A stretch of 64,000 bases of DNA from a bacterium (GTDB lineage Bacteria > Patescibacteriota > Minisyncoccia > Phycocordibacterales > Phycocordibacteraceae): assembly GCA_021849125.1 (NCBI GenBank), contig JAJZTG010000002.1, forward strand, positions 12,573 through 76,572, in the 5' to 3' direction. Made by a program: the position numbers and the translations under genes. Under the pieces are notes generated by a model. That model did not search any database. It was not told the DNA's origin and saw only the letters and a program-made list of their open reading frames with translations. Each line of letters starts with the position of its first letter. Position 1 is the stretch's first letter. Below, piece after piece: positions 1 through 64,000 of this stretch.

Positions 1-104
1 ATGATCTTCGCATGCGGCGTGACGAAACGCTTCAAGTATGCGATGTCCTTGTAGTCGACAAACTTCTTAAGCTCGATCTCTTCTCGTTCTGATTGGTATG
101 CCAT
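1..104 (-). CDS. rpsR: 30S ribosomal protein S18, partial (truncated by window start)
   Basis: The ATG is at 102-104 on the - strand. The translation reads MAYQSEREEIELKKFVDYKDIAYLKRFVTPHAKI, which matches the S18 N-terminus. It sits immediately downstream of ssb, as in the conserved rpsF-ssb-rpsR operon. Confidence 0.75.
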   Translation of the reverse strand, partial: MAYQSEREEIELKKFVDYKDIAYLKRFVTPHAKI

Positions 105-115
105 GATCTAAATAA

Positions 116-553
116 TTAAAACGGTATGTCTTCCGGGTTGATCTCTTCGTCCGGGTACTGGATCGCTTCGGCTTCGGAAGGAGCCGGCTGTTCCTCAGAA
201 GAAGCGTTGCCTGCGCCACGACCGCCTTCTGCGCCGAACTGGAAGGTCTCGATGATGATCTCGGTGCGGTAGTTCTTCTTGCCGGTCTCCTTGTCATCCC
301 ACGAACGAGTCTGCAAACGGCCCTCCACGTAAATCGGGCGACCCTTCTTGCAATACTGCGCGATGACTTCTGCCGTGCGGCCGAACGCGACGAGGTTGTG
401 GAACTCCGTCATCTCCTGGCGCTGGCCATTCTTGTCCTTGTAGGAGCGGTTGGTGGCGAGACCGAAGTTTGCGACCTGCTGACCGGACGGGAGCGCCTTG
501 AGCTCCGGATCGCGGGTAAGGTTGCCGTAGAGGATGACTTTGTTGAGGTACAT
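116..553 (-). CDS. ssb: single-stranded DNA-binding protein
   Basis: The internal start reads MYLNKVILYGNLTRDPE and the protein has an OB fold, a Gly-rich tail and a C-terminal DIPF motif. The track ORF 116..901 is an upstream over-extension. Confidence 0.85.
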   Translation of the reverse strand: MYLNKVILYGNLTRDPELKALPSGQQVANFGLATNRSYKDKNGQRQEMTEFHNLVAFGRTAEVIAQYCKKGRPIYVEGRLQTRSWDDKETGKKNYRTEIIIETFQFGAEGGRGAGNASSEEQPAPSEAEAIQYPDEEINPEDIPF

Positions 554-560
554 GAGTCGA

Positions 561-1061
561 TTATACCGCGACGTTCTCAAGGGCTGCGTCGAGCTCATTC
601 CCGATCGCGTCCTCAGACTCCCCTGCCTCGGCAGCAGCCGTAGCAGCGGCCTTTGCGAGAAGCTCGTGGACCTCAAGAGAGTGGCGCGCAGCTTCCTTGG
701 TAGTCGTGAGGTCGATGAAACGGATGATCGCCTTGTTGGCATTTGCGGCAGCGATAATCTCTGCATGCGCTCCCGCATCCGTCTCGTAGACGACCCACGC
801 GAAGTATGCCGAGTTGAAGTCGCGGCGACCTGACACTTCCTGACGGGAGATCGTGTAGGCGAGCTGGATCTTCTCCGGCTCGACCTGAGCGACGATCTCA
901 CCCTTCTCGGCGATACCGTCGATAATCGCCTGGTACGTCTTCTTTACCTCCTCGGTCGGAAGTTCCGGGTCGAGGTGGAAACCGAGCTCATACACGCGCG
1001 GCTCCGAGGTACCGACCTCGGACTCCTCAACCATGAGGTCCATATCCTGCTTCTTAGCCAT
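561..1061 (-). CDS. rpsF: 30S ribosomal protein S6 with an Ala/Glu-rich C-terminal tail
   Basis: S6-like sequence (YELGFHLDPELP...IIRFIDLTT) that sits upstream of ssb. Confidence 0.75.
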   Translation of the reverse strand: MAKKQDMDLMVEESEVGTSEPRVYELGFHLDPELPTEEVKKTYQAIIDGIAEKGEIVAQVEPEKIQLAYTISRQEVSGRRDFNSAYFAWVVYETDAGAHAEIIAAANANKAIIRFIDLTTTKEAARHSLEVHELLAKAAATAAAEAGESEDAIGNELDAALENVAV

Positions 1062-1109
1062 AGTTCCCGCATACTACCACGGCCTTTTACCGCACACAAG
1101 CGGGGTCCT

Positions 1110-1916
1110 TCAGGGCTGTCCTAGGCCGAAAACACGCCTCGTATTCGCAAGAAGCACCTCCCGGACCGCCTCTCTGTCCTCCCCGCGCACCTCGGCGATC
1201 TGAGCGGCAACGTCTTTGACCGCGAGCGGATCATTGCGCTCCCCGCGACGGATGACCGGCGCGACGTACGGCGAATCGGTCTCCGCGAGAATATTCTCGA
1301 GCGACACGCTTTTCATGACCGCGTCATAGTCGCGGGCGAACGTGATGACCGCCGTAAAAGAGACGGTGAAGCCAAGCGCGATAAGCGCGTCGGCCTCGTC
1401 TTTGGTCCCCACGAAGAAATGTATGTCTCCTGCGTTCGGAAGCAGCGACGCTTTCTCTTCGGTAAGGAGCGCGATGAGGTCTTGATACGCATCCTGCGAA
1501 CCTTTGCTCGGACGGGAGTGGATGATGAGCGGCTTCTTGAACTCGGCAGCGAGCGCGAGGTGCTTCTTGAGAAGCTCTTTCTGATTCCTCTTCGTCACGT
1601 CGTCCACGGTCGACGGACGAAAGTAATCGAGCCCGCACTCCCCTATCGCGACCACCTTCGGGTGCGCCGCAAGCACGCGAAACGCTTCTCTATCGAACTC
1701 AACCTCAGGCTCATAGTTCGGGTGCAGCCCAACCGATGCGTAGAGGTGCTCATGCTGCTCGGCGAGCGCCAGAGCGCCCTTTGAAGACTCGAGATCGCAG
1801 CCAACCACGAGCGCGGCAACACCCTCTTCCTTCATCTTCGCGATGATGTCATCACGATCAGCGTCATATTGTCCGAACTGCAGGTGACAATGCGCATCGA
1901 TATAACGAGGGGTCAT
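1110..1916 (-). CDS. tatD: TatD-family metal-dependent hydrolase/DNase
   Basis: Carries the HCHL...GLHP...GECGLDY...ETDSPY motifs typical of TatD. It overlaps metG by 4 nt. Confidence 0.85.
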   Translation of the reverse strand: MTPRYIDAHCHLQFGQYDADRDDIIAKMKEEGVAALVVGCDLESSKGALALAEQHEHLYASVGLHPNYEPEVEFDREAFRVLAAHPKVVAIGECGLDYFRPSTVDDVTKRNQKELLKKHLALAAEFKKPLIIHSRPSKGSQDAYQDLIALLTEEKASLLPNAGDIHFFVGTKDEADALIALGFTVSFTAVITFARDYDAVMKSVSLENILAETDSPYVAPVIRRGERNDPLAVKDVAAQIAEVRGEDREAVREVLLANTRRVFGLGQP

Positions 1917-3337
1917 GGCAGACGCGGAAAGAGGTTATCGGGCTTCTTGTTTTCGCGGATAGCGGCGAGGATATTTTGGCTTGTCGAGGGCATGAAAGGC
2001 GCAAGCAGCGTCGCAATCTCATGGAGATCCCGGACGAGTGCGCGGAGCATCTCCTGCCCTTTCGCGAGATCCTCCTTCACGACCGCAAACGGCTTCTCGT
2101 TAGTAATGCGCTCGTCAGCTACCGCGATCTTTGCCCAGATGAGATCCATAACCTTATTGAATTCGAATGCTTCGAGCGCGGAAACGTATTCAGCGGGAGC
2201 AGCAACATCTTTCACCTCGACGGGTTCAGGCAGATTCGCCTCCGCAAGCTTCATGACGCGCGCGACGAGATTACCGAGACCATTGGTCAGGTGTGCGGTG
2301 TAGTGTTCACGGATCGCATCGAGCGTAAGGTCGGAGTCGTCCATCGGGCTCACATGGCGCAAAAGGATGTAGCGCACCGCATCTGTGCCGTACTCCCCGA
2401 CGAGATCAAGCGCGTTGATGACATTGCCGAGCGACTTGCTCATCTTCTGGCCACCTGAGGTGATGAAACCGTGATAGAAGACTTGGTCGGTATTCTTCAC
2501 GCCTGCAGACATGAGCATCGCTTGCCACATGAGCGACTGGAAGCGCACCTGATCCTTCCCTGCCATCTGGAGCGTCTGCCCTTCTGCCCAGTACTTCTTG
2601 AAATCACCGCCCTCGTCCGGCCAACCCAAGGTCGAGATGTAGTTGGTAAGCGCATCGAACCATACGTACATGACCTGCGATTCGTCACCTGGCACCGGGA
2701 TGCCCCACGAGAGCCGTGCGGCTTCACGTGAGATGCTGAAATCCTCGAGGCCGCCCTCTACGAAATTGATCGCCTCCTGGCGACGCCACTCCGGCATGAT
2801 GACACCCTCTCGGCTGAGATACTCGAGCAAACGGTCCTGGTAGGCAGAAAACTTGAAGAAATAGTTCTCTTCGGTCACCGTCTCAACCGGCTTTCCGGGA
2901 TGCTCAGGACACTCGCCGTTCACGAGATCCTTCTCGGTCTTGTATGACTCACAGCCGATGCAGTAGAGACCGGTATATGACTTCTTGTAGATATCGCCTG
3001 CGGCCTCGCAGCGACGCCACATCTCTTGAGCTGCCGCGACATGTTTCGCGTCAGTCGTACGGATGAATGCATGCTCGGAAAGACCGAGCGCTTTGGAGAG
3101 CTCGCTGAAGCGTTCCGCATAGTGATCAACGTATGCCTGTACCTCCTGCCCTGCTTTCTCAGCAGCCTGGAAGAGCTTCTGGCCGTGCTCGTCGGAACCG
3201 GTATTGAAAAAGACCTCTGCGCCCTGGACACGCCAAACGCGTGCAAGCACATCAGCTTGCAGGATCTCCATCGCGAACCCGACATGCGGATCCGCGTTCA
3301 CATACGGAAGCGTAGTGGTGATGTAACGTGCGCCCAT
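1913..3337 (-). CDS. metG: methionyl-tRNA synthetase (short form lacking the C-terminal tRNA-binding domain)
   Basis: N-terminal YITTTLPYVNADPHVGF and the KMSKS motif (KMSKSLGN). At 474 aa it is the short form. Confidence 0.9.
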   Translation of the reverse strand: MGARYITTTLPYVNADPHVGFAMEILQADVLARVWRVQGAEVFFNTGSDEHGQKLFQAAEKAGQEVQAYVDHYAERFSELSKALGLSEHAFIRTTDAKHVAAAQEMWRRCEAAGDIYKKSYTGLYCIGCESYKTEKDLVNGECPEHPGKPVETVTEENYFFKFSAYQDRLLEYLSREGVIMPEWRRQEAINFVEGGLEDFSISREAARLSWGIPVPGDESQVMYVWFDALTNYISTLGWPDEGGDFKKYWAEGQTLQMAGKDQVRFQSLMWQAMLMSAGVKNTDQVFYHGFITSGGQKMSKSLGNVINALDLVGEYGTDAVRYILLRHVSPMDDSDLTLDAIREHYTAHLTNGLGNLVARVMKLAEANLPEPVEVKDVAAPAEYVSALEAFEFNKVMDLIWAKIAVADERITNEKPFAVVKEDLAKGQEMLRALVRDLHEIATLLAPFMPSTSQNILAAIRENKKPDNLFPRLP

Positions 3338-3343
3338 ACTCCG

Positions 3344-4414
3344 CTACTTGTGCGCGGCAGCCATACGACGCTTACGCTTGTCGAAGTCATTGATGAGTTC
3401 GAGCAAGACAGCCGCAGCCGGCACCGAAAGAAGAACTCCGAGGAACCCGGCAATCGTGTAGCCAGCGATGAGCGAGAGGATAACGAGGAGCGGCGGAACA
3501 CCGATAACCTTCTTCACGATGAGCGGATAGATGAGGTTCGATTCGAACTGGTTCACCACGACGTAGAGACCGAGCACGATCGCAGCAAGCGCGACGCCTC
3601 CGCTTGAGAACGCGACGATGACCGCGACCGCTCCGGCAATGAGCGACCCGAAAACAGGGATGATCTCGGCAAAGGCCGTGAACACGGAAAGAAGCAGTGC
3701 ATACGGAACACCGATGATGAGAAGGCCGAGATACGTGAGGATCGCGACGATGACCGAAAGGAGGATCTGTCCCTGCATCCAGAGGCCGATCTTCTTCTGC
3801 GAACGCCGCCAGAGGTCGACAGAGTATTCCTCGTGCTTGACCGGCATCACGAGCCGGAGGAAGTCGTCGACGCCGGTCTCCTGGAGCGCGAAGTAGAACG
3901 AGAGCACGAAGACGAGGAGCAATGAGAGGATCCCTCCGAAGAACGTGACGATGATCTGTACGGCGCCAGCGGAGCCTGCGGTAAAGACCGATTGCAACGA
4001 GAGGAGCGTTTGGACGAATGACTGCAGATCGCGAGAGCTGCTCAAGAGGCTTGATGCGCTCTGGAAGCTCGGGAAAGAAGCCGATGCGTTCAAGGTCTCA
4101 AGATACCGAGGCAGTGACGAAAGAAAACCTGCCGCATCCGCGATGATCGGCGGGAAGAACAGGTACAGCATGAGAAAGATCGAACCGAACACAAGCACGT
4201 AGATGAGGATCACGGAGAAGAAGCGCGGTATGCGGTACCGGATGAAGAAGGTTACGCCTGGCTCGATAGCCGAGGCGATCACGATGGCCGTAATAACGAG
4301 AAGGACGAGGTCGCGGAGCGTCCAGAGGAGAAAAGCCCCGGCGATAAGGAGGATCGCGGAAACGATCGTGCCGGAGGTGATAGTGACCTGGACTTCCCGG
4401 TTCATAGTGGGCAT
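3344..4414 (-). CDS. AI-2E family transporter (PerM/YhhT-like membrane protein)
   Basis: Polytopic membrane protein with AI-2E-like conserved C-terminal helices. Confidence 0.65.
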   Translation of the reverse strand: MPTMNREVQVTITSGTIVSAILLIAGAFLLWTLRDLVLLVITAIVIASAIEPGVTFFIRYRIPRFFSVILIYVLVFGSIFLMLYLFFPPIIADAAGFLSSLPRYLETLNASASFPSFQSASSLLSSSRDLQSFVQTLLSLQSVFTAGSAGAVQIIVTFFGGILSLLLVFVLSFYFALQETGVDDFLRLVMPVKHEEYSVDLWRRSQKKIGLWMQGQILLSVIVAILTYLGLLIIGVPYALLLSVFTAFAEIIPVFGSLIAGAVAVIVAFSSGGVALAAIVLGLYVVVNQFESNLIYPLIVKKVIGVPPLLVILSLIAGYTIAGFLGVLLSVPAAAVLLELINDFDKRKRRMAAAHK

Positions 4415-4444
4415 GGTACCACGACCTGCGGCCTACGCCGAGAC

Positions 4445-5845
4445 CTATGCAACGGCGCTCTTGATGCGTTCAGCAACGTCTGCAACGGTGAGGCGCTCTT
4501 GTTCACCCGTATCGCGATGGCGGAGCGTGACCGTGTCGAGGAGTTCCGGGTTCTCGCCAAGCGTGTCGAAGTCGATCGTGATGCAGAACGGCGTACCGAT
4601 CTCGTCCTGGCGGCGGTAGCGCTTGCCGACGTTGCCGTTGTCGTCCCAAGCGATCGCCGGATGAACCTTCTTCAAAGCTTCACGGACTTCGCGCGCCTTT
4701 TCGACGAGCTCCGGCTTATTCTTCAAAAGCGGCGCGACCATCGCCTTCACCGGTGCGACCTTGGGTGAGAGCGCGAGATACGTGCGGGTCTCTCCTCCGA
4801 GATCGTCTTCGCGGTACGCGCTTGCGAGTACGGCGAGCACGGTACGATCGACACCCAAAGACGGCTCGATCACGTGCGGAACGAATTTCTCTTTCGTCTC
4901 TTCATCGAGGTACTCGAGCGAGACACCCGAACCCTTCTGGTGCGCCGAGAGGTCGAAGTCGGTGCGGTACGCGAGCCCCCAGAGCTCCTTGCGGCCAAAC
5001 GGGTAATCGAATTCGAAGTCGATCGTGCGCTTAGAGTAGTGTGCACGGTCACCGTCGGGGACTTCGAGCTCATGTACCATGCCGTTCGGAAGGCCGACTG
5101 CTTCCGCGAAAAGATGCATCATCTTGCGCCACTCCTCGAAGGCCTGCTGCCACTCGGAAGGCTTTACGAAATACTCGACTTCCATCTGCGAAAGCTCGCG
5201 CAAACGGAAGATGAAGTCGCGCGGCGCGATCTCGTTCCGGAAGGCCTTCCCTATCTGGGCGATACCGAACGGAAGCTTCGGGTGGATCGAGTCGATGACA
5301 TTCTTATAGTTCATGAAGATGCCGCCGGCTGTCTCAGGACGCAAGTACACCACTGCCGACTCGTCTTCCATCGCGCCTGCATGCGTCCTGAACATCATGT
5401 TGAACTGGCGTGGCTCCGCCCACTCATGTTCCCCACCAATTGGACAAGGGATCTTTTCTTTTTTAAGTAGTTCAAACTGCTTGCTGGAATCTGCTGGCAA
5501 CATAAGCGCTTTTCCAACATGCACCCTCGCAATCAAAATATCAGGCCGTTCTCTCACGTGGCATTTCTTACATTCGACAAGCGGATCGGAGAATCCAGCA
5601 ACGTGACCGGACGCTTCCCATACTTTCGGATTCATGAGGATCGTCGCATCGACGCCATACATGTCGTCACGATCGTCGCGGAACATGCGGAGCCAGAGGT
5701 TTTCGATATTTTCCTTGAGGAGGACGCCCATCGGGCCGTAGTCGAAGGTGCCGGCCAAGCCGCCATAGATCTCGGAGCCCGGGAAGACGAAGCCGCGACG
5801 CTTCGCGAGGGAGACGATCTTTTCCATGAGGTTCTGGTCGTTCAT
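4445..5845 (-). CDS. glyS: glycyl-tRNA synthetase, class II dimeric (alpha2) type
   Basis: MNDQNLMEKIVSLAKRRGFVFPGSEIYGG... is the typical alpha2 GlyRS N-terminus, with class II motifs. Confidence 0.85.
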   Translation of the reverse strand: MNDQNLMEKIVSLAKRRGFVFPGSEIYGGLAGTFDYGPMGVLLKENIENLWLRMFRDDRDDMYGVDATILMNPKVWEASGHVAGFSDPLVECKKCHVRERPDILIARVHVGKALMLPADSSKQFELLKKEKIPCPIGGEHEWAEPRQFNMMFRTHAGAMEDESAVVYLRPETAGGIFMNYKNVIDSIHPKLPFGIAQIGKAFRNEIAPRDFIFRLRELSQMEVEYFVKPSEWQQAFEEWRKMMHLFAEAVGLPNGMVHELEVPDGDRAHYSKRTIDFEFDYPFGRKELWGLAYRTDFDLSAHQKGSGVSLEYLDEETKEKFVPHVIEPSLGVDRTVLAVLASAYREDDLGGETRTYLALSPKVAPVKAMVAPLLKNKPELVEKAREVREALKKVHPAIAWDDNGNVGKRYRRQDEIGTPFCITIDFDTLGENPELLDTVTLRHRDTGEQERLTVADVAERIKSAVA

Positions 5846-5891
5846 ACGGTATAGAGTGCGCTACGCGCCGATTATATGCAAGATAACTGCC

Positions 5892-7763
5892 TTATTGCAC
5901 GATCCCGTCGGTAATCTTGTACCCGGGATCGGTCTTCGTCTCGGTCGTCACCGGATCGGTCGACGCGCTTACCTGCACCCCGGCAAAACGATCGTACCCT
6001 GAGAATGTCGAGGGGCCGGTAAGCGGCACGGCGCCTCCTTTCTGCGAAGAAGACGGGGTGATAGTCACCTGGAAGGTGCTTCGTGCGCTCGCACCCTGCG
6101 CCAAGTCGCCCGTCGTCCAGGTGAGCGTGTGGGACGTCTCGTCGTAAGAAAAAGAGCCGCTGCCGGATGTCTTGTCGACATACGTCACATAGTTTGGCAG
6201 TACGGCTTTCACCGTGCCCCCTGCGACCGCACTGCCCCGATTGGCCACGCTCCAGGCAATCGAGTAACCGGTGGTCATGCCGACCTTGGGCGGGATGGGA
6301 CCAATGCCTGACGTATGCGATGATGCTGCGCTCAGCGCGATCGCTGTCGCCACTTTTGCTGTTTTCGCGCTCGAAGCAGTGACCTGTTCCGGTACGTTCG
6401 ACTCCCCTACGCGCGTTCCGGTAGCAGTGACGGAAAAAGTCACGGTCGGCGAAGCGCCTCCCGCAGGAACGGTCGAGAACGTAAACGTACCGAGTCCTGA
6501 CTCGCCGGGTGAAAGGGTTGCGAGCGACGAATCGGTATCCTTACTGAAGACGATCGTATGGTTTACCGAGTTATAGAAGCCGTTCTGCGCCCTGATACTG
6601 CCATAGTCGATCGCTGAACCGCTGACCGCGATCGAGATCGCCGCATTCGTAACCGGCGTCGAAAGCGTATTCGTAAACGCAACAGTCACGCTTTGCGTGC
6701 TTCCTGGCGCAATGACTGCCTGATCTGATGTGTCGCCATTGATCGCAAGCTTTGTCGATATGAAAGGCGCGGCGATAGTCACGGTCGCATCCTGAGTCAT
6801 GTATTCGACCGCCAGAGTCGAGTCTTGAGACGATTTGGCGGTGCCGACCGTGAAATGGAAGACACGCTGTTCGTTGTTCTGACCGGTGAGAACGCCCGTG
6901 AGGGTTACCTGCTTGGTCGCGCCTGGAGCAAGCGTGCCGATAACGAAGGTTCCGTTCTGGAGCGGGACCGATGAGGAGGTCACCGAGAATCCGAACGGCG
7001 AGGACGGCGCGAGCACGACGTCATCGAGCGGCACCGCTGCATTCGAGCGAACCGTGAGCGTAAACGTGAGCGGGTCACCCGCTACAGTCTCCGTCAACGC
7101 GTCGACCGAAACCGAAAGCGGCGTCGAGGAGATAGCAATACCATACGAAGCCCTCTTCTCGAAGACGGCATTCGAACTCGCCGTACCGTAAGAGAAGATG
7201 ACGGGAAGCGTGACGGTCTGTCCCGCCCCGCCAAAGACAACGGCCTTGATGGAACGGGTTACGGTTGCACCGCTCGCGAGCGTGCCGAGCTGCTCGACAT
7301 ATCGGGGATAGGGCGTAAGCACATCACCGGGGCGGCGCGTCCCGTCGGGGAAATCGACTTCGATCGTCGCATTCTCAAGGGCGACCGGATTCCTGTTCGT
7401 GATGGTGAGCGAAAGCGGCACGGTATCACCGCCGGCTATCGTCGTCGGCCCCTGGATATCGATGGACACTTTATCGGTCGAGACCGAGTTGTTCCCGAAA
7501 TAGAAGAAGTAGCCTGCGGCGACAAGCGATGCGATGAAGAATATGATCGCCACGCTGAGGAATATCCCCGCGAGCCGTACGTGACGCTCACCTCGATGCA
7601 TCGTGATCGGCAACGGCTTCTCTTCCCAAGCGTGCGGGAGCGTCTGCTCTCCTGCGGCACCAAGCGGCGTACGACCATGCGTGGCAGCTCCTTTGGGGCT
7701 GTACAACGCCTCACGCGCGCGCTCAAGCGAACTGATCGAATCTTCGCCGGACCTGGATTGCAT
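5892..7763 (-). CDS. large membrane-anchored surface protein with repeated CARDB/DUF11-like beta-sandwich domains
   Basis: An N-terminal cytoplasmic segment, one TM helix (LAGIFLSVAIIFFIASLVAAGYFFYF) and a Thr/Ser/Val-rich repetitive ectodomain. The start is taken as the internal Met so that it does not overlap recO. Confidence 0.5.
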   Translation of the reverse strand: MQSRSGEDSISSLERAREALYSPKGAATHGRTPLGAAGEQTLPHAWEEKPLPITMHRGERHVRLAGIFLSVAIIFFIASLVAAGYFFYFGNNSVSTDKVSIDIQGPTTIAGGDTVPLSLTITNRNPVALENATIEVDFPDGTRRPGDVLTPYPRYVEQLGTLASGATVTRSIKAVVFGGAGQTVTLPVIFSYGTASSNAVFEKRASYGIAISSTPLSVSVDALTETVAGDPLTFTLTVRSNAAVPLDDVVLAPSSPFGFSVTSSSVPLQNGTFVIGTLAPGATKQVTLTGVLTGQNNEQRVFHFTVGTAKSSQDSTLAVEYMTQDATVTIAAPFISTKLAINGDTSDQAVIAPGSTQSVTVAFTNTLSTPVTNAAISIAVSGSAIDYGSIRAQNGFYNSVNHTIVFSKDTDSSLATLSPGESGLGTFTFSTVPAGGASPTVTFSVTATGTRVGESNVPEQVTASSAKTAKVATAIALSAASSHTSGIGPIPPKVGMTTGYSIAWSVANRGSAVAGGTVKAVLPNYVTYVDKTSGSGSFSYDETSHTLTWTTGDLAQGASARSTFQVTITPSSSQKGGAVPLTGPSTFSGYDRFAGVQVSASTDPVTTETKTDPGYKITDGIVQ

Positions 7764-7782
7764 GAAAACAGTATAACGCGTG

Positions 7783-8352
7783 TCAGAGCCCGGACGCAGT
7801 GATGTCGTGGTTGATGCGCGCGATGTACTGCGTACGTCTTGCACGCACTGCGCTCAGCGCTTCTGGCGCAAATGCCACTGCGCCTTCAGGCAGCTCGCCA
7901 TCATCGAGACCAAGCTCGGCAAGGATCTGCAGGACCGCGATGATTTCTGCCGCTTCGCGGTCCTCGGCAGACAGCGTGGTGAGCGTATCGAAAAATGATC
8001 TGAGCGTGTGAAATAGCGCGAGATCATGCGCTTCGCCAGCGACGAGACGCAAGAGAAGACCGGAAACGCGCGCCGCGGAGCGACGCGCGTCCGGATCCGT
8101 GAGCCGCCGAGCCCAATTCTCTTCGAGAACTGCACCAGTCAAGCGCCACCCCTCTTTCCCGCGTACGAGCATGAGATTGCTCTCGGCAAAAGTCACGAGC
8201 GCAGGAGCAAGCTTCGCTCCAGGTTTACGCAAACTCTGGGCGCGCACGCGCATGAGCCCGAGATCTTCGGTAAGAAGCGTCACGAGAGCGGTCGCTTCGC
8301 CTGAGGGCACTCGGGCGAGCACGATCGCGCGTGTCGTGTACTTATGCCGCAT
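7783..8352 (-). CDS. recO: DNA repair protein RecO
   Basis: MRHKYTTRAIVLARVPSGEATALVTLLTEDLGLMRV resembles the RecO N-terminal OB domain. ATG at 8350-8352. Confidence 0.65.
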   Translation of the reverse strand: MRHKYTTRAIVLARVPSGEATALVTLLTEDLGLMRVRAQSLRKPGAKLAPALVTFAESNLMLVRGKEGWRLTGAVLEENWARRLTDPDARRSAARVSGLLLRLVAGEAHDLALFHTLRSFFDTLTTLSAEDREAAEIIAVLQILAELGLDDGELPEGAVAFAPEALSAVRARRTQYIARINHDITASGL

Positions 8353-8438
8353 CCCAGTCAGAGAAACTGCGCGATGCGCATGTCCCGGCATTCGAACGAT
8401 ATCGTTTTTCGTTTTTCATAACATTCGAGAGGCACCCT

Positions 8439-11400
8439 CTAACGGGACTCGTCGCGGAGAATATCGAAACGCTCTTCCCCGGTCGAGAGCGTAGCGACAT
8501 ACTTCCCTTCCGGACGCACCACGACGCGCACGACATCGCTCGGAGCAAGGCCTTCTGCCTTGCGTGCCTGCGCAAGAGCGCTCGCGCGCTCGCGCTCGTC
8601 ACCTTCCTTGATAAGTTCCGGCGTGAGCATCGTATCGAGCGCGAGTTCACCTCCGACCTTGATCTCTTTCACGTTAAGCTCGTCCGCAAGAATCGCGGAA
8701 AGTTCGCTCGGGAGCGCCTCGCTTATCGTGAGCGACGCAAGCGGCTGGCGCACCTTGATATTCGCCTTCTGGCGGAGTTGGAGCGCAGTCGAGGCGAGGT
8801 CACGGACCCGACCCATCTGGGCGATAAGCGGCGCAGACGTATCCGGCATGAAGAAGAAGCGTCGTGGCGCACGCGGCCACTCGGTGAGATGCACGCTTTC
8901 CGGCTCATCCTCTTCACGCACGGCGCGGAAGACCTCTTCAGCGAGGAATGGCATCGACGGCGCCATCACCTTCGCGCTCTCGCGAAGCACGTAGCGCAGC
9001 GTCCTAAGTGCATCCTTCTTGTCACTCCCCTCTTCCTTGAAGCGGTCACGTGAGCGGCGCAGATACCAGACCGAGAGGTCATCGATAAAGGACGTAAGCG
9101 GGCGCACGGCGCGGTCGAGCTCGTAACGCTCGTACCCTTCGGTCGATTCACGGATAAGCTCATCAAGACGCGCGAAGATCCAGCGATCGAGGATGTGCTT
9201 GCTCGTGCGCGCCGCGGGCGTGCCGTCTGCATAGAGCTGGTAGAAAGAAAGCACGTTGCCGAAACGGCCGACATTCTTCTTCGCGACTTCGTCGACCCCG
9301 CCTTCGACGAAAGCGAGATTCTCTGCAGCAACGACCGGCGAGGAAAGGAGGTAGAAACGAAGCGCATCCGCACCGTACTTATCGACAATGAGCATCGGGT
9401 CGGGATAATTCTTCTTGCTCTTCGAGAGTTTCTTGCCGTCTTCGGGTGATACCACGATGCCGTTCACGATGACGTTCTCAAAGGCGTTCTTGTTGAAGAG
9501 CGCGCCGCCGAGCACGTGGAGGTAGTAGAACCACGCGCGCGTCTGATCGACTCCTTCCGCGATGAACTGCGCCGGGAAATTCTTTTCGAAACGACTCTTG
9601 TTCTCGACCGGATAGTGCATCTCTGCATACGGCATGCTCCCGGAATCGAACCACGTATCGAGCACGTCCGGAACGCGTATCATCGGTTCGCCCTTCTCGT
9701 TCACAAGCGCGACTTCGTCGATATACGGCAGATGGAGATCGAGCTCGTAGTCAGGGTTGTGCGGGAGCGGGATGAAGTCGAGTTCGCGCGCATGACCGGT
9801 CTGGAAATCCGAGATGCGGACGACGTCGGCCATCGCTTCTGCGTTGCCGCCCATGGCGATCGTCGTGAGCGACTCAAGGCCGATGCCGTGGGTCACGATG
9901 AGAACCTTCTTGCCGGAAAGCGTCTTCTCGAGTTCGTAGATGAAATTGCCGAAACGACGCTTCGCGTCCACATGGCTTTCACCTCCTGGGAACTTGTCGG
10001 CGAAGCTCGTCAGGTGCGTATCGCGATAGGTGATGAAATCCGCGTATGGCTTGCCAGAAAGCTCGCCCATGTCGAGCTCGCGCAAGCGCTCGTCGAAGAC
10101 GATGGCGGAACGTTCGATACCGAGCGCGTCGGCCATGAGCTCAGCGGTCTCCCGGGTGCGCACGAAAGGAGACGCGTAGATGGCTTCGATACCCCTTCCT
10201 TTCAACGTCTCGGCCGTTGCGGCAACTTCAGCTTTCCCTTTTTCCGTAAGGTGATTCCCGCCATTCACCTCAGCGCTCACGAAATTCTCGGCATTATTCT
10301 TCGCTTCGCCGTGTCGCATCATGAAGTAGGCATTCCCCGACTTCTTCGCATGGCGCTTGAGCTCCTCGACCGAGCCGATGACCGTAATGTTCCCTGTAGC
10401 GTCCTTCCAGAGCGGTATGACGCTCGCCCAGAAACGCTGACGCGAGATGGACCAGTCACGCGCGCCTTCGAGCCACTTGCCGAAGCGTCCTTCCTTGATG
10501 TGCGCGGGCGACCAGTTGATGCGCTTGGCATTCTCCAAGAGCTCTCCCTTGATCTTGGTGACCGCGACGAACCACGAGGTGGTCGCGTAGTTCAAAAGCG
10601 GCGTACCGCAACGCCAGCAGTGCGGGTAGCTGTGCATGAGATTCTCTTTCGCGAAGAAAGTCCCGTGTTCCTGAAGGTAACGGATGACCTCGATATCCGT
10701 CCCGAGACGGACCTTGTCATCCTCAGACTTCGGCTTCACTTCCCTGCCGGCAAAATCCGTCACCTCCGGGCGCATCGTGCCGTCGTAAGCAATGTGTTGC
10801 ACGAACGGCAGATTCTCTTTCTTGCCGAGCGCCATGTCGTCTTCGCCGAACGCCGGCGCGATATGCACGATGCCGGTGCCGGTGCCGGTCGTGACGAAAT
10901 CAGCGGCGTATACTTTCCACCCGTTCTCGTGATTCTTGAGAGCTGTGTTTTTCTGGTAGTACTCAAACGGTGCGGTGTACGAGAGGCCTACAAGGTCGGA
11001 GCCTTTGAATTCCTTTCCGGAATCTCCTTCGCGCTTCACTCGGATGTATTGTGCGCCATCCTGTTCTTCGACGACATATGTAACCTCCTTCCCCACCGCG
11101 AGTGCGACGTTGCCCGGCAAGGTCCACGGGGTCGTGGTCCAGGCGAGAAGGTACACGTCGCCGCTGAGGCCGAGCATCTGCGGGTTCGTCACCTTGAACT
11201 TCGCGGTAACCGCGATATCCTTCACATCCTCGTACCCTTCCGCGACTTCCTGCTGCGAAAGCGTCGTCTCGCAGCGCGGGCAGACATGCATCGAGCGGTA
11301 GTCTTCGTACACGAGACCCTTGTCGTACACCTGTTTGAAAACCCACCACACGCTCTCCATGAACGAGGCATCCATCGTGGTGTACGGATGCTCCATGTCG

Positions 11401-11819
11401 ACGAAGCGTCCGATACGCGGGATCACCTTCTTCCATTCGTCGGAGCAGGCGAAGACCTGCGCGCGACATGCCTCGTTGAATTTCTCGACGCCGTATTCCT
11501 TGATGTCCTTCTTGTGCGTGAAGCCGAGCTCTTTCTCGACGATGTTCTCGACCGGAAGTCCGTGCGTGTCCCAGCCCCAGACGCGCGGGACATGGTAGCC
11601 CCGCATCGTCTTGTAGCGTGGCACGGCGTCCTTCATCACGCTCGCGACGATGTGCCCGTAATGCGGCAAGCCGGTGGCAAAGGGCGGCCCGTCGTAGAAG
11701 ACGTACTCGCCCTTGGGCGACTTCTTCTCGAGCGACTTCTCGAAAATCTTGTTCTCCTGCCAGAAGGCAAGCACTTCTTCCTCGCGCTTGGCAGCTTCTG
11801 ATTTCCCTGCTTCGGCCAT
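8439..11819 (-). CDS. ileS: isoleucyl-tRNA synthetase (type 2) carrying an inserted histidine-phosphatase-like domain
   Basis: HIGH motif (PHYGHIVAS), CP1 editing motif (TGTGIVHIAPAFGEDD), WSISRQRFW and a KMSKS variant (KLSKSKKN). At 1126 aa it is ~190 aa longer than typical IleS. Confidence 0.9.
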   Translation of the reverse strand: MAEAGKSEAAKREEEVLAFWQENKIFEKSLEKKSPKGEYVFYDGPPFATGLPHYGHIVASVMKDAVPRYKTMRGYHVPRVWGWDTHGLPVENIVEKELGFTHKKDIKEYGVEKFNEACRAQVFACSDEWKKVIPRIGRFVDMEHPYTTMDASFMESVWWVFKQVYDKGLVYEDYRSMHVCPRCETTLSQQEVAEGYEDVKDIAVTAKFKVTNPQMLGLSGDVYLLAWTTTPWTLPGNVALAVGKEVTYVVEEQDGAQYIRVKREGDSGKEFKGSDLVGLSYTAPFEYYQKNTALKNHENGWKVYAADFVTTGTGTGIVHIAPAFGEDDMALGKKENLPFVQHIAYDGTMRPEVTDFAGREVKPKSEDDKVRLGTDIEVIRYLQEHGTFFAKENLMHSYPHCWRCGTPLLNYATTSWFVAVTKIKGELLENAKRINWSPAHIKEGRFGKWLEGARDWSISRQRFWASVIPLWKDATGNITVIGSVEELKRHAKKSGNAYFMMRHGEAKNNAENFVSAEVNGGNHLTEKGKAEVAATAETLKGRGIEAIYASPFVRTRETAELMADALGIERSAIVFDERLRELDMGELSGKPYADFITYRDTHLTSFADKFPGGESHVDAKRRFGNFIYELEKTLSGKKVLIVTHGIGLESLTTIAMGGNAEAMADVVRISDFQTGHARELDFIPLPHNPDYELDLHLPYIDEVALVNEKGEPMIRVPDVLDTWFDSGSMPYAEMHYPVENKSRFEKNFPAQFIAEGVDQTRAWFYYLHVLGGALFNKNAFENVIVNGIVVSPEDGKKLSKSKKNYPDPMLIVDKYGADALRFYLLSSPVVAAENLAFVEGGVDEVAKKNVGRFGNVLSFYQLYADGTPAARTSKHILDRWIFARLDELIRESTEGYERYELDRAVRPLTSFIDDLSVWYLRRSRDRFKEEGSDKKDALRTLRYVLRESAKVMAPSMPFLAEEVFRAVREEDEPESVHLTEWPRAPRRFFFMPDTSAPLIAQMGRVRDLASTALQLRQKANIKVRQPLASLTISEALPSELSAILADELNVKEIKVGGELALDTMLTPELIKEGDERERASALAQARKAEGLAPSDVVRVVVRPEGKYVATLSTGEERFDILRDESR
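9746..10330 (-). other. in-frame histidine phosphatase (PGAM/His_Phos_1-like) domain inserted within IleS (approx. aa 497-692)
   Basis: RHGEAKNN...SPFVRTRETAE...RLRELDMGELSGK...GGESHVDAKRR...VLIVTHGIGLESL. Both catalytic His and both Arg of the RHG...H phosphatase fold are present. It is flanked by the IleS segments SVEELKRH and DLHLPYIDEV. Confidence 0.6.
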
Positions 11820-11901
11820 AATGGCTTATCGTAACGCCTGATTGCTGAAAATGAAACAGCCGCTCCTCTCGGAGCGGCTTTCAATCTGTTAGGAATCAGA
11901 T

Positions 11902-12054
11902 TCAGTAGTGCATCGTTGGTGGAGCCCTGCGGCTGGTTTGCGGCGAATCGATCGTCGGGCCGGTCTTGCGAATCTTGGTCCGGCCAGGATTTTTGTTGTT
12001 ACCCTTGAAACCACTCCGGCCGCGGCCGCGATAGCTCTTCCCAGGATTTACCAT
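11902..12054 (-). CDS. small basic Gly/Arg-rich protein (50 aa), unknown function
   Basis: A strong RBS (GGAGG) sits 7 nt upstream of ATG (12052-12054). Translation: MVNPGKSYRGRGRSGFKGNNKNPGRTKIRKTGPTIDSPQTSRRAPPTMHY. A terminator hairpin lies downstream at 11858-11879. Confidence 0.4.
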   Translation of the reverse strand: MVNPGKSYRGRGRSGFKGNNKNPGRTKIRKTGPTIDSPQTSRRAPPTMHY

Positions 12055-12080
12055 TTGCTTGCCTCCTATCCATTTGCCTG

Positions 12081-12113
12081 AAGAAAAAACAGTACTGTGC
12101 CCCATTGCACAGT
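12081..12113 (-). terminator. terminator after argS (actgtgc cccatt gcacagt + T6 on - strand)
   Basis: 7-bp stem. The reverse complement is followed by TTTTTT. Confidence 0.5.
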
Positions 12114-12149
12114 GTTCGCTACTGTAGCACGGCAAATACGCCGCGCAAT

Positions 12150-13832
12150 CTAAAGACGCTCAGGCGTGTGGATACCGAGAAGCGTAAGGCCGTTCTGCAT
12201 CGTGTGCACGAATGCGCGCGCGATAAGGAGCTTGTGCGCCTCGTGTTCCCCGCCGATGATCCGCTCTTTCGCATAGAAAGCATTCCACTCGCCCGCGAGC
12301 TCCGTGAGGTACGTCACGAGCAGGTTCGGCGAAAGCTCGCGCTCCGCACGTGCGGCGACTTCCGGGAAATGCATGATGAGCCGTTCGATGAAATATGGCT
12401 CGGCAGGTGCATCTGCTTTGGGAGCATTCTCCCCCGCCTGCGCGAGCACCGACTTCGCGCGCACCAGAGCATACTGGAGATACGGACCCGAATCGCCTTC
12501 GAGCGAAAGCGACTTCTCCGGATCGAAGATGATGTCCGATCCCGGCGACTGACGTAACACCATGTACTTCACCGCACCCACCGCGACCTGCTCAGCCACA
12601 AGCGGATCGGGACTGCGTTTCATCGCGTGCTCGGTCACATCCTTCAGGAGCCCGGCGGCCGTGATGACGTTCCCTTCGCGCGAGCTCATCTTGCCGGAAG
12701 TGAGCCGGAGAAAACCGTGCGGCACGTGTTTCGTCTTCTTAGCGAGGTTCGGCGCGAGCTCTGCGAGCGCCGCAAGCACCACCTTGAAGTGTCCCGTTTG
12801 TTCATTCGACGTGACGATGATGCTCTCATCCGAGGGAAAACGTTCCTCCTTGAGAAACGCGAGGCCGATGTCTTTCGTCTCGTAGGTCGGCGTACCACGA
12901 CTCGTAACGAACACGAGCGTATGAAGCCCGACTTTCTCTCCCGGATAGATGACTGCCCCATCGCTTTCCTCAAAGATGCCCTTGGCAAGACCGTCCTTCA
13001 CCACGCGGAGTCCTGGCTCGACCGTATCGCTGTCGAAGAAGTCGTAGTCGAGATGCGTACCAAAGATAGCAAAGAGACGCTTGAACTCGAGCATAGAAAT
13101 CTCGCGGCCTTTTCCCCAAAGCGAGAGGAGTTCACGGTCACTTCCACTCATTTCCACCTCGTGACGTCGGGCGACGAGATCGTAAAGACGGACATTGAGC
13201 GCGTCGATTTCTTTCTTTGCCGAGTCATCAGTCTCGTATGCGGCAGAGGCGCGTGCATACGCCGCACCGATTTCCTGTGCATCGCTGATTTCAGCAACAC
13301 CCTCCTTCTTGAGCCCCCAGAGCGCTTTTGCGACATGCGGACCGACATCACCGCCAAACGAGCTTCCGAAGACCGTCGCGCCACGTGAGCGCTTGAGACG
13401 CGTGAGCGCTTCACCTATGACCGCGCTCATGAGATGCCCGATATGCATCTCCTTGAACGGATTCGGGTTCGCGTAGTCGATAATGGCTCGCTTCCCCACT
13501 TCTGTAGCATCAGTCCCCCACGTCGCACCTTGGGCATCCGCCTCGGCAAGCGCAAGCGATACGACGCCACGCGCGAGCGTGATGTTTACGAAACCGGGCC
13601 CTGCGACTTCGATACTCGTGACCTTGTCACCGAGCGTTTCTTTGAGCGAACGAGCGAGCTCGTCCGCGAGCTCGCGCGGATTTTGACCGAGCTGTTTTGC
13701 AGATACAAGGGCAGCATTGGTCGCGTAGTCGCCATGTGCAGCATCCACCGGACGCTCGATAGTGAACGCCACTCCCTCCGCTCCGAGCTTGTGAAGGGCG
13801 CTTGCGACCGCCTCTCGTATCGTGCTTTCCAT
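12150..13832 (-). CDS. argS: arginyl-tRNA synthetase
   Basis: N-terminal MESTIREAVASAL...GPGFVNI and a class I HIGH-like HIGH(L) region. The start is taken at the internal Met. Confidence 0.85.
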   Translation of the reverse strand: MESTIREAVASALHKLGAEGVAFTIERPVDAAHGDYATNAALVSAKQLGQNPRELADELARSLKETLGDKVTSIEVAGPGFVNITLARGVVSLALAEADAQGATWGTDATEVGKRAIIDYANPNPFKEMHIGHLMSAVIGEALTRLKRSRGATVFGSSFGGDVGPHVAKALWGLKKEGVAEISDAQEIGAAYARASAAYETDDSAKKEIDALNVRLYDLVARRHEVEMSGSDRELLSLWGKGREISMLEFKRLFAIFGTHLDYDFFDSDTVEPGLRVVKDGLAKGIFEESDGAVIYPGEKVGLHTLVFVTSRGTPTYETKDIGLAFLKEERFPSDESIIVTSNEQTGHFKVVLAALAELAPNLAKKTKHVPHGFLRLTSGKMSSREGNVITAAGLLKDVTEHAMKRSPDPLVAEQVAVGAVKYMVLRQSPGSDIIFDPEKSLSLEGDSGPYLQYALVRAKSVLAQAGENAPKADAPAEPYFIERLIMHFPEVAARAERELSPNLLVTYLTELAGEWNAFYAKERIIGGEHEAHKLLIARAFVHTMQNGLTLLGIHTPERL

Positions 13833-13979
13833 ATCGCGAGTGTAACAGACCCCTCGTATAAAAAAAGACGGCCTCCGCAAGGATGCCGTCGAAGCCAAAG
13901 AACCGAGATGGAAATCCTTGGCGGTGGGAGATCAAACTGATTTAACCATAACACGATACTAAACTAAGTGCAACTCACG

Positions 13980-15077
13980 TTACTTCCGAAGAATCGGGGT
14001 AAAGAAGTCGTACGGGTTGTAGTGCCCCACTTTGCTCAGATCAAGCACCTGGCGCGTACCGGAACATTCCCAACCGATGACTCCTTCATCCTCGACACGT
14101 GCGAAGTGTTTCGATAGACGCGGCGTATGCTGATCCGTATAGTTCGATGCTGCCGAATCATACGGAATATCGGGCTCCTCTTTCATGCACTCGAAACGGA
14201 TACGGGCGATGATCTGCCCGTGTCGCAAGAGCATATCTTCTTGAGGGATCACTTCGAGCGTTATCGGCCGGCCGCGTCCTTCCCCGTTCTTGCCATAGCC
14301 CCAACCCGGGTCGATATATCCAGCCGCATGCGACCGGAATTCACCAAGACGAGGATCTATCGCTCGCAATTCTGCCGAAAGATACGGCGGCACCATAATC
14401 GGATTCGTCTGCAAGATGTAGAATCTCCCCTTACGGACGCCTATCGTGGAACCACCAAGGTCGAGCGTCAACAGAAACGAATCCGCATGCCGACGTGTCT
14501 CTTGAAAAGACATCTTGCGACCAGCATTGTCGAAGATGAGGCCGTGCCTGCGGATTGCCTGTTCGGCATGCAGGTCATCGAGAAACGACTTGCCGTCAAA
14601 GAGACGCACCTGCGATAACGCAAGACCGGGATGTGCTGAGACTGGGAAATAATCAGGGCGCGCGAGCACCCACTGTTCCCCAGACCATGGCGTACCGGTA
14701 AGCGCATCGTACATGTCGACACCATCGGCAACCGATCGGCAGAAGAATGCGTCACGGCCAGTTGATGATTTCGGATTGGCATAGCCGTATACCATGCTCG
14801 GAAGTTCCCACTCCTTTCCTTCAACACGGATAAGGTACGGCACACCAACCTCGAACGGATTGTCGAAATTGTGTGGGGTAGCCCCGACAAGCGGGAGCAG
14901 ATTGCGCACTTTCTCGCCCGCAAGCGGGAGGAAAATTGTTTCAAGGCGGTATGCCTCATCCGCAAGCGGTAGGTCGATTGATGCAGGGTTAAGGTATGCA
15001 TCTGAAATACCTGTGATGTTCCCTTGGTCGCAAAGCTGTTTAAGCATCTGCCGTGGTAGTACACCAGTGGTGGACAT
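13980..15077 (-). CDS. dcd: dCTP deaminase-like protein, long (~365 aa) form
   Basis: Carries an IDPGWGYG motif like E. coli Dcd (RIDPGWSG). It is adjacent to tmk and thyA. Confidence 0.5.
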   Translation of the reverse strand: MSTTGVLPRQMLKQLCDQGNITGISDAYLNPASIDLPLADEAYRLETIFLPLAGEKVRNLLPLVGATPHNFDNPFEVGVPYLIRVEGKEWELPSMVYGYANPKSSTGRDAFFCRSVADGVDMYDALTGTPWSGEQWVLARPDYFPVSAHPGLALSQVRLFDGKSFLDDLHAEQAIRRHGLIFDNAGRKMSFQETRRHADSFLLTLDLGGSTIGVRKGRFYILQTNPIMVPPYLSAELRAIDPRLGEFRSHAAGYIDPGWGYGKNGEGRGRPITLEVIPQEDMLLRHGQIIARIRFECMKEEPDIPYDSAASNYTDQHTPRLSKHFARVEDEGVIGWECSGTRQVLDLSKVGHYNPYDFFTPILRK

Positions 15078-15159
15078 GATTCTGTCTCCTTGAGTTGAAT
15101 GGTTGATGACAATAGTACAAGCCTGGGGAGACTTTACGCGGAGAGGCGTTTAAGCGCAA

Positions 15160-15190
15160 GCAAAAGAAAATACCGGCCCTTAGGCCGGTA
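15160..15190 (-). terminator. terminator after tmk (accggcc ctta ggccggt, T-rich on - strand)
   Basis: 7-bp stem at 15172-15189, with an A-tract at 15162-15170 on the + strand. Confidence 0.5.
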
Positions 15191-15205
15191 GTAATCGCAC
15201 AAGAT

Positions 15206-15850
15206 TCACGTACGGATACCCACCGATGCGAGCGCCTCAAGGACGGCGGCGTGCACCTCTTCAACCGTCCGCGATGCATCGATGAATATCACCGGGTGGT
15301 CAATCGCGAATGCATTGAAACCTTGCCGAACGCGTTCGTAATACTCCAAATCACGTTCATCAAAGTGGTTTTGATCGCGAGCCGCATCGCGTAAAGCACG
15401 TTCACGCGCGTCCTCAGCCGACAAATCGAAAACGATGTAATAATCGGGACGATGACGGCCTTTTGCGTAGAAGACCTGGTTTCGCAACTCGATGAACAGA
15501 CCGAGCAGTTCATGCTTTTGCTCGCCATACAGCTGAAACGCGTAGGTCGATGAGTCACCGCGATCCGAGAACACATGCTTCCCTGTATTAAGCGTTGGGA
15601 CGACCAGCTTCTCTTGCGCTTCCTCCCGTGCAGCCCAGAAACCGAGAAAGTGAAAGAATGGGGTCGAGTTTTTTGCGTCCGGGTGGTCGCGAAGCGCTCC
15701 GCGCATAATCTCGGCAATCGGCGGCCCTCCGGGCTCTCGTGTGAAAACGACATCGTCACCAAACTTCTCTTGAAGCAGGGCGATCTGCGTTCCCTTCCCC
15801 GACCCGTCCATGCCGTCAAAGACGATGTATTGTGCTCGCTTTTCTTCCAT
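15206..15850 (-). CDS. tmk: thymidylate kinase
   Basis: P-loop sequence YIVFDGMDGSGKGTQ. AAGGAG RBS upstream of ATG at 15848-15850. Confidence 0.85.
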   Translation of the reverse strand: MEEKRAQYIVFDGMDGSGKGTQIALLQEKFGDDVVFTREPGGPPIAEIMRGALRDHPDAKNSTPFFHFLGFWAAREEAQEKLVVPTLNTGKHVFSDRGDSSTYAFQLYGEQKHELLGLFIELRNQVFYAKGRHRPDYYIVFDLSAEDARERALRDAARDQNHFDERDLEYYERVRQGFNAFAIDHPVIFIDASRTVEEVHAAVLEALASVGIRT

Positions 15851-15918
15851 TTCACTACTCCTTAAAGACCGGCACATGCCTGCGCGCACTCTACCTGTAC
15901 AGGCACGTATATGCAAAT

Positions 15919-15945
15919 AAAAACGGCGGCCGAAGCCGCCGTTTG
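15919..15945. terminator. bidirectional terminator aaaaacggcggc cgaa gccgccgttt (between thyA and tmk)
   Basis: 9-bp stem with A and T flanks. Confidence 0.6.
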
Positions 15946-15962
15946 ACCAAAAATGACTCGGG

Positions 15963-16880
15963 TTACAGCAGTTTTGCTTTGATGCGCCCCTGATTTTTGT
16001 AGTCGATGAGCTTCACGTCTGCCATGGTGAATTGGTCGATATCAGTGATACCGGGATTCAACCAAAGCTCCGGTGCAGAGAGAGTATCTCGTGTGAGCTG
16101 CGTACGTACAGCTCTCAAGTGAGCGCTGTAGATATGGCAATCATCCAAGGTAATGACAAGTTCGCCCGGGATCATGCCGACACACTGTGCAATCATATGC
16201 AGGAACAACGCATACGATGCGATATTGAACGGCACGCCGAGGAACATGTCGCATGACCGCTGATCCATCGCCAGATCAAGATACAGCTTCTTGTCACGAC
16301 GCCGTGAGTGACGGGCGAAAAGCTGAAACTTCATATGACACGGCGGTAAGCACATGTCATCCACCTTGAGAGGGTTCCACGCCGTGACGATATGGTACCG
16401 ACTGAACGGATCAGATTTCAACGCCGCAATGACTTTAGAAAGCTGATCCGTACCCTCGCCGTTGTAGTTACGCCACTGTGAGCCGTAGATAACGCCGCAA
16501 TCGCCGGCAAACTGCGTTTTGCCGGCCCGGGCAAACCGGTTCTGATCATTCGACCACATAGGGTTTTCAGCATCGGCCGGCAATCCCACAAGTTCGTTAA
16601 GTCGCGCGAGCGACAAACGATATGGAACGGGAGAATGTTTGCCCCCTTCGATAAACCAAAGCAGCTCGGCGAGCACTGATTTGAACGCAAGCTGTTTCGT
16701 TGTCATCGCAGGAAAACCGTCTTTCATACTGAAGCGGACCTGCTGTGCGAAAACAGCATGCGTATGCCCGTTTCGAGTTTTACGAACGTCTCCTTCCTTG
16801 TAGGTTTTGTTAAGTGCCTCGAGATATTGCGCTTCATTGGGATTGGCTATCCACCAATCCCCCAAAGATAAAGGCTTCAT
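15963..16880 (-). CDS. thyA: thymidylate synthase
   Basis: HIVTAWNP, the catalytic Cys in LPPCH, and DMFLGVPFNIASYA. AAGGAG RBS before ATG at 16878-16880. Confidence 0.9.
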   Translation of the reverse strand: MKPLSLGDWWIANPNEAQYLEALNKTYKEGDVRKTRNGHTHAVFAQQVRFSMKDGFPAMTTKQLAFKSVLAELLWFIEGGKHSPVPYRLSLARLNELVGLPADAENPMWSNDQNRFARAGKTQFAGDCGVIYGSQWRNYNGEGTDQLSKVIAALKSDPFSRYHIVTAWNPLKVDDMCLPPCHMKFQLFARHSRRRDKKLYLDLAMDQRSCDMFLGVPFNIASYALFLHMIAQCVGMIPGELVITLDDCHIYSAHLRAVRTQLTRDTLSAPELWLNPGITDIDQFTMADVKLIDYKNQGRIKAKLL

Positions 16881-16954
16881 TTCCAAACTCCTTCTGTAAG
16901 GTTGATGTACGGACCAAACTGCAATCCGCATGCACTGTACGTGGGCGGACAGTA

Positions 16955-16993
16955 AAAAGCAAATCGGCCGCATTAGCGGCCGATTTGCTTTTT
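16955..16993. terminator. bidirectional terminator aaaaagcaaatcggccgc atta gcggccgatttgcttttt (after rplK)
   Basis: ~15-bp stem with A and T flanks. Confidence 0.65.
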
Positions 16994-17002
16994 ATTTGGA
17001 AC

Positions 17003-17428
17003 CTACGCCTCGGAACCGATGCCCATCGACTTGGCGGTGCCTGCGACGAGTCGCTCGGCTGCCTCGATGGTATTCGCATTCAAGTCCGGCATCTTCTCCT
17101 CAGCGATCGAGCGGAGCTGCGCTTTGGTGAGCGTGCCCGGCTTACGATCCTTGTTCGGCTTAAGGGCACCCTTCTCGAGACCGAGCGCCTTCAAGATGAG
17201 ACGGGACATCGGGGAGACCTTGAGGACGAACGTGAACGAGCGGTCATCATAGACCGAAAGCTCGACCGGAATGATGACGCCCGGCTTGTCTTTCGTCGCG
17301 TCATTGAACTGCGTGACGAACTGGCCGATGTTCACGCCGGCTGGACCAAGCGCGGTACCAACCGGAGGCGCAGGGGTTGCCTTCCCTCCCGGGATCTGCA
17401 ATTTAATCTTTTTTACGACTGTTGCCAT
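17003..17428 (-). CDS. rplK: 50S ribosomal protein L11
   Basis: [34 protein letters not shown]. Confidence 0.9.
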
Positions 17429-17446
17429 AGTGTTAGAGACTCTACC

Positions 17447-18088
17447 TTAGAGTTTGCGTACCTGCAAGAAATCGAGCTCGACCGGCGTCTCGCGACCGAA
17501 CATGGAGACCATGACCTTGACCTTGCCACGCTCCTCGTCGATCTCGCCGACCTTGCCCTCGAGGTCCTTGAACGGACCGTCTGCGATCACGACCGCGTCG
17601 TCCTTCATGAGGTCGATACGGTGCTTCGGCGCCTCGGCGCTCATGCGCTTCATGAGGGAGTCTACTTCCGCCTGCTCCATCGGGACCGGGGTATTGCCCG
17701 AACCCACGAAACCGGTCACGCGCGGCGTGTTGCGCACCACGAACCACGAATCGTCGTCGACGATCATGCGGACGAGGATGTAGCCCGGATAGATCTTCTC
17801 TTCCTCGACGACGCGCTTCCCTGCCTTGACGCGGATCTTCTTCTCGGTCGGGACGACCACGTCGAAGATCTTGTCTTCCATGCCCAAGGACTCGATGCGC
17901 TGCTTCAGGTTGCGCTCGACGGCGTTCTCGTAGCCTGCGTAGGTGTGGATGGTGTACCAACGCGCGTCCTCTTTGCGCGGGGTGACCTCATCCCGGATCT
18001 CTTTCGGAACTGCCGGGGCGATATCAGCCATGCCGAGATCCTCGAAGATCTCCTCGTTGCTCTCGCCGCTGTGAATGGTGTCAGTCAT
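17447..18088 (-). CDS. nusG: transcription termination/antitermination factor NusG
   Basis: The NGN domain begins WYTIHTYAGYENAV and the protein ends with a KOW motif. It sits between secE and rplK. Confidence 0.9.
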   Translation of the reverse strand: MTDTIHSGESNEEIFEDLGMADIAPAVPKEIRDEVTPRKEDARWYTIHTYAGYENAVERNLKQRIESLGMEDKIFDVVVPTEKKIRVKAGKRVVEEEKIYPGYILVRMIVDDDSWFVVRNTPRVTGFVGSGNTPVPMEQAEVDSLMKRMSAEAPKHRIDLMKDDAVVIADGPFKDLEGKVGEIDEERGKVKVMVSMFGRETPVELDFLQVRKL

Positions 18089-18099
18089 AGGGAAAGCCG

Positions 18100-18282
18100 T
18101 TAGCCGACAATATAGCTCGCGATCGAGCCGAAGAGATAATCGAAGCCGCCCACGAGGACGATGATCGCTGCAGCGATGCCGATAACGACGAGCGTATGCG
18201 CGATAGCCTTACGCGAGGTCGGCCACACGATGTGGGAGAACTCTTCGCGAACGTGCTTCAAATACGTGAAAGGTGAAGTCAT
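18100..18282 (-). CDS. secE: preprotein translocase subunit SecE
   Basis: A 60-aa single-TM protein, MTSPFTYLKHVREEFSHIVWPTSRKA..., located upstream of nusG. Confidence 0.75.
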   Translation of the reverse strand: MTSPFTYLKHVREEFSHIVWPTSRKAIAHTLVVIGIAAAIIVLVGGFDYLFGSIASYIVG

Positions 18283-18371
18283 GAGGACGATGATTTCGGT
18301 AAATAAAAAAGCCCTGCGGGCCTTTGACATTTCGAAGTATAGTATAGCCCTCTCAAGGCGTCAACTGTCGG

Positions 18372-18409
18372 GAGGATAAAAGAGAACCGCACCTTTTGGA
18401 GGGGTGCGG
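18372..18409 (-). terminator. rho-independent terminator (ccgcacc...ggtgcgg plus T-tract on - strand)
   Basis: 7-bp GC stem at 18387-18409, with T-rich sequence after it on the - strand. It lies downstream of the 18453..18761 gene. Confidence 0.55.
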
Positions 18410-18452
18410 TAGTTTTGGCGATACGGCTATTCAGTTAGCCGCTGGCCGTTGA

Positions 18453-18761
18453 TCACTGCCAGGAGTTGCTGTCGGCGTTGTAAGTCTGGCCACGGAAAGT
18501 CACCGTGGCGCCCTGCTTGGACAGGCCGTATGCTGCAGCGTTGTTGAACTCGGCGGTTTCCATCACGGTGAGCGAATTGCCCGTCGCGATGCTGACGGTG
18601 CCGTTCTTCTCGTCGATGTTCACACCGGGCGACTCGACATCTTTGCCAGTGATCACGTCTTTGCCGTGACAGATGGCGAAGCCCATGGCCTCGGGACTGT
18701 TGCCGGTACTCGCAGCCAGTGCGGCCAGGATCAGGGGGGTGCCTTGCTTCAGCTTGTTCAT
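18453..18761 (-). CDS. small secreted/exported hypothetical protein (~102 aa)
   Basis: GAGGAG RBS 6 nt before ATG (18759-18761). Signal-peptide-like N-terminus MNKLKQGTPLILAALAASTG. The track ORF extends upstream into the promoter and so cannot be the real start. Confidence 0.45.
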   Translation of the reverse strand: MNKLKQGTPLILAALAASTGNSPEAMGFAICHGKDVITGKDVESPGVNIDEKNGTVSIATGNSLTVMETAEFNNAAAYGLSKQGATVTFRGQTYNADSNSWQ

Positions 18762-18848
18762 GTACGACTCCTCGATATTGGGAACAAAAAGTTCATCGCC
18801 CATCCTTTTCAGGCGGCGATGTGCCATGCGGAACTGCACGACCATCGC

Positions 18849-18877
18849 AATATAGCAGGGGTGGTTTTTAGTGTCAA
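18849..18877 (-). promoter_or_regulatory. near-consensus sigma70-type promoter TTGACA-17-TATATT
   Basis: On the - strand, TTGACA at 18877-18872 and TATATT at 18854-18849 with a 17-nt spacer. An ~80-nt leader precedes the start codon. Confidence 0.5.
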
Positions 18878-18883
18878 GAGGAT

Positions 18884-18924
18884 ACAAAAACACGCGGGCC
18901 GCAAAGCGGCCCGCGTGTTTTTGT
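18884..18924. terminator. bidirectional rho-independent terminator (perfect palindrome acaaaaacacgcgggccgcaaagcggcccgcgtgtttttgt)
   Basis: A-tract, GC stem and T-tract. It lies downstream of the SIMPL gene. Confidence 0.65.
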
Positions 18925-18929
18925 CTTTC

Positions 18930-19727
18930 CTATCGGATCTCGTACGTGATCGAGACTGACGCGTGGTACGTATTCTCACCGACCGGGAGATTCGGTGTCG
19001 GAGCTGATGCTTCCATCGCCCCTCCGAATCCCTTTGCGTACATCATCGGAACCGGGTACCCGCCTGACGATTCGCTGAAGTTCACGATCTTGCCCAGGTG
19101 CACACCGAGCTGCTGTGCGAGCACGCTTGCCTGCACCTTCGCTTTCGCGATCGCATCGGCACGAGCCGCATCATAGCCTGCCGTCGAATCATCAAGCGCG
19201 AAATCAGGACCGGACACGTTCTGTACGCCGAACTCTCCAAGGCCTGCGAGAAGTTCACCTGCCTTTGCGAGATCACGCACGGTCACCTGTACGGTTTCCG
19301 ATACCTGGTAGCCGGTAATCTTCGGGGTGCGTTCTGGGCACGAGGAGCCCACACACGGTGCCGGATATGCATACTGCGGATTGATATTGTACGAGAGCGT
19401 CTTTACATCCTTCTCGGCGATGCTTTGCTTCTTCACAAAATCAAGTACCCCGTTTGCCTGCCTGGTGGTCACTGCCTGTGCCTCGGCCACCGAGACGGCC
19501 GTATTCTGGACCGTAAACGTTATGCGTGCGACGTCCGGTGCCATGGTCGCTTGCCCATCGCCGTTTACGGTGATCGTATCGGTCGCTGGCGCGCCGGAAC
19601 GTCCGAAGTCGCGCGCGAGCGTGATCGTCTGAGCAAGAAGGAAAAGCGAAAGGATCGAGAACATGCCGATCAGGGAAAACCTGATGCCGTCAGTAGTGAA
19701 TATCTCGGTGAGCGATTTATTTTCCAT
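18930..19727 (-). CDS. SIMPL/DUF541 (YggE-like) domain protein, membrane-anchored
   Basis: An N-terminal TM helix followed by SIMPL-like segments (ITVNGDGQATMAPDVARITFTV ... VSITYEI). Confidence 0.65.
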   Translation of the reverse strand: MENKSLTEIFTTDGIRFSLIGMFSILSLFLLAQTITLARDFGRSGAPATDTITVNGDGQATMAPDVARITFTVQNTAVSVAEAQAVTTRQANGVLDFVKKQSIAEKDVKTLSYNINPQYAYPAPCVGSSCPERTPKITGYQVSETVQVTVRDLAKAGELLAGLGEFGVQNVSGPDFALDDSTAGYDAARADAIAKAKVQASVLAQQLGVHLGKIVNFSESSGGYPVPMMYAKGFGGAMEASAPTPNLPVGENTYHASVSITYEIR

Positions 19728-19754
19728 AGTGAAAGGTGTTATTGGTCGTTTCCA

Positions 19755-20402
19755 TTATAACGCCTGCAGCGTCGAAAGCATCTTCTCGAGTGCGGAATGG
19801 GCTGGCAGTTCCGATACCTTCAAGGTCGGGCTGGTCCAGTCAGAAACGGAGCCGTCAATCGCATCGAAACGCAAGACCGTCGAACCCTGTGCGAGGTAGT
19901 AGGCGGTATCTATGACTCCTTCAAAACGCTCAACCGATACGACCGTGAACCGCCGAGTGCCGAACTCGGAAGATGAGAAGGCCGTGATCGCGACAGGGTC
20001 TCCAGAAACGAGATTGGTAGCGGTTTGCTTGATGACATCGAGCGGCGTCGAGGAAGCCTCGACTGTAAATTGTCGGATGGTGATGCGTGCAGGGTTTGTC
20101 GATGCGTCGTCCCCTTCTTTCGCATACGTAACAGCGTCTACGTTTTCTTGAGATGCATCGGCGGTAAATCCTTGAGGGACCGCAAACGAGATGCCGAATT
20201 CCTTAAGCGAAACATTGGGCAACGGACATTCTGCAAACGTGCATGATGATCCGGTACGGCCGACGACGGTTCCGTCCGGGCATACTTTGGCATCAAGCGG
20301 ACAAGCTATTGGCTGCATCGGGTGCTCGACCGCGTTCCGATAGACGAAACCGCCGATGCCGATAAGGATGATGATCGTGATTCCCCAAAACAAGCTTTTC
20401 AT
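19755..20402 (-). CDS. hypothetical membrane-anchored protein with Cys-rich N-proximal region
   Basis: N-terminal TM helix (LFWGITIIILIGIGGFVY) followed by a CPLDAKVCPDGT...CTFAECP motif. Confidence 0.45.
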   Translation of the reverse strand: MKSLFWGITIIILIGIGGFVYRNAVEHPMQPIACPLDAKVCPDGTVVGRTGSSCTFAECPLPNVSLKEFGISFAVPQGFTADASQENVDAVTYAKEGDDASTNPARITIRQFTVEASSTPLDVIKQTATNLVSGDPVAITAFSSSEFGTRRFTVVSVERFEGVIDTAYYLAQGSTVLRFDAIDGSVSDWTSPTLKVSELPAHSALEKMLSTLQAL

Positions 20403-20494
20403 GAGCGCGCGAGATTAGTGAGTACTGGTCCTCTCACTATAACAGGAAGGGCTCGGCGCTTCGCGCCGGACCGTTCCTCGTCCGTCTCATTGTT

Positions 20495-20511
20495 CTTTGG
20501 GCGACTACAGG
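20495..20511. repeat. direct partial copy of tRNA-His 3' end (att-like)
   Basis: ctttgggcgactacagg matches 20687-20703 at 16 of 17 positions. Confidence 0.55.
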
Positions 20512-20622
20512 TGACGGTCACAAGTCGCTAACCGTTTTGCTCCAAGCATTCGCAAAACGCTAAGCGCTCTCGACCCCGCCTCGGCCACGCTCGCTTCGCT
20601 CGCGGCTTCGCAGCCTCCGGCT

Positions 20623-20639
20623 TTCGATTCCCTGTAGTC
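20623..20639. repeat. inverted partial copy of tRNA-His T-arm/acceptor 3' segment
   Basis: ttcgattccctgtagtc is the exact reverse complement of 20694-20710. Confidence 0.55.
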
Positions 20640-20690
20640 CGTACAAAAATATACTCGCAAAGCGCTATCGCTCTTTTCTCCTTATTTTTG

Positions 20691-20763
20691 GGCGACTACA
20701 GGGAATCGAACCCTGATTGCGGGTACCACAAACCCGAGTGTTAACCGTTACACCATAGTCGCC
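20691..20763 (-). tRNA. tRNA-His (anticodon GTG) with encoded G-1
   Basis: Cloverleaf folds with anticodon loop TTGTGGT. The extra 5' G pairs with the discriminator C. The T-loop is TTCGATT. Confidence 0.85.
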
Positions 20764-20851
20764 ATGCTGGCTTGCCTGTTTTTTATACCATATCGCCTGT
20801 TTTTTTCTAATTTCAGGTCGCCAGAGGCGTGCGTGGTACCATGAGGCGCAT

Positions 20852-21562
20852 ATGACGACCCATCTGCACCACGACGAATTCGAGACCCTTATCGAAACCC
20901 TGAATGATGATGCGGCTCTCTCAGCATACAAAGCGCCCTACGATAGTTACCGCCCGAGCCTACTGCCACGCATCCTTGGGGGCTTCTTGGTCTGGTGCGG
21001 CAATCTCGTCTATGGCAAACCTTCATACCTCAAGTTCCGTGCGGTCGAGGTGATCGCTCGTGTCCCCTACCATTCCTGGGCATCGGCCGTATTCACCTTG
21101 CTCACGATGTTTTATGCAGATGAAAATCGCGCGCTCAGGCTTTCTACGCTCTCCCGCTTCGCGCGATTCGCCTCGGACAACGAGACCATGCACGTCGTCG
21201 TGATCTCCGCACTCGCACGCAAGGAGCAACGCTCGGGCGTCATACGCCATACGCTTATCCCGATGCTCTTCGCATTCTTCTACTTCTGGCTCTCTTATCT
21301 CCTCTATCTCGTAAATCCGCGCTGGTCACTCGAGACCAACTACCTCTTCGAGCAGCACGCCTTCGATCAATACTCCCTCTTCCTCAAGGACAACGAGGAG
21401 ACGCTTAAGGCAAAACCGATCGAGAGCGACTTCCTCGCTTGGTACGGCCGGCACCCACGAAGTCAGTACGAATTCTTCCGAAGCGTCCGCAACGATGAGA
21501 TCGTGCACCGCAACCAGTCGATCCACGAGATCGAGGCGCATCGCAAGCACGGCGCGTGCTAA
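20852..21562 (+). CDS. alternative oxidase (AOX/PTOX)-like di-iron carboxylate protein
   Basis: The four AOX iron-ligand motifs are recognisable: AVEVIARVP, NETMHV (NERMHL-like), LFEQHA (LEEEA..H-like) and RNDEIVHRN (RADEAHHRD-like). Confidence 0.5.
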   Translation: MTTHLHHDEFETLIETLNDDAALSAYKAPYDSYRPSLLPRILGGFLVWCGNLVYGKPSYLKFRAVEVIARVPYHSWASAVFTLLTMFYADENRALRLSTLSRFARFASDNETMHVVVISALARKEQRSGVIRHTLIPMLFAFFYFWLSYLLYLVNPRWSLETNYLFEQHAFDQYSLFLKDNEETLKAKPIESDFLAWYGRHPRSQYEFFRSVRNDEIVHRNQSIHEIEAHRKHGAC

Positions 21563-22092
21563 TAGCGCGGATTCTCTTCCGTAACGCCAGCCTTATGGTT
21601 GGCGAGGCGCGCGAGCGCGAAGAAAAGCGATGAAAGCCGGTTCATGTACGCCTTTACCTCTGGCGACACCTCGTGCGTCCCCGCTTCGGCAACCGCGATG
21701 AGCCGACGCTCAGCGCGACGTGCGAGCGTACGCGATACGTCGAGAAGCGCGGAAAGCTCGGTCCCGCCCGCGATCGAGAATCCCTTGAGAGGCGGAATCT
21801 CTTTCTCGATACCGTTGGTGAGCTCCTCGAGGCGCTTCACGGAAGTCTCGGTAATCTTCTTGTCAGCGCCAGCGACCTCTGCTTGGATGATGAAAAGCGT
21901 TTCTTGCACCTCGCGGAGGAGATCGACGAAGTACGTATCCTCCCCCGCGCGCACCTTCGTAAAGCCCAGAAAGGCATTAAGCTCATCAAGCGCGCCGAGC
22001 GCTTCGGGCAATTCCGACGACTTCGAGATGCGCTGTTGGTCGCAGCCGAATGCGGTCGTCGTTCCCCCGTCTCCTTTCCCCGTGTAGAGCAT
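21559..22092 (-). CDS. PduO-type ATP:cob(I)alamin adenosyltransferase
   Basis: MLYTGKGDGGTTTAFGCDQQRISKSSELPEALGALDELNAFLGF. The start is the internal Met at 22090-22092. Confidence 0.8.
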   Translation of the reverse strand: MLYTGKGDGGTTTAFGCDQQRISKSSELPEALGALDELNAFLGFTKVRAGEDTYFVDLLREVQETLFIIQAEVAGADKKITETSVKRLEELTNGIEKEIPPLKGFSIAGGTELSALLDVSRTLARRAERRLIAVAEAGTHEVSPEVKAYMNRLSSLFFALARLANHKAGVTEENPRY

Positions 22093-22125
22093 ATACGGCC
22101 AGTATACCGCGCGATTTCGGGAGGG

Positions 22126-22154
22126 CTTGACAGGTTTATTAGTTAGTGCTATTC
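22126..22154 (+). promoter_or_regulatory. sigma70-like promoter TTGACA-17-TATTCT
   Basis: TTGACA at 22126-22131 and TATTCT at 22149-22154, upstream of the 37-aa ORF. Confidence 0.45.
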
Positions 22155-22186
22155 TAGCCTTAGACCTTACCTTAAGGAGTACCAAT

Positions 22187-22300
22187 ATGTTGCCGGTTGA
22201 ACACCCGTGGGACAGGCCGTCCCCGTTCTTCAATATCAAATGGGGATGGATCATTATCGGCGTTATGGGCTTCATGACATTTGCTGTCATCCTCCTCTAA
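22187..22300 (+). CDS. 37-aa single-TM membrane peptide (not in ORF track)
   Basis: AAGGAG RBS 7 nt before ATG. Translation: MLPVEHPWDRPSPFFNIKWGWIIIGVMGFMTFAVILL. It is followed by a terminator. Confidence 0.45.
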   Translation: MLPVEHPWDRPSPFFNIKWGWIIIGVMGFMTFAVILL

Positions 22301-22312
22301 ACACCCCAACCC

Positions 22313-22345
22313 AGGTCCGAGCACTGCTCGGACCTTACCATTTTG
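22313..22345 (+). terminator. rho-independent terminator (aggtccgag/ctcggacct)
   Basis: 9-bp stem with a 5-nt loop, followed by a T-rich tract. Confidence 0.5.
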
Positions 22346-22394
22346 TGCGCCAGCCTCCGCCTTTCAAGTCCTCTCCTGCGACAAAAACAATAGT

Positions 22395-22432
22395 CGCCGG
22401 ATGCTACCGCATCCGGCTCCTTTGTTTTTTGT
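22395..22432. terminator. bidirectional terminator (gccggatgc tacc gcatccggc + T-tract)
   Basis: 9-bp stem followed by tcctttgttttttgt. It lies downstream of tRNA-Leu on the - strand. Confidence 0.6.
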
Positions 22433-22516
22433 GCGCAGGAGAGGACTTGAACCTCCATTCCCTTAACGGGAGCTACCACCTCAAGGTAGTGCGTCTACCA
22501 ATTTCGCCACCTGCGC
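22432..22516 (-). tRNA. tRNA-Leu (anticodon GAG)
   Basis: Long variable arm. Anticodon loop is CTACC-TTGAGGT-GGTAG. Acceptor stem pairs GCGCAGG with CCTGCGC. Confidence 0.85.
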
Positions 22517-22539
22517 AGGTGGGCACACTATAGCACAGC

Positions 22540-23079
22540 TTACGCAGCCTGTACCTCCTCGACGGATGCCGCCTCTTCCGCGGTCTCCGGAGCGGCTGCT
22601 TCGATCGGTGCCTCGGCAGCGGCGGCTTCTGCTGCTGCCGCTGCAAGCTCCTCTTCTGTCGGAGCAATCGTCTCATCGCTCTTCATGTGAAGCATGCGCG
22701 CGTTACGGAGCTGGCGGCGGACAGCCTTAGCCGCCTTCTCACGGATGAAGTAGAGCTTCGCGCGGCGGACCTTCGAGCGCTTCACGATCTCGATCGAGTC
22801 GATCATGGGCGTGTAGAGCGGGAAAGTTTTCTCCACGCCGATACCCGAAAGGGTGGTGCGTACGGTGAACGTTGCTCCCGCTTCCGCGCCGTGCTTGGTC
22901 GAGATGACAAGCCCTTCAAAGGCCTGCTTGCGGGTGTTCTTGAGGGTCTTTTCCTTCTTGTCAGCTCCTTTGCCCTTCTTGAGCTCGACGATGTTTTGGA
23001 TGACGCGAACGGTGTCGCCCGCGCGAATACCGAGCTTCGCGCGCCCTTCAGCGTTTACTGGCGTTATAACCTGCTGCAT
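22540..23079 (-). CDS. rplS: 50S ribosomal protein L19 with Ala/Glu-rich C-terminal extension
   Basis: MQQVITPVNAEG...GDTVRV...GIGVEKTFPLYTPMIDSIEIV. Confidence 0.85.
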   Translation of the reverse strand: MQQVITPVNAEGRAKLGIRAGDTVRVIQNIVELKKGKGADKKEKTLKNTRKQAFEGLVISTKHGAEAGATFTVRTTLSGIGVEKTFPLYTPMIDSIEIVKRSKVRRAKLYFIREKAAKAVRRQLRNARMLHMKSDETIAPTEEELAAAAAEAAAAEAPIEAAAPETAEEAASVEEVQAA

Positions 23080-23122
23080 ACGTTTGCGCACTGTATCACG
23101 CCGGGCGATTAAGAGCAAATAC

Positions 23123-23866
23123 TCACCCTTTCCCGTGGAAATGGCTCTGTGCTGCCACGAAATCCGGCGGCGGCGGCGCTTCGAAGGTCTGTCGCTTGCC
23201 CGAAGGGAGCGTGATCGAGAGCGAGAAAGCGTGGAGCGCCTGACGCGAGAAGCCAAGCAAGCATGGTCGCTCCTTCGCGTAGAGCTTATCGCAGATGACC
23301 GGGTGGTTCAGATGCTTGAAATGCACGCGGATCTGGTGTGTGCGGCCGGTCTTCGGGCGCGCTTCCATGTAGGCGACCTTCTGGTCCGTCTCCGGATCGG
23401 AGCTGCGCGCGAGCACCTGCCACTCGGTCACTGCCGCGCGATGTTTCTTCTCTTCCCCTGCACGCGCGACACCCCAACGTGGCGGTATCGCGCGGATGCG
23501 TACGATCTCCGCTTCGATTACCCCCTTGTCACGTGCCGGGTGCCCGTACACGAACGCCCGATACGTCTTTTCCGTCGTACGATCTTGGAACTGTTCTTTG
23601 AGAAACGCGTGCGCCTGGGGCGTCTTCGCAAGGATCATCACCCCCGAGGTATCCCGATCGAGCCGATGCACGATGCCCGGACGCGGCACCGCTTCCCCTT
23701 GCGGGCTGGTCCATGACTCGCCCACTTCTGCGAGCGCCGGATAGTGCGCAAGCACCCACTCGGCTACCGAGGTTTCTTCCGTACGCCCATCGCTATGCAC
23801 GATGAGCCCGGCGGGCTTATTGATGACGAGGACATCTTCGTCTTCGTAGAGGATAGTCGGCTCCAT
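23123..23866 (-). CDS. RluA-family pseudouridine synthase
   Basis: The catalytic motif HRLDRDTSGVMILAK plus the KTYRAFV segment. Confidence 0.8.
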   Translation of the reverse strand: MEPTILYEDEDVLVINKPAGLIVHSDGRTEETSVAEWVLAHYPALAEVGESWTSPQGEAVPRPGIVHRLDRDTSGVMILAKTPQAHAFLKEQFQDRTTEKTYRAFVYGHPARDKGVIEAEIVRIRAIPPRWGVARAGEEKKHRAAVTEWQVLARSSDPETDQKVAYMEARPKTGRTHQIRVHFKHLNHPVICDKLYAKERPCLLGFSRQALHAFSLSITLPSGKRQTFEAPPPPDFVAAQSHFHGKG

Positions 23867-23887
23867 TATGAAAAGCCTAGCACCTAC

Positions 23888-24574
23888 CTATTTGCCGTGT
23901 CGACGTTCGCGGGCCGCAAATTCTGCCAAGACCGCATCGAACTCCTCCTCGGAAAAATCTGGCCAGAGGGTGTCGAGGAAAAAGAGCTCGCTATAGGTCG
24001 ACTGCCACGGAAGAAAATTCGAGAGACGCTTCTCTCCGCCAGTGCGGATGATGAGATCCGGATCGGGCATGGGGTGCGACCAGAGCTGCGTCGCGAACGT
24101 ATCGTTCGTCACCTCCGACACACCCTTAGCAAGCAGCTTGTTTGCCGCAGCGACGATCTCTTCGCGCCCTCCGTAGGAAACGAGAAGATGAAGTGTGGGT
24201 CCTGCATGATCCTTGGTCGAAGCTTCCCTTTCCCGCATGAGGTTCTGCAGATCTTCGGGGAAACGTGAGGTGTCTCCGACAAAACGGATGCGCGCATCCT
24301 CTTCGGAAAGTTTCTGCATCTCGTTCTTGAGCACGTTGCGGAACAGATTGAGCAGGTACCCGACCTCTTCTTCTGCTCGATTCCAGTTTTCTGTCGAAAA
24401 GGCGTAGGCGACGACGTGCGGGATCCTCGCTCTGCGCGCCCACCCCAAGACCTCACGCAGCTTCTTGTATCCTTCGGCGTGTCCTTCGTATACGGGAAGA
24501 TTGCGCGCGCGTGCCCAACGCCGGTTGCCATCCATGACAAGGCCGAGGCACGGTAGTCCTTGCGAGTCATCCAT
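23888..24574 (-). CDS. uppS: undecaprenyl diphosphate synthase (isoprenyl transferase)
   Basis: GLVMDGNRRWA...AFSTENWNR...RTGGEKRLSNFLPWQ. Confidence 0.9.
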   Translation of the reverse strand: MDDSQGLPCLGLVMDGNRRWARARNLPVYEGHAEGYKKLREVLGWARRARIPHVVAYAFSTENWNRAEEEVGYLLNLFRNVLKNEMQKLSEEDARIRFVGDTSRFPEDLQNLMREREASTKDHAGPTLHLLVSYGGREEIVAAANKLLAKGVSEVTNDTFATQLWSHPMPDPDLIIRTGGEKRLSNFLPWQSTYSELFFLDTLWPDFSEEEFDAVLAEFAARERRHGK

Positions 24575-24611
24575 ATCTATTCAATAACTGCTGCCATCCT
24601 GTTTGCGTTAC

Positions 24612-24687
24612 TGGTGCGTCCTGAGGGACTCGAACCCCCGACCTTCGCAGTGTAAATGCGTTGCTCTACCAACTGAGCTAAGGACGC
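24612..24687 (-). tRNA. tRNA-Val (anticodon TAC), CCA encoded
   Basis: GCGTCCTTAGCTCAGTTGGTAGAGCA...TTTACAC...GGTTCGAGTCC. Confidence 0.85.
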
Positions 24688-24710
24688 GTACTATCTAGCA
24701 TACCTCCTTG

Positions 24711-24793
24711 TGGGCATGAGAGGATTTGAACCTCCACTCCCTTGCGGGAACTACGACCTGAACGTAGCGCGTCTACCATTTCGCCACATGCCC
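24711..24793 (-). tRNA. tRNA-Leu (anticodon CAG)
   Basis: Long variable arm. Anticodon loop is GCTACGTTCAGGTCGTAG. Confidence 0.85.
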
Positions 24794-24834
24794 GCTGTGT
24801 GGCCATCATACACGAACCTCCCTATTTTGCCTTG

Positions 24835-24906
24835 TGCCCCCAGCAGGAATCGAACCTACATCAACGGCTTAGAAGTCCGCTGCTCTATCCATTGAGCTAT
24901 GGGGGC
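24835..24906 (-). tRNA. tRNA-Arg (anticodon TCT)
   Basis: Acceptor stem GCCCCCA/TGGGGGC, anticodon loop CTTCTAA, T-loop TTCGATT. Confidence 0.75.
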
Positions 24907-24932
24907 CCTTGTAGGATAGCGTATTCGTGGGC

Positions 24933-25235
24933 TTATTGCGACGGGTCGTTGAACTTGTAGGTTCCTGAGACGTACTTTGCTTCTTCTGCCGCCCGCGCCT
25001 CGAAGACGGTACGCACGGAATCGAGCGATGCTTGCGTGAAAGATGGAGGGGTGCTGCTTGCGGCAGCACCGAGCGTGCCGCCGCTCGCAACCGTGTCAAA
25101 AACCCACGCGTTCCAGGTGACGATACCGATGATCGCGATGGTCGCGAGCGTCAGAAGCGCAATCCAATCCCGTGTAGGGTCGGTGAGCGCAAAAGCGCGC
25201 AGCTGATTCAAAAATGAAGTGATGGGATTTTTCAT
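24933..25235 (-). CDS. hypothetical single-TM protein, last gene of pilM-N-O operon (PilP-like position)
   Basis: Its start is 4 nt inside pilO, so the two are translationally coupled. One TM helix. Confidence 0.4.
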   Translation of the reverse strand: MKNPITSFLNQLRAFALTDPTRDWIALLTLATIAIIGIVTWNAWVFDTVASGGTLGAAASSTPPSFTQASLDSVRTVFEARAAEEAKYVSGTYKFNDPSQ

Positions 25236-25759
25236 GGTTTTTTCGTTGCGGTTGTGGCGAGCGAATCGACGACGAGGTTTACATCGGCATGCCAGGCATC
25301 TTTAGCGTCCTGTCCGATGGTGAGCGAAACTATCGAGATCGAGTAGGGGGCGTACTCTATAGCGCCTACGGTCCGCATGACCGCATCGAACGCACCCTTG
25401 AGCGTAAGCGTAAGCTGGAGCGTCGGATGCGCTTGGGTGCCGCCGGCTGATACGGAACGGACGCTCACTTCAGTATCCTGAGCTGCTCCCTGTGCTTCGA
25501 TCACCTTGATGAACGAAACGACATCGCCCTCCGACACGAAGTACCCTTGCACTTTCTTCTCGTCGTTTGCGACCTGCGCGAGCGATGCACGGGCGGCGGC
25601 AATACGACTCACGGTCTCGACAGTCGTCGTAATCTGGTCCTGCAGGTCAGCGACTTCGCGACTCTTATCCGCCACGGCAACATACCAAAACCCGTAGGCG
25701 ACCCCGAGAAGGAGGGTGAGCGAGAGAACGATAGCAAGATGGCTTAAGGGAGATTTCAT
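25232..25759 (-). CDS. pilO: type IV pilus assembly protein PilO-like
   Basis: N-terminal TM helix, a coiled coil and a C-terminal ferredoxin-like region. It sits downstream of pilN. Confidence 0.55.
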   Translation of the reverse strand: MKSPLSHLAIVLSLTLLLGVAYGFWYVAVADKSREVADLQDQITTTVETVSRIAAARASLAQVANDEKKVQGYFVSEGDVVSFIKVIEAQGAAQDTEVSVRSVSAGGTQAHPTLQLTLTLKGAFDAVMRTVGAIEYAPYSISIVSLTIGQDAKDAWHADVNLVVDSLATTATKKP

Positions 25760-26310
25760 GGTGCAAGGGTTATCGTGATCGAGAACGCGATATTCGTGTC
25801 TTTCGCGTATGCGGATACCGGCAGGTCGGCAGCGCTTACGAACGGTGCGCCTTGGAGCGTAAGCTGATACCCCCTGAGCGCATCTCGTGTCGCTGCCGTA
25901 CCTGATACGAGAAGTTTCCCTTGGTTTTGTCCTGACGCTGGCGTGTACACGAAGCTCGAGAGCGTTATGCCCGGACGCGGCAGCGCGAGCGTAGATCGCA
26001 TGATAGCGCTCACTGAAGGTTTCTTCGCGAGGGCGATGAGCGTTGTCGCGTTCCCCGAGAGCGTCGTAAGGCGCGCAGAAAGCGCGCGTTCATCAGCAGA
26101 AAAATATGAGGTCTTTACGCTAGCGAGATGTGCCTGCTTCGCTCTCTCGCTCCCTAGAAGGAACACGTAGGTCGGAAATAGGAGTGCGCCTGCTGTCACA
26201 AGGCTGAGGTTCATGAGCATAGCCGCGACGACTCCGAGCCGGAGACGATACTCGCGTTTCAGAAGATCTCGACGTGCAGCCGGAAGCAGGTTGGTGAGCT
26301 CGTTATTCAT
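25756..26310 (-). CDS. pilN: type IV pilus assembly protein PilN-like
   Basis: MNNELTNLLPAARRDLLKREYRLRLGVVAAML (a short cytoplasmic tail that binds PilM, then a TM helix). The start is the internal Met at 26308-26310. Confidence 0.55.
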   Translation of the reverse strand: MNNELTNLLPAARRDLLKREYRLRLGVVAAMLMNLSLVTAGALLFPTYVFLLGSERAKQAHLASVKTSYFSADERALSARLTTLSGNATTLIALAKKPSVSAIMRSTLALPRPGITLSSFVYTPASGQNQGKLLVSGTAATRDALRGYQLTLQGAPFVSAADLPVSAYAKDTNIAFSITITLAP

Positions 26311-27400
26311 AGGTAGCCATGCTGTCACGGAGCGCGAGACCGATCGCGGTCGCATACGCAAGCGATTCCGTGTAGTCGAGCGCTGGCACCCAGGTGTCTT
26401 TGGATGCCAAGTTCGCAAACACGTCCGCCGAGACGACCGGTATCTGGAGCGCGCCTTCGAGATACTCGGGGAGACCCCGGATCGAGGCGTTCCCTCCCGC
26501 AAGAAGCGCATGCGTTACGGGCTCATGTTCGCCGCCTGGTGTCGCTCGTTCTTGCCAGTAGTTCAAGTGCCGCAAGATCTCATCGCGGATGGCAGATACG
26601 GTAGAGAGCATCGCGGCAAGATACTCTTCGTTACCCGGCATCGGCACGATACCGCGTTCAGCCTTGACCTTGCGGGCCTCGTTCTCGGTTACGCCGAAAT
26701 ACTTCTGCACCGCGAGCGTGAGCGCGTGCCCGCCGATATCGATCGTCGTCGCGAAGCGCGGTATGCGACGCGTCACGATGGAAAGCTTCGTCGTGGTCTT
26801 CCCCACATCAATGAGAAGCGCTGTGGACTCGTCTCCTGGCGGAAGGAGCGCGCGCGAGGCGGCGAATGTCTCGCTTTCAAGAGCGCGAACGCTGATGTTC
26901 GCTTCGTCAAACACCGAGAGCGTGTCCTCGGTGATGCGTCGAGCGAAGCCGATGCCGGCGACTCGCGGTGCGCCGTCCTTGGTAGTACCTGTGGGGACGA
27001 AATCGAACACCGTCTCTGCTGGCGGGAGCGGTATGAACTCGTCGAGGTGCTGCTCGAGCTCGACCCGCTGCTCGGTTTTCGTCTTACCGACGACCGCCGT
27101 TTCAAACAGATACGATTTTGATTCGGGGAGTGCGACGTTCGCTGCTGATACGCCGACCGCCTCAGAAGCGCGGACAAGCGCCTCGACGACTGCAGCACGA
27201 TCCATGATCTCGCCGTCAGTAAAGGCCCCTGGAGGAAGACGGACCTCGATGTACTCGGCAAGAGTGAGCCCATGCATACCTTCTGCAAGACGCACTGCTT
27301 TCACGCCGCTGGTGGAGAGGTCGATACCGGCAAAAGGCAGCGCAAGATACCGAGGCGGCGCGAGAAGCGTACGCAGTCGTTCGTCAAACAGATGCGACAT
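26303..27400 (-). CDS. pilM: type IV pilus assembly protein PilM (actin-like ATPase fold)
   Basis: GIDLSTSGVKAVRL...LIDVGKTTTKLSIV...IDIGGHALT. Confidence 0.75.
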   Translation of the reverse strand: MSHLFDERLRTLLAPPRYLALPFAGIDLSTSGVKAVRLAEGMHGLTLAEYIEVRLPPGAFTDGEIMDRAAVVEALVRASEAVGVSAANVALPESKSYLFETAVVGKTKTEQRVELEQHLDEFIPLPPAETVFDFVPTGTTKDGAPRVAGIGFARRITEDTLSVFDEANISVRALESETFAASRALLPPGDESTALLIDVGKTTTKLSIVTRRIPRFATTIDIGGHALTLAVQKYFGVTENEARKVKAERGIVPMPGNEEYLAAMLSTVSAIRDEILRHLNYWQERATPGGEHEPVTHALLAGGNASIRGLPEYLEGALQIPVVSADVFANLASKDTWVPALDYTESLAYATAIGLALRDSMATYE

Positions 27401-27438
27401 ACCTATTCAGTATACCGCGTAGATCGTGTTTCTTTCGC

Positions 27439-27777
27439 TTAATGCGCACTTGTTCCAGACGGCACTTCCCTATCTGGGGTTAGGAATGCGAATGTCTCGT
27501 CTGAGCCGACCGCAAAAAGCATGCCGTTACTCTCTATACCCTTGATGACACGCGGTTCGAGATTCGTGACATAGGCGAGCTGCCGCCCGACGAGCGCTTC
27601 CGGTTCGGTATATGCAGCGATACCCGAAACGATCGTACGAGGACCGCCTTCTTCACCGAAATCAACCGTACATTTGATAAGCTTGTCGGTTTCCGGTACG
27701 CGCTCGGCAGCACGGACGGTACCGATGCTCACTTCGATCTTGCTGAATTCATCAATCGATATTTTCGGCTTATTCAT
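27439..27777 (-). CDS. tRNA-binding domain protein (CsaA/Trbp111-like, resembles the MetRS C-terminal domain)
   Basis: MNKPKISIDEFSKIEVSIGTVRAAERVPETDKLIKCTVDFGEEGGPRTIVSGIAAYTEPEALVGRQLAYVTNLEPRVIKGIESNGMLFAVG. Confidence 0.7.
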   Translation of the reverse strand: MNKPKISIDEFSKIEVSIGTVRAAERVPETDKLIKCTVDFGEEGGPRTIVSGIAAYTEPEALVGRQLAYVTNLEPRVIKGIESNGMLFAVGSDETFAFLTPDREVPSGTSAH

Positions 27778-28183
27778 GACGGGTGCGGGTAAGATAGCTG
27801 GTAAGGATGATCGCGGCTGCGGAAGCGTCGACCGGCTTGCGTGAACGAGGGCTGCGCGACTTGCCTTCTTTGGCAGGGCTTCGCCTCGCTTCCGCGCTCG
27901 TGAAGACTTCAGATTCGAAGTATACCGGAACACCCGTGCGTTCGGTAAGGAGCATTCCGAATGCGCGCGCATCTTCGGCAATCGGGTTTTCTTTGCCGGA
28001 AAGATCGCGTGACTCGCCTACGACGACCGCATGCACATTCTCTTTTGCGATAAGTGCTGCCACGTCGTCGATAAGTCGTGGCGTATTTGAAACGATCGCG
28101 TGCGGGAACCCCATCATGCCCGCTTCATCTGAAAGAGCGAGGCCGATCTTAGAGCTGCCGTAATCAATGCCTAGATAACGCAT
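27770..28183 (-). CDS. ruvX: Holliday junction resolvase-like protein YqgF/RuvX
   Basis: MRYLGIDYGSSKIGLALSD...VHAVVVGESRD. Confidence 0.8.
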   Translation of the reverse strand: MRYLGIDYGSSKIGLALSDEAGMMGFPHAIVSNTPRLIDDVAALIAKENVHAVVVGESRDLSGKENPIAEDARAFGMLLTERTGVPVYFESEVFTSAEARRSPAKEGKSRSPRSRKPVDASAAAIILTSYLTRTRHE

Positions 28184-28194
28184 GTGTATAGTCT

Positions 28195-28485
28195 ATGGTA
28201 CAGTATCCCGGTATGCATTACCTGTCTTCTTTCGCTCCGGTCACGTATCCGTCTGCAGGATTCGGCCTGTTCTTCCTTTTCCTCGCGGTTGCAACCGTCT
28301 GGACCCTTATCCTCAAAGGATTCGCTCTCTGGCACGCGGCACGCGGTAGCCAGAAATGGTGGTTTGTCGCCATCCTCCTCATCAATACGCTCGGTATCCT
28401 TGAGATCGTCTATCTTGTCTGGTTCCGTCCGGAAGCTTCATCAAAAAAGGAGGTTCCGGCGGAACATGTGTCCGAAGAAGCGTAG
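28195..28485 (+). CDS. small membrane protein (2 TM), hypothetical
   Basis: Hydrophobic segments LFFLFLAVATVWTLIL and WWFVAILLINTLGILEIVYLVWF. Confidence 0.4.
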   Translation: MVQYPGMHYLSSFAPVTYPSAGFGLFFLFLAVATVWTLILKGFALWHAARGSQKWWFVAILLINTLGILEIVYLVWFRPEASSKKEVPAEHVSEEA

Positions 28486-28495
28486 GGATTCTTTT

Positions 28496-28580
28496 GGAGG
28501 AGTCGCATAGTGGTCTAGTGCAGCGGTCTTGAAAACCGCCGTGTCGCAAGGCACCGTGGGTTCGAATCCCACCTCCTCCG
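28496..28580 (+). tRNA. tRNA-Ser (anticodon TGA)
   Basis: Acceptor stem GGAGGAG/CTCCTCC, anticodon loop CTTGAAA, long variable arm, T-loop TTCGAAT. Confidence 0.85.
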
Positions 28581-28623
28581 CATATCGAAACGTTCGTGCA
28601 TCTACGAGTGATATACTAAAAAC

Positions 28624-29097
28624 ATGCAGCGTACGCCGCTTCTTGAATGGGAGGGACGTGAATACGAACATCAGCCGAAAAGCGCTGATTGGTACTGGGC
28701 GCTTGGCATCGTCGGTGTCGCAAGCGCTGTCGCCGCGATACTGTTCGGTAATTTCCTTTTCGCCATCCTCATCCTCATCGCCGTAATCACGATCGCACTC
28801 CACGCCGCGAAAGAACCTCCGCTTCACCGCTTCCAGCTCTTGGAGACCGGCCTCATCATCGGTGAAGATTTCCACCCGTTCGAAGAGATGAACTCATTTG
28901 CGGTACTCGAGGATATCGATGGAAAACTTCCTCCGGTACTTTCGATAAAAACGGAAAAGTGGTATGCCCCGCACCTGGTTATCCCGCTTGATGGCGTTGA
29001 TGCTGAACTCATATACTCCTACTTCTTGCACCATGTAGATGAGGACGATCACAAGCCGACCTTCACCGACCTAGTGGCGGCTTGGCTCGGACTCTGA
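28624..29097 (+). CDS. hypothetical membrane protein (2 TM)
   Basis: Two hydrophobic helices (YWALGIVGVASAVAAILFGNFLFAILILIAVITIAL) followed by a soluble C-terminal domain. Confidence 0.4.
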   Translation: MQRTPLLEWEGREYEHQPKSADWYWALGIVGVASAVAAILFGNFLFAILILIAVITIALHAAKEPPLHRFQLLETGLIIGEDFHPFEEMNSFAVLEDIDGKLPPVLSIKTEKWYAPHLVIPLDGVDAELIYSYFLHHVDEDDHKPTFTDLVAAWLGL

Positions 29098-29139
29098 TAT
29101 ATAGTTAAGTACTGCTCTCGATCATGAGAGCTTGAAATT

Positions 29140-29214
29140 GCCCTCGTCGTTCAACGGATAGGACACCAGCTTGCGGAGCTGGCAATCAAGGTTCGATTCC
29201 TTGCGAGGGCACCA
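29140..29214 (+). tRNA. tRNA-Arg, anticodon read as GCG (unusual), CCA encoded
   Basis: Acceptor stem GCCCTCG/CGAGGGC. Anticodon stem CCAGC/GCTGG with loop TTGCGGA, which has G at position 37. Confidence 0.65.
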
Positions 29215-29217
29215 AAT

Positions 29218-29242
29218 GAAAAACCGCCGTACGGCGGTTTTT
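29218..29242. terminator. bidirectional terminator aaaaaccgccgtacggcggttttt
   Basis: Perfect palindrome flanked by A and T tracts. Confidence 0.65.
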
Positions 29243-29316
29243 CATTTGGTGGCTCGAGAGTACGTTTAGAAGGAGTATCTGCAGGCTTTAGAAAGAATGT
29301 AGTATCGTACGCATAC

Positions 29317-29388
29317 GCCCTCGTGGTTGAATGGATACAATACCTCCCTCCGAAGGAGGTGGTACAGGTTCGATTCCTGTCGAGGGCA
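29317..29388 (+). tRNA. tRNA-Arg (anticodon CCG)
   Basis: Same acceptor stem as the preceding tRNA-Arg. Anticodon stem CCTCC/GGAGG with loop CTCCGAA. Confidence 0.8.
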
Positions 29389-29394
29389 CTTCAA

Positions 29395-29428
29395 AAGAAA
29401 CACGCCGCTTCCGCGGCGTGTTTCTTTT
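29395..29428. terminator. bidirectional terminator aaagaaacacgccgc ttcc gcggcgtgtttcttt
   Basis: An 11-bp stem with flanking A and T tracts, located between tRNA-Arg and rpsT. Confidence 0.65.
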
Positions 29429-29430
29429 CG

Positions 29431-29697
29431 TTATGCCTTTGCCTTCTTGATAAGGCTCGCGAGGTGCGATTTCTTGCGATCTGCGGTATTGCCCTTCAGG
29501 ACACCGCGCTTCTTCGCCTTGTCGATCGCCTTGTAGGCTGCCGGGAGGAGCTTCTCTGCCCCTGCCACATCCTTCGCAGCAAGCGTTTTGGTGAGCGACT
29601 TGGTCGCGTCCTTGAGGGCGTTCTTGCGGCGCAGATTGAAGACGCGCTTCTTCTCCGAAGAGCGGATTGCTTTCTTTGCTGAGCTGGTTATTGCCAT
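29431..29697 (-). CDS. rpsT: 30S ribosomal protein S20
   Basis: MAITSSAKKAIRSSEKKRVFNLRRKNALK... Confidence 0.85.
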   Translation of the reverse strand: MAITSSAKKAIRSSEKKRVFNLRRKNALKDATKSLTKTLAAKDVAGAEKLLPAAYKAIDKAKKRGVLKGNTADRKKSHLASLIKKAKA

Positions 29698-29756
29698 AGG
29701 TACTGCCTACACTACTGTATGCGCCCGATGTACGCAAGAGTGGTAGGATACTAGTC

Positions 29757-30302
29757 ATGATCAGGCAGATCCGCGGAAACGTACTTTCGACAGGCCCTCT
29801 AAGCGCCATTATCGAGGTTGCAGGCTTCGGTATGGAAGTACGTATGAGCTCCCTTGAAACGCTTACGATCGGCAAAGAAGCCGCTCTTTTCACCTATCTT
29901 GCCGTGAAGCAGGACGGGATGGAGCTCTACGGCTTCCCGACAGCCGAGGATCGCGACTTCTTCGAGCTCATCCTCTCCGTCTCTGGCGTCGGTCCGAAGA
30001 CTGCGCAGAATGTGCTTCGCCGTGCCCCGCGCGAAGCGCTCGAAGGCGCTATCGGCCGAAAAGATCTCCCCTACCTCACCAAGGTCGTAGGGCTCGGAAA
30101 GAAGAGCGCTGAAAAGATGCTCGTTGAGCTTGCCGATAAAGTGGGGTCGTACGCGCATGACGCAGCCGACACGGAAGTGTTCGACACGCTTGTCGCGCTC
30201 GGTTATACAGAACGCGAAGCGCGCAAGGCTATCCAAGGACTACCTGAAGGTATTGCCGGTAAAGAAGCTCGTCTCAAGGCTGCGCTCTCAGCAAATCGCT
30301 AG
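29757..30302 (+). CDS. ruvA: Holliday junction DNA helicase RuvA
   Basis: MIRQIRG...IEVAGFGMEV...GFPTAEDRDFFELILSVSGVGPKTA (HhH motifs). Confidence 0.85.
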   Translation: MIRQIRGNVLSTGPLSAIIEVAGFGMEVRMSSLETLTIGKEAALFTYLAVKQDGMELYGFPTAEDRDFFELILSVSGVGPKTAQNVLRRAPREALEGAIGRKDLPYLTKVVGLGKKSAEKMLVELADKVGSYAHDAADTEVFDTLVALGYTEREARKAIQGLPEGIAGKEARLKAALSANR

Positions 30303-30304
30303 CC

Positions 30305-31582
30305 ATGTACGAACTCATCAACAAGGTCGTCCGCGTATTGAAAAAGGTCGTTCCTGAGCCGGTAGTAAGCTTCTTCCGTCCGCTCTACCATCGCGCCCTC
30401 GCGCTAGTCATGGCACTCTCGTACGGCTTCCCGGCAAAGAAGCTTGTCGTCATCGGCGTGACCGGCACCAAGGGAAAATCGACTGTCACCGAGATGCTCT
30501 TTTCGATCTTGCGCGCCGCTGGCTACAAGACCGCGCTCATCTCGACCATCCGTTTCGCTATCGAAGACGAATCTGAACCGAACCGCTATAAGATGACCCT
30601 CCAGGGTCGCGGTTTTGCGCAGGCTTTCATGAAGAAAGCGCTTGAGAAGGGCTGCACCCATCTCGTCATCGAGGTTACTTCCGAAAGCGTGCTGCAGTAC
30701 CGGCATTGGTTCCTTGACCTCAACGGACTCGTGGTTACGAATATTCAGCGCGAGCACATCGAGAGTCACGGCTCGTTCGAAAACTATGTCGCCGCGAAGC
30801 GGCGCATCGTCGATACGCTCGCGAAATCTACCAAACCTTTCCGCGTGCTGGTCGCAAACGAAGACGTGCCTGAGAGCCGCGCCTTTCTCTCGGCTCGCGT
30901 CCCTAAAGCGATCGGTTTCAGCGCTCACGAGCTTTCGCACGTCACAAGCGATGAGCGAAGCGTCTCGTTCGACTACGCAGATACGCGCTTCACCCTGCCG
31001 CTTGCAGGGACCTTTAATGCAATGAACGCGCTTGGCGCGATAAAGCTCGCCCACGCATTCGGCGTACCGCTTACAACCGCCGCCGAAGCACTCGCGCGCC
31101 TTTCTCCCGTACGTGGCCGCGTCGAACACATCGATGCAGGTCAGGACTTCCTCGCGATCGTCGATTACGCGCACACGCCGGACTCGCTCCAGGCACTTTA
31201 TGATGCGTTCAAGGATCGCCGGAAGATCTGCGTCCTTGGCAATACCGGTGGCGGGCGTGATACCTGGAAACGTCCGGAGATGGGGCGTATCGCTGACGAA
31301 GCATGTGAGACGGTCATCCTCACGAACGAAGATCCGTACGACGAAGACCCGCGTATGATCATCGACGCGATGGCGAAAGGTATGCATCGTACGCCAGAGA
31401 TCATGATGGACCGACGCGAAGCGATACGAGCCGCGCTACGCGCAGCTCGTCCAGGCGATGCTGTCCTCATTTCAGGCAAAGGAACCGACCCCTACATCAT
31501 GGGGCCAAAAGGTTCGAAGACTCCTTGGAGCGATGCTGAGGTCGCCCGGGAAGAACTCGGACTCCTTCTAGCAGAAAAGTGA
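30305..31582 (+). CDS. Mur ligase family protein (MurE/MurT-like central and C-terminal domains, no N-terminal domain)
   Basis: P-loop IGVTGTKGKSTVTEML and a C-terminal DYAHTPDSLQAL motif typical of Mur ligases. Confidence 0.55.
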   Translation: MYELINKVVRVLKKVVPEPVVSFFRPLYHRALALVMALSYGFPAKKLVVIGVTGTKGKSTVTEMLFSILRAAGYKTALISTIRFAIEDESEPNRYKMTLQGRGFAQAFMKKALEKGCTHLVIEVTSESVLQYRHWFLDLNGLVVTNIQREHIESHGSFENYVAAKRRIVDTLAKSTKPFRVLVANEDVPESRAFLSARVPKAIGFSAHELSHVTSDERSVSFDYADTRFTLPLAGTFNAMNALGAIKLAHAFGVPLTTAAEALARLSPVRGRVEHIDAGQDFLAIVDYAHTPDSLQALYDAFKDRRKICVLGNTGGGRDTWKRPEMGRIADEACETVILTNEDPYDEDPRMIIDAMAKGMHRTPEIMMDRREAIRAALRAARPGDAVLISGKGTDPYIMGPKGSKTPWSDAEVAREELGLLLAEK

Positions 31583-31595
31583 TACTATTGCAGAC

Positions 31596-32549
31596 ATGCA
31601 GCATGATGCATGGTTTTTCATAGGCGTCTTCGCCTTCATCTTCCTCATCTGGATCATTACCGGTGGTCCGGTTCACCCGCTCGCCTTCACCGGACCGAAG
31701 CTTGCCGCCCCTCAGGAACTTGGAGGCGGAACCTACCTCTCCCTTCCGCGCGCACCTTTCGGTGTCGGCGGTGCGAACGTCTCGCTTCCGGGCTCTTCAA
31801 GCGGCGGAGGTGCCGTAAGCGGTTCGCAAGCAAGCGTCCCCTCCCTTTATGGCGGAACCGCATTCGGCGAGGTATCGCCGTATCGCGGTGTCATCTCGAT
31901 GAACCATTATATTTCGAATGCCGGCACCTCGAACGTACAGAATGAATACATCGAACTGAGCGTCTCCTCAGGCGCATCCGTGCCTGTCGACCTCACCGGG
32001 TGGATGCTCGTGAGCGGTTTGAGCGGCAGCTCTGCCGCTATACCTCGCGGTACTGAGGTGCCCATTTCTGGAACCGTAAATGCGATCCAAGACATCGTGC
32101 TCAAGCCGGGAGATCGTGCATGGGTGATTTCCGGACGCTCCCCTATCGGAGCCTCATTCCGCGAAAATAAGTGCATCGGGTATTTCAGCAATTTTCAATC
32201 GTTCACCCCCTCGCTTCCGCAAAATTGCCCGGTCCCGATCGATGAACTTTCATCCTCTGTCGGTCCTACGTATATCCGCGACTCGGCTTGTGTCGATTAC
32301 GTCCAACCGCTCTCACGCTGCAAGGCGGTGCTTACTCCTCCGACGAACATCTCGGGCGCTTGCCAGAGCTTCGTGGTGAAATACCTCAATTACAACGGCT
32401 GCCTCGACGCTCATAAGGGCGATGCTGACTTTGCCGGTACGGCTTGGCATATCTATCTCGGAAGGACGACTCCTTTGTGGCAACAGCGACATGAGATCGT
32501 GAAGCTTCTTGATCCGAGTGGGAAGACCGTCGACGCCTTCAGCTACTAG
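31596..32549 (+). CDS. membrane-anchored protein with lamin-tail (LTD)-like domain
   Basis: N-terminal TM helix. NEYIELSVSSGASVPVDLTGWML resembles an LTD. The C-terminal region is Cys-rich. Confidence 0.45.
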   Translation: MQHDAWFFIGVFAFIFLIWIITGGPVHPLAFTGPKLAAPQELGGGTYLSLPRAPFGVGGANVSLPGSSSGGGAVSGSQASVPSLYGGTAFGEVSPYRGVISMNHYISNAGTSNVQNEYIELSVSSGASVPVDLTGWMLVSGLSGSSAAIPRGTEVPISGTVNAIQDIVLKPGDRAWVISGRSPIGASFRENKCIGYFSNFQSFTPSLPQNCPVPIDELSSSVGPTYIRDSACVDYVQPLSRCKAVLTPPTNISGACQSFVVKYLNYNGCLDAHKGDADFAGTAWHIYLGRTTPLWQQRHEIVKLLDPSGKTVDAFSY

Positions 32550-32584
32550 AAAAAAGACCGCGAACGCGGTAGTTTGTAAAGGAC

Positions 32585-32657
32585 GCGCCTATAGCTCAGT
32601 CGGTAGAGCAGCTCCCTTTTAAGGAGACGGTCGCAGGTTCGAGCCCTGCTAGGCGCA
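32585..32657 (+). tRNA. tRNA-Lys (anticodon TTT)
   Basis: GCGCCTATAGCTCAGTCGGTAGAGCA with anticodon loop CTTTTAA and T-loop TTCGAGC. Confidence 0.85.
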
Positions 32658-32662
32658 CCGAT

Positions 32663-33046
32663 ATGACTCGTGACGAGTTCAGCACGCTCACCGAAGAATG
32701 CTACGACCGGCTACCTGAATGGGTACGCACGAAGATCCAGAATGTCGCGATCCTCATAGAGGACGAGCCTTCCGAGGATATCCGCCGGGAGGAAAACCTC
32801 GGCCCGGATGAGACCCTGCTCGGTCTCTATCAGGGTACGCCGCTTACCGCACGAGGCTACGACGACAGCATGATACTTCCCGACACCATCACGCTCTACC
32901 GATTCCCTATCGAGGCCGCTGCCCAGGAAGATGGGAAAGACGCACGCGATGTCATCGCTGAGACCATCTGGCACGAATTCGCGCACCATTTCGGCATGGA
33001 CGAGGACATGGTCCGCGCACGCGAAGCTGAGCGTGATGCGCACTAA
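32663..33046 (+). CDS. zinicin-like metallopeptidase family protein (HExxH)
   Basis: WHEFAHHFG motif near the C-terminus. Confidence 0.5.
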   Translation: MTRDEFSTLTEECYDRLPEWVRTKIQNVAILIEDEPSEDIRREENLGPDETLLGLYQGTPLTARGYDDSMILPDTITLYRFPIEAAAQEDGKDARDVIAETIWHEFAHHFGMDEDMVRAREAERDAH

Positions 33047-33387
33047 TCTCCCGATTGCAGTTCCTTATTGTGTTTTGCCTTTATCTTCTCGATCTTCTTT
33101 CCAAGCGCTTCCATCACGTCAATATCCATCGTTTCTGCAAGCAGAAACGTCGTGATAACGACATCAGCAAACTCGTCAGCAAGGTCTTCTTCGGTGTGCC
33201 CGTTTGTTTTCCCGGATCGTTGATCGCCGAGCGTCATCAATACTTCATCCGCCAATTCTCCGAATTCCTCTGCGATTTTTGCCAAGCGCGTTAGTATGAC
33301 CTCCCTCTCCGTGAAGTCCTTATGTTTTGCCGTACGCAGAAAGACTTCTTGTTCTTTGATGAAATGCTCAAAATCTTTGAATTGCAT
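33043..33387 (-). CDS. MazG-like nucleotide pyrophosphohydrolase
   Basis: EEFGELADEV...EEDLADEFADVVITTFLLAE (EExxE/D motifs). ATG at 33385-33387. Confidence 0.6.
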   Translation of the reverse strand: MQFKDFEHFIKEQEVFLRTAKHKDFTEREVILTRLAKIAEEFGELADEVLMTLGDQRSGKTNGHTEEDLADEFADVVITTFLLAETMDIDVMEALGKKIEKIKAKHNKELQSGD

Positions 33388-33394
33388 GCCGTGA

Positions 33395-34084
33395 TTATAC
33401 AGCGAGTGCGAAGCGCTCGAGAGCGAGCGAGAGATCGAGGCCGCCACGGCGGGATTCTTGGAGAAGCGCGATGAGGTCGAGGGATAGCTTGCGGGCTTCC
33501 TCCGGAGACCAGGCGCGCGCGCCCTTTTCCATGATGTCACGTGCTTTCCAGTGGAGGAGGCCATGGATCATCTCCGGCGCGTCGCCCGCGGCAAGCGCGC
33601 GTTCGATCTCAAGCCAGAGTTTCTCGCCTGAGCGAGCAGCAAGCGCGTTCACGAGCGCACTGTTGAAGCCGCGCGTCGCAGGCGCGCGAGAAAGGTTCTT
33701 GTCGTAGCTGTACTCGATCTTTGCCTTTGCGGCGAGCTTCTTCGCTTTTGCAGAGGCAAGCTTCGGTGCGAGGATTACGATCGCATTGTCTGAAGCGGCA
33801 AGCGCATCGAGATGTGCATCGAGCACGTTCGTCCCTTGCTCTTCTCCTTCCTCTTCATCCTCTGCCGCCTTCATCGCTTGGTATGGATCATCGATGAGCA
33901 CAAGCATGCGCTTCACGAAAAGCCCCCCTGAGAACGCGATCTCGTCGAGCGTCGCATCCGAGAGCTCTTCGCGCGAAAGGCGCACATACGCGAGGTTCTG
34001 TTCTTTCGCGCGTGCTTTCGCGATCCACTCAAACGCTTTCGCGCGAACTTTCTCTGTGTCGGTACCGTGAAAAAGGTAAATCAT
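33395..34084 (-). CDS. holA: DNA polymerase III delta subunit-like (HolA, short)
   Basis: MIYLFHGTDTEKVRAKAFEWI. The start codon overlaps the polA stop (ATGA). Confidence 0.55.
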   Translation of the reverse strand: MIYLFHGTDTEKVRAKAFEWIAKARAKEQNLAYVRLSREELSDATLDEIAFSGGLFVKRMLVLIDDPYQAMKAAEDEEEGEEQGTNVLDAHLDALAASDNAIVILAPKLASAKAKKLAAKAKIEYSYDKNLSRAPATRGFNSALVNALAARSGEKLWLEIERALAAGDAPEMIHGLLHWKARDIMEKGARAWSPEEARKLSLDLIALLQESRRGGLDLSLALERFALAV

Positions 34085-36450
34085 ACGGCTTCCATACTTC
34101 CCCAATCCGGCCCCGCTTTCACCGAGACGATGATCGGCACCTCGTGCGCTTCCTGGGGAGAGAGCACCGATTCCATGAGGTCTTGGATCTTCTCTGAAAG
34201 TTCTTCGAGCTTCTCCGTGCGCACTTCGTACACGAGTTCGTCGTGCACCTGGAGGATGAGATGCGCATCGTCTTCAGCTTTTTCCTTGCGGAGCATCTCG
34301 TCGATGCGCACCATCGCGAGCTTGATGATGTCTGCCTGTGTACCCTGAATGGGCGCGTTGATCGCCATGCGCTCTGCTTGCGCGCGTACGTACGGAAGCG
34401 AGGACTTCATCTCCGGAAACTGCCGACGGCGACCGAACAGGGTCTCGGTGTACCCGTGCGAACGTGCGAAACCCTTCGTCTCTTCGAGGTATTCAGAAAG
34501 CTTCTTGAACTGCCCGAAGTATTCATCATAAAACGCGTGCGTCTCGGCGGTCGTCGTTCCGAGCTGTTGTCGGAGCGCATTGATACCCATGCCGTAGAGG
34601 ATACCGAAGTTGATGACCTTCGCGCGACGACGCATCTCGGCATCCACGTCTTCAGGTGCCACATGAAAAACTTGAGCCGCGACCTCGCGATGCACGTCGC
34701 GGCCGCTCCCAAAGATCGCGCAGAGCTTAGGGTCGCCGGAAAGTATCGCGGCGATACGGAGCTCGATCTGCGAGTAGTCGAGCGCGAGGAGCGTGTAGCC
34801 ATCCCCCGCAACGAACGCGTGACGGATCGCGCGGCCGCGCTCCGAGCTGATCGGGATGTTCTGCAGGTTAGGATTCTGGCTTGCCATACGGCCGGTCGTG
34901 GTTCCTGTCTGCAGGAAATCAGCGTGCAATCTGTTTTCTTTGTCGAGCATCGGCGGGAGATTCTCGATATAGGTCGAGAGAAGCTTCTTCAGCTCACGGT
35001 ACGTGAGGATGTCGTCGACGATCGGGTGCTCGCCGCGGATCTTCTCGAGTTCGCTCTCCCGCGTCGAGCGTGCGCCGCCAGCCGTACGCTTCTGCCGCTC
35101 AGGAATGAGCTTGAGTTCGTCAAAGAGCACCTCCGCGAGCTGCTTGGGCGAACTTACGTTGAACTCGCGTCCCGCGCTCTGGTAGATCGCCTTCTCGATC
35201 TTCTCGAGCTGTGCGCGGTAATCCTTCGCGAGCTTGCTGAGCGTCTTGGTATCGATGCGTACGCCGCGAGCTTCCATCTTCCTGATGACCGGGATGAGTG
35301 GTTTTTCGATGTCCTCATACACCTCGTGCACCCGACCGAGCTCCTTCACTTGTTTGGTGAGTTCGGCATGCGCATCATCAAACGTGCGCGCTTTCGAGAA
35401 GGCCAAGATGTCATCGAGCGATGGGTTCGTGAACTCAGAAGAGACGAGCCAGAGCATCGACTGTGCTTCCGCGAAGCGCGTATCGTCGATCTCCTCTTCT
35501 TCAGGGAGTTCGACCTCCAGTTCCTGGGGCGCACCGAGAAGCGTCTTTACCCGCTCTTTGAGCGTACGGAAACCGAGCTCGTCGCAGAGCGCGAGAAGCT
35601 TCGCCGTCTCGACGCTCTCATGCCACTCTTGGGCCGGTAACGTAAAAGCGATCGGCGCATCCAGGCGAATGGTCGCGAGCGCTTTTGAGAAGCGCGCCAC
35701 CTCTTCGTGCTCTCGGAGCAGTCCGACGATGCGCGGCTTGATACCTTTTTTCGTAAGCGCGTCATCTCCCTTCTTTTCAAGAAGATCGTAGATGTCTTCC
35801 AGGGTGCCGAAGGTGGTAATGAGTTCGGTCGCGGTCTTCTCCCCGATACCGGGCACGCCCTTGATGTTGTCGGATGGGTCGCCGCGCAAACCCTTCCAGT
35901 CGGGAATGAGCGATGGGAGGAAGCCGAAGCGTGCGACGACCGCATTCTCGTCATAGAGGATCGTATCCTGGATACCCTTCTTGAGCGTGTAGACACGGAC
36001 ACGCTCATCGTCGACGAGCTGGAGGGTATCCATATCGCCGGATGCGATGATGACATCGACGTCATCTTCGCGGAGTTCGTGTGCGATCGTACCGAGAAGA
36101 TCATCGGCCTCATACCCCTCGCGCTCGTAGAGCGGGATCGAAAACGCCTTGAAGACTTTCCGCGACTCTTGGAGCTGCACGGCGAGCGCATCGTCTATCT
36201 TCTCGCGCGAGCCTTTGTACTCCTCGAAAGCTTCATGACGGATGGTCGGCTTCGGAAGGTCATAACACGCCGCAATGTAGTCGGGCTTCAGGTCCTGGAT
36301 GATCTTCAAGAGCATCGCGACGAGGCCGTACAAGGCGCCGGTCGGTGCACCGGACGGGCTCGTGAACTCAGGTAGCGCGTGATATGCGCGATGGATGATC
36401 GCGTGCGAATCGAGGAGCACGATGCGCTTCTTGAGAGACTTCTTAGCCAT
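34081..36450 (-). CDS. polA: DNA polymerase I (5'-3' exonuclease + polymerase domains)
   Basis: The N-terminal 5' nuclease starts VLLDSHAIIHRAYHA and the polymerase domain carries motifs A, B and C (DYSQIELR, KVINFGILYGM, QVHDELV). Confidence 0.9.
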   Translation of the reverse strand: MAKKSLKKRIVLLDSHAIIHRAYHALPEFTSPSGAPTGALYGLVAMLLKIIQDLKPDYIAACYDLPKPTIRHEAFEEYKGSREKIDDALAVQLQESRKVFKAFSIPLYEREGYEADDLLGTIAHELREDDVDVIIASGDMDTLQLVDDERVRVYTLKKGIQDTILYDENAVVARFGFLPSLIPDWKGLRGDPSDNIKGVPGIGEKTATELITTFGTLEDIYDLLEKKGDDALTKKGIKPRIVGLLREHEEVARFSKALATIRLDAPIAFTLPAQEWHESVETAKLLALCDELGFRTLKERVKTLLGAPQELEVELPEEEEIDDTRFAEAQSMLWLVSSEFTNPSLDDILAFSKARTFDDAHAELTKQVKELGRVHEVYEDIEKPLIPVIRKMEARGVRIDTKTLSKLAKDYRAQLEKIEKAIYQSAGREFNVSSPKQLAEVLFDELKLIPERQKRTAGGARSTRESELEKIRGEHPIVDDILTYRELKKLLSTYIENLPPMLDKENRLHADFLQTGTTTGRMASQNPNLQNIPISSERGRAIRHAFVAGDGYTLLALDYSQIELRIAAILSGDPKLCAIFGSGRDVHREVAAQVFHVAPEDVDAEMRRRAKVINFGILYGMGINALRQQLGTTTAETHAFYDEYFGQFKKLSEYLEETKGFARSHGYTETLFGRRRQFPEMKSSLPYVRAQAERMAINAPIQGTQADIIKLAMVRIDEMLRKEKAEDDAHLILQVHDELVYEVRTEKLEELSEKIQDLMESVLSPQEAHEVPIIVSVKAGPDWGSMEAV

Positions 36451-36880
36451 ATATCATGTGTCGCGAACCGTCATCTCTGACCGAGAGTGCAATCCTCACC
36501 GCGGGAGGCGGGAGCGTATCGGCAACCTTCTCCGGCCACTCAAGCAAGATAAGTGTCTGCAGATCACGCATGATCTCATCGAACCCCAGTGGTGCAAGCT
36601 CTTTCCCAGACTCAAGCCGGTAGGCGTCGATGTGGACCAGCCGTTTGAATGCCTGCCCTTCGGGGAGGCGGTAGATCTTTTCGAGCACGAAGGTCGGGCT
36701 CGTGACGGTGTCTTGCACGCCAAGCGCACTCGCAACCGCCTTCGTAAATGCGGTCTTCCCCGCTCCGAGTTCGCCTGAGAGCGTGACGAGGGTCGCCTTT
36801 CCCGTATCCGGTACGAGAGTACTCGTGAACCTGGTCGCTTCAGCTTCCAGGTCGGTAAGAGTGGTCAGGACTTTATCCAT
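36443..36880 (-). CDS. tsaE: tRNA threonylcarbamoyladenosine biosynthesis ATPase TsaE (YjeE)
   Basis: P-loop LSGELGAGKTAFTKAV...SPTFVL. GAGGG RBS. The start is the internal Met. Confidence 0.75.
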   Translation of the reverse strand: MDKVLTTLTDLEAEATRFTSTLVPDTGKATLVTLSGELGAGKTAFTKAVASALGVQDTVTSPTFVLEKIYRLPEGQAFKRLVHIDAYRLESGKELAPLGFDEIMRDLQTLILLEWPEKVADTLPPPAVRIALSVRDDGSRHMIYG

Positions 36881-36963
36881 TCCCTCTATTTTACCCCTGA
36901 ACATTGAAAAACACCCAGCGCAAGAAGCTCTGGGTGTTGGTGCTGATGTTGGTGCTGGTGCCA

Positions 36964-37224
36964 CTAGCGACGACAAGTATGGCAATGGTTTGGCTCACGA
37001 CCGGGTGACGTATAGGTCCAGACGAACCCTATCGAACGGTTCGGATAGAAGTAATACGGCACCACTTGAGGCGGAGGGTAGAGCAGATGACAGTCATATC
37101 CGTCTGCTGCACACACCTTGGGACCTCCTGCGGTCTCGACGACCCGTGTCGCCGGATAGTAGATCGGAGCATGTCCACAGCCAGCCAAAAACGCAAGGAA
37201 CAGGAGCGCGATGAGGGGTCTCAT
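36964..37224 (-). CDS. small lipoprotein
   Basis: GGGAGG RBS. Signal peptide MRPLIALLFLAFLAGC ending in a lipobox (LAGC). Confidence 0.5.
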   Translation of the reverse strand: MRPLIALLFLAFLAGCGHAPIYYPATRVVETAGGPKVCAADGYDCHLLYPPPQVVPYYFYPNRSIGFVWTYTSPGREPNHCHTCRR

Positions 37225-37330
37225 GTCTACCTCCCTAAGAAAAGTTGGACTACGTAAAGGATAGCACAATTAATAGCAATTTGTCAATACCCCTGCTTTT
37301 TGAGGCGAGGGTGGGCTATGATACCTAGAC

Positions 37331-39004
37331 ATGGATCTTCCATTTGACACGAAAGGGACCGACGTACACCTCGAAGAGATCCGCGAGCGCGAGGAAGAAG
37401 ACCTCGCTCGCATCTTGTCCGACAAATACGGCTTCCCGTACGCCGACCTCTCGTTGACCCAGGTCGATGCCGATGCGCTTCGCCTCATCCCGGAAGACAA
37501 AGCCACCGAGGCTGAGGCGGCAGCTTTCGCAAAGGTCGGCAAAACGCTCTCGCTCGCGGTACGCAACCCGAACAATCCCGCGCTTTCATCCCTCGTCGAG
37601 GATCTCACCGGACGAGGCTTTGAGGTGCAGCAACACTTCGTCTCCCAAAAAAGCCTCGAGCATGCCCTTGAACGCTACCGGGAGATCTCCCATACGACCG
37701 AATCAAAAGCGGGTAACGTTTCCGTGCTCGACGAGACGCTCGCCGACCTCGAGAAGGCCGGCATGACCCGAAGCGTTCTCTCGAAGCGCCTTGATGATGC
37801 GGCCATGGATCACTCGCTTACGCGCGTGTCGCACATCTTCGAGATACTCCTTGCCGGAGCTTTTGCCCTACGTGCATCCGACATCCACCTCGAGCCGCAA
37901 GAAGACAAAGCGGTACTGCGCCTGCGTATCGATGGTCTTCTGACCGAAATCTACTCTTTCGACCCCGCTACCTACCATCAGCTGAACGGCCGTATCAAGC
38001 TTCTCTCGGGCGCGAAGCTCAATATCACGAACCGCGCGCAGGATGGACGTTTCAGTATCACCCGCTCGACCAGCGAGATCGAGATGCGCGTTTCCTTCAT
38101 CCCTGGGAATTACGGCGAATCCATCGTGATGCGTATCCTCGACCCGGCAGCGACCAAGGTTTCGTACCGCGAGCTCGGCATCCATCCGAAACTCCTTGCG
38201 CGCCTGGAGACCGAGATCCAACGCCCCAACGGCATGCTCCTCACCACCGGTCCGACCGGTTCCGGTAAGACCACCACGCTCTACTCGTTCCTCCGCGAGA
38301 TCCAGAAACCAGAAATCAAGATCATCACGATCGAGGACCCGATCGAATACCACCTCGCAGGCATCGTGCAGACGCAGGTCGAGGGCGAGAAATACACGTT
38401 CGCCGAAGGGCTCCGCTCTATCGTGCGCCAGGACCCGGACATCATCATGGTCGGCGAGATCCGCGACGGCGAGACAGCCGAGATCGCCATCCAGGCAGCA
38501 CTCACCGGACACTTCGTCTTCTCTACCCTGCACACCAATGATGCTGCGGGTACCTTCCCGCGCCTCGCGGATCTCGGCGCTGACCCGAAGTCTTTCGGCT
38601 CCGCGATTACCGTCTCGATGGCGCAGCGCCTCCTCCGCCGCCTTCACCCGGAGCAGAAGAGAGAACGTCCGCTCACGCCAGAAGAGCGAGCTATGATCGA
38701 TCGCGTATTCGACACGCTTGCCGACAAATCGCTCATTCCGGAGAAGATCGAGACCGTCTGGGAGCCCGCCCCCGCGACGCCGGATGATACCGGCTACAGA
38801 GGTCGCATCGGCCTCTATGAAGCGATCTTCATGGATGACGCGCTCGCCGAATTCCTGCGCGATAACCCGCCTGATCATGAGATTGCCAAAGAAGCTGCGC
38901 GCCAAGGCTACCTCACGATGGCCCAGGACGGCATCTTGAAAGCTCTCCAAGGCGTCACGTCGCTTGATGAGGTCCTGAAGACGGTCAACCTTCCGCGAGG
39001 ATAG
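37331..39004 (+). CDS. pilB: type IV pilus assembly ATPase PilB/GspE family
   Basis: Walker A GPTGSGKTTT, an Asp box and His box, and a GspE N-terminal domain. Confidence 0.85.
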   Translation: MDLPFDTKGTDVHLEEIREREEEDLARILSDKYGFPYADLSLTQVDADALRLIPEDKATEAEAAAFAKVGKTLSLAVRNPNNPALSSLVEDLTGRGFEVQQHFVSQKSLEHALERYREISHTTESKAGNVSVLDETLADLEKAGMTRSVLSKRLDDAAMDHSLTRVSHIFEILLAGAFALRASDIHLEPQEDKAVLRLRIDGLLTEIYSFDPATYHQLNGRIKLLSGAKLNITNRAQDGRFSITRSTSEIEMRVSFIPGNYGESIVMRILDPAATKVSYRELGIHPKLLARLETEIQRPNGMLLTTGPTGSGKTTTLYSFLREIQKPEIKIITIEDPIEYHLAGIVQTQVEGEKYTFAEGLRSIVRQDPDIIMVGEIRDGETAEIAIQAALTGHFVFSTLHTNDAAGTFPRLADLGADPKSFGSAITVSMAQRLLRRLHPEQKRERPLTPEERAMIDRVFDTLADKSLIPEKIETVWEPAPATPDDTGYRGRIGLYEAIFMDDALAEFLRDNPPDHEIAKEAARQGYLTMAQDGILKALQGVTSLDEVLKTVNLPRG

Positions 39005-39035
39005 AAAAACACCCGCGCAAAGCGCGGGTGTTTTT
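39005..39035. terminator. bidirectional terminator aaaaacacccgcgcaaagcgcgggtgttttt
   Basis: Perfect stem with A and T tracts, directly after the pilB stop. Confidence 0.65.
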
Positions 39036-39241
39036 CTGAACGGAATCCCGTCCATAATCCTCAAGGCAAAACCCACAAAATCGTGGGGTGAACGAGACAC
39101 CTGAGGAGATTTCCAGCAGAACCGCTAAAAGCGGTAACCAGAAAGTCCTTGGGGAAACGCCCGAAGCCGTCAAGCCTTGCCTAGAGGAGTATGAACAGGA
39201 TCAAGAAAACTATGCTAGAATGCTAGCACTGGAGTATTTTT

Positions 39242-40222
39242 ATGTCAAGTCCCTCACACGACCAGCTCCCTTCCCCGCTCTCGCTCGATGCGGCGCTCCG
39301 CCCGACTCATTGGGACGAATATATAGGCCAGAAACAGATCAAAGCGAACGTGCGCGTGGCTATCGACGCCGCGAAAAAGCGCGGCGACATGCCGGAACAC
39401 ATCCTTTTCTACGGTCCGCCCGGCGTGGGCAAGACGACCCTAGCGCACTTGGTTGCGGTCACGCTCGAATCGCCCCTTAAGAGCACCTCAGGTGTCGCGA
39501 TCGAACGTGCCGGTGATCTTGCTGCGATCCTTACGAACCTCGAACCGCACACGGTCCTCTTCATCGACGAGATCCATCGCCTTTCGCACAAGATCGAGGA
39601 GCTTCTCTACCCCGCGCTTGAGTCAGGACATCTCGATATCGTGCTGGGGAAAGGTCCTTCGGCCCGCACGGTCGAGCTCGCGCTCCCGCCTTTCACGCTT
39701 GTCGGCGCGACGACGCGCATCGCCGAACTCTCAGCGCCGCTTCGCTCACGTTTCGGCGGCGGTACCTACCAGCTCGATTTTTACAACGATGAGGATGTGC
39801 GCGACATCCTGCGACATTCGTCTCGGCGACTCGAACTCGACGCGCCCATCGATGTCATCGAGAGCATCGCAGCACGCAGCCGTGCGACTCCGCGTATCGC
39901 GAACGCGCTCCTGAAGCGTGTACGTGATTTTGCAGAAGTGAAAGAACGCCCGCTCTCTGCAGAACTCTGCGATGAAGCATACGACCTCTTCGGTATCGAT
40001 ACGCTCGGCCTCACCAAGGACGACCGGCGGTACCTCACCACGCTTAAGGAAGGCTTTAAGGGCGGCCCTGCGGGCGTCCGTGCGCTGGCTTCGAGCCTTC
40101 ATGAAGATCCTGACACTATCGAGAGCGTCTACGAGCCCTACCTCCTCCGACTCGGCCTCATCGAACGCTCTCTCCGTGGCCGCATCCTTACCGAAAAAGG
40201 CCGTGCGTACTTGGACAATTGA
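39242..40222 (+). CDS. ruvB: Holliday junction DNA helicase RuvB
   Basis: LFYGPPGVGKTTLAHLVA...LFIDEIHRL. Confidence 0.9.
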   Translation: MSSPSHDQLPSPLSLDAALRPTHWDEYIGQKQIKANVRVAIDAAKKRGDMPEHILFYGPPGVGKTTLAHLVAVTLESPLKSTSGVAIERAGDLAAILTNLEPHTVLFIDEIHRLSHKIEELLYPALESGHLDIVLGKGPSARTVELALPPFTLVGATTRIAELSAPLRSRFGGGTYQLDFYNDEDVRDILRHSSRRLELDAPIDVIESIAARSRATPRIANALLKRVRDFAEVKERPLSAELCDEAYDLFGIDTLGLTKDDRRYLTTLKEGFKGGPAGVRALASSLHEDPDTIESVYEPYLLRLGLIERSLRGRILTEKGRAYLDN

Positions 40223-40254
40223 ATATCGTATTCCCTTTTTGATATAGTTCCCCT

Positions 40255-40818
40255 ATGTCAGGACACAGTAAATGGGCAACGACGAAACGCCGCAAGGAAG
40301 CGGTCGATGCGGTGCGTGGCAAGGTGTTCGCGCGCTACGCTCGCCTCATCATGCTCGAATCGAAGAAAGCAAGCGGGGATACCTCGGCACCGAACTTGGC
40401 AGCCGTCATCGCCCGTGCGAAAGCGGATAACGTACCGAAGGACAACATTGATCGCGCCGTCGCGAAGGGTGCCTCGAAAGAAGGCGCTTCGCTTGAAGAG
40501 ATTACGTATGAAGCGTACGGCCCCGCGGGCGTCGCGATCATCGCGACCGCGCTTACCGACAACAAGAACCGTACGACGCCTGAAATAAAGCATCTTCTCT
40601 CGAAACTAGGTTTCGAAGTGTCTGCTCCGGGAGCAGCCAGTTGGGCCTTCGCCAAGACTGGCATGCGCTACATCCCGAATGAACCTCTGGTCGATATCTC
40701 CGGTGACGATGAAGAGAAGCTCGTCGCGATCCTCGAAGCGCTCGATGATCATGAAGATGTGCAGGCTATCTTCACGAACGCACGCGGATACGAGAACACG
40801 GACGAGGATGAGTCATAG
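40255..40818 (+). CDS. yebC: YebC/PmpR family probable transcriptional regulator (short)
   Basis: MSGHSKWATTKRRKEAVDAVRGKVFAR. Confidence 0.8.
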   Translation: MSGHSKWATTKRRKEAVDAVRGKVFARYARLIMLESKKASGDTSAPNLAAVIARAKADNVPKDNIDRAVAKGASKEGASLEEITYEAYGPAGVAIIATALTDNKNRTTPEIKHLLSKLGFEVSAPGAASWAFAKTGMRYIPNEPLVDISGDDEEKLVAILEALDDHEDVQAIFTNARGYENTDEDES

Positions 40819-40902
40819 GGAGATGGAGAAGCTGGAAATGGCGACGAGACTCGGCCAAGCGGCCCGGAACACTGCCAGTTCCAGCTTCTCCCTCAAACCA
40901 TC

Positions 40903-41376
40903 ATGCGTGTCTTAGGCATCGACCCCGGATATGATCGGCTCGGTATCGCCGTGGTCGAAGGCGACCCTTCGCGCCCGGTTCTCGTTTGGAGCGATTGCAT
41001 CCTCCCCCATCCCGGTTCTCCGGAGAAACGGCTCGCTGAGGTAGCGCAAGCCGTTTCTTCCGCCATCAGCACCTATCACCCCGATGCTCTTGGCATTGAG
41101 ACGCTCTTTTTCAGTAAGAATGCCAAAACGGCTCTTGGGGTCGCTGAGGCACGCGGGGCGATCCTGGCATCCGCAGGATTAGCGTCTCTTCCTGTCATCG
41201 AGTGCTCCCCACAGCAGGTAAAACTCTCCGTGACCGGTTATGGGAACGCTGATAAGGCGGCGGTAGCAAACATGATCCCGCGTCTTCTCACTCTCCCTGA
41301 GAAGAAACGTCTGGATGACGAACTCGACGCGATCGCGGTCGGGATTGCCACCCTTGCCACCGGTTTACCGAAATAA
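40903..41376 (+). CDS. ruvC: crossover junction endodeoxyribonuclease RuvC
   Basis: MRVLGIDPGYDRLGIAVVE... Confidence 0.85.
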   Translation: MRVLGIDPGYDRLGIAVVEGDPSRPVLVWSDCILPHPGSPEKRLAEVAQAVSSAISTYHPDALGIETLFFSKNAKTALGVAEARGAILASAGLASLPVIECSPQQVKLSVTGYGNADKAAVANMIPRLLTLPEKKRLDDELDAIAVGIATLATGLPK

Positions 41377-41477
41377 TCCACACCTCAGATGAAACCTGCT
41401 TGCATTGAGCGTAGATTTTGCTCAAATATATCGGTCCCCGGCGAGGGGCCTGTAACAAGCAATTCGTATCTATACTT

Positions 41478-41663
41478 ATGACGGACGATTTCAATCCGGA
41501 ACTTGAAGAGGAGATGGGCGATGGCGTAGAAGAACCTACCGATGACGACCTCATGATGGGCGACGACGGCGATGGTGACGACTACGCTCATGATGGCGAC
41601 GACGGCGAGGAGGATCCTTTTTCTATGGGGTTCCATGAAGATGAGCCTGAGTCGGACTTCTAA
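41478..41663 (+). CDS. hyper-acidic small protein (61 aa, ~45% Asp/Glu)
   Basis: MTDDFNPELEEEMGDGVEEPTDDDLMMGDDGDGDDYAHDGDDGEEDPFSMGFHEDEPESDF. The start is chosen at the internal Met. Confidence 0.35.
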   Translation: MTDDFNPELEEEMGDGVEEPTDDDLMMGDDGDGDDYAHDGDDGEEDPFSMGFHEDEPESDF

Positions 41664-41726
41664 TCCATATACGGACCGACTAGCACGCGCGGCTGCATAT
41701 GCAGCCGCGCGTGCTAGCATATCCCC

Positions 41727-43889
41727 ATGAGAGCGCATCCACGCCACTCCTGGCGGCACACGATCGTCGCTTCCGCGCTTGTCCTCGTCGGAATCGGTTT
41801 CATCGCCTCCGGAAGCATCCTGATCGCGGTCATGGCCGCTCCGGTCCCCGATATCGCTTCGTTTGCGAACCGTCAGGTGGACCAATCGACGAAGATCTAT
41901 GATCGGACCGGCCAGGTTCTTCTCTATGATTACAATCGCGACGCGCGACGCGAGGTAATCCCGCTTTCTGAGATATCCCCTAATGCGATCCAGGCGACGA
42001 TTGCTACCGAGGACTCGAGTTTCTACGAGCATGGAGGGATCCGCTTCACGTCTATCCTCCGCGCGATGATCGTCGACGCGCTCGGTGGCGCGCTTGCCCA
42101 AGGCGGATCTACCATCACGCAACAGGTGGTAAAAAATACGCTCCTTACGAACGAGAAAAGTATTGTACGGAAAATCCACGAATGGGTGCTCGCGATAAAG
42201 CTTGAGCAGGTATACACGAAGGACCAGATAATCGAGACGTACCTGAATAACGTCCCCTATGGGGGCACCCTCTACGGCATCGAAGCAGCATCGGAAGCGT
42301 TTTTCGGCATACCGGCGAAAGACCTCTCTGTGAGCGAATCTGCATATCTCGCAGCAATGATCCAAGCGCCTACTTATTATTCCCCCAACGGAACGCATCG
42401 CGCCGATCTCGATGCGCGTAAAGATTTCGTGCTTGACCGGATGCGCACGCTCGGTTTCTTGAAAGATGATGAGTACGCTCGTGCGAAACAGGAGACGGTC
42501 TCTTTTGCCCCCGCAGGCCACAATTCGATCATCGCGCCCCATTTCGTCTTCTATATCCTCAATCAGATAGAATCGACCTATGGCGCACGAGCGCTCACCT
42601 CAGGACTCAAGGTTACGACCACGCTCGATGCTGATCTCCAGGTGAAGGCTGAGTCGATCGTAAACCAGTACGCGCTCGAGAACGTGAAGAATTTCAACGC
42701 TTCGAACGCTGCGTTGGTCGCTATCGATCCGGGAACCGGACAGATCCTCTCGATGGTCGGTTCACGTGATTTCTTCGACTCTTCTATCGATGGGCAATAT
42801 AACGCGGCTCTCGCTCTGCGCCAGCCAGGATCTACTATGAAACCGTTCGCGTACGCGCTCGCGCTCCTGAAGGGCTATACGCGGGATACGATAGTCTTCG
42901 ACGTCCCGACACAATTCTCCACCTCTTGTCGGCCTTCCGAGACGACGAACTCCACCTCTCCATGCTACGCGCCGGATAATTATGATGGGAAATTCCGTGG
43001 CCCTATGACTTTCGAAACCGCGCTTGCTCAATCCATCAACATTCCGGCTATCAAGGTTGTCTATCTAGCCGGTGTCGCAAACGTCATCAATCTTGCAAAA
43101 TCATTCGGACTTACCTCGCTTGGCAGCGCGGCGCAATACGGCCTTACCCTTGTGCTTGGTGGTGGAGAAGTCCGCCTTCTTGACCTTACTGGTGCTTACG
43201 CGACATTCGCTAATGACGGGATACGGAACTCTGTGACCGGCATCCTTTCTGTCGAAGATACCCGAGGGAGTGTCTTGGAACAGTATGTACCTCAACGGAT
43301 GCAGGTAGTACCTTCGAGCGTTGCTCGAGACATTTCTGGGATGCTCTCTGATGCTCAAGCACGTCTCCCTGAATACCCGCTTGATTCGCCGCTTTCTTTC
43401 CAAGGATACGATGTTGCCGTAAAAACTGGTACCACAAACGATACTCGGGATGCGTGGGTGATCGGATACACTCCTTCTGTTGCGGTAGGAGTGTGGGTTG
43501 GAAACAACAATAACACGCCTATGGTGAAATCAGTTGCAGGATTTATTGCGGCGCCGATGTGGCATGAAGCCATGGCGTACGCTCTTTCAAAGTACCCGAA
43601 GACATATTTTGGTGAGTCGGACGGTATCCCTTCTTCCGTACCGCCTATGCTTCGCGGTAATTGGTATATTCCTGATGCTCAAGGAAACATCGTTCCTCAC
43701 TCTCTTCTATACTGGACGGATAAAAATAATCCTCGTGGCGCTCCTCTTTCGAATCCTGCACAAGATCCTCAATTCTACTATTGGGAATACGGTATTTCCG
43801 CTTGGTATGCATCACATCCGAACCTGTTCACTTCAGGTATCCAGCTTCCTGTGCCGCTCTCTGCAGAAACACCGCTTGTACAGCCGTAA
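41727..43889 (+). CDS. class A penicillin-binding protein (PBP1A; transglycosylase + transpeptidase)
   Basis: N-terminal TM helix. Glycosyltransferase motifs EDSSFYEHGGI and GGSTITQQ. Transpeptidase motifs STMKP and KTGTT. Confidence 0.85.
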   Translation: MRAHPRHSWRHTIVASALVLVGIGFIASGSILIAVMAAPVPDIASFANRQVDQSTKIYDRTGQVLLYDYNRDARREVIPLSEISPNAIQATIATEDSSFYEHGGIRFTSILRAMIVDALGGALAQGGSTITQQVVKNTLLTNEKSIVRKIHEWVLAIKLEQVYTKDQIIETYLNNVPYGGTLYGIEAASEAFFGIPAKDLSVSESAYLAAMIQAPTYYSPNGTHRADLDARKDFVLDRMRTLGFLKDDEYARAKQETVSFAPAGHNSIIAPHFVFYILNQIESTYGARALTSGLKVTTTLDADLQVKAESIVNQYALENVKNFNASNAALVAIDPGTGQILSMVGSRDFFDSSIDGQYNAALALRQPGSTMKPFAYALALLKGYTRDTIVFDVPTQFSTSCRPSETTNSTSPCYAPDNYDGKFRGPMTFETALAQSINIPAIKVVYLAGVANVINLAKSFGLTSLGSAAQYGLTLVLGGGEVRLLDLTGAYATFANDGIRNSVTGILSVEDTRGSVLEQYVPQRMQVVPSSVARDISGMLSDAQARLPEYPLDSPLSFQGYDVAVKTGTTNDTRDAWVIGYTPSVAVGVWVGNNNNTPMVKSVAGFIAAPMWHEAMAYALSKYPKTYFGESDGIPSSVPPMLRGNWYIPDAQGNIVPHSLLYWTDKNNPRGAPLSNPAQDPQFYYWEYGISAWYASHPNLFTSGIQLPVPLSAETPLVQP

Positions 43890-43894
43890 CCAGA

Positions 43895-44995
43895 CTATTG
43901 GTTCATCGGGGAAACGAGATAGAGGAATGAGGTATCTCCCACGCCACGGACGATAAGCGGCCGTCCTATGCCTGCTGCGGTAAGCGAGAGGCTTTCTGCA
44001 TTCGTAAGAGAAAGAGCGGCCGAAAGATACCGGTGATTGAATGATAGTTCGAGCATATTGCCTGAAATACGCGCTGGGAGCGTCTCATTGCTTTCTCCCA
44101 CATCCGTATTACGCGCGAAAAAGGAGATATGATTCTGTTTTGAATCAAAGCTCACACGGATCTTCTGGAAAGTATCTGAGAATATCATCGTCCGTTTGAG
44201 CGCTGCTTCGAAATCCTTTTTAAGAACGATGGCTTCTACTATCGATTCTTTCGGTATTATCTGGCGATAGTCCGGATAAACGGCATTCGTGAGCCGTGAG
44301 ACGAGCATCAATGAATCGCTCATGAAAGCACATTGATGTTCATCGAAGGAGAGGGTGATGTCTGCGGTCGGGAGCGCTTGCGCTATATCGAGCGCATTTT
44401 TTGCTGGAATAAGGAATTTACCTTGCACGCCTTTATTCGAAAGCGGGATTTTCTTTTCAGCGAGTCGGAATGAGTCGGTAGCGACAGCGGTAAGTACCCC
44501 GCCTTCTATGGTAATGAAGATGCTTGCGAGTTCTGGACGGATGGTCGAAACGGACGCACATGAAGCGATGGTAGAGAAGAGGTTTGTCAGGAGTGTTCCA
44601 GGGATAGGGATGGTGTTTTGAGGATTTTCAGGGAATGGTATTGAGGGGAAATCCTCATATGGGACCGTCTTTACGGAACTCTTGCTCGTACCGCTTGTGA
44701 TATAGAGAAGGTCACCAGCGTGTTCGAGAGAAATGCTCCCTTCTTGGGTAAGCGAGCTTGCTATCTGCTGTAAGACGGTCGCTGGGATCGCCACTACCCC
44801 ATGAGTAATAACCTTTCCTTGGATGGTGAGGTCGATACCGGTTTCGAGATTAGTCGCACGCAGTTTTATACCATCATCATTCGCGACGATAAGGATCGCT
44901 GAGAGCGCAGGAAGCGTTGCGCTTCTCCGTTCCGCGAAGCGTGCAACGATATGCACTGCTTCATAGAATTCTTTTTTCTCAATTGAAATATTCAT
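43895..44995 (-). CDS. dnaN: DNA polymerase III beta sliding clamp
   Basis: MNISIEKKEFYEAVHIVARFAERRSATLPALSAILI. Confidence 0.85.
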   Translation of the reverse strand: MNISIEKKEFYEAVHIVARFAERRSATLPALSAILIVANDDGIKLRATNLETGIDLTIQGKVITHGVVAIPATVLQQIASSLTQEGSISLEHAGDLLYITSGTSKSSVKTVPYEDFPSIPFPENPQNTIPIPGTLLTNLFSTIASCASVSTIRPELASIFITIEGGVLTAVATDSFRLAEKKIPLSNKGVQGKFLIPAKNALDIAQALPTADITLSFDEHQCAFMSDSLMLVSRLTNAVYPDYRQIIPKESIVEAIVLKKDFEAALKRTMIFSDTFQKIRVSFDSKQNHISFFARNTDVGESNETLPARISGNMLELSFNHRYLSAALSLTNAESLSLTAAGIGRPLIVRGVGDTSFLYLVSPMNQ

Positions 44996-45001
44996 ACCCA
45001 T

Positions 45002-45107
45002 CCTTATTAGCCATGTTGATAATGGGGATACCCTATATATCCAGTATATAGGCCATCAAAATACGCTACACGCTTCAATGAACCTGTGGATATGATACGG
45101 GAAAACA
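45002..45107. other. putative oriC element between dnaN and dnaA (DnaA boxes + AT-rich DUE)
   Basis: TTATCAACA (reverse complement of 45015-45023), ATATCCACA (reverse complement of 45085-45093), and an AT-rich atatatccagtatata stretch. A further CTATCCACA lies at 45155-45163. Confidence 0.5.
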
Positions 45108-46457
45108 TCATACAAGCAGTGAGCGGATATCTTGGATCTCTTTTGATAACTCACTATCCACAACAACTTCACGCTTTATCTTCTCGCATGAGTGGATAAC
45201 CGTCGTATGATCACGACCGCCAAGCTTCGTACCGATAGTCGGATAAGAGATATTGAAATCCTCACGAAGGAGATACATGATGATCTGCCTCGGTCGCACG
45301 ACTTCCCTACGGCGCGTCTTCTCATAAATGCTTTCCTCATCGATCCCATAGAATTCAGCGACTTTCCCGACCACATTCTTAACGGAAATGGTCTTTTGCG
45401 GACGGGTGAATGAACGGAGTGATTGGCGTACTTCAGCGATATCCGGCGCCATACCGCGTACCTGTGCATGACAGACGAGGCTATTCACCATACCTTCAAG
45501 TTCCCGGATCGATCCAGGGAGGGTTGTCGCCACATATTCGATAACTTCATCAGAAAGGATGACGCCATGAAGCGCTGCTTTTCTTCGTACGATAGCCATA
45601 CGGGATTCAGGGTCAGGTTCGCCGATGTCGATCGCCATACCGCTTGCAAGCCTGCTCTTTAAACGATCGGCGATATCCGGAATGGATGAAGGCGGGCGGT
45701 CAGAAGAGAACAATATCTGCTTGTTCGTATCATGCAGGGCATTAAAGAGATGGAAAAGCTCCTCTTGCGTCTTTTCTTTCTTGGAGAGGAACTGGATGTC
45801 ATCCATGATAAGGAGATCATACTGCCGGTATTTATCCTTGAAGCGATTCGCGGTGCCAGCTTGAACGGAATCAGTGTAGTCGATAACGAATTTCTCAGAA
45901 GTGAGATAAAACGCCTTACGCCCAGGGAACTGTTTCTTGAACTGGTTACCGATCGCTTGGATGAGGTGGGTCTTCCCTCTCCCGGTATCTCCGTAGATAA
46001 AAAGCGGATTATAGGTGATGCCTGGTCTGGAAAGGACCGCTTGAGCAGCGCTGTAAGCGAGCGTATTGAAAGATCCGATCACGAACGTGTCGAACGTATA
46101 GCGCGGATTCAAATTATCGCTCTTATTTATATAGAATTCTTCGATCGGAAGCTCGATAGCGCCTCGCGTATTCTTTATCTCTTTTGGCGGCTTACGATGC
46201 TCGTCCTTCGCGATAGTGTATTCGATATTCCTGAATTCGTAGGAAACTTCACGGACGATCTTGAGGAGGAGCGTGTGAAATTTCTTTACGTACCAATCCT
46301 TGAAGAATTGGCTTGGTACGCCGATATACACGATGCCATCCTCTATCTTGACGATGAAGCTGTTCTTGAACCACGTATTGAAATTTGCGGGGGATATCGA
46401 CAGTTCGACCTGAGTCAATACATGTTCCCAGAGTTCCTTAGGATTCTGTGCATCCAT
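45108..46457 (-). CDS. dnaA: chromosomal replication initiator DnaA
   Basis: P-loop GDTGRGKTHL, an AAA+ domain and a C-terminal DNA-binding domain (HTTV). The start is the internal Met MDAQNPKELWE. Confidence 0.9.
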   Translation of the reverse strand: MDAQNPKELWEHVLTQVELSISPANFNTWFKNSFIVKIEDGIVYIGVPSQFFKDWYVKKFHTLLLKIVREVSYEFRNIEYTIAKDEHRKPPKEIKNTRGAIELPIEEFYINKSDNLNPRYTFDTFVIGSFNTLAYSAAQAVLSRPGITYNPLFIYGDTGRGKTHLIQAIGNQFKKQFPGRKAFYLTSEKFVIDYTDSVQAGTANRFKDKYRQYDLLIMDDIQFLSKKEKTQEELFHLFNALHDTNKQILFSSDRPPSSIPDIADRLKSRLASGMAIDIGEPDPESRMAIVRRKAALHGVILSDEVIEYVATTLPGSIRELEGMVNSLVCHAQVRGMAPDIAEVRQSLRSFTRPQKTISVKNVVGKVAEFYGIDEESIYEKTRRREVVRPRQIIMYLLREDFNISYPTIGTKLGGRDHTTVIHSCEKIKREVVVDSELSKEIQDIRSLLV

Positions 46458-46556
46458 ACGTACAGAGGAGTATACGATTATTCCAACATATGCGCACCAC
46501 TGGCGTTTCGGGGGGAACCTGTTAATATCATGTGTACAAGGTAATCCCACCCGATT

Positions 46557-46697
46557 ATGTCTACGAAACGAACGTACCAGCCGAAGAAGCGCAAGCGCGC
46601 AACGACCCATGGTTTCCTCGCTCGGACCAGCACGACCTCAGGTCGTAAGATCGTCCAGAAGCGCCGCCGTGTCGGTCGGGCAAAGCTCGCCGCCTAA
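46557..46697 (+). CDS. rpmH: 50S ribosomal protein L34 (not in ORF track)
   Basis: Translation: [46 protein letters not shown]. Confidence 0.85.
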
Positions 46698-46703
46698 TCC
46701 TCC

Positions 46704-47024
46704 GTGTTCCCGCGCCGAGAACGACTTTCCCGTGCGCAGTTCCCAACCGCCCTTAAAGGCGGCAAAAGGCTCACCTCTGAACATTTTTCGGTCATTTTCC
46801 CTGCAGATACGCGGGGATATGCCGTCGTTATACCAAAAAAGGTCCTACGTCTCGCTTCTGCACGGCACAACCTGAAGCGCCGCATCATCGCAGCGCTCCA
46901 GGAACTTCCTCTTCCCACCGCCCTTATCATTTTTCCGAAAGCTGGAGCCTATGGTGTACACTACAGAGACATGAAAGCCGAGCTTTCCGGCCTTCTCGCG
47001 CAGACGAAACATAACCGACCCTAG
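46704..47024 (+). CDS. rnpA: ribonuclease P protein component
   Basis: It follows rpmH. Basic protein with RRERLSRAQF...VIPKKV. Confidence 0.8.
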   Translation: MFPRRERLSRAQFPTALKGGKRLTSEHFSVIFPADTRGYAVVIPKKVLRLASARHNLKRRIIAALQELPLPTALIIFPKAGAYGVHYRDMKAELSGLLAQTKHNRP

Positions 47025-47026
47025 CC

Positions 47027-47764
47027 GTGATAACAGCCTTTTTTCATACGTTTTTCTATAATCCGATCTATAACGCGCTGGTCACGTTTGTCGCCGTCGT
47101 GCCCGGTTCCGATGTCGGTATCGCGATCATTCTTCTCACGATAGGGATTCGTATCATCCTCCTCCCTTTCTCCTTATCAGCAGCCAGGACACAACGTGCT
47201 ATGAAAGATCTCCAGCCGAAGCTTAAGGAACTAAAGGAGAAGCATAAAGGCAACAGAGAGCAAGAAGCGATTGAGACACTCGCTCTCTACAAAGAGGCGA
47301 ACGTAAGGCCATTTGCGAGCATTTTGATAACCTTCATCCAGATACCTATCCTGCTCGCGCTGTACTGGGTTTTCATACAAGAATCGTTTCCAGCGATCGA
47401 TATGGCGAAGCTCTATGCGCTTACGCCAATACCCGACACGTTCTCGCTCGCATTTCTCGGTCTTATCCCCGTGGCTGAGAAGAGCTTGCTTCTGGCGCTA
47501 CTGGCTGGGGCCACGCAATTTATCTTGGCGGACATGATGATAAAGGGCACGATGAAGCCCACAGAAGATGCTAAAGCACACGATTTTCAGAAGATTATGG
47601 GTCTTCAGCTCAAATACGTATTCCCGTTCCTGATAGGCGCTATTTCATATAGCACCTCAGCGGCGATCGCGCTCTACTTCATCGCGACAAACCTTGCCGG
47701 CTCAGCGCAAGAATGGCACATGCGCCGCATACTCGAGAAAGAAGCGCTTCCTCAGAGCGCGTAG
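47027..47764 (+). CDS. yidC: membrane protein insertase YidC (short Oxa1-like form)
   Basis: Five TM helices and a conserved LLPFS...PILLALYW segment. It sits downstream of rnpA. Confidence 0.8.
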   Translation: MITAFFHTFFYNPIYNALVTFVAVVPGSDVGIAIILLTIGIRIILLPFSLSAARTQRAMKDLQPKLKELKEKHKGNREQEAIETLALYKEANVRPFASILITFIQIPILLALYWVFIQESFPAIDMAKLYALTPIPDTFSLAFLGLIPVAEKSLLLALLAGATQFILADMMIKGTMKPTEDAKAHDFQKIMGLQLKYVFPFLIGAISYSTSAAIALYFIATNLAGSAQEWHMRRILEKEALPQSA

Positions 47765-48951
47765 CTCCAAAGAGAGCCATCATTTTTGTTCGTGAAGACG
47801 AATACGGTGCGAGAAGGGTTGATTGCCGGGGATTCGATATCGAAACTATCTGCAGTTTCTGTCGAAGGATCAAGGACGAGTTGGGCATAGCGGCCCGCGG
47901 TTTCGATGCGCCAGATGCGGTCAGAAAAATGCGCAGCGCCTTGATACCAGTCATCCGGATATTGGAACGCCGCGCTCGGATTTACCGGTACGCCGCAGTA
48001 TACGGATGAGTCATCTGCAGTCCAGACGCACTTATCTGCGATGGTCGCAATCGGGAGCTGCAGAGCAATGTTTGTAGACGTGTCGACGAGCTCCATCTGG
48101 AGTGCGTTGTTCTGGGTGTAACTCACGAGTACGTATTTCCCTGAATGACTTGCAAGCGCCACAAGGCCGAAATGCGGTCCGGCAACCCGAGAGAAAACAC
48201 CCTGACCGTCAACGATAAAAGCGCTCCCGAGTATAGATCCTGAAGGACGGGAAAAGGCTAGGTACTTCCCCCTCCCCGCGTACGAGACGCGAACGGAACT
48301 GAGAGGTGTTGAAAATAGCGACGTCGAATGAGAGCCGTCTATGCGCACACGGGAGACGGTAGACCCGTTTACGCCAGATGAAAGCTCCAAGACCTCGTTC
48401 GTAGAGACGGCGATATCGGTGAGGTTCTGCGGAAGGAAGAAACCCGTGGAGCTCGTCGCAGAAAGAGCATAAGTGTTTACGGTAGAGAGGTCGTCTCCCG
48501 ATAGATACCGCACGAAAGCGACGGAACCATCCGGGAGCCAAGTGGCATTTTGGATGCTCGGGATGGTTTTGCTACTCACGCGCGTAAGCGTCTTACCCCT
48601 GAAGAGGTATGAAAAGACATTACCGCTCGCACGTTCGATGAACTCGATAGAAGTTTCAGGAGACGATGTCGCCCCTCCGGATGTCGTGTCGACCGCAATC
48701 ACCCCAGGCACCACCGGCCCGGCACTGATTTTCGTGAGACGCGTCCCTACTGCAACAGGAGCTTCAAGAGACCCTTGGTCTGGCGTGGTGGCAAAACCCC
48801 CAGTCCCGCCTTGTCCGGCGACAGGAAGGTTCACGCTTCCTGAGGGTGCAACCGACACCGCAGGACCTGACTTCGTGAGGAAGAAATAGATGATACCGCC
48901 GAGTATGAGAGCGGCGATCGCGATTCCAGAGATGATGAGAGAGCGTCGCAT
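47752..48951 (-). CDS. membrane-anchored hypothetical protein with predicted beta-propeller-like ectodomain; last gene of T4SS-like operon
   Basis: N-terminal TM helix. Repetitive beta-strand-rich sequence. Confidence 0.4.
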   Translation of the reverse strand: MRRSLIISGIAIAALILGGIIYFFLTKSGPAVSVAPSGSVNLPVAGQGGTGGFATTPDQGSLEAPVAVGTRLTKISAGPVVPGVIAVDTTSGGATSSPETSIEFIERASGNVFSYLFRGKTLTRVSSKTIPSIQNATWLPDGSVAFVRYLSGDDLSTVNTYALSATSSTGFFLPQNLTDIAVSTNEVLELSSGVNGSTVSRVRIDGSHSTSLFSTPLSSVRVSYAGRGKYLAFSRPSGSILGSAFIVDGQGVFSRVAGPHFGLVALASHSGKYVLVSYTQNNALQMELVDTSTNIALQLPIATIADKCVWTADDSSVYCGVPVNPSAAFQYPDDWYQGAAHFSDRIWRIETAGRYAQLVLDPSTETADSFDIESPAINPSRTVFVFTNKNDGSLWSYAL

Positions 48952-48954
48952 AGG

Positions 48955-49926
48955 CTATTGGACAACTTTGAATCCAGGATTACTGCTACAACCACCCGCC
49001 CCAGTGTTACTGGTGGTACAAGAAAGCGAGATGTTCCAGCAAGATGCGGAGGCTCCTGTCGTCAGTATTTGCAATACTTTCGAGCCGCATGGGGTCTTTA
49101 CGCTACTCATGCACGTAACTCCCTTATCAGACGTGCAGGCAGAGGCAAAATTGACCGTGTCACGTCCGTTATTTGGGTTAGTTTCAGTCGATGCGATGGG
49201 TTGGTAGTAAGAGTAACCAACAATGGCGTTAACCCATCCAGAAACGCCAGATGAAGAGCTTATATCGGCAAAAGCATACGGTCCGGTAGCAGGACCACGT
49301 TCTGTGCTGCATGTCGCTTTGTGCTCGGTCGTAAAGAAAGGCACGTTACCGGAGCCGGTCGTACATTTTGCCGCGAAGTCCTCAGCAGCTTTTTGAGTCG
49401 GGCAAACCGCCGTTTTAAGCAAGGTGCCAGTAACCGTGCAACCCGCAGCTTTGGCAGCGGTGGTTGCAGGATCAGTATTGGACCCGGAACCTGAAGGAGA
49501 TGTCCCAGAAGAAGGAGGCGGAGGGGCATTCAGATCGATAGGCGGAAGATCGAGGGAGAGGTTCAGGATGCTCGGATTGATGAGCGAGAAGACCAAGACC
49601 GGGGAAAGGACAAGGATAAGTCCGAATATCGCCTGCGTGATGCGCTCGCGCCCCTCGGATACTTTCGAGGCACTGCCTTGTGACGAGGAGATCTGGAGAC
49701 CTCCCCAGATGATCTCGATGATGGCAAGCATAGCGGCAAGCCCGATGAGGTACTTATACAGATTGTTAAAGAAGGAAGTCAGTGTCGCTGAGTTTACGAC
49801 GCTTGTCGCATCTCCGCTGGTTAATCCTGGGATCGGAGCAAGCGCTGTGAATCCGTTTGCGAAAGCAGTCGGAGCAAAAGCGACGAAGGAGAGCAAGGCG
49901 ATAAAGAAGATCTTTTTCATGTTCAT
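48955..49926 (-). CDS. VirB2/TrbC pilin-like protein fused to Cys-rich C-terminal domain
   Basis: A signal peptide and two hydrophobic helices (YLIGLAAMLAIIEIIWG and AIFGLILVLSPVLVFSLI), a Pro-rich linker and a C-terminal region with about 14 Cys. Confidence 0.45.
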   Translation of the reverse strand: MNMKKIFFIALLSFVAFAPTAFANGFTALAPIPGLTSGDATSVVNSATLTSFFNNLYKYLIGLAAMLAIIEIIWGGLQISSSQGSASKVSEGRERITQAIFGLILVLSPVLVFSLINPSILNLSLDLPPIDLNAPPPPSSGTSPSGSGSNTDPATTAAKAAGCTVTGTLLKTAVCPTQKAAEDFAAKCTTGSGNVPFFTTEHKATCSTERGPATGPYAFADISSSSGVSGWVNAIVGYSYYQPIASTETNPNNGRDTVNFASACTSDKGVTCMSSVKTPCGSKVLQILTTGASASCWNISLSCTTSNTGAGGCSSNPGFKVVQ

Positions 49927-50927
49927 AAGCCGAAGAAGTTAGTGCTCGGCTTGCTGCCGAAGGACAAAGAGAGCACAGATGTAGCCCCCTCAGAACCGCT
50001 CGCTGAAGCAGTGAGGGATAAAGAAGCAGTCCCTTCCCCGTCCCCTGAAGGCCGCAGGGTGATGAGACTTCCTGTCTGTGCCGGTGATCCGTTCAAGAAC
50101 CAGCGAAGAATAGGGGCCGAGGTTCCTTTAGGAAAAGAGAAAGGTGCTGCATAGAGCGTTGATTCTGAACCGCGTATCGCGTATGACCCTGAGAGAGCGC
50201 GATCGAAACGTACGCCAAGCAGAGGGTCGCTTTCATAGATACGCACCTTCGGAGATGCGGCGTATAGAGACATCGACGCGCCGCCGACCAAGGTCCCGTC
50301 GGCGGTTTTTACCGAAACAGAAACGGTGCGCTCGCGGTATTGCAGCGGCGTGGCAACGACGATGGTCGTTTTCCCGAGTCCAGACGCGCTTGCCAATCGG
50401 GCTCCATCCACGCTCCACGCATACGAGAGGCCAGAGGGATCGATCGCGCGACCGCGCGAGTCTTTGAAAGCAGCGATGGCGACGACACGGATGCTGCCTC
50501 CCATGGGAGGCAGTGCCTTGCCAGCATACAAGGGCGGAGTGGTGGCGATGGGCTCCGCGATGAGAGAGACATCCTCAGGTTGAAGAGTTAGGGATTTCGA
50601 ATACACGGATCCGTTATTCAAAACGATCACGGTTACTTCGACAGGAACACCCGGACCCTTGAGGGTGATGGGTACGGGCCGCACATTTCCTTCGTATACC
50701 TGGGTTCCGTTTACACGAACCCGCAAGGTTGCGCTTGAGAGGTTCGAGGCAGTGGGAAGCGCAGAAATGACCGCCTGACCGTAAGGAAGCGGGTAATCCG
50801 GGGAGACCGTGACAGAGAACAGGTCTCCTCCCGTCGAACCGATTGATGATAGGTCGAACGATTGAGCAAAGGAGTGCGCAGGAAGTGCTAGTACGAGGAA
50901 AGCAGCGATTAAGAGAGATGCACGCAT
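49923..50927 (-). CDS. secreted hypothetical protein (T4SS-like operon)
   Basis: Signal peptide MRASLLIAAFLVLALPAHSFA. Beta-rich. Confidence 0.4.
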   Translation of the reverse strand: MRASLLIAAFLVLALPAHSFAQSFDLSSIGSTGGDLFSVTVSPDYPLPYGQAVISALPTASNLSSATLRVRVNGTQVYEGNVRPVPITLKGPGVPVEVTVIVLNNGSVYSKSLTLQPEDVSLIAEPIATTPPLYAGKALPPMGGSIRVVAIAAFKDSRGRAIDPSGLSYAWSVDGARLASASGLGKTTIVVATPLQYRERTVSVSVKTADGTLVGGASMSLYAASPKVRIYESDPLLGVRFDRALSGSYAIRGSESTLYAAPFSFPKGTSAPILRWFLNGSPAQTGSLITLRPSGDGEGTASLSLTASASGSEGATSVLSLSFGSKPSTNFFGL

Positions 50928-51006
50928 ACGTACAGTATATAGTGTGCCCAAAGGATTTATGTCTCCTTGTGGGCAGCTCTGGGGAATGTCCACAAGGAGG
51001 CGTAAA

Positions 51007-51609
51007 TCACGCTGCTTCTCTCAGAGCCTCGTATTCTTCAGCATTTGCTGCTTGTTGGGCCTGAAAAGCGCGCAATTGCGCGTTTTGTGACTCGCGTAGC
51101 GTTCGTTGTTTCGAGGATACACGTTTTTCATAGGCGCGTTTCGTCGCCTTGTCCTTCTTTATCTGCGCGCTATAGAGTTTTGCCATGGTTCCCGTTAACG
51201 CAGGAAGCGTGCCAACGAGCGGCACTTCGCTCACAAAGAGGCCCCCCATGAGCCAGAGCACATTCGTGGAATTTTCTTTGATAAGGCGTCGGTTCGTAAA
51301 GATGATCAAAAGACAGATGGTCATCCAGCCGATAAGACCTGCCGCCATCGCTAGCACCACTCCGAAGAGCTCGAACGCGCCTGAACCATAAAAACCAGCG
51401 AGCCCGCCGACCACGACGGCACCCACTTTGCCGACGATGCCGCCTCCCAAGGCAGCCTCGGTTGCCAAACCGAGCAGCACGGGCCCGAAAAACCAGAATT
51501 GTTCGAACATGAAACGAATCGCATCGAACACGAGAGCGAGCGCAAGCATCGGGAGCGCCTTCCCCCAGGTCATCGTCTTGGGAGGAGAATCATGCAGGGT
51601 TCGCAGCAT
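51007..51609 (-). CDS. Gly-rich polytopic membrane protein with C-terminal coiled coil (T4SS-like operon; possible VirB6-like)
   Basis: About four TM helices and a KKDKATKRAYEKRV...coiled-coil tail. Confidence 0.4.
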   Translation of the reverse strand: MLRTLHDSPPKTMTWGKALPMLALALVFDAIRFMFEQFWFFGPVLLGLATEAALGGGIVGKVGAVVVGGLAGFYGSGAFELFGVVLAMAAGLIGWMTICLLIIFTNRRLIKENSTNVLWLMGGLFVSEVPLVGTLPALTGTMAKLYSAQIKKDKATKRAYEKRVSSKQRTLRESQNAQLRAFQAQQAANAEEYEALREAA

Positions 51610-53410
51610 GGCGTATCTTCTCCTGCTTTATGGCGAGGAGCTGCGAAGGGTCTGAGGTGATGATCTGATCCTCGGTGTAAGAAGCGACGACTTTGATCGC
51701 GACATGTTTAAGACCTGCGAAGAAGAGTCCCTCCCCTACTCCGGCCTCAAGCAGAAGGTACTTCTCCTCGTCGGTGAGATTGAAGGTCTCTTGGAGGACG
51801 TCGATCGTCGTCGGGGACTGCTTAAGGAGAAGCTGGAGGGATGAGTTGGTGAGGATCGGGCGGCCATACGGGCTCTTCAAGAAGTCCTCGACGTCCTGAG
51901 TGATGGTGCAGACGCCCAGGTAGTACTTACGGCCACGCTTGGCGAGGCTGTAGAGGAATGAGGCAGTGTCGTCGCTCTTCATCATCCACCATGCCTCATC
52001 GATGATAAGGAGGCGTTTCTTGAGATCATGACGCACTGCATTCCAGATGTAGTGCGTGATGATGTACATCGCGACCGGCTTCAGCTCGTCTTCCATGTCG
52101 CGTACGGAGAAGACGGCGAACTGCTGCTTGAGGTCGATGTTGGTCGGCTGGTTCATGAAGCCTGCCCAGGTGCCGCGCGTATATTTGGAAAGCCGTTCGA
52201 TGAGCGATTCGCTTCCCTCCATGCCCGAGAGCACTTGCTCGAAGTCGGAAAGCAGAGGCGGTTCGGCACCGGTGAAATCAGCCTCGCCAGTAATGTCTTT
52301 CAAGGCATAGGTCTCACTGATGGCACGGTCGATGATCGCGTCCTCTTCCGGAGACAGGCCGCCGAGCATGATACGGAAAAGGCCGACAAGCGAGATGATG
52401 TTCGACCGCAGGATGTCTTTCGGATCCTCGTCTTCCTTCACGGGCGGCAGGTCGAAGGGATTGATATGGTCCTGCGACGAAAGCGAAATGCTGAATGAGC
52501 GTCCGCCGGTTGCGGCAGCGAGCTTCTCGTACTCGCGTTCCGGGTCGATCACGATGACGTCCGTGCCGAACATCAAGGAGCGCAGGATCTCGAGCTTCGT
52601 CGCGTAGCTCTTGCCAGAACCGGATTTCGCGAAGACGACCGAGTTGTAGTTCTCGAGCGAGAAGCGATCGAAGAGGATGAGCGAGGAATTGTGGCGGTTG
52701 ATGCCGTAGAGGATGCCGCGATCAGAGGTAAGGTCGAAGGAGACAAACGGGAAGATCGAAGAAAGAGGAGAGGAATTAAGCTTGGAGTTCACCAAGAGCT
52801 CGTCCGTGCCGAGCGGCAGGCACGAACGGAACCCTTGTTCCTGCTGGAAGAGCGCCGGCTTCGTGTAGACGAGCTTCGCGTCGAGAATGCCGCGGATCTC
52901 CCCTTCCGTCTTGTCGATCTCCTCGCGCGTATCGCCGTACAGGGCGAGATAGAGACCTACGTCGAAAAGCTTCTCTTGGGCTTGCTGCAGGTTGTCACGC
53001 AGGCTTTCAAGATCTTGATAGGCGGTATCAAGCATCGGATCACGCACCAGGCCGCGCGATTCACGTTCAGAAATCTGACTTTGCACCTCGGCGACTTTCT
53101 TCTGGAAGCTCCGGAGCGCGGTTTCCGTCTCGATCGGGTGGATGAAGATGGAAACGTCGAGAACCTTATCGAGATCGATGATCGGCGAGAACCAGCTGTC
53201 CGATAGGAAACGCGGATACGAGATGGTATAGAACGTGCGTACGAACTTCTCGCCGAGTTCAAGCTCGCGCGAGCCGATCTTAAGCGCTGTCGGCGCGATC
53301 GTATCGACGAGATCGAGCGTACTCTGCTTGTAGATATCGCGCGGCAAGACCGGCACGATCTCCGGCGCCTCTTCTTTCTGTTTACGATTGAGAAAATCAA
53401 GTAGTGCCAT
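51590..53410 (-). CDS. virB4: VirB4/TrbE/CagE-family T4SS ATPase, C-terminal part (central + ATPase domains)
   Basis: Walker A VFAKSGSGKSYATK and Walker B LLIIDEAWW. Typical VirB4 segments RGLVRDPMLDTAYQDLE and YLGVCTITQD. Confidence 0.8.
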   Translation of the reverse strand: MALLDFLNRKQKEEAPEIVPVLPRDIYKQSTLDLVDTIAPTALKIGSRELELGEKFVRTFYTISYPRFLSDSWFSPIIDLDKVLDVSIFIHPIETETALRSFQKKVAEVQSQISERESRGLVRDPMLDTAYQDLESLRDNLQQAQEKLFDVGLYLALYGDTREEIDKTEGEIRGILDAKLVYTKPALFQQEQGFRSCLPLGTDELLVNSKLNSSPLSSIFPFVSFDLTSDRGILYGINRHNSSLILFDRFSLENYNSVVFAKSGSGKSYATKLEILRSLMFGTDVIVIDPEREYEKLAAATGGRSFSISLSSQDHINPFDLPPVKEDEDPKDILRSNIISLVGLFRIMLGGLSPEEDAIIDRAISETYALKDITGEADFTGAEPPLLSDFEQVLSGMEGSESLIERLSKYTRGTWAGFMNQPTNIDLKQQFAVFSVRDMEDELKPVAMYIITHYIWNAVRHDLKKRLLIIDEAWWMMKSDDTASFLYSLAKRGRKYYLGVCTITQDVEDFLKSPYGRPILTNSSLQLLLKQSPTTIDVLQETFNLTDEEKYLLLEAGVGEGLFFAGLKHVAIKVVASYTEDQIITSDPSQLLAIKQEKIRHAANPA

Positions 53411-53413
53411 AGG

Positions 53414-54043
53414 TTAGGTATCGAGACGGATCGGATTTTCAAGCTCGCCCGGATTGAAGGAACGATACAGAAGCTCGATAACCTCTTCGGTGCCGAGCGG
53501 TACCGCGCGCACGCCGGTTCCCGAGAGCGCCGCGCTTACGAGCGACATGCGTTGTTCGAGCTGCGCGCGGTCCTCTTCGAAGCTGGTCGCGCTTGTCGCT
53601 GCGCTCGCCTCTTTTTTCTGCAAGAAGCCGACCGCGCTCGCCGCCGTGAGTTTCGGCGCATACGGCACGACGATATAGAACGACTTGGTCATGATGTTGG
53701 TCTGATCGGCGAATGAGCGGACGAACTCGATATACTCGCGGAGCTGGATGCGCATGAGCTCGGTCTTCTGTTCAGCCATGCGTTCTCCCATATACGAAAG
53801 ATAGGGACGCAGGTCCATCCGGCGCGAATTGACGATGATCTGGATCGAGAAGTCGAGCGTATTGAGGAAATTCTGAAAACCGAGGATGATCGCGTTCTGT
53901 TCGTCCGCTGACTTCAGGCCGAAGTTGACGGCAGAACAGATAAGGACGCCGCGGTATCCGCCGTCTTTGAGGATGACGATACCGTTCCGGATCTCTTTGA
54001 CCGGGACGAATTGCTGCGTTTTCCCTGCTTGTGCGGTATCCAT
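53414..54043 (-). CDS. VirB4 N-terminal domain encoded as a separate ORF (same frame, separated from the ATPase part by one TAA)
   Basis: NGIVILKDGGYRGVLICSAVNFGLKSADEQNAIILGFQNFLNTLDFSIQIIV resembles the VirB4 N-terminal region. The stop at 53414-53416 is followed by one codon and then the ATG at 53408-53410. Confidence 0.5.
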   Translation of the reverse strand: MDTAQAGKTQQFVPVKEIRNGIVILKDGGYRGVLICSAVNFGLKSADEQNAIILGFQNFLNTLDFSIQIIVNSRRMDLRPYLSYMGERMAEQKTELMRIQLREYIEFVRSFADQTNIMTKSFYIVVPYAPKLTAASAVGFLQKKEASAATSATSFEEDRAQLEQRMSLVSAALSGTGVRAVPLGTEEVIELLYRSFNPGELENPIRLDT

Positions 54044-54048
54044 AGGTG

Positions 54049-54474
54049 TTAGGTCGATCGCGAAACGGGCTCCGAAGGCTTCACGTCAAGCGACCAGGCG
54101 AGCTCGGAAAGTTTTCCGCGCGTGAGCCGTGGCGTGCCGCGTGAGACAGGGGCTACGGGCGCTTCAGCCTTAGCGACAGTCCCCTCCGTAGGCTGTTCCC
54201 CATATTTCCAAAGCAGAAGCTTACGTTTCGTATAGTAATTGAACCCTGCTTCGAGGATCTCGATGAACGGCTTGCCGTTTACTTTATAGAACGCGAGCGC
54301 TGCGCCGAACGCCGCTATCGGTGCAGAAAACAGGAGCGCGAAGAAAAACGGCAGATACGAGAAGAAGATGACACAGAGGCCAGCGGTCCCTGCTATATAG
54401 ATGAACTGCCTTAAGGTAAATGGCCCGATGATCTTATCTTCGACCTCGATGAATTGGGGTACCTGATATTCCAT
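54049..54474 (-). CDS. VirB3/PrgI-like small 2-TM protein
   Basis: 141 aa with two adjacent TM helices, immediately upstream of virB4. Confidence 0.45.
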   Translation of the reverse strand: MEYQVPQFIEVEDKIIGPFTLRQFIYIAGTAGLCVIFFSYLPFFFALLFSAPIAAFGAALAFYKVNGKPFIEILEAGFNYYTKRKLLLWKYGEQPTEGTVAKAEAPVAPVSRGTPRLTRGKLSELAWSLDVKPSEPVSRST

Positions 54475-55839
54475 CTACTGTAGTATACCAGTGAAAGGCT
54501 GCTCTTGGGGCGCTACTGTGCAAGCATCGCACGCGATCACGGCACCTTTCGGAGCCGAACCGCGCGCATACGTGACTGGCGGTACATTTTTTACACGCCA
54601 TGCTTCACGAGCTGCATCCGTGATACGCCACGATTCGATCACTTCCCCGCTCGAAGCGAAGAGCGTGTGATCACCGCGCAAAGCATCGAGGAAAACGCGT
54701 TCATACGCGTCAGGAAGCATCTCGAAATGCTCTGCGTATGAGAATGAAAGCGGGACACGCTCGATGATGTGGTCATATCCCGGCCGCTTCGCGAAAAAAC
54801 ACAGCTCGACACCCTCGTCGGGCTGGAGACGTAAGGTCAGCCTGTTCGCTTTCTGGGTATCTGCGTGACGATAGGTCACGATGATTTCAGTCTTCTTTTC
54901 AGCAAGCGCCTTCCCGGTCGTGAGCGTGATGGGCACATCTTTCCATCGCGGGTCTGAGGAGCGGAGCCGTACTGATGCAAAGGTCTCGACGTTCGAGTCG
55001 GGGTTCCCGACCTCGTCTTTGTACCCTTCATATTGGCCGAGGATGACCCCGTCCGGGTCGACAGCGAGCGTCTTCAGGAGCGCATGCCGTGCTTCGGGGA
55101 TAGCGTGCAGGTCATCTTCCTTCGGAAGCTTCATGAGCGTGAGCGCTGCGAGTTGCAAGAGGTGGCTCTGGATCAGGTCACGTAACGCACCGGTCTGTTC
55201 ATAGAAAGCCGCGCGGTCTTCGATACCGATCGACTCGCTCGCGACGATATCGATACGTTCGATATTCTCGCCGTTCCAGGTGTGTTCGAAAAGCGGATTA
55301 TCGCTTCTGAACACGACGATGTTCTGGACGGTCTCTTTCGCGAGATAGTGGTCGATGCGGTACACCTGTTCGGGTGAGAACGAGCTCTCGACATGAGCGA
55401 CGAGTTCCTCGGCGCTTGCGGAGTCGACCCCGAACGGCTTCTCCAGCAAGAGCTTGGTCGTACGAGCTTTCGACAAGCCGGAGGACCCGAGATGTTCGAT
55501 GATTGGCCAGGCGGTTTTCGGCGGTACGGCGAGATACCAGAGGCGTTGAGCTCCTCCCCCGAGTGCCGCATCAACCTCTTCGAGATGTGCACCGAGCCGC
55601 ATATAGTCGGATGTTTCTTCGAGCGACATAGGGAAAAGTTCAGTGCGCATTTCAAGATACTCGGCATGCTCTGCCTTCTCGAAAAGATCGTGCAGGACGA
55701 CATCGTTCTTGCGGGTGATGCCGATGATTTCGAATTTTTCCGGTAGTACGCCAGCTGCGGCCATTTCGGCTATGGCAGGCAGCAGTTTCCGTCGCGAAAG
55801 ATCGCCAGTGATACCGACAATGATGAGGATGGTCGGCAT
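54475..55839 (-). CDS. zwf: glucose-6-phosphate 1-dehydrogenase
   Basis: GITGDLSRRKLLPA, EKPFG and RIDHYLAKE motifs. Confidence 0.85.
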   Translation of the reverse strand: MPTILIIVGITGDLSRRKLLPAIAEMAAAGVLPEKFEIIGITRKNDVVLHDLFEKAEHAEYLEMRTELFPMSLEETSDYMRLGAHLEEVDAALGGGAQRLWYLAVPPKTAWPIIEHLGSSGLSKARTTKLLLEKPFGVDSASAEELVAHVESSFSPEQVYRIDHYLAKETVQNIVVFRSDNPLFEHTWNGENIERIDIVASESIGIEDRAAFYEQTGALRDLIQSHLLQLAALTLMKLPKEDDLHAIPEARHALLKTLAVDPDGVILGQYEGYKDEVGNPDSNVETFASVRLRSSDPRWKDVPITLTTGKALAEKKTEIIVTYRHADTQKANRLTLRLQPDEGVELCFFAKRPGYDHIIERVPLSFSYAEHFEMLPDAYERVFLDALRGDHTLFASSGEVIESWRITDAAREAWRVKNVPPVTYARGSAPKGAVIACDACTVAPQEQPFTGILQ

Positions 55840-55845
55840 AATGGA

Positions 55846-56478
55846 TCAGGCGGGAGTGCCGGTCAAAAGACTAAAGAGCCAAACGACCAGCTTGAAGAAA
55901 GGTCCCGCAAGAAGAAGCGAAAAGAAGAACAGGAAGAAGATAAGGGCTAGCAGCCCGGTGCTACGGATGCGCTGTTCGAATGCACCCAACCGCGCAGCGA
56001 AAGACCAAGGGAGTGCTGCCCGAAGCGCCGTGTAGCCATCAAGAGGCGGGAACGGTATCAGGTTGAAGAGCCCAAGGAAGAGGTTTACGAACGTGATGGT
56101 CGCGGCGACCGAGAGCGCTTGGGGCGAGAAAAAAGCAGCACCGAAGTGCACGATGAGACCGAATACGACCGCAAGGAAGAGATTGCTGGCTGATCCGGCA
56201 AGCGCGACGAAGGCTTCGCCCCAACGGCGGTTCTTAAGATTGTAGGGGTTATACGGAACCGGCTTTGCCCAGCCGAAGAGGACCGATGAGCCGGAAAAGA
56301 TGAGAAGCGCCGGTATGAGGATAGAACCCATGAGGTCGATATGCGGGAGCGGGTTCAAGGTGAGGCGTCCTGAGAGCCGTGCGGTCGGATCGCCAAGGGC
56401 GTCAGCGGCATAGCCGTGGGACACCTCGTGCACTACGACGGAGAGGATGAGGACAATAAGGGATAGGGTTATGGCCAT
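55846..56478 (-). CDS. site-2 protease (peptidase M50) family membrane metalloprotease
   Basis: HEVSHG (HExxH) and the NLIPFPPLDG motif. Confidence 0.7.
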   Translation of the reverse strand: MAITLSLIVLILSVVVHEVSHGYAADALGDPTARLSGRLTLNPLPHIDLMGSILIPALLIFSGSSVLFGWAKPVPYNPYNLKNRRWGEAFVALAGSASNLFLAVVFGLIVHFGAAFFSPQALSVAATITFVNLFLGLFNLIPFPPLDGYTALRAALPWSFAARLGAFEQRIRSTGLLALIFFLFFFSLLLAGPFFKLVVWLFSLLTGTPA

Positions 56479-56517
56479 AGTTGCTCGTTTTATGTTCTAT
56501 GCTACCATGCGAGAACT

Positions 56518-56760
56518 ATGGCACGAACGTGTGAAATCACTGGCAAGAGCACGCAGGTAGGCGGTCGCTACAGCAACCGCGTCCGCGCGACTCAGTTCAA
56601 CCCGACGGGCAAGGTGCGCCGCAAGGCGAACCTGCAGAAGCGCCGTATCTTCGTACCGGAGCTCGGCAAGACCATCATCGCGCTCGTCTCGATGAAGGGC
56701 CTGAAGACGATCAAGAAGCACGGCGCGTTCGCCGCGCTCAAGAAAGCGGGCTCTATTTAA
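56518..56760 (+). CDS. rpmB: 50S ribosomal protein L28
   Basis: MARTCEITGKSTQVGGRYSNRVRATQFNPTGKVRRKANLQKRRIFVPELGK. Confidence 0.85.
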   Translation: MARTCEITGKSTQVGGRYSNRVRATQFNPTGKVRRKANLQKRRIFVPELGKTIIALVSMKGLKTIKKHGAFAALKKAGSI

Positions 56761-56765
56761 TCCAG

Positions 56766-56810
56766 AAAAAGACAAGGGCCGGCATCTTTAGTGCCGGCCC
56801 TTGTCTTTTT
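56766..56810. terminator. bidirectional terminator with 14-bp stem (gacaagggccggca / tgccggcccttgtc)
   Basis: Perfect hairpin flanked by A5 and T5, directly after rpmB. Confidence 0.65.
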
Positions 56811-56854
56811 CTATCGCTATGGTAATACTGCGTACTAGTCTATAGATAGTTCCA

Positions 56855-57343
56855 TTGTCCGCAAAGGAGGCGGAGGGTATGGAAGAGAAAAGTAAGAAAA
56901 AAGGATGTAACGCTGCGGCTATCGTTCTAGCTTTCTGTCCAGATGGATCATTGATTTTAGTGCTTGATCCGACAAAACAGGATCTGCATGAAGGGCGGCA
57001 ACTGCGTTGGAAGTTTTCAGGAGGGCATGTCGAAGAGTGGGATTATCCTCCTGGCAATCGTACTGATCATGCGCGGGCAGCATATAGCGCTGGTGTCCGC
57101 GAGCTCTTGGAGGAAACGGGAGCCAAGGTGGTGCTTATGAAAGCATTCAGGCGTTTCGTTTCGCAGGATGGCCACGTAAAGACGTTTTTTGTCGCATGTG
57201 TAGACGACTCAAACCTCAAAGCACGTGGTAATGACGGCGAATACGTAAAGAAATTCGATCCATCCCGCGCTTTACGGACGCGTCGTTTCCTCAAGGAACA
57301 TAAAAATATTCTCAGAGAAGCTATCGAGTACATTCGTTCGTAG
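56855..57343 (+). CDS. NUDIX hydrolase
   Basis: NUDIX box GGHVEEWDYPPGNRTDHARAAYSAGVRELLEETG. Its GC content is lower than its neighbours. Confidence 0.7.
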   Translation: MSAKEAEGMEEKSKKKGCNAAAIVLAFCPDGSLILVLDPTKQDLHEGRQLRWKFSGGHVEEWDYPPGNRTDHARAAYSAGVRELLEETGAKVVLMKAFRRFVSQDGHVKTFFVACVDDSNLKARGNDGEYVKKFDPSRALRTRRFLKEHKNILREAIEYIRS

Positions 57344-57378
57344 GCCTGACCAACGTGTCAGGCCTACTCTGTTTTATC
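57341..57378. terminator. bidirectional terminator (taggcctgac...gtcaggccta + T-tract)
   Basis: 10-bp stem. Downstream of the NUDIX gene and the ComEC MBL fragment. Confidence 0.55.
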
Positions 57379-57852
57379 AGGAAGAGTAAAGTGTCCTGGA
57401 TTCGTCGACGATGAAATAGCGAAGGTGCTGATGGTAAGGCGATCCGGACCGGACACTATCATGCTTGCTCCCTTGAGCGTGATCCGTGTGCCATATGGGA
57501 ATGCATCGGTACCAGCGTGGAGCGTCTCTCCTATCTTGTAACGATCATGAACATTCGGCGCGCCCCCCGCCTGTGCCGGCGCATCGCTCGTAAGTATGAG
57601 CGTGTCGATGTGATGTTGCCAAGGCGGAAGCGTCCGACCAAGGCTCCGCAGGATGCTCGCATCAGGGCCGGTGTCGATGAGGATGGTCTTGCCTTCAGAA
57701 GTACGGATTAGGGCCGCAGTCCCCTTCCCTGCCGCAAAGACATCGATACGCAGTCGCGTTGAAGTCATGATCGAACCGTAGAGAACGACATTTGCCGCAA
57801 TCAGAACGACCATCGCAAGCAGATACACGTACGTCGGCAGAGTCCGGAGCAT
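57364..57852 (-). CDS. ComEC C-terminal metallo-beta-lactamase-like domain fragment with degenerate metal-binding motif
   Basis: A TM helix followed by TILIDTGPD...HHIDTLILTSDAPAQAGG. This aligns to the ComEC MBL region ILIDGG...DYLIITHPDSDHIGG, but with HxHxDH replaced by SDAPAQ. It is truncated at ~160 aa. Confidence 0.5.
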   Translation of the reverse strand: MLRTLPTYVYLLAMVVLIAANVVLYGSIMTSTRLRIDVFAAGKGTAALIRTSEGKTILIDTGPDASILRSLGRTLPPWQHHIDTLILTSDAPAQAGGAPNVHDRYKIGETLHAGTDAFPYGTRITLKGASMIVSGPDRLTISTFAISSSTNPGHFTLPDKTE

Positions 57853-57870
57853 ATGCTACATTTTATATCT

Positions 57871-58476
57871 ATGACGTACTCACCAAAGACATTTAATCTC
57901 CCTACCCTTTCGGGTATCTCGGAGAAACAGGTCAGCGTGCATCTCGGCCTCTATGAAGGCTATGTGAAGCACACGAACCTCATCATGGAGAAGATCAAAG
58001 CGCTCAAGGATGCAGACGCCGAAGGGAATGCCTATCTTATCGCCGAGTTGCGCCGCCGTTTCGGTTTCGAGTTCGATGGCATGCGCATGCACGAGCACTA
58101 CTTCGAACAGCTTGAACACGGCGCGAAGGAATTGAACACAGAAAGCAAGCTAGCCATGGCCGCGGCCGAAAAATACGGTGAACAAGGTCTCGTGGCGCAT
58201 GTAAAAGAAGTGGCTAGTAGTCGCGGCATCGGTTGGGGCGTGGTATACGTTGACCCGATGATCGGGTCGCTCCACACCGTGTTCGTAAACGATCACGAGC
58301 TCGGTCAGCTTGCGGGTCTTCCGATCATCCTCGCGCTCGATCTCTGGGAGCATGCATTCATGGTCGACTATGTGCCGGCCACCAAGAAGGATTATGTCGA
58401 TGCGTTCTTTGCCAACCTCAACTGGGAGGTCGTCGAGAAGCGTTTCGAAGACGCGATGAAGATGAGCGCGACATAA
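57871..58476 (+). CDS. sodA: Fe/Mn superoxide dismutase
   Basis: HLGLYEGYVKHTN, DLWEHAF and YVDAFF motifs. Confidence 0.85.
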   Translation: MTYSPKTFNLPTLSGISEKQVSVHLGLYEGYVKHTNLIMEKIKALKDADAEGNAYLIAELRRRFGFEFDGMRMHEHYFEQLEHGAKELNTESKLAMAAAEKYGEQGLVAHVKEVASSRGIGWGVVYVDPMIGSLHTVFVNDHELGQLAGLPIILALDLWEHAFMVDYVPATKKDYVDAFFANLNWEVVEKRFEDAMKMSAT

Positions 58477-59927
58477 AGCAGCACGACGAGCCATATCGGG
58501 AATAGAGGTATGAGGAAAGCCGCGGCCGGAAGCGCCGCGGCTTTTTCTGCCACCTCTATGATGAATGTGTTTAAGAGATACGCTGGGAACGCGAGTATCG
58601 TGACGAAAAGAGGAGCGATAGACGAGAGAATCAGGCCAGCGAATCCCGCGATAGCGGAGAAGGCCATCGTGAGCGGCACGATCGGCGTGACGATAAGGTT
58701 CGCTGGTACCGCGACGAGCGAAAGGTTGCCGGTCTCGTAAAGAAGAAGCGGCAATACGCTTACCTGCGCAGCGAGCGTAGTCGCAAGCACGCCCCTCAGG
58801 AAGATGCTTTTGATGCGTATAAGCCTCGTTTCGATGAGCGGTGCGAGCCATATGAGACCGGCGGTCGCGGCGACCGAAAGGTCGAAACCAGGATCGAATG
58901 CGAGATAGAGCGGATTGAAAAGAAGCATCAGGAAGACGACGATGAGGAGTGCACGCGAGGCAGCATAGGTACGCCCGGTCGCTCGCGCATAGAGCGCGAT
59001 GAAAGCCATGAGCATTGCGCGGATGGCGGTCGCAGAAGCGCCTGCGATCCCGACAAAGATAAGTACCGCAAGCGCTCCCGCAGCCGTGCTCCATCTGCGA
59101 GAAAGCTTCGTCCGCGAGAACATGAGCAGGACCCACTCCGCGATGACCATGACGTTGTAACCGGAGAGGACGATGATCTGGATGAGACCGCTTCGTGCAA
59201 ATGCGTCCTGGAGCTCGTTACCGAGCCCGGCCTTCCCGCCGATCAGGATACCGCCCGCAAGCGAGCTGTATGGTTCGGGGAGAGCCGATTCGAGTCCGCC
59301 GAGAAACGCATGCTTCGCGCGCGCGAGCATCGCGGGAACCGAATACCAGGGTGCTGGTGCGACCGTATGGATGGAGCCAAAGCTCAAGGTGAAACGCACG
59401 CCGACGCGTTCGAGGTAGCGGTCATAGCGGAAGGGTCGACCGTTGTCCCCCATGAAAGGTTTTGGCACTTCGAGCGTGCCGGTCACATGCACGCGGTCGC
59501 CGACAGAAACGCGCGACGAGCGCGGAGCGACGACCAGCAAGATGGTCGATGTCTTTCCTTCCGAGACGCGCACTTCGACGCGCTGCTTAGCATCGCGCAG
59601 GTCTGGGTCAGCGACCACGATCCCGTCATACGCGACACGTTCCGAGAGGTGTGCCGCAAATGACGTAGGAAGCGGCGTGTCAGCAAGCGACATGCGCAGC
59701 ATGCCGAGTGCTGCGAAAAGGAAGAACACTGCGCCAAGCCCCGTTAGAAAGTTCGAAGACGTACGTTCTAACGGGGTGGGCGAATACGCAGACAAGATCC
59801 TCGGGACAAAAAATAGAAGCGCAGCGAGGAGAAGCGCAAAACAGATCGGTGCCCATCCGAAAGAAAAGATTGAACGCAGGAGGACGCCACCCGCAAACCC
59901 GCTAGTTATCGCGAGCAGGATACCCAT
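58392..59927 (-). CDS. comEC: DNA internalization competence protein ComEC/Rec2 (DUF4131 + competence domains)
   Basis: Polytopic membrane protein. OB-like DUF4131 segment RVEVRVSEGKTSTILLV. Competence-domain helices. Its C-terminus overlaps sodA convergently by 85 nt. Confidence 0.7.
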   Translation of the reverse strand: MGILLAITSGFAGGVLLRSIFSFGWAPICFALLLAALLFFVPRILSAYSPTPLERTSSNFLTGLGAVFFLFAALGMLRMSLADTPLPTSFAAHLSERVAYDGIVVADPDLRDAKQRVEVRVSEGKTSTILLVVAPRSSRVSVGDRVHVTGTLEVPKPFMGDNGRPFRYDRYLERVGVRFTLSFGSIHTVAPAPWYSVPAMLARAKHAFLGGLESALPEPYSSLAGGILIGGKAGLGNELQDAFARSGLIQIIVLSGYNVMVIAEWVLLMFSRTKLSRRWSTAAGALAVLIFVGIAGASATAIRAMLMAFIALYARATGRTYAASRALLIVVFLMLLFNPLYLAFDPGFDLSVAATAGLIWLAPLIETRLIRIKSIFLRGVLATTLAAQVSVLPLLLYETGNLSLVAVPANLIVTPIVPLTMAFSAIAGFAGLILSSIAPLFVTILAFPAYLLNTFIIEVAEKAAALPAAAFLIPLFPIWLVVLLYVALIFIASSKRFSTTSQLRLAKNAST

Positions 59928-59954
59928 GCTCGTATCGTAACAAGGCGAAAGCGG

Positions 59955-60374
59955 TTATTCGCCGCGGTCCATCGCTTGGTTTGCGAGGGCGTCAGCATCG
60001 GAGTTTTGCGCGCGCGGTACATGTGCGAAGGAGATAAGACCGAACGGTGCCGCGAGTTCTTTTACTCGCGCAGCTTGTGTCTGCATGTCCGGGTGCTTGA
60101 TCTTGTAGATACCGTTCATCTGCTTCACCACAAGCTCGCTGTCCATCTTTACCATGACGGCCGTATCGGCAAGCTTGCCTTGAGCTAGCTCGTGCACTTT
60201 CTGAAGCCCGAGAATGACCGCTTCGTATTCAGCATAATTGTTCGTACGAACTCCAAGATACTCGGATACTGCAGCGACGATATTGCCGAGTTCATCACGG
60301 ACGACTGCACCGGAACCTGCGGGGCCAGGATTACCGCGCGCGCCGCCGTCGGCATGGATGGTGTACGTAGTCAT
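59955..60374 (-). CDS. rnhA: ribonuclease HI
   Basis: MTTYTIHADGGARGNPGPAGSGAVV...NNYAEYEA...QNSDADALAN (DEDD catalytic residues). Confidence 0.85.
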   Translation of the reverse strand: MTTYTIHADGGARGNPGPAGSGAVVRDELGNIVAAVSEYLGVRTNNYAEYEAVILGLQKVHELAQGKLADTAVMVKMDSELVVKQMNGIYKIKHPDMQTQAARVKELAAPFGLISFAHVPRAQNSDADALANQAMDRGE

Positions 60375-60394
60375 AGGGGCAGTATACCGTGCAC

Positions 60395-60498
60395 AGCAGT
60401 AAAAGCATTTTTGGGAGCGCTTTGCTCAAACCCTTCGCGCCTTACGGCACTCAAGGATGTCGCGGTGCTAACCTACTCCCAAAAATGCTTTTGCTGCT
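60395..60498. repeat. 23-bp near-perfect inverted repeat (22/23) separated by 58 nt, between recJ and rnhA
   Basis: agcagtaaaagcatttttgggag (60395-60417) pairs with ctcccaaaaatgcttttgctgct (60476-60498). Confidence 0.55.
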
Positions 60499-60505
60499 TC
60501 ACTTG

Positions 60506-62218
60506 TTACGCCATGCGGATGTCGAGCAAGCGGAAACGGATCGGGTTCCCGCGTGAAAAGGTGTCACGCTCGAGATGCACGAGCGCGTGCACGAGCGCAC
60601 CGGCGGCAAGAGCGTCAGCTGTCCGCGCGAGGGCGCCTTTCGCGAAGAAGGTGACCGCCTCGATCGCGCGCGCGTCCCCTAAGGAAAGTTTCAAGTGCTC
60701 CTCCCCTTTTCCGAAACGTGAAATAGCGCGCACGGGAACTTCACGGAGCAGAAACACGGGCTTCGGATTCTCGATACCGAACGGAGCGAGGTGTTGCACC
60801 TTCGCGTAGAACGCATCCGTCACATCGGTCATCGCGATATCCGCGTCAGCATGAGCACTCAAGTCTTCGTCGAGCGTTTGATCGAGCTTAGCGAGCGCCT
60901 CGACGAGGCGTTCTTCAAGGAAGAAGACAGCGTCGTTCTTCACGGTGAAACCGCCTGCAGCAGCGTGTCCGCCAAAATCCTCGAAAGTGTCTTCAGTCGC
61001 GCGCATGAGTTCGAGCGCGTGCGTCTTGCCGCCGCTTCGCATCGAACCCTTGAGACGCATGTTTCCCTCTCTCCCCCACAAGAAGACAGGACGTTCGAAT
61101 TCGTCGGCGATGTTTCCCGCAACGAGACCGAGCAGTGCCGGACGCCACTCGGGGTCGCCGAGCGCGATGACGCTCGGCATGCTTTCACGTTCTTTGAGAC
61201 GTGCATGCACTGCACGAGTGATCGCACCGGCTTCCGCTTTTCGTTTCCGGTTAGCGCTCTCGAGCTTCTTCGCGAGAGTGTCGGCGAGACTCTCGTCATC
61301 GGTTGCAAGGAGGTCGAACGCATCGCGCGCATCACCCATACGGCTCGCCGCATTTATGCGCGGTGCGATCATGAAACCGATGTCGTCCTCGGTAAGTGAG
61401 CGCTGATCGGTGCGCATAATCCGCAATAGTTTTTGAAGGCCGATGCGCGGCGATTTCCGCAAGACGAGGAGTCCGTAGGTAGCAAGCACGCGGTTCTCGC
61501 CGATAAGCGGTACCATATCCGCGACGGTCGCGGTCGCGACCATATCGAGGAGCCACTTCTCCCATCCGAGCGGGATACGTTCTCGAAGTGAAGGTTCGGT
61601 GGCAAGAGTAGCGACAACAAGTTTCCATGCGACGCCTGCGCCACAGAGCTCATGAAACGGATACGGTTCATCGGCGCGTGCGTGCGGGTTCACCACGGCG
61701 AACGCATCCGGCAGTGAAGCGCCTGGCAGGTGATGGTCGGTGACGATGACATCGATACCGAGCTCTTTCGCGTGAGCTACCGGTTCAAGATCGGTAATGC
61801 CTGAGTCAACCGTAACGATGAGCGTGACGCCACGTTTCGCGAGAGCCCCGATACCATCCTTGTTCATGCCATACCCTTCAAGGTGTCGATGCGGGATGTA
61901 GTTCTCGAAATTCGCCTCTGCTTTTTTCAAGAAATCGTGAAGGAGCACGCCGCCGGGGATGCCATCAGAATCGTAGTCACTCCACACCGCGATCTTCTCT
62001 TTTGTGAGGATCGCGTCAGCGAGACGTCGTGCCGCCCTCGGCATATCGGTCATCAAAAGAGGATCGTGTACGTGTTCGTCATACGAAGGGCTCAAGAACG
62101 CTTTCGCCGAATCCTTCGAAGTGATGCCGCGCCGAGCGAGGAGTGCCGCCGTAAGGTCGTCGTACGCCGCGAGCTCTTCGCGAAGTTTCTCATCAAGCGG
62201 TTCATGGAGCGGGAACAT
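60506..62218 (-). CDS. recJ: single-stranded-DNA-specific exonuclease RecJ
   Basis: DHH motifs (DYDSDGI, VTVDSGI, VIVTDHH) and a DHHA1 domain. Confidence 0.85.
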   Translation of the reverse strand: MFPLHEPLDEKLREELAAYDDLTAALLARRGITSKDSAKAFLSPSYDEHVHDPLLMTDMPRAARRLADAILTKEKIAVWSDYDSDGIPGGVLLHDFLKKAEANFENYIPHRHLEGYGMNKDGIGALAKRGVTLIVTVDSGITDLEPVAHAKELGIDVIVTDHHLPGASLPDAFAVVNPHARADEPYPFHELCGAGVAWKLVVATLATEPSLRERIPLGWEKWLLDMVATATVADMVPLIGENRVLATYGLLVLRKSPRIGLQKLLRIMRTDQRSLTEDDIGFMIAPRINAASRMGDARDAFDLLATDDESLADTLAKKLESANRKRKAEAGAITRAVHARLKERESMPSVIALGDPEWRPALLGLVAGNIADEFERPVFLWGREGNMRLKGSMRSGGKTHALELMRATEDTFEDFGGHAAAGGFTVKNDAVFFLEERLVEALAKLDQTLDEDLSAHADADIAMTDVTDAFYAKVQHLAPFGIENPKPVFLLREVPVRAISRFGKGEEHLKLSLGDARAIEAVTFFAKGALARTADALAAGALVHALVHLERDTFSRGNPIRFRLLDIRMA

Positions 62219-62366
62219 GTCGCCTGATTGTATCAGGAAGCGCGTAGGGTATCATGCAGATATGAATAACCACACGGACCCCGATCGGAAGTTCACCTTT
62301 ACCGCATAGTTTTTGTGCGGCAACGTGCGAACTCGCCTGCGGCTCCCTTCTGCTATCATTGAATCC

Positions 62367-62795
62367 ATGACAGAAACTTCCCACGGGGCAGGCTGCGTTT
62401 TCTGCAAAATCGTCGCAGGCGACATCCCGGCGCACAAAGTGTATGAGGATGACGAGACCATCGCGTTTCTTGACGCATATCCGGTGTCCTCCGGACACAC
62501 GCTCGTCGTTCCCAAGAAACCGGTGGAGAATATCTTCGATACCGATGAAACGACGCTCGATGCGGTGATGCGTACGGTGCGGAAGGTGGCTCCTGCGGTA
62601 CGTGATGCGGTCGGCGCGCGCGGTGTGCACATCAATTCGAACCATGGTGCGACAGCCGGTCAGATTGTCCCGCATCTCCACTTCCATATCGTCCCGCGTC
62701 ACGAGCGCAGCGAGTTCTCCTTCTGGCCGCAACATGAAATCGACACTTCTGATGCGGAGGCGATCGCCGAGAAAGTCCGTATGCACCTGAAATAA
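62367..62795 (+). CDS. HIT (histidine triad) family protein
   Basis: CVFCKI...HLHFHIVPR histidine triad. The start is the internal Met. Confidence 0.75.
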   Translation: MTETSHGAGCVFCKIVAGDIPAHKVYEDDETIAFLDAYPVSSGHTLVVPKKPVENIFDTDETTLDAVMRTVRKVAPAVRDAVGARGVHINSNHGATAGQIVPHLHFHIVPRHERSEFSFWPQHEIDTSDAEAIAEKVRMHLK

Positions 62796-62799
62796 GAAA

Positions 62800-62820
62800 G
62801 CCGGCGCATAAAGCGCCGGC
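62800..62820. terminator. GC hairpin gccggcgc ataaa gcgccggc (terminator for the - strand membrane gene, and for HIT)
   Basis: 8-bp GC stem. T-rich flank on the - strand. Confidence 0.5.
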
Positions 62821-62832
62821 CGAGAACCTCAA

Positions 62833-63288
62833 TCACGTATCCGATGTGCTTGATGTCGGCTCGAAGGAAGAGCTGCCCAGAACAGCTAGCGAGGCTAAAA
62901 GCTCAGGGATGAGGCCGATGATGAGTAGCAGTTTCCACCAACTCGTCCAGACGCCGCTACTGTTTCCACAGAATGGTGCAGTACATGCGCCGAAAACGAA
63001 AGCGAACAGGATCATCGCCACGCCAGCCCAGAAGAATGTGCTTGGCAATGCGATAAGCATCTGTTCGTTCTCGAAAAACGTCTGATAGGCATCCGCGGAG
63101 AAGATCCAGACGAGGACCATGCCAAAGATGAAAGCAAAGAAGGTGACGATGATGAGGGGAATGTACCACTCATGTTGCACCATAGGACCGCCTACCGCGT
63201 AGCCGTGCCAGATACTGCCTACCCACATCGCGCACCACGAAAGCGCGACAGCCGTGAGAAGTGAGAATAACCAATACATAGCAACCAT
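62833..63288 (-). CDS. hypothetical polytopic membrane protein (~151 aa)
   Basis: GGAGG RBS before ATG at 63286-63288. Four hydrophobic helices. The track ORF is over-extended upstream. Confidence 0.45.
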   Translation of the reverse strand: MVAMYWLFSLLTAVALSWCAMWVGSIWHGYAVGGPMVQHEWYIPLIIVTFFAFIFGMVLVWIFSADAYQTFFENEQMLIALPSTFFWAGVAMILFAFVFGACTAPFCGNSSGVWTSWWKLLLIIGLIPELLASLAVLGSSSFEPTSSTSDT

Positions 63289-63346
63289 GACTGACCTCCA
63301 GTGAACACGGACGCTCAGGATGAGCGTCCTTCTTCCGAAAAATACT

Positions 63347-64000
63347 CTACGATGAGAGATGCGTGTTGTCGAGCGCGTCGATGCCGGGCAGCGAGCCGTC
63401 GGCAAGGAAATCGAGCATCGCTCCCCCGCCGGTAGAGACGAACGAGAATTTCGGCAGGAGGCCGAGGCTTTCGATCGAAGCGACGGTATCGCCACCGCCC
63501 ACGACCGAACGAGCGCCGGATTTCGCGACAGCGCGTGCAAAGGCGTCGGTGCCAGACACGAAACCGTTTTCATAATTGCCGAGCGGGCCATTCCAGAGGA
63601 TCGTCTTCGCGTCCTTGGCGAGTGACGTGAGAAGCGCTTCCGTTGCGGGCCCATGGTCAAGGATGGATTCATCCGGACGGACGCCTTCGACCGACACTAC
63701 GCGCGCTTTCGTCTGTTGCTCGGGCGTACCGATCACGCTTGCCGGCACCACGACGACATCAAGTGGCAATACCAGTTTCTCATCTGCAAGGAGCGCCTGT
63801 ATGCCGCTCGTATCGCCAGCTGAAACAAGCGACTTCCCCACCTCATGCCCTTTCGCTTTCAGAAAATCGTTCGCAAGCGCGCCGCCGACGAAGAGTTTGT
63901 CATAGGTCGAAAGCAGCAAGGAAAGCAAACCTTCTTTCGTGCTGAATTTCGCACCGCCGATGACCGCGAGGGAAGGGTGCTTCGGCTTGAGGGCTAGACG
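63347..64000 (-). CDS. pgk: phosphoglycerate kinase, partial (N-terminus beyond window end)
   Basis: AVIGGAKFSTKEGLLSLLSTYDKLFVGGALANDFL...GPLGNYENGFVSGT...GGGDT. The same frame stays open to position 64000. Confidence 0.85.
   Translation of the reverse strand, partial: RLALKPKHPSLAVIGGAKFSTKEGLLSLLLSTYDKLFVGGALANDFLKAKGHEVGKSLVSAGDTSGIQALLADEKLVLPLDVVVVPASVIGTPEQQTKARVVSVEGVRPDESILDHGPATEALLTSLAKDAKTILWNGPLGNYENGFVSGTDAFARAVAKSGARSVVGGGDTVASIESLGLLPKFSFVSTGGGAMLDFLADGSLPGIDALDNTHLSS

Follow-up and report, generated by a model that had tools for sequence, protein, structure and literature searches.

Results

Genes at the comEC locus

The window analysed here, a stretch of 64,000 nucleotides from a patescibacterial contig, contains three adjacent genes around the DNA-uptake gene comEC. 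The comEC gene itself (58392..59927, minus strand) encodes a 511-aa protein with an OB fold and a Competence channel domain and without a nuclease domain. A second gene on the same strand (57364..57852) encodes a 162-aa protein with an N-terminal transmembrane (TM) anchor and a truncated, putatively dead metallo-beta-lactamase (MBL)-like domain, referred to below as the remnant. Between the two, on the plus strand, lies a gene for an Fe/Mn superoxide dismutase (sod, 57871..58476, 201 aa). An earlier, sequence-only reading of this DNA had listed the three ORFs with these coordinates and a gap of 540 nt separating the two comEC pieces; each ORF was found where it had been placed, and the figure for the gap is correct.

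Upstream of comEC on the minus strand are rnhA (59955..60374, Pfam RNase_H/RVT_3) and recJ (60506..62218). The order recJ, rnhA, comEC is conserved, and is repeated in the relatives L002, L004, L005 and L089. Downstream are, likewise conserved, genes for a NUDIX hydrolase (56855..57343, plus strand), rpmB (56518..56760, plus strand) and an M50 peptidase (55846..56478, minus strand).

The 511-aa ComEC

A Pfam search of the 511-aa protein identified the Competence channel domain (PF03772) at residues 228-493 (58449..59246, minus strand; E 7.3e-44, 150.6 bits versus a cutoff of 23) and DUF4131, the OB fold (PF13567), at residues 23-186 (59370..59861, minus strand; E 2.2e-16, 60.5 bits versus 31.6), and gave no Lactamase_B match. 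TIGR00360 (ComEC_N-term) scored 81.8 bits against 36.5, and TIGR00361, the equivalog of the three-domain ComEC, remained below its cutoff (69.2 versus 190 bits) with a match at model positions 82-377 only. Residues 145-486 of the solved ComEC 30bt_A were also matched (E 1.5e-16), and 935 homologs were found, most of them about 500 aa long. These matches show that the gene encodes, as judged from its domains, an intact DC-type ComEC consisting of OB fold and DNA channel. The Pfam and TIGR calls thus bear out the earlier view of a split ComEC whose channel part lacks the MBL domain. Experimental support for DNA import by ComEC in this phylum comes only from the saccharibacterium Southlakia, in which comEC is needed for transformation (PMC10633639).

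The detached MBL remnant

Lactamase_B (PF00753) matched the 162-aa protein below the gathering threshold (15.7 bits versus 22.7, E 0.015) and at residues 43-70 only. Positions 423-517 of TIGR00361 (ComEC_Rec2) matched with E 3.6e-4 in an alignment beginning at residue 15, and a profile of the remnant family, built from 41 sequences, matched residues 531-620 of 30bt_A (E 8.6e-4) as well as the isolated ComEC MBL domain 9ic4_A. The AlphaFold model (pLDDT 81.4, pTM 0.67) comprises a TM helix, TYVYLLAMVVLIAANVVLYGSIM, at residues 7-29 (57766..57834, minus strand) and a beta-rich domain. Its best PDB match by Foldseek was 9ic4 (E 9.2e-5, probability 1.00), other MBL-fold proteins coming next. Over 134 columns the TM-scores to 9ic4 were just 0.47 (query) and 0.30 (target), so that only about half of the MBL fold is present; some 130 aa follow the helix, versus 266 aa in 9ic4. 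The protein is therefore supported as MBL-related and specifically ComEC-like, with homology resting on the family-profile matches to ComEC, and its TM helix is the counterpart of the one by which full-length ComEC joins channel and MBL domain. The sequence-only reading had seen a TM helix and the start of an MBL domain here, and had considered that proper alignment might prove the ORF not to be MBL-related; TIGR00361, the family profile and the Foldseek match to 9ic4 agree with the former, and the alignment shows the MBL relationship.

In that alignment 'ILTSDAPAQAGG' of the remnant stands opposite 'ISTHPDADHIGG' of ComEC, with all four HxHxDH positions lost. The degenerate motif had been read as SDAPAQ, and so it is (residues 89-94, 57571..57588, minus strand): the profile alignment sets it against ComEC 'STHPDADHIGG', and in the hmmalign columns intact relatives have, for example, 'LTHPHADHMEG'. 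No His occurs at the HxHxDH positions in the 41-sequence family. The 162-aa protein has also lost, by deletion, the downstream region that would supply the bridging Asp ('TGD') and a further His ('HHGS'); both motifs are retained by intact relatives such as P0281 and P0308. Because these metal ligands, all that were tested, are missing, the remnant is predicted to have no nuclease activity and could not be a metallo-nuclease. Its family consists of free-standing proteins of about 160-180 aa with 15 columns invariant in 41 sequences, including I146, S147, S148, S149 and T150 of an ISSST motif (residues 146-150, 57403..57417, minus strand).

sod and its overlap with comEC

The start of sod at 57871, MTYSPKTFNLP, follows a pattern conserved in relatives, MTY(P/S)xKTFNLP, which agrees with the start chosen before; an in-frame ATG upstream, at 57853, is likewise open. 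Sod_Fe_C (PF02777) was matched with E 4.9e-16 (59.1 bits versus a cutoff of 20.9), and the N-terminal alpha-hairpin domain (PF00081) scored 14.8 bits versus 27. The best solved match in phmmer was 1coj_A (E 1.4e-24, residues 17-204), which includes the N-terminal domain. In the comparison with 1coj_A, 'vhl', 'mhehyf' and 'dlwehaf' match 'phf', 'lhelyf' and 'dtyehay'. We take the metal ligands of Fe/Mn SOD (His, His, Asp, His) to be one His each from 'vhl' and 'mhehyf', followed by Asp and His from 'dlwehaf'. These four positions and the C-terminus are conserved, and the enzyme looks active from its sequence. The two matches, Sod_Fe_C and 1coj_A, uphold the earlier assignment of an Fe/Mn sod lying on the opposite strand between the comEC pieces.

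The convergent 3' ends of comEC and sod overlap by 85 nt (58392..58476, both strands), as had been noted, and the overlap is dual coding. The C-terminal tail of ComEC, SSKRFSTTSQLRLAKNAST (58395..58451, minus strand), is antisense to the SOD C-terminus, wobble on wobble; it is conserved, and its antisense strand reads AFFANLNWEVVEKRFEDA. The comEC stop falls on the codon of SOD's invariant Tyr. In the window, sod shares about its last 28 codons with comEC. Among 66 overlapping loci, every one ends comEC with TAA or TAG and has the SOD Tyr (66/66 for each), and the commonest overlap lengths are 70 nt (36 loci), 85 nt (17) and 79 nt (7). At discriminating shared third bases of these 66 loci, where 50% was expected for either protein, the SOD residue was kept in 368 of 380 cases (97%) in which the base matters to SOD alone, and the ComEC residue in 175 of 232 (75%) in which it matters to ComEC alone. 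This shows that SOD is the selected reading of the overlap and that the ComEC tail is mostly a passenger, of which the membrane-proximal Lys/Arg look to be the only residues under selection. Judged from the two frames, the overlap is true dual coding, and the ComEC tail is derived from the sod antisense strand.

Intergenic spacer and terminator

The start codons of sod and the remnant diverge from an 18-nt spacer (57853..57870) with one -10-like hexamer per strand, TAAAAT facing the remnant and TACATT facing sod; the end of each hexamer is 7 nt from its ATG. About 15 species with spacers of 17-19 nt share the conserved pattern AG[AG]GATAAAAT[GC]TA[GC]CA[CT], and in most relatives the two genes are divergent and 17-30 nt apart. 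We infer that it may be a bidirectional promoter for leaderless mRNAs. A consensus promoter scan of 56700..60500 found one match, inside the remnant coding region; as this is below the shuffled expectation, the scan is uninformative.

A hairpin with an 11-bp stem (57340..57367, both strands) spans the stop codons of the remnant (minus strand) and of the convergent NUDIX gene (plus strand), and is likely to act as a terminator for both. The good terminator that had been ascribed to the remnant is thus present as a hairpin, but its T-tract is found on the NUDIX side only.

Distribution and decay series in relatives

We surveyed 80 species-representative loci. In 72 of the 78 informative species-level relatives (Kaiserbacteria/Paceibacteria), sod is in the same place, usually with an overlap of 70 or 85 nt. 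Forty-one loci have sod and the remnant, 30 have sod only and one has a frameshifted sod with the remnant; the rest comprise four with an adjacent remnant and no sod, one fused with a sod ghost, and three that are uninformative or lack both. In the remnant-less species sod directly adjoins rpmB. More than 40 species have an intact remnant ORF, with identities of 40-50%. The comparison with related genomes that had been proposed therefore reveals a two-gene layout that is clade-wide and not peculiar to this genome, and the arrangement is shown to be ancestral to a large Paceibacteria/Kaiserbacteria clade.

Length and motif state can be ordered as a decay series: fused active ComEC, represented by P0308 (822 aa, motif intact); free-standing intact MBL (about 290 aa); free-standing degenerate MBL (about 280 aa); truncated forms of 230 and then 165 aa; and finally loss from the locus (30 species). 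Relatives of 260-330 aa include 16 intact proteins, counted as free-standing TM+MBL proteins among the best 150 profile matches, and 14 degenerate ones. Below 260 aa, 119 of 119 are degenerate, and the remnant of the window is ligand-free like all of these, so that the domain is detached, inactivated and truncated as had been suggested. Degenerate forms of L087 and L089 still have 280-286 aa and occur with sod. In L088 a 501-aa comEC is followed, after 2.7 kb, by an intact free-standing MBL; the genes in the interval are unrelated and do not include sod. The contig of another intact free-standing MBL (P0271) is just 1 kb long and holds no neighbour information. It had also been considered that relatives might show the two-gene layout with an intact motif: this is so for distant CPR relatives, whereas close relatives are degenerate, and no adjacent split pair with intact motif and the same synteny was found among the relatives examined. 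Since distant CPR relatives keep two genes with an intact motif (L088 and the 16 free-standing proteins), detachment is older than inactivation.

In neighbour-joining (NJ) trees the sod-less taxa were never the earliest branch (100/100 bootstraps); the 'basal' full-length forms fell outside in 32/100 and the truncated clade was monophyletic in 26/100. As these last values are weak, the order of events is argued from motif state versus length, the shared position of sod, and sod ghosts. Such ghosts are left in L005, L022 ('SSKRFSPC') and L020, in which the overlap segment is duplicated. Sod loss in the sod-less adjacent or fused lineages is secondary.

Selection on the remnant and its tie to comEC

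For the three closest pairs, dN/dS of the remnant was 0.165, 0.169 and 0.150 at dS of 0.7-1.4, that of comEC 0.084-0.131 and that of sod 0.058-0.083. The remnant is under purifying selection, with dN/dS about 0.16, and evolves about 1.5-2 times faster than comEC. In the fused ComEC P0097 (660 aa), the C-terminal part, right behind a near-identical tail, aligns to the remnant (E 1e-30). P0097 is one natural in-frame re-fusion of comEC and remnant in which the sod ghost is still present. The remnant of L004 overlaps comEC by 4 nt (ATGA), and several relatives have such 4-nt-overlap pairs. Re-fusion and overlapping pairs tie the remnant to comEC, and the two genes of the window correspond to successive segments of 30bt_A, 145-486 for ComEC and 531-620 for the remnant. 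Expression of the remnant as a non-catalytic subunit, as had been proposed, would fit the purifying selection. As 30 of 80 species lack the remnant at this locus, ComEC evidently does not depend on it to function, and in L013 its ORF is broken into two pieces.

A ComEC-remnant fusion was modelled from a combined alignment (A4) of P0097 and remnants with 5 ComECs, which aligned correctly; with 40 ComECs the remnants (n=32) were smeared across the channel region. The model reached moderate confidence (pLDDT 69.4, pTM 0.50). Foldseek against the PDB gave no global match to full-length ComEC and a local match to 9ic4 only, so the model carries no information on where the remnant docks.

Discussion

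DNA uptake universally passes through ComEC, whose MBL nuclease removes the strand that is not imported. The ComEC of Patescibacteria is said to be 'without' the MBL domain, and these bacteria are thought to need imported DNA to exchange genes and perhaps also as a source of nucleotides. In full-length ComEC/Rec2, as in Bacillus subtilis and Moorella glycerini (9ic4, 30bt), the MBL domain is an active nuclease cooperating with the OB fold (PMC12455585). The 511-aa protein agrees with it in OB fold and Competence channel, and the remnant shares homology with the beginning of the MBL domain and still carries the linking TM helix; here, in contrast, the MBL part is on a separate polypeptide, lacks HxHxDH and has about half the length. 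The MBL domain of Streptococcus pneumoniae ComEC has non-conservative changes at most metal-binding positions, is predicted inactive and has been retained (PMC5031224, PMC12455585). That domain is likewise inactive, yet it is full-length and fused to the channel, whereas the present one is detached and truncated. In S. pneumoniae the replacement nuclease is known to be EndA, whereas no EndA-like or other Endonuclease_NS-type protein was found in the 64-kb window, an absence that proves little, since the window covers a minor part of the genome. Replacement candidates in the window, namely TatD (1110..1916), RecJ, RuvC and the 5'-3' exonuclease domain of Pol I, were rejected, all of them belonging to what we take to be cytoplasmic families.

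Helicobacter pylori ComEC stops immediately short of the nuclease domain; the species has no known EndA homolog, and its genome has no MBL-related remnant (PMC5031224). It thus resembles the present ComEC in lacking the MBL domain and differs in having no remnant gene; its ComB system has a loose parallel, by gene proximity only, in a type IV secretion-like cluster near comEC in the window. The ComEC-MBL fusion is reported to be essentially absent from CPR bacteria (Meheust et al. 2019, PMC6744442), and of the known transformable strains 14 of 51 have the DC domain profile, which ranks second in frequency (Pimentel & Zhang 2018, PMC6299819). The 511-aa protein is exactly of this type. Both surveys scored single proteins and reported no free-standing MBL partner genes, decay series, or position and overlap of sod; PMC6299819 nowhere uses the word 'split'. 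MBL-less ComEC in Patescibacteria and inactive ComEC MBL domains are already known, while no description of the detached remnant, the placement of sod or the dual coding appears to exist so far.

We consider it probable that the locus is a conserved three-gene product of stepwise ComEC reduction in which the remnant was kept as a non-catalytic accessory. The window derives from a metagenome-assembled genome and a convergent overlap of 85 nt is unusual, but an artefact of assembly or gene calling is practically excluded and was rejected: the arrangement is conserved across genomes, recurring in 66 overlapping loci that many studies assembled independently, with reading frames conserved on both strands. 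That the 162-aa ORF is a functionless relic that is being lost, open by chance or weak constraint and with no part in DNA uptake, would accord with its progressive shrinkage, its complete loss from the locus in 30/80 species, its faster evolution relative to comEC and the broken ORF of L013. We think this unlikely, given dN/dS of 0.15-0.17 at such dS, an ORF intact in more than 40 species with 15 invariant columns and a conserved start and upstream spacer, and the retention of the re-fusion and the ATGA-coupled pairs. The remnant's start region is shared in this genome with sod and not with comEC, which could indicate a role unrelated to ComEC. Recruitment to SOD or oxidative-stress functions, which the close divergent arrangement and a conserved, maybe shared, bidirectional promoter would favour, is nevertheless very unlikely: where sod was deleted the remnant persists, either fused to comEC or with a 4-nt overlap at the comEC stop, and 30 species keep sod without the remnant. 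As each gene persists without the other, neither needs the other.

The sequence-only reading had offered insertion of sodA into an ancestral comEC. Sod does lie between halves that are fused elsewhere (P0308, P0097), and all sod-bearing relatives have it precisely where channel and MBL parts meet; the present comEC C-terminus is made from the sod antisense strand; and the examined relatives contain no adjacent split pair of intact motif and same synteny. All this would suit a sod insertion that itself broke a fused comEC in the clade ancestor, as opposed to one landing between genes already separate. However, intact free-standing TM+MBL proteins are common (16 of the best 150 profile matches), the L088 pair is split by 2.7 kb with no sod, and the fusion is reported to be nearly absent in CPR (PMC6744442). 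The intact free-standing MBLs and L088 imply that the split occurs independently of sod. Sod as the cause of the split is thus the less parsimonious reading, and we regard it as doubtful.

The two alternatives of the sequence-only reading, an MBL domain detached and inactivated and a sod gene within an ancestral comEC, come together as stages of a single history. Under stepwise reduction, ComEC would at first have been a channel plus a free-standing MBL, a form that persists with intact motif in other CPR lineages. Sod would then have landed between them, and the comEC frame would have entered sod antisense until the codon of SOD's invariant Tyr gave a stop, so that the SSKRFSTT...AS tail arose. 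Loss of the MBL ligands, shrinkage of the domain from about 280 to 230 to 165 aa, and disappearance of the remnant from the locus in a sister clade would have followed. Later, a few lineages would have deleted sod, leaving the 4-nt-overlap comEC/remnant pairs and one in-frame re-fusion with a sod ghost.

In the present organism, ComEC would take in single-stranded DNA with no built-in nuclease, the other strand being degraded by a separate nuclease or its degradation being unneeded. The remnant, apparently driven by its own promoter in the 18-nt spacer common with sod, would be oriented with the N-terminus cytoplasmic and the domain external, and may sit as the MBL domain does in full-length ComEC, beside the OB fold at the channel mouth. 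A regulatory extension is also conceivable, in which an excludon-like unit couples DNA uptake reciprocally to oxidative stress and the remnant is an obligatory non-catalytic ComEC subunit. The comEC and sod transcripts would be complementary at their 3' ends, any comEC read-through in the direction of the remnant would be antisense to the whole of sod, and sod and the remnant would share the 18-nt bidirectional leaderless promoter. We judge this improbable; if true, the coupling would span a whole class of ultra-small bacteria.

With its conservation in 66 genomes, the comEC/sod overlap provides a clean example of antisense dual coding maintained over the long term, and both the direction of overprinting and the selected partner are legible from the sequences. 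In at least one large clade of Patescibacteria the MBL domain is not simply absent: it has been detached, inactivated, shortened and, in a sister clade, lost, and other CPR lineages retain an intact free-standing MBL. Since the domain is found as a separate gene, surveys of single proteins overlook part of the machinery. The decay series provides natural 'deletion mutants' with which non-catalytic roles of the MBL domain may be probed, and which enzyme degrades the second strand becomes a question for the whole phylum.

Two pieces of one ComEC

The Pfam domain search on the 511-aa ComEC (58392..59927, minus strand) identified the Competence domain (E 7.3e-44) and the DUF4131 OB fold (E 2.2e-16) and no metallo-beta-lactamase (MBL) domain. 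The same protein matched residues 145-486 of a solved full-length ComEC (30bt_A; E 1.5e-16). As a single sequence, the 162-aa ORF at 57364..57852 (minus strand), hereafter the remnant, gave weak matches to Lactamase_B (E 0.015, under Pfam's threshold) and to model positions 423-517 of TIGR00361 ComEC_Rec2 (E 3.6e-4). Its family consists of free-standing proteins of 160-180 aa, and a profile built from 41 members matched residues 531-620 of the solved ComEC and the solved isolated MBL domain 9ic4. The AlphaFold model of the remnant (pLDDT 81.4, pTM 0.67) has a TM helix at residues 7-29 and a beta-rich domain after it; its best solved match was again 9ic4 (E 9.2e-5, prob 1.00), followed by other MBL-fold enzymes. 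These domain, profile and model matches indicate that comEC and the remnant are consecutive pieces of one ComEC.

In the profile alignment, the family segment 'LTsskassaGG' lies under 'STHPDADHIGG' of ComEC. The window's remnant reads LTSDAPAQAGG here, with all four positions of the metal-binding motif HxHxDH replaced. The remnant is a half-sized MBL domain without metal ligands, placed after a linking helix. The sequence-only reading had described three ORFs, a channel ORF without MBL domain, a small MBL-related ORF and a sod between them. All three are present at its coordinates; the split is borne out by Pfam, TIGR00361, the profile and the Foldseek match to 9ic4, and the loss of the motif and the shortening of the domain, which it also proposed, are confirmed as well. 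Some pipelines label members of the remnant family 'competence protein' or 'beta-lactamase superfamily II'.

The sod gene and its flanks

The product of the gene between the two pieces (57871..58476, plus strand) contains Sod_Fe_C (4.9e-16) and matches the solved SOD 1coj_A over residues 17-204 (E 1.4e-24) with the four ligand positions retained; this is a genuine Fe/Mn SOD gene. Its start was placed at 57871 because relatives keep the start MTY(P/S)xKTFNLP. It overlaps the 3′ end of comEC by 85 nt, in agreement with the earlier description.

Between the start codons of sod and the remnant lie 18 nt (57853..57870, both strands), and in most relatives 17-30 nt; the divergent spacer is conserved in about 15 species. 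It contains two face-to-face −10-like TAnnnT hexamers, TAAAAT and TACATT, one per strand and each with its end 7 nt upstream of the ATG, and may be a bidirectional promoter for leaderless mRNAs. A hairpin with a perfect 11-bp stem (GTAGGCCTGAC...GTCAGGCCTAC; 57340..57367, both strands) covers the stop codons of the remnant and the convergent NUDIX gene. The good terminator previously assigned to the remnant thus exists as a hairpin, but it is common to both genes and its T-tract is on the NUDIX side.

Layout of the locus in relatives

At least 935 ComEC homologs of about 500 aa have the same two domains. We surveyed 80 loci, one genome per species, labeled Kaiserbacteria, Paceibacterota, Minisyncoccia, Parcubacteria and similar. 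Antisense sod and then the remnant were found 3′ of comEC in 41 loci, antisense sod only in 30, and a frameshifted sod followed by the remnant in one. The remnant directly adjoined comEC without sod in four loci, and one had a fused ComEC-remnant with a sod fragment. The other three were uninformative or had neither gene, two of them being cut by a contig end. Therefore, sod occupies this position in 72 of the 78 informative species. comEC and sod overlapped by 70 nt at 36 loci; 17 others had an overlap of 85 nt and seven had one of 79 nt. An assembly artefact, which would also give a split gene, is ruled out by the conservation of this arrangement across the relatives' genomes. The reading of a split ComEC is essentially right, but the split is a lineage-wide state and not an event in one genome.

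Relatives share recJ and rnhA upstream of comEC, and rpmB, an M50 peptidase and a PrgI/TraC/VirB4-like cluster downstream. In loci without the remnant, sod directly adjoins rpmB, indicating that the remnant was deleted from the locus. Two loci have broken ORFs, either frameshift pseudogenes or sequencing errors: in L013 (6629..7148) the remnant is in two overlapping ORFs, and in L031 (2270..2807) sod is in two.

Order of events

Our profile search against 1.84 billion representative proteins yielded 7,627 relatives at E ≤ 0.001, and the best 150 were scored for length and motif. Among these 150, HxHxDH was degenerate in all 79 relatives shorter than 200 aa and in all 40 of 200-259 aa. Of the 30 free-standing relatives of 260-330 aa, 16 had it intact, together with the further MBL motifs TGD and HHGS, and 14 had it degenerate; the single fused ComEC (822 aa) had it intact. 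This indicates that inactivation of the MBL domain came earlier than its truncation. In L087 and L089, where the degenerate MBL forms are still 280-286 aa long, antisense sod already overlaps comEC, and L089 retains the full synteny as well; sod was therefore in place before the MBL domain shortened. L088 (1..4873) belongs to a different CPR lineage; here two unrelated antisense ORFs (269 and 463 aa), neither of them sod, lie between a comEC of 501 aa and a free-standing MBL gene (290 aa) with HPHADH intact. Thus, the comEC/MBL split exists independently of sod.

In the NJ tree of ComEC, the sod-bearing group also contains the fusion and the loci where the remnant adjoins comEC without sod; none of these was ever the earliest branch (100/100 bootstraps). 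The remnant-less species formed one clade in 70/100 bootstraps. Deeper branching order had poor support (26-32/100 bootstraps), and our conclusions are not based on it.

Derivation of the ComEC tail from sod antisense

ComEC ends in a stretch of ~19 residues, SSKRFSTTSQLRLAKNAST, whose sequence is shared by about 110 of its 120 best homologs. The opposite strand of this DNA encodes YVDAFFANLNWEVVEKRFEDAMK, with coinciding third codon positions, and YVDAFFANLNWEVVEKRFEDAMK is the canonical SOD C-terminus, in near residue-for-residue agreement with 1coj_A. This C-terminus is an ancient feature of SODs, so the reading as ComEC tail must be derived. comEC stops with TAA or TAG (66/66), and this stop coincides with the codon of a Tyr that is invariant in SOD (66/66).

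Since the first two codon positions lock both peptides together, only the shared third bases reveal the selected frame. When the base affects only the SOD residue, the ComEC codon being four-fold degenerate there, SOD kept its residue in 368 of 380 cases (97%, against 50% expected). In the opposite class ComEC kept its residue in 175 of 232 (75%), mainly membrane-proximal Lys. Selection therefore acts on the SOD frame, and the ComEC tail is for the most part a passenger.

The direction of derivation, from SOD to ComEC tail, is confirmed by fossils in three loci. The antisense strand of the linker in the fused L005 still reads AFFANLNWDVAEKRFED, and L022 retains 'SSKRFSPC'. In L020, comEC and sod are separated by two inserted genes, with the sod C-terminus full and the KRFSTT tail of comEC kept; both ends being intact, the overlap segment appears to have been duplicated. 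The apparent duplication in L020 (5626..7888) is ~60 nt. L021 also has this insertion. The two inserted genes, unrelated, encode a secreted protein of 447 aa, M23-peptidase-like at its C-terminus, and a membrane protein of 252 aa.

Selection on the remnant

In the three closest species pairs, dN/dS of the remnant was 0.165, 0.169, and 0.150 (dS 0.69-1.37), with 0.084-0.131 for comEC and 0.058-0.083 for sod. The remnant is still under selection. Fifteen columns are invariant in its family, DTGPDA..LR.LG...P.W and ISSST among them. Where lineages have lost sod, the remnant ATG overlaps the comEC stop (ATGA), and one genome carries an in-frame fusion of 660 aa, P0097, which matches the window's remnant at E 1e-30. 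Taken together, the dN/dS values, invariant columns, ATGA overlap and fusion suggest that the remnant has kept a non-catalytic role together with ComEC. The OB fold and MBL domain cooperate in full-length ComEC (PMC12455585), which suggests that this role would be at the channel mouth. A structure model of the natural ComEC-remnant fusion gave no information on docking position. The role is dispensable in some backgrounds, because the remnant was lost from the locus in 30 species.

Other features of the window

A type IV secretion-like cluster (47752..54474 and 43895..46610), with T4SS pilin, VirB4/TraG-like P-loop ATPase, TraC-like and PrgI-like genes, has the dnaA/dnaN origin region on one side and the comEC locus on the other, and its position relative to comEC is kept in relatives. 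H. pylori, in which an MBL-less ComEC is paired with a T4SS for DNA uptake, is a loose parallel.

recJ and rnhA (59955..62218) are directly upstream of comEC in conserved synteny, and dCTP deaminase, thymidylate kinase and thymidylate synthase genes are present at 13980..16973. This would be compatible with imported DNA feeding nucleotide salvage, an idea against which Southlakia Tn-seq data speak (PMC10633639).

A 236-aa protein (20852..21562, plus strand) has a weak alternative-oxidase match (E 2.4e-8), unexpected in Patescibacteria, and, together with sod, may bear on how the cell handles oxygen. The 1126-aa isoleucyl-tRNA-synthetase-like protein (8439..11819, minus strand) has His_Phos_1 (E 2.4e-31, residues 499-664) inserted between its catalytic and anticodon-binding parts. 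The longest SSB ORF (116..901, minus strand; 261 aa, domain 119-222) has ~118 residues before the domain, which represent an N-terminal extension or else reflect a start codon placed too far upstream.

Discussion

Surveys have recorded ComEC variants without OB fold and/or MBL domain (PMC6299819; PMC12455585), and the ComEC-MBL fusion is reported to be essentially absent in CPR (PMC6744442). In S. pneumoniae the MBL domain is full-length but inactive and EndA is used, while H. pylori has neither MBL domain nor EndA (PMC5031224). Thus, both a ComEC without nuclease and a dead MBL domain are already known. We found no EndA-like nuclease within the 64-kb window. In the literature searched, we found no free-standing MBL-derived partner genes, intact or decayed, no clade-wide antisense sod between ComEC halves, and no dual-coded tail. 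The word 'split' is absent from PMC6299819, and a literature search for split ComEC gave nothing relevant.

In a saccharibacterium in culture, transformation requires comEC (PMC10633639). The locus described here is a two-piece ComEC late in nuclease loss, with an unusual conserved antisense overlap. It would gain in importance if the remnant served as a functional subunit of ComEC or the antisense arrangement had a regulatory effect.
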